DNA of 32,000 bases. Source: Bacillota bacterium. GTDB taxonomy: Bacteria > Bacillota > Clostridia > Christensenellales > Christensenellaceae. Under the pieces are notes generated by a model. That model was not told the DNA's origin. It ran no database searches and worked only from the letters and a program-made list of their open reading frames with translations. This document shows, in pieces, positions 1 through 32,000 of the stretch. The DNA is taken from positions 4,721 to 36,720 of the forward strand of contig JAEYKI010000013.1 of assembly GCA_023408315.1 (NCBI GenBank). Reading direction: 5' to 3'. Position 1 is the first letter of the stretch; the number at the start of each line of letters is the position of its first letter. The translations under genes and the position numbers were made by a program.

Positions 1-181
1 GCACGCCCCCCCGCGCTTCAAAAAAATCGGAGTCATGCACGCGTTCATGCAGCACCCTGCCTTCCATTGTTCTTAGATTCTCATCCCACTGCCTCTCCAA
101 ATGGATGAGCGCCCATTGTCGGGGGCAAAACGCAAAATGCTGTATGCCGGACAAGGCAAGTAGGTCGTCGTCAGAAAAAAT
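1..181 (-). CDS. cas4: Cas4 (RecB-family nuclease), N-terminal ~60 codons; the gene runs off the left edge
   Basis: The minus-strand translation reads KIFSDDDLLALSGIQHFAFCPRQWALIHLERQWDENLRTMEGRVLHERVHDSDFFEARGGV, a typical Cas4 N-terminus. It lies directly downstream of cas7, as in type I-C operons. It is absent from the ORF track because no ATG, GTG or TTG is correctly placed. The SD GGAGGAGG (191-198, minus) is followed 9 nt later by ATT (179-181). Confidence 0.8.
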   Translation of the reverse strand, partial: MFSDDDLLALSGIQHFAFCPRQWALIHLERQWDENLRTMEGRVLHERVHDSDFFEARGGV

Positions 182-234
182 TTTAGAGCACCTCCTCCAA
201 TTGAACCTATTGGAACATTTTTAATTCTAATGCA

Positions 235-1056
235 TTATACCTCCGACCAAACTTCTATCTCAAGGCCTTCTAAAGGTTCTATCTCCAAACTCTCTTTATT
301 TAAGCTCCTGTGTACTTGTGCAGAAGAATACTGTCCACTCTTGCAGTTATGCTTCCACCATATAACTTTAGTCACTACCATGCTTCCAGACGGACGCGCA
401 GCAGATACATCGTTTTCAAATATTGTCTTTAGTGCTTCATGCAATTTTTCTGCATCATCGTCGGAGAACCCGGTCTTTTCTGCAAGCTGGCAGTTAATAC
501 TACCAAACGTCACATAGATACCATTGTCAATACGATGCTTCATGCCCATTGTGTCGGGAGCTTTTTTATCAGGATCGGGCTTATTGGTTTCCAAATTCAC
601 ACTTTTTGTAATTTGCATACTGCTCACGTCAACTGGCTCAACACTGACAGCAGTTTGAATTGTGACTGGGCCACGAATCCCAATAGATACAGCATTCTCA
701 TCATCAGACTTCCCAAATGCAAAAACCTGTCCGAAAGTTCGTACATCATACCAAGTTCTGCATGCTGTTGCGGCTTGCGCCTGACGATCTTTTACCTTCT
801 TAATTTCCTCATTGCCGTCAAACCGTGCCTTCAGACTTCTATATTCATCTCTGCGGTTTTCATCTGACTGTACGAAAATTTCTTCCCCCATATCCTGCAA
901 TCGGTTACGCAGCTTTCTTTTAAGACATACGTCGGATACCTCTCCAAATCCTTCATAGTCGGTGCGCGGTCGGTTACCGTTAAGCGGGTCCCCGTTAGGA
1001 TTCGCTTTTTTCACCGAGAAAACCAGTGCAAAATCAATTTTACTCGTCAGACTCAT
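235..1056 (-). CDS. cas7: Cas7, type I-C (Csd2 family)
   Basis: [33 protein letters not shown].. carries the Csd2/Cas7 N-terminal ANPNGDP signature. I prefer the second ATG (1054-1056) because GGAGGT lies 7 nt upstream; the longest ORF starts at 1071. The position after cas8c fits a I-C operon. Confidence 0.9.
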   Translation of the reverse strand: MSLTSKIDFALVFSVKKANPNGDPLNGNRPRTDYEGFGEVSDVCLKRKLRNRLQDMGEEIFVQSDENRRDEYRSLKARFDGNEEIKKVKDRQAQAATACRTWYDVRTFGQVFAFGKSDDENAVSIGIRGPVTIQTAVSVEPVDVSSMQITKSVNLETNKPDPDKKAPDTMGMKHRIDNGIYVTFGSINCQLAEKTGFSDDDAEKLHEALKTIFENDVSAARPSGSMVVTKVIWWKHNCKSGQYSSAQVHRSLNKESLEIEPLEGLEIEVWSEV

Positions 1057-2989
1057 TTTTATTACCTCCATTAATGCTTTTACTATTTAACTTCAATGCC
1101 TGCCGCTGCAAAAAATAACCCATCAAATAACTGCCGTCCAATGGCCGGTCGGACTCAAATTCTCCTTCGCGGAAGTTTGCCATGATGTTACCTATTTGAT
1201 TCATATACCAATTCGCGCCGTCCAACTGCTGTATATATGGATTCAACTGTTCCCACAGTGTTTTCCATGTTCTAAACGGATGTTGCGAAAACACTGTCAT
1301 ATATCTTACGGCGTTTGTAGCACGCGCGTCATCCTTGGCATTTCCCTGTTTATATCGTGCTGAAGATTCAATTCTGTCTGCCACCGCAAGCAAGCGCCCA
1401 TAAAGATAATCCCGATTTGTTCTATTTTCTTCCAACGACAATTGAAACTCATCTCCTTTTTCATAGTAATACTTTTTCCATAACCCGCAGGTTACGCCTA
1501 AGACTTCTTCCCAATCACGCCAACGTAAAACAGCGCTTTTTGAATCCTTATTCTCCATCCCAAGCGGGTTTGATGCTCTGTAAAGCATAGTATTCAGCAT
1601 ATCTTTTGGGATTTTCTCTCCATCCATGATGCAATGCAGCAACCGTTCACGAATGCCCTTTTCCAATTTATCATAAGATTCACTTCCCTTGGCGGGTTTT
1701 TTGCCAAGCACCGCCTTAGATATCCTTTTAACGGAAGGTGCGCCAATAAAGCAGTTATTCTCCCATACCTCATTTTGACTGTTCTTAAAAAGCTGATACC
1801 ATCTGCATTGTTCATGCCAATTAGCAATTTTTTCATGATATTCATCTTCTGGCAATTCGCGGTGATAGGTAACGGATAATCTTCCTGTAGTAGCAGCATC
1901 CACTGCTAAAATAACTATACGGCGGGTATGCTCTTTTAAACGGTTTGCATTTCCAGTACCGTATAAAATAGTACGCAGCGCAAGGCCATAATCCAAATCG
2001 GTAACAGCACCCGCCTCACGTAACCTGTCAGCATCTGTTTTAATTTTGTTTTGGTAAATGCCGAAACTATCCTCAAAAGGATCTTCTACATGAATTCGTT
2101 TATCTATTGCCCATGCAACAACAGCCTGCGTATCACAAAGGGTTCCTCTTGTTGCGATCAGCCATCTTAATGCTTGATGAAGTTTTTGCAGTGCGTCAAA
2201 ACTTAAAGTTACCGAAGGAATAAGATCACTAAATTTGCCACTATAAATAATTCTGCCGTTACTTTTTTCATTTGCTGAAATTAATTTTGCGCCATACGTT
2301 TTATTATTAATACCTTTTGGATATTTATCAGAAATAGCAGCCCTTTCTCCCGTCAAGTAACATATGCCTTGATCGGTTTGCTGTGAAATTAAATATCCCA
2401 AATATTTTTCCTGAACTGATTTATCCAGCCAAAGTCTATCCTCAAAATCGCCTGATACTCTTACTTTGAATCTCACACCATAATCAGCCATTACGAATTT
2501 TATTTTTCCATCAGCCTTTTTTGTTTTTTTTAAATCATCATCCGTATATAATTGGGTTTTCTTTAAATCCTGAATAACCATCTTTTTGATTACATACATG
2601 TAAACCGATTCAATTTTTGGGTGGCAATAAGGTGTCATACACCAAGCCTGCAAGCCTTTAATATACTGATCAAAATGTTTGGCATATTGTTTACCGCTGT
2701 ATGTATCATAGTCACCGGCAATATACTTCAATTGGTCAAACAGCGGATGCGGATATATACCGCTGGTTCGGCTTGCAGCGGATTCCTCAGTACATGGAAT
2801 AGAGATATATTCAGGAATGTCCAATTTTTCTGCAGATATGAAATTCCCATCTCCATCTAAAGTAATGGTTACGTTTATTTTTAGTAGTGTATAGCCAACA
2901 GGTAACAAAGCATTACCATCATTATCAGGTATCCCGACAATCTCCTCACATGCTTCATATGTATTAAGTAAATTTTCAGCCCAACTCAA
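1040..2989 (-). CDS. cas8c: Cas8c large subunit, type I-C (Csd1 family)
   Basis: A 649-aa ORF lies between cas5 and cas7 and overlaps both (4 nt with cas5). Size, position and N-terminus ([22 protein letters not shown]) fit Csd1. In I-C systems Cas11c is known to be made by internal translation of cas8c; I could not identify that internal start here. Confidence 0.85.
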
Positions 2990-3744
2990 ACGTCCTCGCC
3001 TCCTTCCTCAAGTATTCTCATGAGTTCTTCTTCTTTCAATCCGGTAAAATTCTCACCATCTTCAAAAGGCTTTGCTTTCATTGGCTTAATAAACCTTGAT
3101 ACATAGCGCTTTGATTCGTCGGGGAATTCGCAGGGCGCGGGGAATTCAATTACTCCGTCCCGCATAACGCAAGGCCATAAGCGCACCGCAAGTTCATCAC
3201 AGCCTGTTTCATCGGGATAATCAAAGCCGTGGAATATAAAGCCAAAATCAATTTCTCCATAATTATCATAGAAGCCTATACCCGTATTGAATTTACATGG
3301 CTCAACATACCCCTGGCATTCCCGCGTTCCTAAAAAAATGTCCCGTCGGCCTCCGCGCTGGATCATGCGTTTTGCAATGTTATGATGTTTGTTTTCGTTC
3401 CTGTCCTGTACAAACTCAGGCCGGTTCATATTCCATTCAAAATGCGCAAATACTTGATAACGGACGTCTTTCAAATAGGTGTAATACGCTAAATCATTGC
3501 CTGCTCTAGTGTATTTGATTGGCCGTATCCCTTTAGATTCCGTCTGTATCTTGTTTATGATGCGAACGGCGTCAATGTACCAAATAATGGTAGGTTTCCA
3601 ATAGACACTTTCAATTATCCCTTTTAAAGCCTGATATGTAGGAACCTGATACGAACACTTTTCGCCGCCAACACGCGTGATGGGATCTGAGAATAATGCA
3701 TTTCTTCCATGCACTACAAACTCCACCGAATTTCTTTTCTCCAT
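2986..3744 (-). CDS. cas5: Cas5, type I-C (Cas5d, pre-crRNA endoribonuclease type)
   Basis: [47 protein letters not shown]...[15 protein letters not shown]...[20 protein letters not shown] closely tracks remembered Cas5d sequences. Confidence 0.9.
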
Positions 3745-3762
3745 GTTTGCTTTCTCCTTTCT

Positions 3763-6111
3763 TTAGTAATATAGAAACTTCATGTCTTTTTCCAAATTTA
3801 CACCGCGTTCGATATCATAAAAATCTTTGTCCAGCAAAAGCAAGTCAACATCCAAATTCATTAATGCACCTGCCTCATTCAATTTATCAATTTGATACTG
3901 GTATAGTGAGACTGTATATCGCGCCATCTTCCGCAGTATGGCTGTTTTTTCATAAAGATTTGCTTTTTGATATTTCTCCGCTAGTGCAGCGCCTTGATTG
4001 TATGGTATCAAAACACTGGTTGAGTTATTTTCTATAACACAAAAGTTTTCGCCTGCGGTTTGCAAAGCTTGAAGGTATTGTGGCGTCCTTTCACCATGAT
4101 GAGTCCTGTTTTTATATGCATCTTTGCCTTTTTGATTAACAGATAGCAAATCATACAGATCGCAATTTTGTCCAATACTGTAATTCATTTCACCAGCGCG
4201 TTTATAAAAATATTCATTGTAATACCGATCCAAAGCCTTCTTACAGAGTAAATCCTCGTATTTCTCTTCAATAATCCGTTCTGTAATTCCAGTTCCGATT
4301 TTAATATCCGGCAATCTAGAAAGGTTTTCATCTGTTAAATTTATAATATAAACATCCCTCCCCTTAGGGTCTTCTCCGTGCCGGTTGCATCTCCCTGCTG
4401 CCTGTGCAATACTGTCTAGCCCCGCACATGCACGTACAACACAGCCAAAAGAAATATCCACACCTGCCTCTATAAGCTGGCTGCTGATGCATATAATAGG
4501 TTCATGCAATTTTATTTTTTCTTTCATTTCGTTAAGTTTTTCAATTCTGTGTGCCGGGCACATTAATGTACTCAGGTGATAAAGCGTTACAGGGAGTCCA
4601 CGCTCAGTTACACGCGCTTTGACTATACTAAATAGTTCTAAGACATTTTTCTTTGTATTCAGTATCACTAAACAATTTCCGTTGTCTTGCTGTTTTTCCA
4701 ATACAAAATCCGCTAGAGATTCACAAGTATATTTTTTTGTAATAGGGATAATGTGTGTTCTATTAAGGGAGGTAAAATCATTTTCCATATTTTGAACTAA
4801 ATTTGAACCGGCTAAACGGATGCTATGCTCTACACAGTTCAATAAAGGCTGTGTTGCCGAACATAGTAAAACAGTTGACTTCCCAAATATAGATATAAAA
4901 TTTACTGCATCATTAAACAGATTTACGCATTTAACAGGTAATGACTGAATTTCGTCAAAAATCAATACCGCATTTGCCATGTTATGAAGTTTGCGAAGTT
5001 TGGATGCTTTCTCAGAAAATACACTTTCAAGAAACTGAACTGCTGTTGTAATCACAATTGGTGCATCCCACCGGTCTGTAAGCAATTTTATTTCTTGCAC
5101 GCTTTCTTCATCTTCAGGCAGCACTAGATTGGAGTGGTGTTCTAAAACACGCATATCATCTGTAGTGAAACCCAAAGCCTCCCTTATAGTATCTGCAGTT
5201 TGCTCCAGAATAGATAAGTATGGGATTATATAAATAATCCGCTCCATCCCATGTATTCTGGCATGTTCCAGTGCAAAGCGAAGACTTGATAGCGTTTTTC
5301 CCCCTCCTGTTGGTACTTCCAATTGATAAATTCCTTGCAGACGGTTTGCGCCACGGTAACATTTTTCTGAAATTTGATGTCTTATTTGATCAATCGGCTT
5401 ATTTGAATGTACGCTTTTTTGGACAAGATAGCTTTCTAAAATATTTAAATAATCATTCCAAGGCGGTTGAATCAAATTAGATTCGCTTTTTGCCCCAATT
5501 TCAAAACAATATGCATTATACCTGTCAGCGTCCACTAAACATGAAAACAAATATTTTGTCAGCATATGAATCATAAATGCAATATTCAGTGTTTGAGAAT
5601 GGCATATTTCAATAAAGTGCTGTAACTCACAATAAGCCTCTTCAAGCATAGCTTTTAAATCATTTGATTGGCAGCAATTTTTGGTGAACTTAGTTTTTAC
5701 TTCTTCAAAATGCAAGTCGTTTGTATCTTGTGCGGATATTCGTTTGAGAAAAGGCATATCACCATCAGGTGAAAGTCCGTCCATTAATACACCATGATGA
5801 CCAGCAATGCAAAGCCCAATCATTTCTGCAATAAAAGTAGCTCGTTTATCGCTTTCAATTGCTATTTCGAAAATATATTTGGCTCCTTGTGTTGAATGTA
5901 CTATACTCCCCCGCTTTCTCTTGTTCTGCTCGTATAAATAAGCTAAAAATGCTTGAGAGTATTTACCCATATCATGCAGAAGTGATATGATACGAGCAGT
6001 TTGTGTAAATCCCATAATTTCAGCCCATTTTGAAGCTAACTCTGCCACTTCCACTAAATGCACAACAGTTGTCTGTTTACGGTTATCATTTGTAATCCTT
6101 GATATGTACAC
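3763..6111 (-). CDS. cas3: Cas3 (HD nuclease + SF2 helicase)
   Basis: There is an N-terminal HD domain (LLHDMGKY, IAGHHG), a Walker A (EVPTGGGKT), a DExx box (LIFDEIQ) and a helicase C motif (SSQLIEAGVDISF, AAGRCNRHG). The start is GTG with AGGCGGA upstream. It is the first gene of the I-C operon. Confidence 0.92.
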   Translation of the reverse strand: MYISRITNDNRKQTTVVHLVEVAELASKWAEIMGFTQTARIISLLHDMGKYSQAFLAYLYEQNKRKRGSIVHSTQGAKYIFEIAIESDKRATFIAEMIGLCIAGHHGVLMDGLSPDGDMPFLKRISAQDTNDLHFEEVKTKFTKNCCQSNDLKAMLEEAYCELQHFIEICHSQTLNIAFMIHMLTKYLFSCLVDADRYNAYCFEIGAKSESNLIQPPWNDYLNILESYLVQKSVHSNKPIDQIRHQISEKCYRGANRLQGIYQLEVPTGGGKTLSSLRFALEHARIHGMERIIYIIPYLSILEQTADTIREALGFTTDDMRVLEHHSNLVLPEDEESVQEIKLLTDRWDAPIVITTAVQFLESVFSEKASKLRKLHNMANAVLIFDEIQSLPVKCVNLFNDAVNFISIFGKSTVLLCSATQPLLNCVEHSIRLAGSNLVQNMENDFTSLNRTHIIPITKKYTCESLADFVLEKQQDNGNCLVILNTKKNVLELFSIVKARVTERGLPVTLYHLSTLMCPAHRIEKLNEMKEKIKLHEPIICISSQLIEAGVDISFGCVVRACAGLDSIAQAAGRCNRHGEDPKGRDVYIINLTDENLSRLPDIKIGTGITERIIEEKYEDLLCKKALDRYYNEYFYKRAGEMNYSIGQNCDLYDLLSVNQKGKDAYKNRTHHGERTPQYLQALQTAGENFCVIENNSTSVLIPYNQGAALAEKYQKANLYEKTAILRKMARYTVSLYQYQIDKLNEAGALMNLDVDLLLLDKDFYDIERGVNLEKDMKFLYY

Positions 6112-6512
6112 ACTTATTCCGCCTTTTTTTATTTAAAACGTAAGTGCATCTTTAGGATAAATATTTGTATCAGCGTCGCAATCATCCTTAATTCCTACTG
6201 TAAAAACGATAAAGTCTTGAATATCAAAAAATATTCACTAAAATATTTTTACTTAATTATATCAACTAGTTACATTTCAGTTATTCTCGTATTTACCAAC
6301 GGACCAAATTTTGCTTAGCCAAACTGGCGATTATAGTCCATTACAGCCATAATACAAATGTGAACCTATAAATTAAACTCAATTATAATATAAGACATTT
6401 TCCATTATAATACAACAAAGAGTTTTTTTGATGTTTAAAAATCTTATAAATAAAAGCTCCTTGTGATTTGGCAACCCATAATTTCACCTTTTTCAGATAT
6501 CAATCAAATGCC

Positions 6513-6528
6513 GTTTCATATATGAAAC
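6513..6528. promoter_or_regulatory. Perfect 16-bp palindrome GTTTCATATATGAAAC upstream of the polymerase promoter; candidate operator
   Basis: GTTTCATA/TATGAAAC is an exact inverted repeat. It ends 17 nt upstream of the putative -35. Confidence 0.3.
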
Positions 6529-6544
6529 ATGCCAAATATTTACG

Positions 6545-6572
6545 TTGCACTTATGGTCTAAACTGCTATAAT
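6545..6572 (+). promoter_or_regulatory. Putative sigma-A-type promoter of the polymerase operon
   Basis: TTGCAC (6545-6550), a 16-nt spacer, then TATAAT (6567-6572). It lies about 30 nt upstream of the GAGGTGGTG SD and the ATG at 6604. Confidence 0.4.
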
Positions 6573-6603
6573 CATCATACACTATTTCAGAGGTGGTGAT
6601 TTG

Positions 6604-7896
6604 ATGCGAACGATACTCCATGTAGACCTAAACAATTTTTACGCTTCGGTAGAGTGTTTATACCGCCCGGAGCTGCGCGGCAAGCCTGTGGCGGTATGCG
6701 GGGACCCGGAATTGCGGCACGGTATCGTTCTGGCAAAGAATTATCCGGCAAAGGCAACGGGGATCACCACCGGCGAGGCCATCTGGCAGGCAAAACAGAA
6801 ATGCCCCGGCCTCGTTGTACTTCCGCCAAACTTTTCACTGTATCTGGAGTTCGCGCGGCATGCCCGCAAAATATATACCGACTACGCAAGCCGCATTGAG
6901 CCTTTCGGCTTGGACGAAGCGTGGCTTGACGTGACCGGGAGCAAAACACTCTTTGGCGACGGTGAGGCAATCGCAAACCGCATCCGGGAGCGCATCAAAT
7001 CCGAACTTGGCGTCACCGCTTCGGCGGGCGTCAGCTTCAACAAGGTGTTTGCAAAACTGGGATCAGATATGAAAAAACCGGATGCAACCACTGTAATCTC
7101 CGTGCTAAACTATAAAGAGAAGGTTTGGCCACTGCCCGTTCAGGAGCTTCTCTATGTGGGCCGCGCCACCCAGCGCAAGCTGAACCACAAATGTATATAC
7201 ACCATAGGCGATCTGGCGCAGGCCGACGCCAAAAACCTGGCTTACTCCCTGGGCAAGTGGGGCGCGGTGATCCACGACTTTGCAAACGGAAGGGATTGTT
7301 CCCAGGTTGCCAATTTCGGCGAAGAATCAATCATTAAGTCCATCGGCAACAGCACAACCACCCCTCGGAACCTTGTCTGCGCAAAGGATGTGCGCCTTGT
7401 ATTCTATGTCCTGGCCGAGAGCGTCGCCGCCAGGCTCCGGGAACACGGCTTTGTATGCCGCACAGTGCAAATCCATATACGGGACGCAAGCTTGCTTTCC
7501 TTTGAGCGGCAGGGCAAACTGACCAGGCCGACGAATTTATCAAACGATATCTTTCGCCTGGCGAATGAATTGTTCACAAAAAACTACAGGTGGAACGACC
7601 ATATCCGTTCCCTGGGCCTGCGGGCCTGCGACCTTGCGCCGTCAAACCTGGCCGTACAAACCAGCCTGTTTTTGAATGAGGAACAACTGGCCAAACAACA
7701 AAGGCTGGAGGAAACGCTGGATACCCTGCGCCGCCGTTACGGTTACTACTGCCTGCAGCGCGCGGTAATGCTGGAAGACAAACCCCTGCACATCAACCCC
7801 AAGGACGATCATGTGATCCACCCCATCGTCCTGTTCAATGGGCCGCTGCCGGTGAGCGACTTTACTACAAACGAGACGGGCGGTGCTGACTCATGA
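6604..7896 (+). CDS. Y-family DNA polymerase (DinB/UmuC-type translesion polymerase)
   Basis: ILHVDLNNFYASVECLYRPELRGKPVAVCGD.. and ..FGLDEAWLDVTGS are canonical Y-family palm motifs. I prefer the ATG at 6604 because the SD is 7 nt upstream; the ORF track starts at TTG 6601. Confidence 0.9.
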   Translation: MRTILHVDLNNFYASVECLYRPELRGKPVAVCGDPELRHGIVLAKNYPAKATGITTGEAIWQAKQKCPGLVVLPPNFSLYLEFARHARKIYTDYASRIEPFGLDEAWLDVTGSKTLFGDGEAIANRIRERIKSELGVTASAGVSFNKVFAKLGSDMKKPDATTVISVLNYKEKVWPLPVQELLYVGRATQRKLNHKCIYTIGDLAQADAKNLAYSLGKWGAVIHDFANGRDCSQVANFGEESIIKSIGNSTTTPRNLVCAKDVRLVFYVLAESVAARLREHGFVCRTVQIHIRDASLLSFERQGKLTRPTNLSNDIFRLANELFTKNYRWNDHIRSLGLRACDLAPSNLAVQTSLFLNEEQLAKQQRLEETLDTLRRRYGYYCLQRAVMLEDKPLHINPKDDHVIHPIVLFNGPLPVSDFTTNETGGADS

Positions 7897-8159
7897 TCCG
7901 CCGGGTGCCTGATCCGTCAGAACATAAGGTATACGTGCAGGTTGCCGCCGTGTTCCAGACGGACGGACGGCTGCTGCCGGTATCCTTCGTATGGGAGGAC
8001 GGCAGGCGGTATAAAATCGATCAGATACTGGATGTGGTGCGCGCGGCCAGCCTGAAGGCGGGCGGCATAGGCATGCGGTACACCTGCATGGTGCAGGGGC
8101 GGGAAACCAACCTCTTTCTGGAGGAAGACCGTTGGTTCATGGAAAGGCGTGGTGAATAA
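7893..8159 (+). CDS. 88-aa conserved partner protein of unknown function
   Basis: Its start overlaps the polymerase stop (ATGA) and its stop overlaps the SRAP start (TAATG), so it is translationally coupled on both sides. The diverged second copy at 15290-15410 conserves the C-terminus (RYTC.VQG..FLEEDR), which argues for real coding. Confidence 0.6.
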   Translation: MIRRVPDPSEHKVYVQVAAVFQTDGRLLPVSFVWEDGRRYKIDQILDVVRAASLKAGGIGMRYTCMVQGRETNLFLEEDRWFMERRGE

Positions 8160-8776
8160 TGTGCGGCAGATATGCCATTGAATGCGAGGAAGAGAATATA
8201 TTTTTAAAGGAAATACTGGAGGAAATCAACCGCCGGTATGCGGAAAATCCCATTCTTGACCGCATGAAGACGGGTGAAATATTCCCGACGGAAACGGTTC
8301 CCATCCTGGCCCTGGAAAAAGAAAAGGCAACCCCTGTACTGATGAACTGGGGATTTCCGCGGCCAGGGGCCAGTGGCGTGGTAATCAACGCGCGGGCCGA
8401 AACCGTTATGGAGAAGCACATGTTCCGCTCCTCCGTGCTCTCCCGGCGCTGTGTGGTGCCGTCCACCGGGTTTTATGAATGGCAGCAGGTCCCCGGCCAA
8501 AAGAAAAAGGACAAATATCTCCTGCGCACACCTTCCGGCCCCATGTTGTATATGGCCGGGTTATATAACCTTTTCCCAGGCGGTCAGGGCGGCCGGACGC
8601 CGGGGTTTGTGATTGTCACAATTGCGGCGAACGAATGGGTATCCCCCATTCACAACCGCATGCCACTTATTCTAAACACGGAAGAATCCGAGGCCTGGCT
8701 GAGGGACGTTACGTTTGCATCCAAAGCCCTGCTGGAACCGTGTCATGCTCCATTACTATTAATGCAAGCAAATTAA
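8159..8776 (+). CDS. SOS-response-associated peptidase (SRAP / YedK-HMCES family)
   Basis: The N-terminal MCGRY (catalytic Cys2) together with ..NARAET.., ..FYEW.. and ..RMPLIL.. are SRAP hallmarks. Confidence 0.88.
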   Translation: MCGRYAIECEEENIFLKEILEEINRRYAENPILDRMKTGEIFPTETVPILALEKEKATPVLMNWGFPRPGASGVVINARAETVMEKHMFRSSVLSRRCVVPSTGFYEWQQVPGQKKKDKYLLRTPSGPMLYMAGLYNLFPGGQGGRTPGFVIVTIAANEWVSPIHNRMPLILNTEESEAWLRDVTFASKALLEPCHAPLLLMQAN

Positions 8777-8779
8777 AAA

Positions 8780-8814
8780 GCCCCCAGAGCCGAGAAATTC
8801 TCTGCTCTGGGGGC
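8780..8814. terminator. Bidirectional-looking intrinsic terminator hairpin
   Basis: GCCCCCAGAGC (8780-8790) pairs with GCTCTGGGGGC (8804-8814). An A5 run lies on the left, giving a T-run for minus-strand transcripts, and TTATAAT lies on the right. Confidence 0.6.
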
Positions 8815-8840
8815 TTATAATCATTTGTATAAATATGTCC

Positions 8841-8999
8841 TTATCTTTCCATCTCATCACCACGTAGAATGTTCGAGCCCTCAATACTGCATGGTTCATC
8901 CCGCTCCAGGACACGTTCATCACCGTACTGACGCGGGTAAAAGATCACCCCCCGCGCAATAACCTCAGTCACGTACCGGCGCACACCCTGCGCGTCAAG
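8841..8999 (-). pseudogene. 3' fragment of an ssb paralogue (C-terminal ~52 codons only)
   Basis: The translation DAQGVRRYVTEVIARGVIFYPRQYGDERVLERDEPCSIEGSNILRGDEMER aligns with the C-terminus of the intact SSB at 16951-17343 (DAQGVRRYVTEIVAREVIFYPRQREDERVLEREEPCGAEDPTILREDEMER). Homology stops abruptly at about 8999. The first 15 codons of the tracked 66-aa ORF read across the junction. Confidence 0.8.
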
Positions 9000-9011
9000 T
9001 ATATATATTTT

Positions 9012-9290
9012 CACTCTTTGGCGACGGTGAGTCAATCGCAAACCGCATCCGGGAGCGCATCAAATCCGAACTTGGCGTCACCGCTTCGGCTGGTGTCAGC
9101 TTCAACAAGGTATTTGCAAAACTGGGCAGTGACATGAAAAAGCCTAATGCAACCACTGTAATCTCCGTGCTAAACTATAAAGAGAAGGTCTGGCCGCTGC
9201 CCGTTCAGGAGTTGCTCTATGTGGGCAGCGCCACGTAGCGCAAGCTGAACCACAAATGTATCTATACCATGGGCGATCTCGCGCAGGCCA
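9012..9290 (+). pseudogene. Internal fragment of a second Y-family polymerase copy
   Basis: About 279 nt align colinearly with 6947-7225 of the intact gene. By eye there are roughly two dozen substitutions, including CAG->TAG (gccacgtagcgc). Both the 5' and 3' parts of the gene are missing. Confidence 0.85.
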
Positions 9291-9534
9291 ACTTTTTGAA
9301 CATTGAAAATCTGCGGCAAATTTATAGATCATCTTTACATAACATTTATCATGAAAGTTAATTTGTTATCCGCTAAGCGCACACAATTATGTTCAGAGGG
9401 GCTCTCCACGACAATTCTTAGTTCAATGCTTTTCAAAAATGTTTTTACTTTTCAAATGACTGTGTCCTTTCCCCTGATATATTACCAAATTCGTTCTGGA
9501 GTCTGTTCCGCTCATTTAGGAGTGAAAATTAATT

Positions 9535-9572
9535 TATATAAAAAGATGGTTGGCTATTCTGTCTACCATCTT
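9535..9572 (-). terminator. Putative intrinsic terminator downstream of collagen-like gene A
   Basis: AAGATGGT (9543-9550) pairs with ACCATCTT (9565-9572). On the minus strand it is followed by TTTTTATATAAATT. Confidence 0.45.
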
Positions 9573-9621
9573 TAAATATTAAAAACTTCTATCTATTAAA
9601 CAATTATAGGTTAACTCATTA

Positions 9622-10740
<1,119 letters not shown>

Positions 10741-10752
10741 TATCCATCCCCC

Positions 10753-11862
10753 CTAGCTCAAACGTATGATCGTTAAAGATGCGCCTGCGGAACTGCCAAG
10801 CAAAACGGCAGCACCCGCCAATCCGAATAACTGGAGAGATACCGTATCTCCCGCCGACATATCCAGCAGAATTTCGTTTGAAAATCCAGATAAGCCAATC
10901 AGGGGTATAATTGACGATTGTGTGTTTGCGCTTCCGTTAATTAAAAGCCTTGTTCCCATAATCAGGGAAGCGGTGGTGTTCACATGATAAGATAAACGGT
11001 ACCGTCCGGCAGAACCAATTGTAAACGTATCATTTGCTCCATTTACAGTAATGCCCGAAAGCAACTGTGAGTTGGGCAGAGGAACCAGAACACCGACTAT
11101 CGTCACGGTAATCGATGCCCCTGTCAAGTTTGCGGCAAAAGCGGTTGTTGCGGTAACATTTGTGCCTGTCTGACCCGTTGCGCCCGTTGCACCTGTCGTG
11201 CCCGTTGCGCCTGTAGCACCAGTTGCGCCAGTTGCGCCTGTCGGACCCGTTGCGCCTGTCGGGCCCGCCGAGCCTGTCGCACCAACTGAACCAGTTGCAC
11301 CTGTCGCGCCTGCCGCGCCTATTGCACCCGCTGCACCTGTTGCACCCGTTGCACCTCCCGTTCCGGTTGCACCCGTCGGACCCGTTACGCCTGTCGGACC
11401 CGTTGCGCCTGTCGGGCCTGCCGGGCCTGTTGAGCCTGTTGCGCCTGCCGCACCTATTGCGCCTGTTGCGCCTGTCGCACCTGTTGCACCCGTTGCGCCT
11501 GTTGCGCCAGTTGCACCTCCCGCAGGGCCTGTGGGGCCTGTTGCACCCGTTACGCCCGTTGCACCTTGCAGCTCGGAAGACGAAAGAGCACTTTGCATTT
11601 TTGTTTTAAAAAACAGAAGATTCTGGGCTACACCGTCCAATACAGATCTGACACTGTCATTGGTATCAAGAACATCTTGTACCGTTGCGGGCGGTCCGCT
11701 CAACCCCGGAATGGTGCCTAATACATACTGAATTTTTTCGCCTTCCGCATTGAGTATATGGCTTAATCCAAGCTCCTCATAAGCGATAGATGCAATGATT
11801 TGGCTAATTGCGTCGTCACGGGTTAGAGGAGGGCTTATGGTTGGAAAACTGGGTTGTGACAT
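10753..11862 (-). CDS. Collagen-like (G-X-T repeat) protein B, paralogue of A
   Basis: It has the same three-part architecture as A ([27 protein letters not shown]; G-X-T stalk; ..[15 protein letters not shown]...[10 protein letters not shown]). It lies 12 nt upstream of A, so the two are probably cotranscribed. Confidence 0.8.
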
Positions 11863-11917
11863 TTTATTACCTCCTAAATGGTTTAAAATTTATGTAACCA
11901 TTCTTTCGGCCAAATGG

Positions 11918-13021
11918 TCAGCCTGCTGAATTTTCCAATACCTTCCGTCTTTCATCAGCCCGCTCAAATTTTGGGTGCAACGCCAGCACTTGACGGTAAG
12001 CTTCCAATGCCGCTGTATTTTTTTGCTGTTTTTCATAACATTGTCCCAATTGAAAGAGGGCCTTAAAGCTTCCTACCCCTGTTCGGATCAAATAGCGCGG
12101 GTCTGATTCTCCCAAAACGAGAGCATAAATGAAGGCACGCGTCGCTTCATCATACCGGCCTAAGCCGTACAATATTTTGCCTTTATAATAATGCAGATCC
12201 ACATAATCCGGATAAAGGCTTAGGGCCTTTTCTATTGCGGGATACGCTTCTTCAAATTTTTTTTGTTCCACTAATATATCATATTTCAGTTTGTAAGCAA
12301 GCGAAGGCGGGACGACACCCTTCTGAACAAATTCCAGGATTACCTCGTTTACTGTTTGCAGCGCTTGCTCCAATTCGCCTAGCCTGTAAAGCTCGGCCGC
12401 CATATGGTATTCCAACCAGGCGTTGTCTGGTTCCCGCTCCCTCTGCCGTACAAGCGCCTCCATATTGCGTTGCGCTTTATATGCCTGTGCACTTTGCATA
12501 TATCCGTAATGCCCGATATAAAAAAAAGGCGTTGGCTCCATTTGAACGGTTTCTATTAAAGAGCTGATATCTAATTGCTCATGAATTGGACCAACGAAGC
12601 GCAGACCAATACCGTTTTTGAACAACCGGAACCCTGTGGAACGATAAGAGTTGTATGCGTCTGCCGGCTTATCCCCGCAATAGTGCAAGAGCCTGGTGCA
12701 TACCAGATCCGGATTTTGGACCTCCAGCATGTTTTGCAGGGCCGCAAAATCCAGCATGCAGAGTTCTTCATCCGCATCCATCCAGAGTATCCAGTCTCCC
12801 GATGCTTTTTTCAAGCCGAAATTGCGCGCTGCGGAAAAATCATCTGACCAGTCAAAATTGTAGACCTTTGCGCCCAGCGACTCACAGATCCCGCGGGTGC
12901 CATCTTGAGATCCTGCATCTATTATTACCATTTCGTACACATGGCTGCGTGCGCTTTCAATACAGCGCCGTATATTTTGCTCCTCATCTTTTACGATCAT
13001 GCACAAACTTATTTTGGGCAT
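11918..13021 (-). CDS. Family-2 glycosyltransferase with C-terminal TPR repeats
   Basis: [25 protein letters not shown]...WILWMDADEEL forms a GT2 fold with a DxD motif. The C-terminal half has TPR-like repeats (YYKGKILYGLGRYDEATRAF, LGQCYEKQQKNTAALEAYRQVLALHP). Confidence 0.8.
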   Translation of the reverse strand: MPKISLCMIVKDEEQNIRRCIESARSHVYEMVIIDAGSQDGTRGICESLGAKVYNFDWSDDFSAARNFGLKKASGDWILWMDADEELCMLDFAALQNMLEVQNPDLVCTRLLHYCGDKPADAYNSYRSTGFRLFKNGIGLRFVGPIHEQLDISSLIETVQMEPTPFFYIGHYGYMQSAQAYKAQRNMEALVRQREREPDNAWLEYHMAAELYRLGELEQALQTVNEVILEFVQKGVVPPSLAYKLKYDILVEQKKFEEAYPAIEKALSLYPDYVDLHYYKGKILYGLGRYDEATRAFIYALVLGESDPRYLIRTGVGSFKALFQLGQCYEKQQKNTAALEAYRQVLALHPKFERADERRKVLENSAG

Positions 13022-13178
13022 CCCATCGTTCTCCTATATATTGATAATCACAATATAATATTCCGATCTGCAAAATGCGTCACTAAAATATTTGCACAAT
13101 CAACATATAGTAACAAACCAGTACTTTTCTTCATATTCTATACGAACAGTAAACTTATAAAATTTCCGGGGTAGCCAT

Positions 13179-14324
13179 ATGACCATCAGTCTATGCATGA
13201 TTGTTAAAAACGAAGAAAACACACTGACAAGATGTTTGTCTTCAGTTCAAAATATCGCGGACGAAATCATCATTGTGGATACAGGCTCAACAGACGGCAC
13301 AAAACAAGCTGCTGCAATGTATACAGATAAAATATACGATTTCAAATGGATCGATGATTTTTCTGAAGCCCGCAACTTTTCATATTCCAAGGCAACAAAG
13401 GAATACGTTCTTTGGCTTGATGCAGACGATTTGATTCTGCCTGAGGATAATCTGAAGCTTCAGGAATTAAAAAAGACGCTTGCCGCTGATGTGGATGTTG
13501 TAATGATGAAATATAATATCCGTTTTGACCAGAATGGAACACCGGTTTTTTCTTATTTCCGGGAACGGCTGTCTAAAAGAAATCAGAATTATGTCTGGCG
13601 GGAACCGGTGCATGAATATCTGGAGATCAGCGGCAATGTCGTAAATGCCGACATTAGTGTTACGCACGCAAAACCATACGTTTCGCCTGTTAAACATACA
13701 ACAAGAAATCTCCAAATATATGAAAATTTAATAGCCGCAGGAAATCAGCTTTCCGCCAGAGGTATATACTATTACGCCAGGGAACTGATGGATAACGAAA
13801 GATACGCGGATGCAGCCGTGCAATTTAATTTGTTTTTGGAATCGAACCTCGGATGGTTGGAGGATAATATCTCGGCATGCGGGGAGCTTGCCAAATGTTA
13901 TCTGATACAGGGAGATGAAGAGAAGGCGCTTTGCGTCATGATGAAAAGTTTTGCATACGATACTCCGCGCGCTGAATTGTGCTGCCAGATCGGTTATTTT
14001 TTTCAAAATAAAAAGAATTACAGGCTAGCGGCATATTGGTTTAAAACAGCCCTTATGCTTGAAAAACCGTCAAATTCATGGGGCTTTTTTCAGAACGACT
14101 GCTGGGGGTATGTCCCGGCCATTGAATGTACGGTTTGCTATGACAATATGGGAGACTATCAAAAAGCTGAAGCATTTAATGAGCTGGCAGCACAGTTTAA
14201 GCCCGGCTCTCCATCTGTTGAGCATAACAGAAAATATTTTGCCGGGCTTACTACGCCGCAAAAAACAAAAAGCGAGGAGGTTGTAAGCGTTGTCACTGCC
14301 GGAATTTCCAACCATCAGTCCTGA
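13179..14324 (+). CDS. Family-2 glycosyltransferase with C-terminal TPR-like region (paralogue, divergent orientation)
   Basis: [25 protein letters not shown]...[11 protein letters not shown] gives the GT2/DxD signature, followed by a helical repeat C-terminus. Confidence 0.8.
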
Positions 14325-15225
14325 GATTACCCGCGAAGGTGCTCTAAATATGATTCTGGCTTCTATTGCCATGGAAGAACTGGCGCTTAGCCATATACTC
14401 AATGCGGAAGGAGAAAAGCTACAATACATACTGGGTACTCTGCCATGCAGTTGTGATTCTATTGACCCTTCTTTCTGCCAATTAATGGAGGCAAATAAGA
14501 GTATTGGTTGCCTGCTGGACAGCGTGATGCAAAACCAGGCATTTTTGAAATCCAAAATGGAAAAAGTGCTTGAGTCGATCGAACATCCCAACACCGGCCC
14601 AACTGGCCCAACCGGTCCAACCGGTTCCACTGGGCCTACGGGTGCCCCAGGTGGAAAAACCGGGGCTACGGGTACTACCGGCGCAACCGGGGCTACAGGG
14701 CCAAAAGGTGCCACCGGCGCAACCGGGGTTACGGGGTCAAAAGGTGCCACCGGCGCCACTGGGGCAACAGGGCCTGCCGGGCCTTGCAAAACAAACTGTA
14801 CGGCTGCTTTTTCCGGTCCAGTTAATTATTGCTTAAAGGCCCATGAATTTTTTGAATGGAAATGTTGCGCAAAAACAGGCGAATGTATTTCCTGGCATCC
14901 GACCGAATGTTCAAAAATTATTTTAGCCCCCGAAAAAAACTATCTGATTTCTTTTACCGCAAATATTTGCGGCTCAAAAAGCATCAACAGCACCCCAAAT
15001 GCGCTTTCCATTGCCGTGCTTACTTTATGCGGTCAAAAAGAACAGTCCCATTTTTCATATCATCTGCCATCCTATCTGTCCAGTTATTCTACGGCTACCG
15101 CTTCTTTCAGTGGGGTTTGGATATCAACGTGTGACTGCTGTGAGCCGACGATTCTCACATTGGCATTGTTATCGCCCAAAATGATAACTATCCATCGATC
15201 CTATCTGAGCATTACATCTTTTTAA
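14290..15225 (+). CDS. Collagen-like protein C with a Cys-rich C-terminal head
   Basis: The TTG start lies 9 nt after GAGGAGG and overlaps the glycosyltransferase 3' end by 35 nt. It has the same N-terminal module ([27 protein letters not shown]) and a shorter G-X-T stalk. The head contains many Cys residues ([21 protein letters not shown]). Confidence 0.75.
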
Positions 15226-15289
15226 ACATCATATTTTAACGACTCCGGAAAGAGCCGCACCCCATAGTCTTATTAAATATTATTCTGAA

Positions 15290-15410
15290 ATTCTCTTCCT
15301 CGTACTCACTGTCATATCTGCCGCACATTTTTCACCACACCTTTCCATAAAAAGCGGTCTTCCTCCAAGAAAAGAAAGGTTTCCCCCTGCACCGTGCAGG
15401 TGTAGCGCGT
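15290..15410 (-). pseudogene. Fragment spanning the 3' end of a second 88-aa gene and the first ~13 codons of a second SRAP gene
   Basis: The minus strand reads ..RYTCTVQGETFLFLEEDRFLWKGVVK then ATGTGCGGCAGATAT (MCGRYDSEYEEEN..). This is colinear with 8085-8195. The TAA stop of the small gene is mutated, and homology is lost on both sides. Confidence 0.8.
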
Positions 15411-15443
15411 CGGTAGCGCTTTACAAGGTGCGGATTTGTTTTT

Positions 15444-16262
15444 TTAATGACTGAGCTTAGTTGCGCTGAAGGATATGCTTTTTGCTAACGGAAAGGTCAA
15501 GGTAACATCAGTAGGGCTAAAAAGTTTTAATTCCAAAAATGAATTTGCCGCCAATGAAATTATTAGATAATCTCCCATATTTGTTTGCACATCCGTTGAA
15601 AGTAGAAGTGAACGGTATACGTGTGGAATTGAACTGCCATTAAGGTCTACTCCCACTTGAACTGAGAGTGCTGAAGCGACCGGCAATATTGATATACTAT
15701 AGTCAATCCGGTAATCTCCAGCTTCCACGATGGTAATACCGCTTGTTGTTAAGGTAATATTAGCTGAGGCAGGCATCAAAAAGTTAAGAGGAAGAGAAGC
15801 TTTTGTCCCGCCTATAAAACTGACATTAAGCGGATTAACGTTGTCTTCGATGATTCCTCCATATGCTGCCGGAAACTCTGGCCCGGTAGCGCCGGTAGCT
15901 CCTGTACTACCCGTAGCGCCGGTAGATCCTGTACTACCCGTAGCGCCGGTAGATCCTGTAATTCCCTGCTGCCCTGAGGAAGCCAGCACACTCTGCATCT
16001 TATTCTTAGTAAGCAGTTGACTCTGGCCAATCGACTCTAACATTAACCTTACACTGTTATTGGCGGCAAGTACATCCTCCACAGTTGCTGGCGGACCACT
16101 GATACCGGGTAGGGTTCCTAAAATATACTGGAGCTTCTCGCCCTCCGCGTTAATGATGTGACTTAAAGCTAATTCCTCCATGGCAATAGAGGCTAAGATC
16201 TGATTTATGGCATCCTCCCTTGTGATCGGTGGATTGATTGCCGGAAAATTAGGCATAGACAT
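15444..16262 (-). CDS. Collagen-like protein D (short stalk, BclA-type head)
   Basis: [27 protein letters not shown] is the shared module. It is followed by a short GITGSTGATG.. stalk and a head with GDYRIDYSISI...SFLELKLF... Confidence 0.75.
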   Translation of the reverse strand: MSMPNFPAINPPITREDAINQILASIAMEELALSHIINAEGEKLQYILGTLPGISGPPATVEDVLAANNSVRLMLESIGQSQLLTKNKMQSVLASSGQQGITGSTGATGSTGSTGATGSTGATGATGPEFPAAYGGIIEDNVNPLNVSFIGGTKASLPLNFLMPASANITLTTSGITIVEAGDYRIDYSISILPVASALSVQVGVDLNGSSIPHVYRSLLLSTDVQTNMGDYLIISLAANSFLELKLFSPTDVTLTFPLAKSISFSATKLSH

Positions 16263-16739
16263 AATAATTATATTTCCTCTCTAATAATAAATAGATTAGG
16301 CGTTTGCGAAACGCCGCAGCCTCCATAAAATAAGGAACCCGGTAGTAAGCGAAAGCTCCTTCCCAAAAATGGTGCAATTGGTCAAGGTCTTAACGCTCCT
16401 CTCCTATGACCCTGCTTACTTTTCGCAATCATACATAGTGATGGTGCCTAACTCCAATCCCAGTTTATACTGTGGTCTTATAGTATATTATGGGCTATAT
16501 CGCCATATTGCTACATAGGTATCATTTGTTCCTCATTAATTTTTCAACTATGGTTACCATGTTTTATGACTGTTTGCTGCTCTTTAAAAGCAATGAGCGG
16601 CATTTTATGCCATCGGTTTACAAGAAAAGCATGTGCAGAAGCTTTTGAGAAAGGACACATGAAGCGCACCACAGCAACATTCGCCATTGAGTAGCAATGC
16701 CTGGCCAGCTGAACACCTAGAAGTCAATGCACTTTAAGT

Positions 16740-16850
16740 CTGATATTCCACTCTGACAGAGGAAACCAGTATACCAGCCGTGCATATCGAAAGTATCTGC
16801 AAACATTACATATCCATCAAAGCATGGGACGTACCGGCAACTGCTTTGTC
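16740..16850 (+). pseudogene. IS3-family transposase (DDE/rve core) fragment
   Basis: The translation LIFHSDRGNQYTSRAYRKYLQTLHIHQSMGRTGNCF matches the HSDRG.QYTS...SMSR.GNC.DN signature of IS3-family OrfB. Upstream sequence (about 16590-16739) may be more of the same gene, but it is interrupted by stops. Confidence 0.65.
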
Positions 16851-16950
16851 AGTTTATGCGTATCATGACTTTTAGATGCATTATGCTGTAAGATACAGAG
16901 CCATCTCTTTCCAACATACCCCATCCATATCGCGCACCTTTAATATTCCT

Positions 16951-17343
16951 TTATCTTTCCATCTCATCCTCACGCAAAATTGTGGGATCCTCTGCGCCGC
17001 ACGGTTCTTCGCGCTCCAGTACCCGCTCATCCTCACGCTGGCGGGGATAAAAGATCACCTCCCTTGCAACAATCTCAGTTACGTACCGGCGCACACCCTG
17101 CGCGTCGTCATAATCCCTTGTGCTGATAGGCCCTTCCACTGTCACCTTGACGCCTTTGCCAATGTGCTCCTTGCACAGCAGGCCCAGCTTGCGCCATGCT
17201 ACAATGGGTATAAAACTTGTCTTGTTGTCCATCTTGTAGCGGTCGGGGACCGCCAGGGTAAATGTCGCGTAGTCAATATCATTGACCGTTTTACGCAGTT
17301 CCACATCCCTGGTTAAAAATCCTGTCAAAAATACACTGTTCAC
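16951..17343 (-). CDS. ssb: Single-stranded DNA-binding protein (element-borne)
   Basis: The OB-fold N-terminus is NSVFLTGFLTRDVELRKT...FIPIVAWRKLG...GKGVKVTVEG. The start is GTG with GGAGGG 5 nt upstream. The C-terminus ends ..EDEMER rather than the canonical acidic D-D-D-(I/L)-P-F tip. Confidence 0.85.
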   Translation of the reverse strand: MNSVFLTGFLTRDVELRKTVNDIDYATFTLAVPDRYKMDNKTSFIPIVAWRKLGLLCKEHIGKGVKVTVEGPISTRDYDDAQGVRRYVTEIVAREVIFYPRQREDERVLEREEPCGAEDPTILREDEMER

Positions 17344-17364
17344 TTTATCCCTCCAAAAAAGCAG

Positions 17365-17500
17365 ATGTACCTGCCAGGTACATCTTTTTTAGTTTTCCAT
17401 GTACCCAGGATGTACAATGTACATCCCAGGTACATGATTTTTACTCAGAACGCATTTTTTTATGTACCCAGCAGGTACATTGTACAAACCAGGTACATAG
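17365..17500. repeat. Three ATGTACC/GGTACAT heptad clusters (left array)
   Basis: ATGTACCTGCCAGGTACAT is at 17365-17383. ATGTACCCAGGATGTACAATGTACATCCCAGGTACAT starts at 17399. ATGTACCCAGCAGGTACATTGTACAAACCAGGTACAT starts at 17462. The last one matches the reverse complement of the 53-bp unit at 29974-30227. Confidence 0.85.
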
Positions 17501-17699
17501 GAAAGCATCATCTTGAAAGTTCTTCACGCGGGCGAACCAGACCACCTGAGGCAGAACACTCTTTGGCATAACTTTCAAGCGTGTCTTTTATTGATTCTTT
17601 GAAACTGGTATTGTGTTCCAAGGAAAAGCAAATGTTATTTACTACCTTTCCAATGTAACGACAATTGTTTTCATAAAATCAACTTTTCGTAAAACATAT

Positions 17700-19586
17700 T
17701 TATACATAAGGCCGCGCATACAGAATAGGCGTTCCCTGCGCGCTGGCCGACCTGTAAACGACGCCGCCCGCCGATGGGGAAGCCTCGATCATCATGCCGT
17801 TGCCCACAAATATGGCCACATGGCCAATTTGCATGAAACTGTTTTTTACCCGCGGATTATCCGGGTACGTCCAGAACATCAGGTCGCCCGGCTGCAACGC
17901 ACCGGCGGCAATCGTCTTACCCGCTGATACGCAATACCGCGCCTGTTCCGCGGCTGTGCCGGGTATGGACAATCCCGCCTGCGCGTAAGCCCATTGCACC
18001 AGATAAGAGCAGTCCACATAGTTGCCGGTGCCGCGCAGATCCATGCTGTACGGATCGCCCAGCCGTGTAAACGCGGCCTGGACAATGGCCTTTCCTGCAG
18101 AACCTTCGGGCAGGTCATGCAGTATGATCTTTATTGCCTCATTATTCAGATATTGGCCCCCAAACTCAATGCCCAGCAATCCCGACCACGCGCTCGACAT
18201 ATCCGGCCTCAGAAGGAAATCCACGGACTTGGCCTGCTCCACTGTGAGCGGGTATTTATCCAGCACCTGCACATAACGCAGATTGGCCACCGATATATCG
18301 GCGTACTTAACTTCCTTAATTTCCTTTTCAGTTACCGTACGCGTGACCAGGACATAAGATACATACTTTTCCTGCTTGCCCGTTGCCGGATTCACCGCAT
18401 AATAATCATGTTCTTCATACTCCGTCACTTCTTTTTGTACTTCGTGTTCGACCTGCTCTGTGCGTGTACTGACATTGATTGGATTCATGTCAAAATACAG
18501 GCTGCGTATGGCTTCCTCGTCCGCGGCGTCCAGATGTACAACGGTATTTGATTGGTCATTCTTCCGGATAACGTACAGCGCCAGAGCGTCCTTCCAGTTG
18601 TTCACGCGGCCAAGGCTATCCCCGCTGCCGCCCACGTTGTAATCCACGGTTACGATGTACTCCTGGCTCTCATACTGCTGCCGCACCGCCGCCAGCTTAT
18701 CATCCCACGCGTTACCCACCCGCGATACGATATTGTTGACGGAATAGGGGTTGCCCGCGCTGTTATCCGAAAAGAAAAAGCCCAGCGGCGACGCCATCGT
18801 CGCGGACAGTATCCACGCAACCACAAATACCACCATAATAACGGCCAATATAACGAGAATGGGGACAATTCCTGCCCCCATTCCCGCAATGCCTTTGCCT
18901 ATAGCCGCCAGCGCCTGGCCGATTGATTTGCCCGCGCCGCCCGCGGCCTTGGCGGCTGCCTGTGCCGCCGCCTGCTTCTGCGCAACCTTTGCCGCCGCGG
19001 CAGCGGCCTGGCGTTTCGTAGCCTGCTGCTTGATGGCAGTACCCGACGCCTTGCCCCTGTCTGCCGCCCGGATCATGCGCGCCTTGCCGGACGTTGCCGG
19101 ACCGGAGCCGCTCATTCTCTCAGGATCACCATACGAAAAATTGGCCAGGCCCTTCTTTGACACATACTCCCGTTTTTGCTGTACGATCCCGCCCTCTGTC
19201 GATTGGACATGCGCCGACGTATCCATCCAGCTGGAGCCAGCGGCGTTCCCGCGCCCCTGTTTCGCGGCCTGAACGGACTGGTTCCGCACCGCCCGCGCCA
19301 CGATACCGGCGGTACGCTGCGCGACGTTTATGCCTTCCTTCCCGATCCGGGAGGCTGCGTCCGACTCGGCGGCGGACGTTTCCTGCCCGCCGCCGATCAG
19401 GTCAAGCCCTTCGGTGACCCGGCCCTTCACGGATTGCAGCTCCCGCTCAATTAGTTGCAGGTCATGCTTTACCGTCCCCTGCAAGCCGTTGCCGCTCTGC
19501 TTCAAACCGCGCCACCTCCTCCAGCTTTGTGGTAATTGCCCGATAGAGCCGCGTGTTTTCATCAAACAACGCATTGATAGGTACAA
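17700..19586 (-). CDS. NlpC/P60-domain cell-wall hydrolase of the transfer apparatus
   Basis: The C-terminal NlpC/P60 core is CSYLVQWAYAQAGLSIPGTAAEQ...GDLMFW...IGHVAIFVGNGMMIEA. There is a central TM helix (IVPILVILAVIMVVFVVAWIL) and an Ala/Gln-rich N-terminus. The start is uncertain: the longest ORF overlaps the virB4 3' end by 125 nt, so the true start is probably further downstream. Confidence 0.8.
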   Translation of the reverse strand: MYLSMRCLMKTRGSIGQLPQSWRRWRGLKQSGNGLQGTVKHDLQLIERELQSVKGRVTEGLDLIGGGQETSAAESDAASRIGKEGINVAQRTAGIVARAVRNQSVQAAKQGRGNAAGSSWMDTSAHVQSTEGGIVQQKREYVSKKGLANFSYGDPERMSGSGPATSGKARMIRAADRGKASGTAIKQQATKRQAAAAAAKVAQKQAAAQAAAKAAGGAGKSIGQALAAIGKGIAGMGAGIVPILVILAVIMVVFVVAWILSATMASPLGFFFSDNSAGNPYSVNNIVSRVGNAWDDKLAAVRQQYESQEYIVTVDYNVGGSGDSLGRVNNWKDALALYVIRKNDQSNTVVHLDAADEEAIRSLYFDMNPINVSTRTEQVEHEVQKEVTEYEEHDYYAVNPATGKQEKYVSYVLVTRTVTEKEIKEVKYADISVANLRYVQVLDKYPLTVEQAKSVDFLLRPDMSSAWSGLLGIEFGGQYLNNEAIKIILHDLPEGSAGKAIVQAAFTRLGDPYSMDLRGTGNYVDCSYLVQWAYAQAGLSIPGTAAEQARYCVSAGKTIAAGALQPGDLMFWTYPDNPRVKNSFMQIGHVAIFVGNGMMIEASPSAGGVVYRSASAQGTPILYARPYV

Positions 19587-21807
19587 CCGCCGATCCGGCG
19601 CGCATCAGCCCGAAGCCCTGGGGCGAATTGGTAATGAAGGCCGCCTGGCTGGTAGACAAATCCAGCAGCCGCGTCAAAGTCTCCCGGTCGGGCTGCGACT
19701 GGTTGAGCATAAACACGAACTCGGAGTTGGCGAGCATATTACGCGCGTAGCTAGACTCCATCACTTGCGTCACATTTTGCGTGATGCCGGTCATGTACCC
19801 GCCGTACTTGCGCACCAGCTTCCAGAACGAATCCACCAGCTCCGCCGTGTAATCCATCAGGAACATCATCCACAGTTCGTCAAAATACACCCAGGTACGC
19901 TTGCCCAGCTTCTTGTTCCGCGCCACACGCGACAGTACCGCGTCCATCACCACCGTCATACCAACCGGCTTCATTTGATCTTCCAAATCTTTGATATCAA
20001 AACATATCAGCCTTTTGTTCATATCCACATTGCTTTTATGGGCAAACACGTTCAGGCTGCCTGTAACAAATATCTCAAAGTTCAATGCGATATCCCGCGC
20101 CTCCGGTTCCTTTTGTGCAAGCAAAAGCTCGTACAGGTCAACCAGCGTACATTCGTCTTTCCGCTGCATCAATAGATTACGCACACACCGGTCGATGATC
20201 GATCGCTGCGCGTTGTTGATCGTCCCCAGGAACTGCTCGGCCAGTGACAGGACAGACTGGCTTTTCACTTTGATTGCATCCCCCGCGTCAAGGTCGTCAT
20301 TCCGATCCATAACATTGATGTAGTCCTTAGAATAGGCGGAAACATCAATGATAGAGCCGCACAGCAGCTCCACCAGCGCGGTATACTCCCGCTGCGGATC
20401 AATCACAATCACATCGTCGTTTAGATATTTCAGCATTACGGCTATCATTTCGGATTTCGCAGTCACGGATTTCCCGCCGCCCGATATGGCAAGGATGAAC
20501 GCGTTGCCGTTCGCGGTTTTCGACCTGTCGGCCACAACCAGGTTCCCGGAAATCTGGTTGGTGCCGTAACAGATGCCTTCCCGTTCCCAAATCTCCTGCG
20601 TATTGAACGGAATGAACATGGCCGCGCACTCGGACTCCAGGCTGCGCAAGGTATCCGTAAAGCGAAGCCCATAGGGCAATACGGTGTTCAGGCCCTTGCG
20701 CTGCTGGTAGAAAAGAGATCCCATCTGGCAGTCCTTTACGCGGCCCGCCGCCAGCAACGCCTTCGTGTCACTGTTCAGCTCCTTCAGCGAATCAGCCATA
20801 TGCACCAGGGTAACCTGCCCCAGCACAAGCCGTTCGTCCCGCTCGTCCATGTTCTCAAGCACCAGCTCGTACCCGTTTTTCTTTTGCTCCAGTTGCATGG
20901 GGGGCTGGGCGTAGAAATTACCTAATTTACCGCCCATCCGCACAGAATTGCTGATTTCCGTATTCACAGCCAGCAATTTATGCTCCACCAGCCTGTGCGA
21001 TTCCTCCCTGGACTTGTTGATCATATGCATGGAGAGCGCCATTTCAAACGGCTGCTCCATCAGTACGGACAAGATGCTGTCCTGCAGGCTGGAAGGAAAT
21101 TTGTCCAGGCACAGAACGCGCCCGTACCGGTTTTCCACCTTGAAATAATCCTCGTTAAACGGAAACTCCAGGCCCATGGGGCATAAATAGCTCCGGACGT
21201 CGTTCCCCAGCCTGATTTCCCTGTCCAGGTCAAGATTGAAATTTCCCGACTGTCCGGGCCGGTAAAAGTCATGCAGCACGCGTGCCCGCTCCAGTGTGGT
21301 GAGCCGCTCGCATTCGCTGCCCAGCGCCTTAAAATATGTTTTAAAGCTGCCCTCCAACCGGTTGAACACAATCTTTGCTTCATCAACCGTCCGCCTGGGA
21401 ACGCTGATCGTAAGATACCTGTCCCGCAGGATGTTGTTGCTTCCCGCGTTTGCACGGTCTGCGTTCATCTTGTTGAGCTCGTGCCGGTATACGTCCAGCC
21501 CGTCGCCCTGATCCGGTATGCTGAGCGCCTCGCGGAACATTGCCGCGTCCGCCTTGCGGTTCACCAGTGTAATCTGCGCCAGGCAATCCTCGTCGATCAT
21601 CTTGATGATATCCCGGTACTGGACAATCATATCCTTCTGCGCCGGTTCGCTGGCAGCGGCGTACTCAATATCCGAAAAACGAAAGCTTACGGAAAACTCC
21701 TGGCTATGCTCAAATATACCGTTCGGGTGCCATGCCCGTATCGGAATGTTCCGCTGCCCGCTGTCCGGGAACCTGTGCACATCCTTATTCCCCTTTGGTT
21801 TCCACAT
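19462..21807 (-). CDS. virB4: VirB4-family type IV secretion ATPase
   Basis: It has a Walker A (ILAISGGGKSVTAK) and a Walker B (TWVYFDELW). The N-terminus MWKPKGNKDVHRFPDSGQRNIPIRAWHPNGIFE fits Gram-positive VirB4/TrsE-like proteins. I chose the ATG at 21805-21807 over the longest ORF (21897). Confidence 0.88.
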   Translation of the reverse strand: MWKPKGNKDVHRFPDSGQRNIPIRAWHPNGIFEHSQEFSVSFRFSDIEYAAASEPAQKDMIVQYRDIIKMIDEDCLAQITLVNRKADAAMFREALSIPDQGDGLDVYRHELNKMNADRANAGSNNILRDRYLTISVPRRTVDEAKIVFNRLEGSFKTYFKALGSECERLTTLERARVLHDFYRPGQSGNFNLDLDREIRLGNDVRSYLCPMGLEFPFNEDYFKVENRYGRVLCLDKFPSSLQDSILSVLMEQPFEMALSMHMINKSREESHRLVEHKLLAVNTEISNSVRMGGKLGNFYAQPPMQLEQKKNGYELVLENMDERDERLVLGQVTLVHMADSLKELNSDTKALLAAGRVKDCQMGSLFYQQRKGLNTVLPYGLRFTDTLRSLESECAAMFIPFNTQEIWEREGICYGTNQISGNLVVADRSKTANGNAFILAISGGGKSVTAKSEMIAVMLKYLNDDVIVIDPQREYTALVELLCGSIIDVSAYSKDYINVMDRNDDLDAGDAIKVKSQSVLSLAEQFLGTINNAQRSIIDRCVRNLLMQRKDECTLVDLYELLLAQKEPEARDIALNFEIFVTGSLNVFAHKSNVDMNKRLICFDIKDLEDQMKPVGMTVVMDAVLSRVARNKKLGKRTWVYFDELWMMFLMDYTAELVDSFWKLVRKYGGYMTGITQNVTQVMESSYARNMLANSEFVFMLNQSQPDRETLTRLLDLSTSQAAFITNSPQGFGLMRAGSAVVPINALFDENTRLYRAITTKLEEVARFEAERQRLAGDGKA

Positions 21808-21941
21808 GCTTCCACAACCGCCCAGGGCGTACCCCCGGCAAACGCGTCCGGGGTGGTCTGCAACAAAACCCGGATGTCGCGAAGCGAGCCGTTCCAAAAG
21901 TTAATGCCGTTTTGCAGCAAATCCACAATCTTCTGTTCCAA
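21808..21941 (-). pseudogene. Possible 5' remnant (~45 codons) of a deleted T4SS membrane-protein gene
   Basis: The TTG start lies 6 nt after GAGGTG. The first 45 codons (MEQKIVDLLQNGINFWNGSLRDIRVLLQTTPDAFAGGTPWAVVEA) look protein-like. The ORF then runs out of frame through the virB4 start as Arg/Gly-rich nonsense. Confidence 0.3.
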
Positions 21942-21982
21942 TCATTTCACCTCGTTTCAAGAGGGGCCAAAAGCCCCTCCCC

Positions 21983-22300
21983 TTATACCTGAACCCCAAT
22001 CGCCTGCAGAACATATTTAACGCCAAACAAGACCGCGCCACCCGCCAGAAACATGATAGACTGTGTGCGCTGGGATGCGTCGTTGCTTTTGAACGATAAC
22101 CCCAGCTGCACAAATCCAAAGATTATGCCGATCACCCCGATACCGCTTACAATGTTCAGGATAAACGATGTAAGGTTATTCATTGCCTGCAGCGGATCCA
22201 TACCCTGCTGCACATCCACCGCCAGGGCAATCCTGCCCGTTCCCATCGTTACCGCGGCAGCACCGGCTGCCCAATACTTCCTTTTGTTCATTTTCCTCAT
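21983..22300 (-). CDS. Small membrane protein, Maff2/VirB2-like (pilin-like T4SS component)
   Basis: It is 105 aa with a signal-like N-terminus and two hydrophobic helices flanking a short polar loop (..IVSGIGVIGIIFGFVQLGLSFKSNDASQRTQSIMFLAGGAVLFG..). It sits between virD4 and virB4. Confidence 0.55.
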   Translation of the reverse strand: MRKMNKRKYWAAGAAAVTMGTGRIALAVDVQQGMDPLQAMNNLTSFILNIVSGIGVIGIIFGFVQLGLSFKSNDASQRTQSIMFLAGGAVLFGVKYVLQAIGVQV

Positions 22301-22316
22301 TTCAAAAATCTCCTTT

Positions 22317-24026
22317 TCATGCTTTTGTTACGGCTTCCCAATCCTCGTAGCTATCCACCCGCTGCGGCTCGTAGCGGTATGCCGCCGCGCCGCCCGGTTG
22401 AATGAGTTTATAATTGCGATGCCGTTTCATCTGATACTTTTTATCCATCACCGGCTTTTCGCCGGATATGAGCACCAGGCAATCATCGTCGGCCATCAAA
22501 CGCGCTTCATCCGAAGTCATCAGCTCGCGCCCAGTAATATTGATACTCGTGTTGGAATTGTTGCCGGTCTTCCCGACGGTCTGGTAATTGATCGTTGCCT
22601 TGCCCATATCTTTGGAGAAATACTCCCGCGTCTCCTGGTTGGAGCCGCCCAGATAAAGGAGGGTGTTGCAGTTTCCCACAATGTTGTCCCATCTGTCTTT
22701 GAATATGGGCTTTAGCTGTGTCAGGTTTTGCAGGATGATGCTGACGGATATGCCCCTGCTCCGGCAGGTACCCAATTCCTGGTCAAAATCATCCGGCAGC
22801 GCGATATTGGCAAATTCATCCAAAACAAAAGCTACCTGCCGGGGCAGCCTGCCCGTGTCGCTGTGGTCTGCACGGTAGTACAAGTCTTTAAACAGCCGGG
22901 CGTACAGCAGGGCCGGTATGAAGTTAAACGTCTTATCATTGTCCGGGATCACACAGAAAATGGCCATGGGCTGCTTACCGCTGCCCAGGCTATTAAGCTC
23001 CATTTCGTCGTCGCCCAGCAGATCGGCCACCTCCCGAACCAAAAATTTGTTGATCCGCGCCACCATCTGCATCTTGATGGACTTTAATGTTTTTGCGGGA
23101 GAGTTGCGCACCAGCTTCCAGTTCTGCAGGGCAATGGATTCAGGGTCCCGTTCCTCCAGCTCCGCGAACAGCCGGTCAAGCGGGCTGACAAACTTCTCGT
23201 CATCCTCCCTTACGACCATATACCGCAGCAGCGTGGGAATCATTGCCATGTTCTGCTCCCAGCTCGGGGCCTCGTGCCACAGGTACAGCAGGAACGCCTG
23301 CATCAGCGTTGTTTCTGAATTCACCCAGAACTGGTCCCCTTTATGCGCGTCCTTGTCGGTGGTCGCGTTGATGAAGTCCGTTACCAGCCGCAGGATATCC
23401 AGGTCGCTTTTGACATAGGCCAGCGGATTGAACCGGCTGGATTTTTCCATGTCGATCAGGTTTAATACCCGTATCCGGTATCCCAGCTTCTCCAGCATCC
23501 CGCCCGCCATGCGCAGCGCCTCCCCTTTCGGGTCTGTGATTACATAATCCATAACCGCCTGCATCAGGTTGGGCAGCACATAGCCGCGCGTCTTGCCGCT
23601 GCCGGAACCGCCAATCAGCAGGATGTTCAGATTTTTCTTGTGTTTGAAACTCCTGGCGTTCAGCCCCAGGCGCAGTTTTTTTGAAATCACCAGGCTTTCC
23701 TTCTGCGCGTACCGCCTCCGGAGCTGCCCGATGCTGCCCCACTCGGCCTGGCCGTGTTCCTTGCCTTTCATGTACTTGCCGTAGGTGACCATATACGACG
23801 CCAGAAGTACCATCCAGATCACCACCACAATGATGCAAAAGGCGGCTGTTTGTTCAGCCGCCTTGAAAGCGAATGGTTGCTGTATGGTACTGTAAAAAGC
23901 GCTCTCGAAGGTTTCGTATGGAACCCCTGGATAGTACACCATCGCGGCCTTGGCGGCCAGGTACAGCGCAGCCCCCAGGATTACCGCCCAGAACGCCACA
24001 ATACCGCTCAGCTTGCGCTCGTGCAT
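22317..24026 (-). CDS. virD4: VirD4/TraG-family type IV coupling protein
   Basis: There are two N-terminal TM helices, a Walker A (LLIGGSGSGKTRGYVLPN) and a Walker B (VAFVLDEFANI). Confidence 0.88.
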   Translation of the reverse strand: MHERKLSGIVAFWAVILGAALYLAAKAAMVYYPGVPYETFESAFYSTIQQPFAFKAAEQTAAFCIIVVVIWMVLLASYMVTYGKYMKGKEHGQAEWGSIGQLRRRYAQKESLVISKKLRLGLNARSFKHKKNLNILLIGGSGSGKTRGYVLPNLMQAVMDYVITDPKGEALRMAGGMLEKLGYRIRVLNLIDMEKSSRFNPLAYVKSDLDILRLVTDFINATTDKDAHKGDQFWVNSETTLMQAFLLYLWHEAPSWEQNMAMIPTLLRYMVVREDDEKFVSPLDRLFAELEERDPESIALQNWKLVRNSPAKTLKSIKMQMVARINKFLVREVADLLGDDEMELNSLGSGKQPMAIFCVIPDNDKTFNFIPALLYARLFKDLYYRADHSDTGRLPRQVAFVLDEFANIALPDDFDQELGTCRSRGISVSIILQNLTQLKPIFKDRWDNIVGNCNTLLYLGGSNQETREYFSKDMGKATINYQTVGKTGNNSNTSINITGRELMTSDEARLMADDDCLVLISGEKPVMDKKYQMKRHRNYKLIQPGGAAAYRYEPQRVDSYEDWEAVTKA

Positions 24027-24028
24027 AT

Positions 24029-25498
24029 TTACCGCTCCTTTCCTGCCCTGCTCTTGGCCCTGTCCAAAACTTTTTCCAGGTTTTTGCCGCGCTGGGATAC
24101 GCTTTTAAGCACGGCGTCCTTCTGCCGCCGCAACAGTTCCGGCGACGCCTTCATGCTGCTGATGTAGTCAAACTTGTATTGCGTCCCGTTGATCCCGTAT
24201 TTGGCGCAAGTGGCGTAAGTAACGCTTTCCGCGCGGAACCGGTTGTTTTCGCGGGTGTACGCGTCCGCACCCTGCTCCGCAAAGCATTGCGCGTACTCCG
24301 ATTCCCGTACCAGCGCCTGCAGCTGACTGTCCTCGTCCATGCCCTCCCTCAACTGGATCGTATTGCTCTCCGGAACAAACAGCGCGCCTTCCTCCAGTTC
24401 GGCAACAGTGGTAACCCGGTACTCCGATTTCAGGTGTTCCACGGCCCGCCCGATCTCATCGTCACTCAGGCGCGTAAAGAACGACCGGATATTGACTTCC
24501 GAACCGGCGGTATCCGCGAGATCGTAAACCGGCACCGGCACAAACGCCTGTTTTCCGTTCACCACGCCGTCCGGCCTCAAAACCTTTATGGCCTCCGCGT
24601 CCGTGGCCACGGTGCGCCCGATATCCGCCCAGGACGTTTTGCTCATTACCATTGTCGCGTCCGGACGCTGTTCGTAAATCTTTTCCTTGTTCTTCTCCGA
24701 ATACTCATACAGTACTGTTTGCATCTCCAGGTACGCCTGCCACTTCTCCGGCGTGTACCCTTCGGGATTCCCGCCGTTGATGTCGGCCACCGTCTTCCTG
24801 ATTTCCTCGTTGTCCATCCGGCTGACCTGGTTCCTGTCCCACTGCCGCTCGTCTTCACGCGCGTTTGTTTCCGTCTGGTATTTTTCCAGCTTGGACTTGG
24901 CGCTTTCCCGCACATCCTCCACCGTGTACTCGTGCATAGGGATATCGTCCCTGGTCAGCCCCATGCGCTCAATGATGATATTGAATTTCTCAATATCGGC
25001 CCGTTTGAACATGATGTCATACAGGTTGATCTCCGTAATGGCCGCTTCTTCCGGCGTCAGCCCCAGCTTCGCGGTTATGGCATTGAACTTCTCCATGTCA
25101 GCCCGCTTGAAGGATATATCATACGCGCCGTCCGGCCGCAGAACGGAACTGAACTCAAGCCCGGATTCCTTTGCCTGCCTGGCCACCTCCGCAAACCGTT
25201 CAGCCGTGATCCGCGCCGCGACGGTATTCCCCTTTGCGAATATCGCGTGATAAGGCAACCCATACGTTTTCGCCAGATTCATAAACTCCTGCGCCCGGTT
25301 CTCCGGGATCGATACAAGCATTACTTGTTCCCCCGTCCGCAGCATCCGTTTCAGGCCGGTCTCCCCGTACAGTTTTTCGCGCTGTGCCATTGCCCTTAAA
25401 AAGGCGATGAACTGCGCCGCCCCCTTCACCCCGTCCTTTACGCACGTTACCGTGATCTCCATTCCCTGGAATATGCCCCTTGCCGCTTCTCCTTCCAT
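24029..25498 (-). CDS. PcfB-like N-terminal domain protein with an internal tandem duplication and an uncharacterized C-terminal domain
   Basis: The N-terminus (..VSIPENRAQEFMNLAKTYGLPY..) resembles PcfB-type conjugation accessory proteins. There are two tandem ~37-aa repeats (YDISFKRADMEKFNAITAKLGLT / YDIMFKRADIEKFNIIIERMGLT). The stop lies 2 nt before the virD4 start. Confidence 0.6.
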   Translation of the reverse strand: MEGEAARGIFQGMEITVTCVKDGVKGAAQFIAFLRAMAQREKLYGETGLKRMLRTGEQVMLVSIPENRAQEFMNLAKTYGLPYHAIFAKGNTVAARITAERFAEVARQAKESGLEFSSVLRPDGAYDISFKRADMEKFNAITAKLGLTPEEAAITEINLYDIMFKRADIEKFNIIIERMGLTRDDIPMHEYTVEDVRESAKSKLEKYQTETNAREDERQWDRNQVSRMDNEEIRKTVADINGGNPEGYTPEKWQAYLEMQTVLYEYSEKNKEKIYEQRPDATMVMSKTSWADIGRTVATDAEAIKVLRPDGVVNGKQAFVPVPVYDLADTAGSEVNIRSFFTRLSDDEIGRAVEHLKSEYRVTTVAELEEGALFVPESNTIQLREGMDEDSQLQALVRESEYAQCFAEQGADAYTRENNRFRAESVTYATCAKYGINGTQYKFDYISSMKASPELLRRQKDAVLKSVSQRGKNLEKVLDRAKSRAGKER

Positions 25499-26952
25499 TC
25501 TTCTGTTTCCTCTCTTTCCTTATGTTTTTGTTCCTCGCCGCGGATATGCCCGCAGCTCTCCATGATACCCTCCAGCATGCGCAGCTGCCCGCGCAGCAGG
25601 ACTAGATCCTTTTTGTTCCGCGCGATTGCTTCCAGCAACTCCACGCGCTTTTGCGCAACAACCTCCATCCTGTCTCCGTACCCTTTTTCCCGCAACACCT
25701 CCTTTGCCTGCTCAAACCGCTCCCTGTGGACGCCATCCAACTTATTCGCTATGGGCGCGTACCGCATGTAGTTCCGGTGCGCCTCAAACAATGCCCGGTT
25801 CCCCCGAAGCGCGCCCCGCAGCCTGTACTTTTCTTCGTCCAACCTGGCAATCTGCCCGCGCACCGCCACACGCTGCCGTGCCACATCCCGCAACCCGTCC
25901 ATACGGTTCTCCGCCAGAAACTTCAATTGTTTCCGGTAACGGTCAAACTTCTGGTACTCACTGGCCGGTACCCTGCGCACCGGGCGCTGGCCGGGCGCTT
26001 TGATCTTGCCCAGCACAAACATCCACCGGATATACATTGCCTCCAGCCGGGTCAGCTTGTGTCCATTCCTCCTCCGCATGCCCCGGCCACGGTACACCCT
26101 TCCGGCCCGCGGCTTCTCTGCCGGGCGATCCCGGCCATTGATCAGGGCTTTCAGCACATCGTCCGTAAAGCCCAGGGTGGACAGCCGGAAAAACCTGTCG
26201 CGCTCCAGCGGGCGCACCTTTGGGTGCTTGCCGGTCACATCTACCTCGTATCCCATATTTTCAAGAGCGGTATACAATTCGCCCAGGCTGCCTGCCTGCG
26301 ACGCGCAGCTCTCCACATCGGCATGGATGATCTCCCCCAGCGACCGCCCGCCACGGCCATACCGCCGCAGCCATTCCTCATACGTCATCTGCCTGCTGTC
26401 AATGTTCTCGATCACAGACAGACCGTACTGGCGGCACAGGTCGTTACTGATGCCGTACAGCTTTGTATAAAACTCGCTGTTGCTCATATGAAACTTGCTG
26501 CCGTCCACGAAAGAAACCGAATTTACTATCAGGTGATTGTGAATATGTCCACGATCAAGGTGCGTCCCGATCACCACCTCATAATCATTCAGCCAGGCTT
26601 TGGCGTACTCCACGCCGATCTGATGCGCCAGTTCGGGCGTGATCTCCCCGGGGGCGAACGACTGGATCAGGTGGTACGCCTGGCGCTTGTCCATCTTGCC
26701 GTATTTCTGCTTGGTAGCAATCATTTTTTCCGCGGCGGTTTCCGGGAAGCAGTTGACGCCGGTGACAAGCTGCCGCTCATCCATTTGCGTCTTTTCCCCG
26801 TTTGCCGCGTATCCGGTCAGCGTATCCAGCAGCTCCTTCTCCGCTTCCCGCTCCATAGTCCTGTGCGTCGTCTTATTCGGATTCGCCGCGTACTCCGCCG
26901 CTTCTTTCAAATGCCTTTGGCTCTTGATCACGTTTATGCTGTTATATGCCAA
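25447..26952 (-). CDS. Relaxase (MobA/VirD2-type relaxase/mobilization nuclease)
   Basis: It has the histidine triad HLDRGHIHNHLIVNSV and the N-terminus MAYNSINVIKSQRHLKEAAEYAANPNKT, typical of this family. I chose TTG 26950-26952, which lies 7 nt after GGGAGG. The longer tracked ORF (to 27066) adds a Phe-rich extension encoded by T-runs and a hairpin. Confidence 0.85.
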   Translation of the reverse strand: MAYNSINVIKSQRHLKEAAEYAANPNKTTHRTMEREAEKELLDTLTGYAANGEKTQMDERQLVTGVNCFPETAAEKMIATKQKYGKMDKRQAYHLIQSFAPGEITPELAHQIGVEYAKAWLNDYEVVIGTHLDRGHIHNHLIVNSVSFVDGSKFHMSNSEFYTKLYGISNDLCRQYGLSVIENIDSRQMTYEEWLRRYGRGGRSLGEIIHADVESCASQAGSLGELYTALENMGYEVDVTGKHPKVRPLERDRFFRLSTLGFTDDVLKALINGRDRPAEKPRAGRVYRGRGMRRRNGHKLTRLEAMYIRWMFVLGKIKAPGQRPVRRVPASEYQKFDRYRKQLKFLAENRMDGLRDVARQRVAVRGQIARLDEEKYRLRGALRGNRALFEAHRNYMRYAPIANKLDGVHRERFEQAKEVLREKGYGDRMEVVAQKRVELLEAIARNKKDLVLLRGQLRMLEGIMESCGHIRGEEQKHKEREETEEWKEKRQGAYSREWRSR

Positions 26953-27014
26953 CGCAACGCCTCCCTTCCGCTTCGGTGCAGCCCGGAGCTGCCCGAAAAA
27001 AAACAATATTCGTT

Positions 27015-27032
27015 GCCAACCGCAGGCGGTTG
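27015..27032. promoter_or_regulatory. Perfect inverted repeat CCAACCGC-AG-GCGGTTGG between mobC and the relaxase gene
   Basis: The arms are 8 bp with a 2-nt spacer, flanked by A8/T8 runs. Function is unknown; a relaxosome site or an RNA hairpin are possibilities. Confidence 0.35.
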
Positions 27033-27079
27033 GAAAAAAAACCTTCCGGTATGCCTTGCGGGACAAAAGAAACTCAGGG

Positions 27080-27424
27080 TCACAATCCCCCGAGCTTCTC
27101 GTCCACCAGCTCCTTTATTTCTTCAAGCCACGCTTCCACCCGGCCCAGCGCCTCCGCCGTGATCCGCTTGTCCGTATTGGCGTACCGGGCCATTTGGTTG
27201 ATGTTGTTGCCAATGGCATTCACTTCCCGGTACATCTCCCGCGCCAGCTCGCTGTCAATAATCACGATCCGCTCATCCGTCAGGCACCGCCGCCGGATGA
27301 ACCCCGCAACCGAAAACCCCGCCATCCGGGCCAGCCGCCGAAGCTGGAAGTATTCCGCTTCGTTCAAACAACATTCAATTGCTATGGGCCTCCTAAGCTT
27401 TTTCTTTTTCTCTCTTGTTGGCAC
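27080..27424 (-). CDS. mobC: MobC-family relaxosome accessory protein
   Basis: ..FQLRRLARMAGFSVAGFIRRR...VNAIGNNINQMARYAN.. is the MobC signature. The start is GTG, 7 nt after GGAGG. Confidence 0.85.
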   Translation of the reverse strand: MPTREKKKKLRRPIAIECCLNEAEYFQLRRLARMAGFSVAGFIRRRCLTDERIVIIDSELAREMYREVNAIGNNINQMARYANTDKRITAEALGRVEAWLEEIKELVDEKLGGL

Positions 27425-27450
27425 ATTTTAACCTCCATTTTCATTTTTTA

Positions 27451-27579
27451 GCGGCTGTGCCGCTCAGGGTTTTAGGGCGCGCGGCCCCTGACAAGTGCAA
27501 AATCCCAGGATTTTGCGATACTTGCACAGGAAATGAACCGGTTCCCGGTTCACGCCTGCGGCGGCGGCCCTGGGGCCGC
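27451..27579. promoter_or_regulatory. Candidate oriT / mobC promoter region with four inverted repeats
   Basis: The repeats are GCGGC-TGT-GCCGC (27451-27463), GCAAAATCC-CA-GGATTTTGC (27497-27516), GAACCGG-TTC-CCGGTTC (27535-27551) and GCGGCC-CTGG-GGCCGC (27564-27579). The region is immediately upstream of mobC-relaxase, the usual oriT position. The nic site was not identified. Confidence 0.45.
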
Positions 27580-27663
27580 AATGAATTGAAAAGAAAAATA
27601 CATGTTGGTTGAACGATACAAAATAGCCATCACCCCAATACTCTTTTCTGTCAGTATTAAACA

Positions 27664-27697
27664 TAAAAAGAACACATGCCTTTAGCTATGTGCTCCT
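27664..27697 (-). terminator. Intrinsic terminator after the deaminase-fusion gene
   Basis: On the minus strand GAGCACAT, a 9-nt loop and ATGTGTTC (7 of 8 pairs) are followed by TTTTTAT. Confidence 0.6.
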
Positions 27698-27754
27698 TTT
27701 GTCATTAATTAATGATAAATATTTTAGTGTACAACAATTGAAAAATATAATAGG

Positions 27755-28627
27755 TTACTGGTCTTCTGAGATACTAATCATTTCTTCACAATATTTTGAA
27801 TAAGGTCTAAGGTTATTATAATTTCTGGAAAAATTCAACCTACTATCTATCTGTTTTAATAATACGTTGGTCGAGTTTTCATTTAACTTTCTACAAACGT
27901 TCCTTGTATCAAGACCTAGAATTCTACAAGCCTCCAAAGTAGGACAAAAGTTCACTGAATGAAAAACGATTCTCTTTTCTGTTTTCTCTATGATCGGTGC
28001 TTCAGCTTGAGTAATCCGAAAACGTTCAAGCAAGAGCCGGTAAGCAGAATAAAGCAAATCCTGAGAAATAAAAGCAAAGCTATCTTTGTTATCTTGGAAC
28101 CATTTCGTTCTTCTGCAAATAGAATCAGCATTAAGCTCATTCAAAATCTGATCATCAGAATTTCGCAAATGTTCAATTTCCTTTCTAACATCTTCGCGAT
28201 ATAAAACCGAGCATTCGGTTCCTAAAATTCCCTCATTGATTTTTATTTCAACACCCGCTCTGCTGAAAACTTCCATACAAGTAAGGTCCAATCGTCTTCT
28301 GCCTTGTGTAAGGGCTTCTTTAATTGAATATCCATATGCAATTTCGGTAATACCTGACCAAACAATCGCAGATGCGCACATCGGGCATGGTTCGTGTGTT
28401 GAAACAAGAATGCATCCAGAGAGATTTTTACCTTGTTTTCTACTTACTTCTTTAATGGCGTTCAGTTCAGCATGTGATGTTGGATCATTCTCTGTATCTT
28501 CTTTATCATGAGCAGACGCCAGAATATTTCCATCCTTTACAATCACTGCTCCAAATCCATTATTACCCTCACAAAGACTTACTTTCGCTTCTTTAATAGC
28601 AATTTTCATATACTGCTCTAGCTCCAA
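27755..28627 (-). CDS. Fusion protein: N-terminal zinc deaminase (guanine deaminase/TadA-like CDA fold) plus C-terminal ATC-hydrolase-like Cys-rich domain
   Basis: The N-terminal half has ..GFGAVIVKDGNILASAHDKEDTENDPTSHAELNAI...STHEPCPMCASAI, the H-A-E and PC..C zinc motifs, and is close to B. subtilis GuaD by memory. The C-terminal ~130 aa has ..IVFHSVNFCPTLEACRILGLDTRNVCRKLNE...YCEE.., which resembles the L-2-amino-thiazoline-4-carboxylate hydrolase family pattern. I chose TTG 28625-28627, about 6 nt after AAGGAGGG. Confidence 0.7.
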   Translation of the reverse strand: MELEQYMKIAIKEAKVSLCEGNNGFGAVIVKDGNILASAHDKEDTENDPTSHAELNAIKEVSRKQGKNLSGCILVSTHEPCPMCASAIVWSGITEIAYGYSIKEALTQGRRRLDLTCMEVFSRAGVEIKINEGILGTECSVLYREDVRKEIEHLRNSDDQILNELNADSICRRTKWFQDNKDSFAFISQDLLYSAYRLLLERFRITQAEAPIIEKTEKRIVFHSVNFCPTLEACRILGLDTRNVCRKLNENSTNVLLKQIDSRLNFSRNYNNLRPYSKYCEEMISISEDQ

Positions 28628-28702
28628 TATCAACCCTCCTTAATAAATATCGTTATAAAATATCATAAAGCAACTAAAAAATCAATGCATTCAAGGTATA
28701 CC

Positions 28703-29581
28703 TCACCGCCTTTCCCGGTTGAGCCGTATCATGTTATTGATCTGCGACGTCCAGTGCGTTTCGCTGGTCGCCCTGGCGTTGTACAGCGCTGTCAAAAGAT
28801 AGTTCCGCACATTCCGCACCGGCTCGCCCAACGCGGTGATCCCGTTGATCACGCTGGAGATATCGTTGTGCCGCAGCTCCAGAAACCGTTGCCGCACGGC
28901 CTGGGCGTCCATCACCGCGCCGTTCACCTTGAATGTCTTTTCCTCCCCGCACAGCACGTCCATCATCAGCATATATATTGATTCTGCCAGCTTGCTGACC
29001 TGCGGCTCGTAAGACATCAGCATGTCGTACTCGATGTTTTCTTTCACCAAAAAGGAATATCTGTCCATCCGATCCATCCATTCCGTACCTACTGTAGGAT
29101 GGATAGATAGATCTATATCCTTTATAGACTTGTTAATATTAGTGTCCGAAATTACCGTGTCCGAAGATTTGAGACACGGTTGGTTTGCCGTGTCCGAAAA
29201 TTTCGGACACGGTGAAAATCCCTCTCTTATCACATTTTTAGGGTTTGCCACAAGTATGTATACGTTACGCTTATACTTTCCGGTACTCCGTTTTTGTCCA
29301 ACTCGAACATAATCATACTTTTTAAGCTCTTCAAGGTATTTATAATACGTGTCTTTATTCACCCCCAAATCTTTCACTATGGTATCTCTGCCGGGAAAAG
29401 CCGTATTACCTGAACCTGCATAGCTGCAAAAGTATGCATAGATCGCTTTCGCTTGAATTGGCAGGCGGCGGTCTTTCATAACTATTTTGGGAATAGTTCC
29501 AAACCCCCTCGCATTTACGCCTTCAATCCGTATTTCGTCCACCAGGCTTTCTTCTACGCCCTTGCTATTGTTCTTGTCCAT
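28703..29581 (-). CDS. Winged-HTH Rep-like / replisome-organizer-like protein
   Basis: The N-terminus GFGTIPKIVMKDRRLPIQAKAIYAYFCSYAG.GNTAFPGRDTIVKDLGVNKDTYYKYLEELKKYDYV is a typical wHTH of plasmid/ICE replication-initiator-like proteins. The central linker is encoded by DNA palindromes. The C-terminal domain is uncharacterized. Confidence 0.6.
   Translation of the reverse strand: MDKNNSKGVEESLVDEIRIEGVNARGFGTIPKIVMKDRRLPIQAKAIYAYFCSYAGSGNTAFPGRDTIVKDLGVNKDTYYKYLEELKKYDYVRVGQKRSTGKYKRNVYILVANPKNVIREGFSPCPKFSDTANQPCLKSSDTVISDTNINKSIKDIDLSIHPTVGTEWMDRMDRYSFLVKENIEYDMLMSYEPQVSKLAESIYMLMMDVLCGEEKTFKVNGAVMDAQAVRQRFLELRHNDISSVINGITALGEPVRNVRNYLLTALYNARATSETHWTSQINNMIRLNRERR
29142..29212. repeat. 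Half-site plus two adjacent 25-bp palindromes (GTGTCCGAA motif) inside the Rep-like CDS
   Basis: GTGTCCGAA is at 29142-29150. CCGTGTCCGAAGATTTGAGACACGG is at 29155-29179 (imperfect). CCGTGTCCGAAAATTTCGGACACGG is at 29188-29212 (perfect). Confidence 0.85.
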
Positions 29582-29594
29582 GCGTGATCCCCCT

Positions 29595-29849
29595 TCAAAT
29601 TGCTGTCATTGGTATTTCAAGTTCCTGGACAATCATGTCGCAAACTTCACTGGAATCAAGGAGTAACAGAAACAGCAGCCGCTGCCCCTCCACCACCTGT
29701 ACGCGCCCATCCAGAAGATAATGCTTGCGGTACTCTTCCTCCGGCAACTGCCGGAACACCGCAAAAGCAATCTCTCCGTTCGGGCGCATAACTGGCAGTG
29801 TCGTATAAGCTGGCTCCCTCTGTTCGTCCCCGATCCGCTCTACCGTCAT
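29595..29849 (-). CDS. 84-aa protein of unknown function, first gene after the repeat array
   Basis: The ATG at 29847-29849 lies 4 nt after AAGGAGGTGA (MTVERIGDEQREPAYTTLPVMRPNGEIAFAVF..). There is a 13-nt gap to the Rep-like gene, so the two probably form an operon. Confidence 0.55.
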   Translation of the reverse strand: MTVERIGDEQREPAYTTLPVMRPNGEIAFAVFRQLPEEEYRKHYLLDGRVQVVEGQRLLFLLLLDSSEVCDMIVQELEIPMTAI

Positions 29850-29881
29850 CTCGTCACCTCCTTGTATGCTGTTTGCAGGAT

Positions 29882-29931
29882 ACAAAAAACGCCCAAGGCT
29901 GTACGGGTTTTGATGCGTTAGCCTGGGCGTT
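29882..29931 (-). terminator. Terminator-like hairpin in the leader of the 84-aa/Rep-like operon (possible attenuator)
   Basis: On the minus strand AACGCCCAGGC, a 21-nt loop and GCCTTGGGCGTT are followed by TTTTTTGT. The SD of the 84-aa gene starts about 20 nt later. Confidence 0.5.
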
Positions 29932-29938
29932 CGGTTTT

Positions 29939-30227
29939 ATGTACCTGCCAGGTACATGGTTTTGCCGTTTTTTATGTACCTGGGATGTACAATGTACCTG
30001 CTGGGTACATGGTTTGGCTGTTTTTATGTACCTGGGATGTACAATGTACCTGCCGGGTACATGGCTTTGCTGTTTTTTATGTACCTGAGATGTACAATGT
30101 ACCTGCCGGGTACATGGTTTTACCATTTTTTATGTACCTGGGATGTACAATGTACCTGCTGGGTACATGGTTTTACTGTTTTTTATGTACCTGAGATGTA
30201 CAATGTACCTGCCGGGTACATGGCTTA
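29939..30227. repeat. One half unit plus five tandem 52-53-bp direct repeats built from ATGTACC/GGTACAT heptads (right array)
   Basis: Units start at 29974, 30026, 30079, 30132 and 30185, with a half unit at 29939. The consensus is ATGTACCTG(G/A)GATGTACAATGTACCTGC(C/T)GGGTACATGG(T/C)TTT.C.GTTTTTT. The last unit abuts the helicase stop codon (30225-30227). Confidence 0.95.
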
Positions 30228-32000
30228 CCGTTCCCAATCATCCCCCCTCTGTTGTTCGCGCGGCTCTGCTTCGGGTATTTCGTCTTCTTCCTGCAGCACA
30301 ACCGGCTTATCCGGCTTGTCCAGGCTCAGTTCGATATTCAGGGCGGCTACCTGCTCCAATTTTCCGGTCAATTCCTGTTCATATGGAAAAGGCTTCGCTT
30401 TTTCAACAACCGCGTCCTCCACCTCCCTGGTATATTGCTGTATCCGCTCCTGCGCCTGCTCGATCCGCTCGTCCAGGCCGTGCAGGGCATTGTCCAGGCG
30501 CTGGATCAACCCTATGCCGCTTTCGCCCATCTCCACAGGATACGCGAGAGCGCCCTGCAATACCGTGTAATGCTTTTTATGAAAAGCGTCAAAACGCATG
30601 CCAACATCAAACCCGCAGTAGGTTCCTGCCTTTATTGTCCGGTCAGGATCGGTTACTTGTTTGGCCAGCTCCCGGAGGCCGTCGCCCGCGGCGGCCTTGT
30701 CCTTATCACCAAAAGTGATCCCCTGGAGCGTCATGGAGAACGGCTGGACTTTATGGGGCGCGTAGGCGGTACGGTCATCCTTGAGCTTGCGCAGCACATC
30801 ATTCTCATTTTTGATCTGCTGGGGCAGGCTGTAGCGGATCGCTTCCTCCAGCCGGTACTGCTGTGTCCTGTGCTGGTTCTTAAGCATCTGCAGCCGGACT
30901 ATCTCCAAATCCAGGTTCATCTTATCCTTTATTTTCGGGTTGCCGCTTGCTATGGCCTTAACCTCCGCATAGGAAAGCGTATCCTGGTCTATATCGTCCA
31001 TCCGGCGTGCCGGGGGCTTGTTGGTCATGATCTGGCTGATAAACCGCTGCTTATTCTCCAAAATCTGGTAATTGTAACTGTCGAATGTCCCTTCTGTTAC
31101 GTAGCGGTACATCTCCACTTCATCGTTTGTATTCCCTTGCCGGAGTATCCGGCCATGCCGCTGTGTTAAATCCCGTGGCCGCCAGGGGCAGTCAAGATCA
31201 TGGACAGCGTACAGCAGCCGCTGCACGTTTGTCCCGGCCCCCATCCTTGCCGTGCTGCCCATCAGGATACGGACTTTGCCGCTGCGCACCTTTCCAAAAA
31301 GGATCTCTTTTTGCATGTCGGTCTTGGCGTCATGTACAAAGGCAATCTCTTCCTCCGGAATGCCCATGGCAATCAGCTTGTTCTTTAAATCGCCATACAC
31401 GTTGTATCCGCCGTTCCCGGGGGTGGACAAATCGCAAAAGATGAGCTGTGTCAGGCGTTCGTCTCTTTTTTCAAACCAAATCCGGAAGGCCCTTTCGGCG
31501 CATGCATTTGTTTTACTGCCGGGGTCGTCCGGCAGCAGCAGATCGATCAGCCGTTGATCCAGCGCCAGCTTCCGCCCATCAATCGTAACGCTCAGCATAT
31601 TGGCTACCCTGGGGTCAACCCTCCCCGCACGTATCCGCTCGGTCAGTTCCACCAGCCCGTCCACCAGCTTCACTTGCATGGCGCTGGGTTTGAGCGCAAC
31701 CGTCTCCACCTTGCCGCCCTTAATGCGCGGCACCGGCAGATTGAGCATCTCAGCCGTTTGCACGTCCGCAAACTCTGCAAACATGGCGGTCAGTTCGGGC
31801 AGGTTGTGGAACGTGGCCAGCCTGGTCTTGGTACGGTATCCCTTGCCCGAAGGCGCAAGCTCCAGCACGGTACGCGTATCGGCGTATACACTCACCCAGG
31901 AATCAAAATGTTCCAGCCCCCGGGCGCATAAATCTCCATACTGCAAATACCGCTGCAAGGTGTACATCTCGGACAGGGTGTTGCTGATGGGCGTACCTGT
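30225..32000 (-). CDS. C-terminal part of a large SF2 (SNF2/DEAD-like) helicase-containing polyvalent protein; the N-terminus lies off the right edge
   Basis: Helicase C-terminal motifs are ..ILMGSTARMGAGTNVQ.. and ..HDLDCPWRPRDLTQRHGRILRQGN... The frame stays open to position 32000. Such proteins on ICEs and plasmids are usually fused to DNA methyltransferase domains, but none is visible here. Confidence 0.75.
   Translation of the reverse strand, partial: TGTPISNTLSEMYTLQRYLQYGDLCARGLEHFDSWVSVYADTRTVLELAPSGKGYRTKTRLATFHNLPELTAMFAEFADVQTAEMLNLPVPRIKGGKVETVALKPSAMQVKLVDGLVELTERIRAGRVDPRVANMLSVTIDGRKLALDQRLIDLLLPDDPGSKTNACAERAFRIWFEKRDERLTQLIFCDLSTPGNGGYNVYGDLKNKLIAMGIPEEEIAFVHDAKTDMQKEILFGKVRSGKVRILMGSTARMGAGTNVQRLLYAVHDLDCPWRPRDLTQRHGRILRQGNTNDEVEMYRYVTEGTFDSYNYQILENKQRFISQIMTNKPPARRMDDIDQDTLSYAEVKAIASGNPKIKDKMNLDLEIVRLQMLKNQHRTQQYRLEEAIRYSLPQQIKNENDVLRKLKDDRTAYAPHKVQPFSMTLQGITFGDKDKAAAGDGLRELAKQVTDPDRTIKAGTYCGFDVGMRFDAFHKKHYTVLQGALAYPVEMGESGIGLIQRLDNALHGLDERIEQAQERIQQYTREVEDAVVEKAKPFPYEQELTGKLEQVAALNIELSLDKPDKPVVLQEEDEIPEAEPREQQRGDDWER

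Follow-up and report, generated by a model that had tools for sequence, protein, structure and literature searches.

Conserved dyads inside the gene of a DnaD-like initiator-type protein suggest an intragenic replication origin in a Clostridia conjugative element

Placing a replication origin inside the gene for its own initiator is a classical design. In phage lambda, ori lies inside gene O and has four dyad-symmetric iterons, and pAD1 RepA, pCF10 PrgW and pLS32 RepN are RepA_N initiators with an intragenic origin. The oriL of phage SPP1 lies inside gene 38, where direct repeats are combined with an AT-rich unwinding element (PMC6316719). The pSK41 RepA protein binds four Rep boxes located centrally in its own gene and has three parts: a DNA-binding N-terminal domain of ~120 amino acids, a helical C-terminal domain that is DnaD-like and, between them, a linker for which the origin DNA codes and which the protein can do without (PMC5703833). 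Among ICEs, RepA_N genes are on record for the Tn5252 and Tn1549 families, and the theta replication of TnGBS uses one (PMC4701971). Relaxase-driven rolling-circle replication from oriT is the mode seen in the ICEs studied to date (PMC5812530).

The gene described here, which would be a new example of the intragenic design, lies in a 32,000-nucleotide stretch of DNA (the window) and adjoins the mobC-relaxase genes of a conjugative element. Proteins of its kind are encoded beside mobC-relaxase across a large family of Tn1549-like conjugative elements of gut Clostridia. An earlier note on this DNA had drawn attention to palindromes within the gene and proposed that they mark an internal origin. 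The features are as follows, from the start of the gene to its end after the first line.

28703-29581, minus strand: open reading frame of the 292-aa initiator-like protein (HTH_36 + DUF6017), which contains the sites
29252-29545, minus strand: DNA coding for the N-terminal winged-helix domain (residues 13-110), presumed to recognise the dyads
29087-29233, minus strand: DNA coding for the linker (residues 117-165), with all the blocks conserved at the DNA level inside it
29188-29212, unstranded: dyad 1, a perfect 12+1+12 palindrome CCGTGTCCGAAA-A-TTTCGGACACGG, encoding PCPKFSDT
29155-29179, unstranded: dyad 2, an imperfect copy with 9/12 arm pairs, encoding PCLKSSDT
29142-29151, minus strand: third half-site, unpaired, TTTCGGACAC, encoding ISDT; the right arm of dyad 2 is 15 bp away
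29131-29141, minus strand: conserved box TAATATTAACA (gene strand), directly after the last half-site
29097-29141, unstranded: AT-rich tract, candidate unwinding element, 27% G+C against 47% for the gene
28709-29086, minus strand: DNA coding for the helical C-terminal domain (DUF6017, residues 166-291), presumed to bring in host replication proteins

Re-reading the sequence bore out everything the earlier note had said of the two palindromes and the half-site. Dyad 1, CCGTGTCCGAAAATTTCGGACACGG, has fully complementary 12-bp arms around a single central A. Dyad 2, CCGTGTCCGAAGATTTGAGACACGG, is separated from it by 8 nt (29180-29187), with 33 bp from centre to centre, and GTGTCCGAA appears again at 29142-29150, 4 nt off dyad 2. 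Around the sites the minus-strand peptide of the 292-aa frame reads ..SPCPKFSDTANQPCLKSSDTVISDT.., and the further short palindromes reported for 29085-29120 are real (CCTACTGTAGG at 29088-29098 and ATAGATCTAT at 29107-29116). The palindromes are beyond chance expectation. No perfect inverted repeat in the window exceeds the 12-bp arms of dyad 1; the longest arm in 40 composition-preserving shuffles of the window was 10, and arms of at least 10 occurred four times against a mean of 0.12 in those shuffles. All four exact copies of the 9-mer in the window fall within the dyad region, and the dyad CCGTGTC-N11-GACACGG is unique to this site in the 3.74-Mb genome. Four lone copies of CCGTGTCCGAA on other contigs of the genome are single sites in unrelated contexts and were taken as chance.

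Profile matches indicate that the protein is of the replication-initiator type, within the HTH_36/DnaD-like replisome-organizer group. Pfam HTH_36 matches residues 39-92 (E 3e-11) and DUF6017 residues 171-283 (E 6.5e-20), while PHROG 7882, 'DnaD-like helicase loader', matches over residues 14-271 (E 2.7e-24). PHROGs 270, 186, 428, 4221 and 8102 match at E 1e-6 to 2e-12, several of the matching PHROGs are annotated 'replication initiation protein', and the PHROG 'replication initiation O-like' gives a weak match (E 5.5e-4). Longer relatives have DnaD_N/DnaB_2 domains at the position of the C-terminal domain, and Pfam DnaD_N matches 8 of 24 family members weakly (best E 0.009). The gene is single-copy in the genome. 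The NCBIfam models gave no match for the protein, and a profile search of PDB sequences returned chance matches only (legumain, for example, at E 0.24). A full-text search for 'DUF6017' and other literature searches found no description of DUF6017/HTH_36 proteins, and searches on Tn1549 and replication initiators found nothing on this gene.

The layout the earlier note had described, with a DNA-binding N-terminal domain, a site-bearing linker and a helical C-terminal domain, holds in the AF2 prediction (winged helix 13-110, linker 117-165, helical domain 166-291). The N-terminal domain has the helix-strand order typical of a winged helix, with pLDDT mostly 76-89 at residues 31-110 and 60-68 at residues 11-30. 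The linker is predicted to be disordered (pLDDT < 50 at residues 117-165), and the C-terminal domain has pLDDT 74-91 at residues 171-270 and lower values past 270. Matches to solved structures were weak (best E 4e-3). For the whole model Foldseek returned the two-domain primosome protein DnaB (5wtn, prob 0.99, E 4e-3) with a TM of only 0.27-0.30, a low value because the two domains float in a flexible model. The DnaD N-terminal domain 2v79 gave a TM (target) of 0.39 and the RepA N-terminal domains 4pql, 5kbj and 4pt7 gave 0.40-0.48 (E about 1, prob 0.6-0.8). The best fold match in BFVD was a viral 'Replication initiator A family protein' (E 3e-10).

The likeness to RepA_N initiators drawn by the earlier note holds for the layout and fails for the sequence match to the Pfam domain. 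The protein has the same three parts as pSK41 RepA and a weak resemblance to the N-terminal folds of 4pql, 5kbj and 4pt7. However, Pfam RepA_N (PF06970) matched 0/24 family members, even at E <= 1, and the sites are 25-bp dyads in a CCG...CGG frame rather than pSK41 Rep boxes. Because the protein falls in the HTH_36/DnaD-like group and not in RepA_N, lambda O and SPP1 G38P are at least as good analogues. In both of these, repeated sites lie in linker-coding DNA with an AT-rich tract immediately after, and the N-terminal domain binds the sites while the C-terminal domain recruits the loader, as is predicted here. The repeats are dyad-symmetric in lambda and direct in SPP1. Unlike the two phage systems, the locus is hosted by an ICE, encodes a DUF6017 C-terminal domain and has no helicase-loader or helicase gene adjoining; in place of lambda's four iterons it has two dyads and a half-site.

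A homologue 30% identical over 88% of the protein occurs in EF62phi-type Enterococcus phage-plasmids, in a plasmid-prophage maintenance module of parA and a 'DnaD-like helicase loader'. There it adjoins parA and is apart from the lytic DnaD/DnaC-like module. In its linker TCAAAA(T/C)GAC-type repeats, both inverted and direct, precede repeats of AAAATTAACA, and heptad arrays lie upstream (GTGTACA there, ATGTACC in the window). It differs in its repeated words and in its place beside parA in an extrachromosomal phage-plasmid. No parA was found beside our gene in the element or in the contig beyond the window, a part with no profile annotation, and we found no experimental characterisation of the EF62phi homologue in the literature. 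Another homologue, on an E. faecium plasmid, lies within an IS1216 composite beside resistance genes, a position that is uninformative on function.

The earlier note had reasoned that homologues keeping the peptide and losing the palindromes would speak against an origin. The comparison gave the opposite: dyads, dyad symmetry and synonymous positions all persist in homologues whose peptide has changed. In the close homologues (n = 11, 44-86% identity), which were retrieved individually, the two dyads and the half-site are at the same place in 11/11, and the starts of the CCG-N19-CGG pair are 33 bp apart in the window and in loci L015, L092 and L098. The inner bases of dyad 1 are lineage-specific among these homologues, dyads of the L092 type reading CCGTGTCCTG...CAGGACACGG, and the GAC codon of the half-site is the same in 11/11. 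Synonymous freezing is confined to the linker: where residues are conserved, pairwise codon identity there is 0.79, compared with 0.43 over the remainder of the gene (Mann-Whitney p = 4e-8), and the excess persists without the two closest pairs. When the peptide of dyad 1 was recoded synonymously 2000 times, only 10 recodings (0.5%) reached the score of the dyad. The window and its close relatives reach significance in this recoding test; taken alone it misses significance for many distant relatives with imperfect dyads, which were judged by repeat position and covariation instead. A class-level genome search gave matches in 7/399 genomes, all distant, and a scan of genome contigs gave three loci only, all with tandem N-terminal domains.

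These patterns indicate that the sites are selected as DNA beyond what the protein needs. A PC....DT repeat can be recognised in many homologues, as would be expected if a PCPxxSDT peptide were the object of selection and the palindromes its by-product, but we find this barely credible. The window's PCPKFSDT becomes PCPATQDT in L092 and PYLNICGT in L100, so that the peptide motif is lost where the dyad is kept; the synonymous positions are invariant and the observed palindrome is as rare among recodings as given above. The linker is also predicted to be disordered, and the equivalent segment of pSK41 RepA is dispensable as protein (PMC5703833).

The symmetry of the dyads was followed in 43 units of the form CCG-N19-CGG, taken from some 30 loci. 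Covariation scored 0.364 against 0.152 after shuffling, with 0/500 shuffles reaching 0.364; there were 90 double-change cells against 40 in the shuffled set, and slid controls scored 0.06-0.13. Over the inner 9 pairs, 5.6 positions were complementary, compared with 2.45 where this pattern occurs at other places in those loci. Dyad symmetry, as these alignments indicate, is maintained by compensatory changes, that is, by selection. Such changes are equally compatible with RNA pairing, and several second dyads have GAC>GAT, which would make a G-U wobble on the sense strand, as might be expected of hairpins governing mRNA stability or a translational pause between the two domains. We nevertheless regard mRNA hairpins as very improbable. 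Neither the half-site nor the lineages with direct repeats need pairing, the frozen AT-rich blocks are unstructured, and scans at the dyads found no Rfam family and no terminator-like tail; sub-threshold miRNA noise in the Rfam scan was confined to the 53-bp array.

The dyads could also pair in single-stranded DNA, forming hairpins on the incoming strand that serve as a single-strand origin or a primosome-assembly site, perhaps with the aid of the DnaD-like protein, or as an early-gene hairpin promoter. The 111-nt single-stranded DNA folds at -22.9 kcal/mol (z = -5.5, with 0/200 shuffles as stable), and linkers fold with z <= -2 in 29/41 relatives. The setting would also suit such a role: besides the neighbouring mobC-relaxase, relatives have ArdC-like or SNF2/methylase-type genes upstream of the initiator-like gene, and the gene appears to be on the probable first-entering side of the presumed oriT, for which there are candidates at 27497-27516 and 27013-27036. 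Single-strand origins have precedents in ICEBs1 and Tn916 (PMC5812530). We consider this reading quite unlikely, however, as 12/41 relatives lack inverted 8-mers and have just direct repeats, and the same anatomy is found in non-conjugative phage-plasmids and phages. The AT-rich box is free of hairpins, and single-strand origins are non-coding whereas the element here is coding. The third half-site is unpaired, yet its synonymous positions are conserved, which favours protein binding over a hairpin.

The AT-rich tract and the TAATATTAACA box belong to the same conserved block as the dyads and were absent from the earlier note's description. The tract includes a conserved block, GATCTATCTATCCATCC, at 29097-29113. 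In the close homologues the AAC codon of the box is the same in 12/12, and the TCT and ATC codons of the L-S-I peptide are frozen. The motif TAATAWTAACA is present in 25/50 non-redundant relatives, always 3' of the repeats and sometimes repeated itself, and in 28/50 the lowest-GC 45-nt window lies within the linker (expected 25%, p = 4e-6). As candidate DnaA boxes the TAATATTAACA and TCTATCCATCC blocks were rejected, agreeing by eye with TTATCCACA at only 6/9 positions.

The arrangement of repeats and AT-rich box recurs, by these comparisons, across a large family of initiator-like proteins. In 38/50 non-redundant relatives the most repeat-rich window lies just 3' of the DNA-binding domain (p = 9e-15), and among the 12 exceptions seven have a tandem pair of N-terminal domains and carry their repeats 3' of the second one. 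Direct repeats are more widespread than inverted ones (35/41 relatives), and some lineages have pure direct repeats with a 15-nt period, such as GGGATACC five times over. The helix at residues 76-88, the putative recognition helix, co-varies with the repeated DNA word across lineages, and the type of dyad tracks the cluster of the N-terminal domain and not that of the C-terminal domain, a correlation that could be mere physical linkage. The L092 gene is a natural mosaic, whose identity to the window is 49-72% as far as the dyads and 98-100% from the AT box on.

Conservation at the DNA level and dyad symmetry would equally be expected of an intragenic operator, through which the protein or another DNA-binding protein of the element blocked or tuned transcription of its own operon by autoregulation or handcuffing, with no start of replication. 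HTH_36 is a generic winged-helix family, and the element already has a separate operator-like dyad array at 29916-30226. Such an operator would leave unexplained the conserved AT-rich tract and TAATAWTAACA box 3' of the repeats, as well as the initiator annotation of the family and its rep-par position in phage-plasmids. The sites are also 370 nt into the gene and distant from any promoter, and a promoter scan nearby gave no promoter-like site. An operator alone seems to us unlikely, though not far-fetched.

On balance we think it probable that the dyads and half-site are the sites of an intragenic iteron origin, bound by the protein that their own gene encodes. The earlier note's interpretation is supported by conservation at the DNA level and by the matching layout. 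The winged-helix N-terminal domain would read the dyads and half-site, the 'Rep boxes' or iterons that encode its own linker, with N-terminal-domain dimers occupying the dyads. The adjacent AT-rich tract would then open and the DnaD/DnaB-like DUF6017 C-terminal domain would recruit the host helicase-loading machinery. The dyads, the TAATATTAACA box and the tract (29097-29141) would together form a vegetative replication origin, and the probable cis-acting site is narrowed to about 115 bp (29097-29212). We infer the identity of the binder, the melting at the tract and replication from this place.

Several of the results above weigh against an origin, namely the missing RepA_N and NCBIfam matches, the weak matches to solved structures, the lack of an adjoining parA, the possible physical linkage of dyad type and N-terminal domain, and the recoding test in distant relatives. 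Most iteron origins also have more sites than the two and a half present here. As the ICEs studied use rolling circle from oriT, episomal copies can be explained without a theta-type origin. ICEBs1, Tn916 and ICESt3 persist after excision as episomes (PMC5812530), as is proposed for this element, but they do so with a relaxase, oriT and a non-coding single-strand origin, whereas we propose an initiator-plus-iteron origin away from oriT. With an intragenic origin the excised circle would replicate as an episome without need of the relaxase and its rolling-circle mechanism. More speculatively, and with little probability in our view, the gene might be a leading-region establishment device, in which the dyads fold on the incoming strand and the DnaD-like protein assembles a primosome there, a protein-assisted single-strand origin; more broadly, elements of the Tn1549 family might live as theta episomes whose origin specificity is swapped, with the N-terminal domain and dyads as a cassette, by recombination at the linker, as suggested by the L092 mosaic.

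The analysis offers a testable function for DUF6017/HTH_36 proteins, and explains their odd low-complexity peptides, 'xxxDT ... NINN', as an incidental product of signals in the DNA. It also provides a rule for annotation, namely lineage-specific repeats and a TAATAWTAACA or AT-rich box directly 3' of the DNA-binding domain, and with it origins can be predicted for hundreds of relatives in phages, plasmids and ICEs. Should the site be an origin, excised elements of this family could maintain and multiply themselves as plasmids without relying on rolling circle driven by the relaxase, with consequences for their stability, copy number, incompatibility and spread.

The dyads lie inside an initiator-like gene, in the part that encodes the linker of its product. 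The features concerned are (window positions):
28703-29581, minus strand: initiator-like ORF of 292 aa, containing the dyads
29188-29212: right-hand 25-mer, with perfectly complementary 12-bp arms and one central base
29155-29179: left-hand 25-mer, with 9 of 12 arm pairs kept
29142-29151: lone half-site
29131-29141: TAATAWTAACA-type box

On the plus strand 29142-29212 reads GTGTCCGAAA-tta-CCGTGTCCGAAGATTTGAGACACGG-ttggtttg-CCGTGTCCGAAAATTTCGGACACGG. Rechecking sequence, arm pairing and positions upheld the earlier note's account of the palindromes and half-site in every detail. Arms longer than 10 were absent from all shuffles of the window, and CCGTGTC-N11-GACACGG occurs only at these two places in the whole 3.74-Mb genome.

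Pfam places HTH_36 at residues 39-92 of the protein and DUF6017 at residues 171-283. A moderate-quality AlphaFold model (24 homologues as input, mean pLDDT 69.6) predicts a winged-helix domain at 13-110, a segment with pLDDT <50 at 117-165 and a helical domain at 166-291. Residues 124-147, encoded by the dyads, occupy the centre of this disordered stretch, so the palindromes do sit, as first proposed, in a linker between the DNA-binding and C-terminal domains. Among PHROG families the protein hits 7882 'DnaD-like helicase loader' (E 2.7e-24, residues 14-271) and several annotated 'replication initiation protein', with a weak hit to 'replication initiation O-like'; the top viral-model match is 'Replication initiator A family protein' (E 3e-10). 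The nearest solved structure in Foldseek, a weak match, is the Geobacillus two-domain primosome protein DnaB (5wtn; prob 0.99, E 4e-3), followed with weak scores by the N-terminal domains of RepA initiators (4pql, 5kbj, 4pt7) and DnaD (2v79). In longer relatives DnaD_N/DnaB_2 domains replace DUF6017. RepA_N was rejected as the family of this protein because none of the 24 members searched matched Pfam RepA_N (E <= 1). A full-text literature search found no paper on DUF6017.

We compared homologue DNA from ten close loci (44-86% identity) and 80 more distant ones (L numbers below). In each close homologue the corresponding place is occupied by two dyads and a half-site, in words that differ by lineage:
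window and L091: CCGTGTCCGAAA/TTTCGGACACGG
L092, L096 and L098: CCGTGTCCTG/CAGGACACGG
L095 and L011: CCGTGTACCAA/TTGCGACACGG
L100: CCGTACCTCAA/TTGCGGTACGG

The encoded peptides vary with the dyad words (PCPKFSDT, PCPATQDT, PCTNFCDT, PYLNICGT). It is therefore the DNA that sets the peptide, not the other way round. A selected peptide motif is unlikely, as are mRNA hairpins. At columns with a conserved amino acid, pairwise codon identity was 0.79 for residues 122-161 of the linker and 0.43 in the rest of the gene (Mann-Whitney p = 4e-8; 8e-9 without the two closest pairs). In the linker the codons CCG, TGT, GAC and ACG vary hardly or not at all; elsewhere the same residues draw on all their codons. 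When the peptide was kept and codons were sampled according to the usage of the gene itself, the observed palindrome was reached in 10 of 2000 recodings. Conservation of the DNA beyond the peptide, a check proposed in the earlier note, is thus found: the dyads persist while the peptide drifts, and synonymous sites in the linker are frozen. The AT-rich tract at 29097-29141 (27% G+C against 47% for the gene) terminates in GATCTATCTATCCATCC, whose codons are frozen too.

Covariation was scored over all CCG-N19-CGG 25-mers in linkers, 43 distinct units. Of their nine inner pairs 5.6 are complementary, compared with 2.45 where the pattern occurs elsewhere in the loci. The covariation score reached 0.364; shuffles gave 0.152 (none of 500 as high) and slid partners 0.06-0.13, and there were 90 double-change cells against 40. 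In the close-homologue alignment free and conserved positions alternate at a scale of a few bases, so this is selection on the sites and not a recently exchanged segment. It is very probable that the sites are functional protein-binding DNA.

Across the family, 50 non-redundant relatives were compared; in 38 of them the 120-nt window richest in repeats starts -60 to +150 nt from where the DNA-binding domain ends (24% expected, p = 9e-15); 7 of the 12 exceptions have two tandem N-terminal domains, with repeats after the second. Tandem N-terminal DNA-binding domains occur in longer relatives of 420-610 aa (L001, L031, L042, L053-L059, L077, L079, L083), whose repeat-rich DNA follows the second copy. 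The repeat words are lineage-specific, being either dyads in a common frame of CCG, A/T-rich centre and CGG or plain direct repeats, such as five copies of GGGATACC at a 15-nt period. Among single-domain relatives, 8-mer repeats are direct in 35 of 41 and inverted in 25 of 41. An AT-rich tract follows the repeats, and the lowest-GC 45-nt window is in the linker in 28 of the 50 relatives (p = 4e-6). The TAATAWTAACA box, present in 25 of 50, always comes after the repeats and is sometimes itself repeated. The asparagine- and isoleucine-rich 'TNINKSIKDIDLSI' peptide is thus the AT-rich DNA signal in translation. The linkers of L008, L046, L055, L072 and others repeat the box at a 15-nt period after the repeats (AGTATTAATAATAAC x3, read as SINNN), a hint that the putative unwinding region holds sites of a second class.

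Dyad type tracks clustering of the N-terminal domain, not of the C-terminal domain. The L092 gene (3001-3876) has 49-72% DNA identity to 28703-29581 up to the dyads, but 98-100% from the AT box to the stop, and in its dyads it agrees with its N-terminal relatives. It is a natural mosaic, with N-terminal domain and dyads from another lineage. As the junction sits at the end of the dyad cluster, the linker may be a module-swapping joint. The helix at residues 76-88 also varies with the repeated word: KDTYYK with GGACAC, KD(F/Y)YYK with CAGGACAC, K(G/N)TYYAHFNP with GGGATACC and RRK(A/V)I with GCACCAC. These pairings are consistent with an N-terminal domain and a dyad that are cognate; this is a step we infer, since physical linkage predicts the same. 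The upstream arrays do not track dyad type (the window and L092 both have ATGTACC arrays and different dyads; L100, L093 and L094 have ATGTTCAT arrays in common, and L100 dyads differ), and a different protein therefore probably reads them.

In EF62phi-type Enterococcus phage-plasmids a homologue adjoins parA, and a CI-like repressor gene separates it from a second, lytic DnaD/ATPase module. It occupies the position of a plasmid-maintenance initiator. Its linker contains TCAAAA(T/C)GAC repeats, then AAAATTAACA repeats. The parA-rep intergenic region of EF62phi (locus L101, 1852-2159) holds two arrays of GTGTACA/GTAGACA heptads, resembling the ATGTACC/GGTACAT arrays (29916-30226) upstream of the operon in the window.

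The ORF neighbours a NikA/MobC-like gene and a MobA/VirD2-type relaxase gene, with an inserted deaminase gene between these and the ORF, then genes for a T4SS coupling protein, VirB4-like ATPase, NlpC/P60 hydrolase and SSB. On the upstream side come a small ORF, an array of six 53-bp units and a gene of 1776 aa, labelled SNF2-like from the Pfam annotation of its homologues in L092/L093/L095. Relatives have the order large helicase/methylase or ArdC-like gene, small ORF, initiator-like gene, mobC, relaxase, DUF3801, coupling protein, which is the backbone of a conjugative element. The strong fold of the stretch (z = -5.5) and its possible leading-region location would suit a single-strand function in the transferred strand. 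We consider this quite improbable, given lineages with direct repeats, a conserved half-site with no pairing partner and the existence of non-conjugative relatives.

The small ORF (29595-29885), immediately upstream of the initiator-like gene, is without Pfam, PHROG or NCBIfam match, and most relatives have an ORF of 74-88 aa at the same position; its product could read the upstream arrays. Upstream of mobC is a 20-bp palindrome, GCAAAATCCCAGGATTTTGC (27497-27516), which may be an inverted repeat of oriT or a site for MobC or the relaxosome; the same GCAAAATG-N4-CATTTTGC dyad is also found upstream of mobC in 6 of 10 relatives (L091, L092, L093, L095, L096, L100). An inverted repeat between mobC and the relaxase start, TTGCCAACCGCAGGCGGTTGGAAA (27013-27036), also in L091 and L092, is a candidate second oriT or attenuator. 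The left of the window carries a type I-C CRISPR-Cas set (Cas7, Csd1/Cas8c, Cas5d, Cas3; 235-6111) and a Y-family (ImpB/MucB) polymerase gene (6601-7896).

Origins within initiator genes are a classical design. The best-supported reading, which we hold with moderate confidence, is an intragenic origin of the lambda O / SPP1 gene 38 / pSK41 RepA type. The initiator's sites would be encoded within a dispensable linker of its own gene, beside an AT-rich unwinding tract. There is precedent in pSK41 RepA for sites within such a linker (PMC5703833) and in SPP1 gene 38 for intragenic sites with an adjacent unwinding tract (PMC6316719). An operator without origin function is unlikely, as it leaves unexplained both the AT-rich box and the replication annotation of the protein family. 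RepA_N and ParA genes are on record for ICEs of the Tn5252 and Tn1549 families, and theta replication has been shown for TnGBS (PMC4701971); otherwise the ICE literature treats replication as rolling-circle and relaxase-driven (PMC5812530). The present analysis contributes an annotation rule for the whole family and delimits a candidate origin of 115 bp in conjugative elements of a widespread gut class.

Follow-up and report, generated by a model that had tools for sequence, protein, structure and literature searches.

A 53-bp tandem array upstream of a Rep-like operon in a Tn1549-family element, most likely a protein-binding control array

The array and its genetic setting

The window, which is the whole 32-kb stretch of DNA analysed here, carries part of a Tn1549-family ICE, with the family defined for comparison according to PMC12084326. 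Pfam identifies a MOBP7 relaxase (PF03432), VirD4 (PF02534), VirB4 (PF12846), MobC, DUF3801/PcfB and an NlpC/P60 hydrolase; these conjugation genes form one co-oriented module, and homologues of VirB6 and VirB3 are absent from the window copy of the element. All real genes around the array are located on the minus strand. As originally predicted, the array lies between a helicase gene and an operon of an 84-aa gene and a Rep-like gene. The window covers the 3' part of the SNF2-type helicase gene (30225..31967, minus strand; at least 580 aa in the window and 2127 aa in the full element), whose stop codon at 30225 is 4 nt ahead of the first dyad of the array. Between the last dyad and the RBS of the 84-aa gene there is a GC-rich, terminator- or attenuator-like hairpin with a T6 run (29884..29932, minus strand). 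The 101-nt region with this hairpin has a predicted RNA folding energy of -30.2 kcal/mol (z = -3.15), and a hairpin with a T-run is present at the equivalent position in five related loci (L006, L008, L009, L094 and L101). An inverted-repeat block without heptads upstream of mobC (27485..27579, minus strand) is separate from the array and presumably represents the real oriT. The block is conserved in L006, L008, L009, L093 and L101, and genes on the array side of oriT are all oriented towards it. An ATCCTG nick-like hexamer after the hairpin in the window and L008 was rejected as oriT because it is not conserved in L006, L009 and L094.

The first gene downstream of the array (29595..29849, minus strand) encodes the 84-aa protein, which is acidic, has no Pfam domain and is part of a very small family that diverges quickly (8 clusters among 5.8 billion proteins), with 26-39% identity to counterparts of 88, 78 and 75 aa. 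Its AF2 model (pLDDT 78) had no significant fold match in the PDB (best E 0.36, TM <0.4), and the gene is missing from L093 and L101, both of which still have dyads. Given its acidity, its absence from these two loci and the lack of a DNA-binding fold match, this protein is unlikely to bind the array.

Tandem Repeats Finder locates the 53-bp tandem repeat at 29939-30223 with 5.4 copies, 91% matches and a score of 479, in agreement with the original prediction, and unit start-to-start distances along the array were 53, 52, 53, 53 and 53 in a repeat-family search. The copy number of about 5.4-5.5 rests on short-read assembly and is assembly-dependent, as the related contigs L005, L007 and L008 break or have N-gaps within it. 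On the plus strand the units have the sequence ATGTACC-TGGG-ATGTACA-ATGTACC-N5-GGTACAT and end in a T-rich stretch, which is the heptad layout first described; the minus (coding) strand reads CC-ATGTACC-N5-GGTACAT-TGTACAT-N4-GGTACAT-A6-linker. The heptads (ATGTACC, ATGTACA, GGTACAT) are non-contiguous, with start-to-start distances of 12, 7, 11 and 23 bp. Their description as three direct heptads and one inverted copy is correct as read, but because TGTACA is self-complementary the unit is equally two abutting dyads TGTAC-N7-GTACA. The conserved core of the array consists of 5-bp half-sites in such N7 dyads of 17 bp. In total the array comprises 11 dyads, i.e., five abutting pairs with starts 18 bp apart and one single dyad, with cores at 30204-30220, 30186-30202, 30151-30167, 30133-30149, 30098-30114, 30080-30096, 30045-30061, 30027-30043, 29993-30009, 29975-29991 and 29940-29956. 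The pairs are separated by 18-bp A-rich linkers, each with two A-tracts 10 bp apart. The hairpin and T-run that had been assigned to each unit exist on the antisense (plus) strand, whereas the coding direction shows an A-run after the dyads.

The 32-kb window contains 28 copies of the heptad ATGTACC as compared to 2.8 expected, and none of 100 shuffles attained 28 copies; single copies outside the dyad clusters number 4 versus 2.8 expected. Substitutions between units are confined to a few positions (G/A, C/T), as noticed before, and in the unit alignment every variable column belongs to one of the two spacers (N5, G/A; N4, C/T) or to the A/T-rich linker. The 28 heptad positions per unit are invariant across the five full units of the array, with one heptad substitution in total among 11 distinct units from three elements. 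This alignment indicates selection on the sites rather than on the whole unit. Invariant arms, free spacers and a unit of about five helical turns correspond to the anatomy of a protein-binding array, as had been proposed.

The array was correctly regarded as non-coding, as its plus-strand ORFs were not called as genes in an independent metagenome annotation of the same element. The 12-codon mini-ORF that recurs in the units (MYPAGTLYIPGT) lacks both a Shine-Dalgarno sequence and conservation in L009, and is thus a by-product of the heptads. A search for sigma-70-type promoters on both strands of both window clusters and the adjoining DNA found none; TTGTACA as -35 or CATAAA as -10 box would entail impossible spacings. 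A sigma-54-like reading of TGGCAGG-N4-TTGTA was rejected because most units have CGGCA or CAGCA, with GT replacing GC. Rfam matches near the array were sub-threshold miRNA-hairpin noise only. No DnaA box was found at up to one mismatch in the vicinity of the array (29401-30500), and no AT-rich unwinding element flanks it, with AT at or below 65% in every 40-bp window around it.

Dyad clusters in the element and its relatives

All 16 N7 dyads of the 32-kb window fall in two clusters, as compared to about 0.1 dyads expected. The second cluster (17366..17497), which was missing from the original prediction, is located directly upstream of ssb (16951..17343, minus strand; 130 aa, Pfam SSB E = 5.8e-26) and contains five dyads with cores at 17481-17497, 17463-17479, 17418-17434, 17400-17416 and 17366-17382. 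Its last dyad has an extended stem of 10 bp (17363-17385) followed by a T-run and ends about 5-9 nt before the ssb RBS. The independent contigs L099 and L100 have this cluster in identical form. Just outside the window, a third cluster (L004, 2100-2224) is situated ahead of the operon of the giant helicase, so that one element has a cluster before each of the helicase, rep and ssb operons, and L006 possesses an additional cluster ahead of a SIR2/STAND cargo gene. The clusters are 125-285 bp long with a GC content of 0.43 versus 0.47-0.55 in their flanks. N7 dyads were absent from the approximately 17 kb of non-conjugation DNA of the window and from the flanking chromosome in L096, L006 and L010. 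As every dyad in the window and in related loci falls within the element, the array is not a dispersed host repeat of the REP type.

Closer relatives were found through a metagenome protein index, as species-representative genomes contained only three relatives of about 45% identity that have the gene without an upstream array. Eight distinct Tn1549-family relatives (Rep-like identity 50-100%) carry 2 to >8 dyads at the equivalent site upstream of the Rep-like gene. The half-site of these dyads is TGTAC or TGTTC. Units are organised in different ways, and their number ranges from 2.5 in L006 and about 5.5 in the window to at least 8 in L008; L102 has two dyads. Complementarity extends over just 5-6 bp in 17 of 30 unique sites, and L094 mixes half-sites within one dyad (e.g., ATGTTCA-N5-GGTACAT), which indicates that the half-site and not a hairpin is the conserved feature. 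L093, L101 and L009, as well as other operons, have independent multi-dyad clusters of different organisation. In L093 and L101, the Rep-like gene is the sole gene between the cluster and oriT. L101 has a perfect TATAAT 9 nt past its last dyad, and the best two sigma-A promoters of L001/L003 (12/12; 11/12 with TG) are located 13 and 46 nt downstream of dyads. Relatives of the L010 type encode the initiator and lack a dyad cluster. Among more distantly related loci, arrays by Rep-like genes adjoin genes for RHH or ParB_N proteins; in L069, a ParB_N gene adjoins rep and the array has at least 10 units.

Omega-like RHH proteins, ParA, ParM, TubZ and ParB were not found in the approximately 30 kb of the element examined. 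The only RHH-type protein detected by Pfam among the genes of the window element and the small ORFs of L004, L006 and L009 was the oriT accessory protein MobC/NikA, and small ORFs near the clusters in these three loci had no DNA-binding domain. A ParA-like gene was found only in L093, 3.5 kb off. BLASTN of positions 28600-30400 against PLSDB plasmids and INPHARED phages gave no match. An exact-pattern scan of IMG/VR with the composite site had 0 matches, and a protein-guided viral scan yielded distant relatives only.

The Rep-like gene and its in-gene palindromes

The Rep-like gene (28703..29581, minus strand) encodes a 292-aa protein with HTH_36 and DUF6017 domains according to Pfam; a literature search for DUF6017 returned no mention. 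The AF2 model of the protein consists of a winged helix (approximately residues 14-111), a disordered linker (116-161) and a helical DUF6017 C-terminal domain. Foldseek matched the primosome protein DnaB (5wtn, probability 1.0) and, weakly, N-terminal domains of RepA initiators (4pt7/4pql/5kbj), and a homologue in the phage-plasmid EF62phi is annotated as 'DnaD-like helicase loader'.

Within the gene (29142..29212) there are 2.5 palindromic boxes, i.e., CCGTGTCCGAAATTTTCGGACACGG at 29188-29212, an imperfect copy at 29155-29179 and a half copy at 29142-29152, which encode PCPxxSDT repeats of the disordered linker. At the codon level, the TGTCC-N9-GGACA arms are conserved across the Rep-like family while the spacers change. 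Of 103 fetched loci, 27 contain TGTCC-N9-GGACA within or immediately behind the Rep-like gene, as compared to 1.1 expected (24 of 103 as non-redundant loci). The general pattern TGTNC-Nx-GNACA exceeded background at two spacings alone, x=7 (73 occurrences, 3.9 expected) and x=9 (52 occurrences, 2.8 expected), and stayed at background for 3-6, 8 and 10-13. The dispersed external dyads of L001/L003, TGTCC-N7-GGACA, have the exact half-site of the in-gene N9 boxes.

Known theta initiators with an origin within rep include those of pSK41 (RepA_N) and pPR9, whose pfam13730-NTD initiator replicates a mini-replicon (PMC5703833). The Rep-like gene has the same architecture, with a winged-helix N-terminal domain, a box-encoded disordered linker of the dispensable type and a DnaD-like C-terminal domain, and a sequence-specific DNA-binding protein is therefore encoded beside the largest dyad cluster. 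In pPR9, the module of N-terminal domain and origin swaps as a unit (PMC5703833), and a comparable swap of the N-terminal domain is seen in L008. However, the family described here is HTH_36+DUF6017 and not RepA_N, the upstream control region of pSK41 encodes an antisense RNA where the present element has a dyad array, and a replicon role for Tn1549-family elements is a candidate role only. By analogy, the in-gene N9 palindromes are probably the 'Rep boxes' of an origin, and the replication origin seems to lie inside the Rep-like gene rather than in the array.

An operator array and its alternatives

The same short symmetric site precedes the rep, helicase and ssb operons, and the array, as the largest of at least three clusters, is thus most likely a protein-binding control array rather than a replication origin. 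We propose, with a probability of about one half, that it functions as a dsDNA operator array in a regulon that spans the element, and is bound by an element-encoded dimeric protein that represses or insulates the downstream operons. The 53-bp array would represent a tandem amplification of a dsDNA protein-binding site with the core TGTAC-N7-GTACA, and each cluster would serve the operon for DNA metabolism or establishment that it directly precedes (SNF2 helicase, 84-aa protein plus initiator, SSB). A dimeric DNA-binding protein sitting on the dyads could repress or insulate these operons, including autoregulation of the rep operon, and the operons would then fire transiently once the element reaches a cell without the repressor. 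What the sequences show is the anatomy, the pattern of conservation, the distribution over several operons, the N7/N9 dichotomy across the family and a neighbouring gene with initiator-like architecture; that a protein binds and represses, and which protein this is, we infer. The clusters at ssb and the helicase operon imply regulon-wide operator behaviour rather than one origin or centromere. Of the earlier suggestion of an operator or centromere array, the operator part is thus retained with three clusters before operons, while a single origin or centromere is not. The lack of a sigma-70-type promoter in or beside the window clusters on either strand counts against operator function. The terminator-like hairpin before the 84-aa gene and the RBS-abutting ssb dyad would also fit a transcript-level, read-through-blocking role like that of pLS20 EGeRS1.

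The leading candidate for the dyad-binding protein is the HTH_36 initiator, for which we assume somewhat less than even odds. It could read the TGTNC half-site in two ways, with the N9 in-gene boxes as origin and the N7 dyads as operators. Several observations count against the initiator as binder. In L008, the N-terminal wHTH is swapped (63% identity) while the array is unchanged; the external half-site drifts from TGTAC to TGTTC, whereas the in-gene arms stay TGTCC; and both the neighbouring RHH or ParB_N genes of distant relatives and the retention of the initiator without a dyad cluster in L010-type relatives point elsewhere. Covariation of the heptad type with the N- or C-terminal domain of the initiator was uninformative due to shared descent and a single recombinant. 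TGTAC-type octad arrays in EF62phi were also rejected as a link to the initiator: other parA-rep plasmids carry unrelated motifs at this site, and the EF62phi arrays are therefore probably par centromeres. Alternatively, the regulator may be the product of a gene elsewhere in the element, beyond the approximately 30 kb examined. It is tempting but rather speculative to propose that one initiator uses two geometries, with N9 boxes as a theta-type origin and N7 dyads, whether single, paired or amplified as in the 53-bp array, as operators, which would combine a plasmid-like replicon with a master repressor of the establishment regulon that is released by zygotic induction.

The closest analogues of such an operator array appear to be the establishment-gene regulatory sequences of p576 and pLS20 and the omega sites of inc18 plasmids. 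On p576, a Bacillus plasmid from clade II of the pLS20 family, dual heptamers at four establishment operons, including that of the repressor itself, are bound by an autoregulated repressor (PMC8708921). Like EGeRS2/Reg of p576, the dyads described here are paired heptamer-type sites upstream of several establishment operons in a Gram-positive conjugative element, one of these operons would be expected to encode the regulator, and the logic of donor repression and transient post-transfer expression fits ssb, helicase/methylase-type genes and rep. In contrast, the p576 sites are direct dual heptamers (TTATCCCnnTTATCCC) that flank a strong sigma-A promoter (PMC8708921), while those in the window are TGTAC-N7-GTACA dyads without a strong promoter, amplified to 11 in the largest cluster. 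Furthermore, the p576 repressor is an RHH protein, whereas the array is followed by genes for the acidic 84-aa protein without RHH fold and the wHTH initiator. EGeRS1 of pLS20 is likewise found before several operons, immediately upstream of the RBS, is rich in inverted repeats and has no sigma-A promoter (PMC8708921), and the terminator-like hairpins reported here match its read-through-blocking behaviour. However, EGeRS1 sequences are 400-750 bp long, GC-rich for their plasmid and have extensive secondary structure, unlike the 125-285 bp clusters here, which have one short dyad motif and a slightly higher AT content than the DNA around them. Omega sites are uninterrupted runs of 7-10 WATCACW heptads with a 7-bp period, each heptad bound by one RHH dimer, and delta (ParA) is the partner (PMC9499535, PMC2441792). 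Short sites of about 7 bp in both orientations that are arrayed at the promoter regions of several maintenance genes, including replication control, are common to the inc18 system of pSM19035 and the present element. The functional analogy that had been drawn to omega/parS is therefore reasonable, but membership is not, as the heptads here are non-contiguous and occur as N7 dyads in abutting pairs with 18-bp linkers, have a different sequence, and lack omega/delta (RHH/ParA) homologues in approximately 30 kb of the element. One operator before many maintenance or establishment operons is also typical of the KorB, ArdK and StbA regulons of IncP and IncW plasmids, and helically phased arrays flanking rep, with origin and operator repeats that partly share sequence, are known from iteron plasmids (P1 incC/incA, F ori2/incC, pPS10). 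All of these latter systems are proteobacterial with unrelated proteins and sites, and iterons are direct repeats of 17-22 bp.

Among the alternatives to the operator array, iterons of the Rep-like initiator, either the origin itself or a copy-control set acting by handcuffing or titration like P1 incA and F incC, fare best but are still improbable. The array is immediately upstream of the rep operon, has a helically phased unit with two A-tracts per linker, varies from 2 to >8 copies among relatives as iteron sets would, and shares the TGTNC half-site with the in-gene boxes; iteron plasmids typically pair origin repeats with inverted partial repeats as operators (F RepE, pPS10 RepA). However, an origin would not be expected to recur before ssb and the helicase operon, iterons are direct repeats whereas these sites are dyads, and L010-type relatives retain the initiator without an array. 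The array also has neither a DnaA box nor AT-rich surroundings. Moreover, the site that tracks the conserved wHTH family-wide is the N9 palindrome in or after the gene, as in the pSK41/pPR9 initiators, and the array is thus probably not the origin, which weakens the iteron/origin reading of the original prediction.

It is even less probable that the array acts by structure, either on ssDNA (priming, Frpo/ssi promoters) or on RNA (terminators, attenuators, EGeRS1-like read-through blockers). The clusters precede ssb and genes of the leading-region type, a position upstream of ssb that is analogous to Frpo/ssi, and the orientation of the array-side genes towards oriT is the geometry of Frpo-driven genes (PMC11541004). 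The 10-bp stem and T-run close to the ssb RBS, the strong hairpin with U6 after the array, the lack of a sigma-A promoter at the window clusters and the resemblance to the promoterless, RBS-abutting EGeRS1 would all be compatible with this possibility. Yet pairing is limited to 5-6 bp around a 7-nt loop at over half of the unique sites, the arms of L094 are mixed, and arms are generally invariant in sequence instead of freely co-varying. Stems are 5-10 bp long and a -35/-10 pair cannot be placed in any of those predicted, while Frpo is an imperfect hairpin of about 300 nt that rebuilds both boxes; the units are also far below the size of EGeRS1. Additionally, no Rfam family was matched, and hairpins of the array in coding direction precede A-runs and not U-runs.

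A combined partition centromere and operator (as inc18 omega/parS, R1 parC or pAD1 RepC iterons), with a small binder and an ATPase segregating the excised element, is slightly less probable again. The arrayed short sites in two orientations at several promoter-proximal places match omega-site organisation (PMC9499535), repeat arrays separate parA from rep in EF62phi and in plasmids that encode homologues of the Rep-like protein, and L069 combines a ParB_N gene beside rep with its long array. However, none of the partition proteins searched for was found in the approximately 30 kb examined, the heptads are not contiguous, the arrays of par plasmids carry unrelated motifs (e.g., TATCATAT), and the ParA-like gene of L093 is distant and the only one. 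Finally, near-identical units, which suggest recent expansion, the wide variation in copy number between close relatives and the two dyads that suffice in L102 could be explained by extra copies being functionless products of slippage or unequal recombination from one or two functional dyads upstream of rep, but this is very unlikely, as about 10 substitutions all miss the 28 of 53 heptad positions (~(25/53)^10, or ~5e-4, under random placement) and independent, differently organised clusters exist at other operons and in other loci.

Tn1549-family elements reportedly prevail among the ICEs of Faecalibacterium, and they are also common among gut Lachnospiraceae and further Oscillospiraceae (PMC12084326). 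A 17-bp dyad at three or more operons provides a concrete handle on the apparent establishment and maintenance regulon of such an element; the dyad motif can be used computationally to delimit the regulons of related elements, and the in-gene N9 boxes provide a candidate origin. If the initiator is not the binder, the array is still a clean operator array of a familiar type in a new element family. If the initiator binds the dyads, ICE replication control would be tied to the expression of leading-region genes. Should the initiator indeed use both geometries, the Tn1549-family ICEs that dominate in gut Firmicutes would carry a plasmid-like replicon whose initiator doubles as a master repressor.

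Anatomy and distribution of the repeats

Tandem Repeats Finder placed the array at 29939-30223 (period 53, 5.4 copies, 91% matches, score 479), in agreement with the original prediction; this copy number depends on the assembly, as contigs break within the array. In the window the motif ATGTACC has 28 occurrences where 2.8 are expected, a count that none of 100 shuffles reached. The plus-strand ORFs through the array had rightly been regarded as artefacts, and an independent annotation of the same element has no gene there. In the coding direction the unit reads CC-ATGTACC-N5-GGTACAT-TGTACAT-N4-GGTACAT-AAAAAA-CAGCAAAA. Its earlier description as three direct heptads plus one inverted copy holds as sequence; because TGTACA is self-complementary, the unit can just as well be read as two dyads that abut each other, each with the 17-bp core TGTAC-N7-GTACA (N7 dyad). 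The paired dyads start 18 bp apart and are followed by an 18-bp A-rich linker, the unit corresponds to five turns of 10.6 bp, and the array holds 11 dyads. Units differ from one another only in the linker and the two spacers, and none of the 28 heptad positions per unit varies; a single heptad change was seen among 11 distinct units from three elements. Between the last array dyad and the ribosome-binding site (RBS) of the following 84-aa gene lies a GC-rich hairpin with T6 behind it (29884-29932); the RNA fold of the 101-nt region containing it has -30.2 kcal/mol (z = -3.15).

A second cluster, missed in the original prediction, comprises five N7 dyads at 17366-17497, immediately upstream of ssb. 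It is identical in two independent contigs and has the layout pair-pair-single, matching the array, and its final dyad, which lies 5 nt upstream of the RBS, forms a terminator-like stem of 10 bp with a T-run behind it. A third cluster, seen in L004 (the same element, further upstream), lies between yodL and the helicase operon, and in the related element L006 an extra cluster precedes a SIR2/STAND cargo gene. All 16 N7 dyads of the window fall in its two clusters inside the element (about 0.1 expected), a distribution that, for the DNA examined, rules out the REP-type host repeat considered beforehand as an alternative. The first dyad in L004 overlaps the yodL stop codon, and it is duplicated along with the yodL 3' end (2050-2120) ~580 bp downstream (2630-2700), which suggests that dyads spread by local duplication.

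Homologues of the Rep-like protein, an initiator candidate, form a graded series, and eight distinct elements (Rep-like identity 50-100%) have the same kind of site at the same place. Upstream of the Rep-like gene there are 2.5 units in L006 (86% identity), at least eight in L008 (78%; the array has an assembly gap), four single dyads in L101 (68%), six dyads with mixed ATGTACA and GGTACAT arms in L093 (63%), five of the form ATGTTCA-N5-TGAACAT in L009 (60%), four in L094 (59%; 2/4 with mixed arms), and two in L102 (50%). Because the sites vary in number and organisation, the conserved object, judged from sequence comparison, is the dyad, with the 53-bp unit as its amplification in one lineage. 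L096 (1-1200) looks like a decayed element copy: a piece of the helicase gene is fused there to 1.5 array units, the hairpin, and a derivative, 112 aa long, of the small gene, immediately beside ordinary metabolic genes and a CRISPR array of 13 repeats (period about 66 bp).

Genetic setting

All credible genes of the region lie on the minus strand. In gene order, the SNF2-type giant helicase (2127 aa in the complete element, with its stop at 30225) is followed by the array, the 84-aa gene (29849-29595), the HTH_36 and DUF6017 Rep-like gene (29581-28703), a deaminase gene, mobC/nikA, a PF03432 relaxase gene, a DUF3801 gene, virD4, a 105-aa gene, virB4, an NlpC/P60 hydrolase gene, and ssb. By this gene set the element is classified as a Tn1549-family ICE, as the family is defined in PMC12084326. 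An oriT-like inverted-repeat block upstream of mobC (27485-27579), which contains …GCAAGTATCGCAAAAT-N6-ATTTTGCACTTGTCAGGGG…, is kept in all relatives and has no heptads. The inverted repeat in front of this block is element-specific, being different in each relative, and may be a relaxosome specificity determinant. The presumed oriT and the array are 1.3-2.3 kb apart, with the array on the side opposite the relaxase. On the array side, AcrVA2-like, ArdC-N, methylase, and helicase genes of the window's and related elements all point toward oriT, the same layout as the leading-region geometry described in PMC11541004.

The low-GC gene for a 292-aa protein with a cytidine/deoxycytidylate-deaminase domain (27755-28633, between the Rep-like gene and oriT) looks like cargo inserted in the leading-side region, since it is missing at the equivalent position in L006, L008, L093, and L101. 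At the site of window 21897-21983, L006, L008, L010, L094, and L102 carry virB6-like (TrbL_2) and virB3-like (PrgI) genes, whereas the window's element and L004 have only a short gap from the 105-aa gene to virB4; two essential T4SS components are probably missing, and this copy may be transfer-defective. An ~8-kb island (about 9300-16900) encodes collagen-like/BclA-type proteins, with 9-bp G-X-Y tandem repeats at 10141-11518 and 14593-15960, and TPR-glycosyltransferases. It is flanked by ssb and by SRAP, 88-aa, and Y-family polymerase genes, and is an insertion, as SRAP directly adjoins ssb in L099 and L100. These two copies of the ssb region are otherwise identical, but in both the NlpC/P60 hydrolase gene is split in its 3' part by a reverse transcriptase/maturase of the group II intron type, which has an HNH tail (L099 1-700, L100 1-300). 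A Cas3-type HD nuclease/helicase gene (3763-6111) lies at the far end of the window, outside the conjugation module.

Putative function of the array

The array is most likely of operator type, acting on duplex DNA as part of an element-wide set before the helicase, rep, and ssb operons. An element-encoded dimer bound to the dyads would repress or insulate these operons, including rep autoregulation, and a new recipient without this protein would experience a burst of their expression. No promoter of the sigma-70 type turned up at the window's two dyad clusters and terminator-like hairpins directly precede the genes behind them, so the clusters may include a read-through-blocking or attenuation component. 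The closest documented systems are the establishment regulons of the pLS20 family: p576 has dual heptamers at four operons, bound by an autoregulated RHH repressor, and pLS20 has promoterless, inverted-repeat-rich regions that adjoin the RBS and block read-through (PMC8708921). The window's clusters share features with both, and by analogy the array's mode of action would come closest to that of a p576- or omega-type operator regulon. A literature search found no description of such repeats in Tn1549-family elements.

The original prediction had offered iterons as one reading. An iteron or copy-control set next to a Rep-like gene is unlikely here: the repeat is of the wrong type, and neither a DnaA box nor an unwinding element was found. 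An element acting through ssDNA or RNA structure, for which the stems and T-runs might speak, is quite improbable; complementarity extends over only 5-6 bp in 17/30 unique sites, and L094 combines TGTTC and TGTAC half-sites within single dyads. The conserved feature, as these sequences indicate, is a half-site read on duplex DNA and not a hairpin. Frpo was ruled out by size and by the lack of promoter boxes. A centromere, suggested earlier through likeness to omega/parS sites, we regard as very improbable, and membership of that family did not hold up, as site sequence and contiguity differ and no matching proteins were found in the roughly 30 kb of the element examined. Neutral amplification, given the invariant heptads, is scarcely credible.

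Element-specific palindromes recur more widely (22/92 loci versus 0/92 shuffled loci). Among distant elements with HTH_36 Rep-like genes, L033 (about 8050-8250) and L042 (about 1600-1850) carry an array of TTATGGGGAAC-N3-GTTCCCCATTA with a 43-bp period, adjoining two RHH genes and a MobL relaxase gene; L067 and L069 (12640-13400) carry ACCGGAAC-N2-GTTCCGGT (44-bp period, at least ten units), with a ParB_N gene in the element. The Enterococcus phage-plasmid EF62phi (L103, 1907-2067) has two 54-bp blocks of 8-bp direct repeats, GTGTACA(A/G) and GTAGACA(T/G), each terminating in an inverted GGTGTAC-C-TGTACAC, between parA and a homologous 'DnaD-like helicase loader' gene. These blocks have the same TGTAC core as the window's heptad and may be a par centromere.

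The Rep-like protein and a candidate origin within its gene

In the AF2 model of the Rep-like protein, residues 14-111 form a winged helix and residues 116-161 a disordered linker, and the C-terminal domain (CTD) is helical. Foldseek matched the protein to the DnaD-like primosome protein DnaB (5wtn, probability 1.0) and, weakly, its N-terminal domain (NTD) to the NTD of the staphylococcal RepA initiator and the RepA NTD-DNA complex; our literature search found nothing on DUF6017. At 29142-29212 (minus strand), 2.5 copies of a 25-bp palindrome, CCGTGTCC-N9-GGACACGG, code for the PCPxxSDT repeats of the linker. The palindrome's arms are kept family-wide, while the spacer varies in nucleotides and amino acids. 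Exact TGTCC-N9-GGACA boxes occur in 27/103 fetched loci, redundant ones included (1.1 expected), and TGTNC-N9-GNACA in 24/103 after removal of redundant copies of the same element. The latter nearly always lie in the Rep-like gene or just behind it, with extra matches at L001 3230 and L103 3956 as the clearest exceptions; relatives at 30% identity have four copies with a 44-bp period right behind the stop codon.

Across 1.09 Mb of loci, TGTNC-Nx-GNACA was enriched only at x=7 (73 versus 3.9 expected) and x=9 (52 versus 2.8), with the other spacings from 3 to 13 at background, a test that is only partly independent as the motif was defined after the data were seen. N7 sites are external, and N9 sites lie in or beside rep. 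That the winged helix of the initiator may read both classes is best argued, if only indirectly, from the related loci L001 and L003, where external TGTCC-N7-GGACA dyads have exactly the same half-site as the internal N9 boxes; the best two sigma-A promoters of this region are 13 and 46 nt downstream of such dyads. Against this stand the swapped NTD of L008 (63% identity) with an unchanged array, the drift of the external half-site while the internal one is constant, and the RHH or ParB_N genes that adjoin arrays near Rep-like genes in more distant elements. That the initiator is a master repressor with dual geometry is a tentative and rather doubtful proposal.

In pSK41, Rep boxes are central in rep, the linker encoded by them is dispensable, and both terminal domains are DnaD-like; pPR9 has a pfam13730 domain as its NTD-plus-origin module, which still supports autonomous replication (PMC5703833). 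The window's Rep-like gene shares with pSK41 the boxes inside rep, the linker, and the DnaD-like domains. Compared with the window's initiator (28703-29581), that of L008 (10001-10876) has a 98% identical CTD and a 63% identical winged helix, with upstream array and 84-aa gene identical despite the NTD swap, a modular replacement that recalls pPR9 versus pSK41. Because their arrangement is that of pSK41 and pPR9, the N9 boxes, and not the 53-bp array, are the probable candidate for the replication origin. If true, an origin within the gene would mean a plasmid-type theta replicon in a Tn1549-family ICE.
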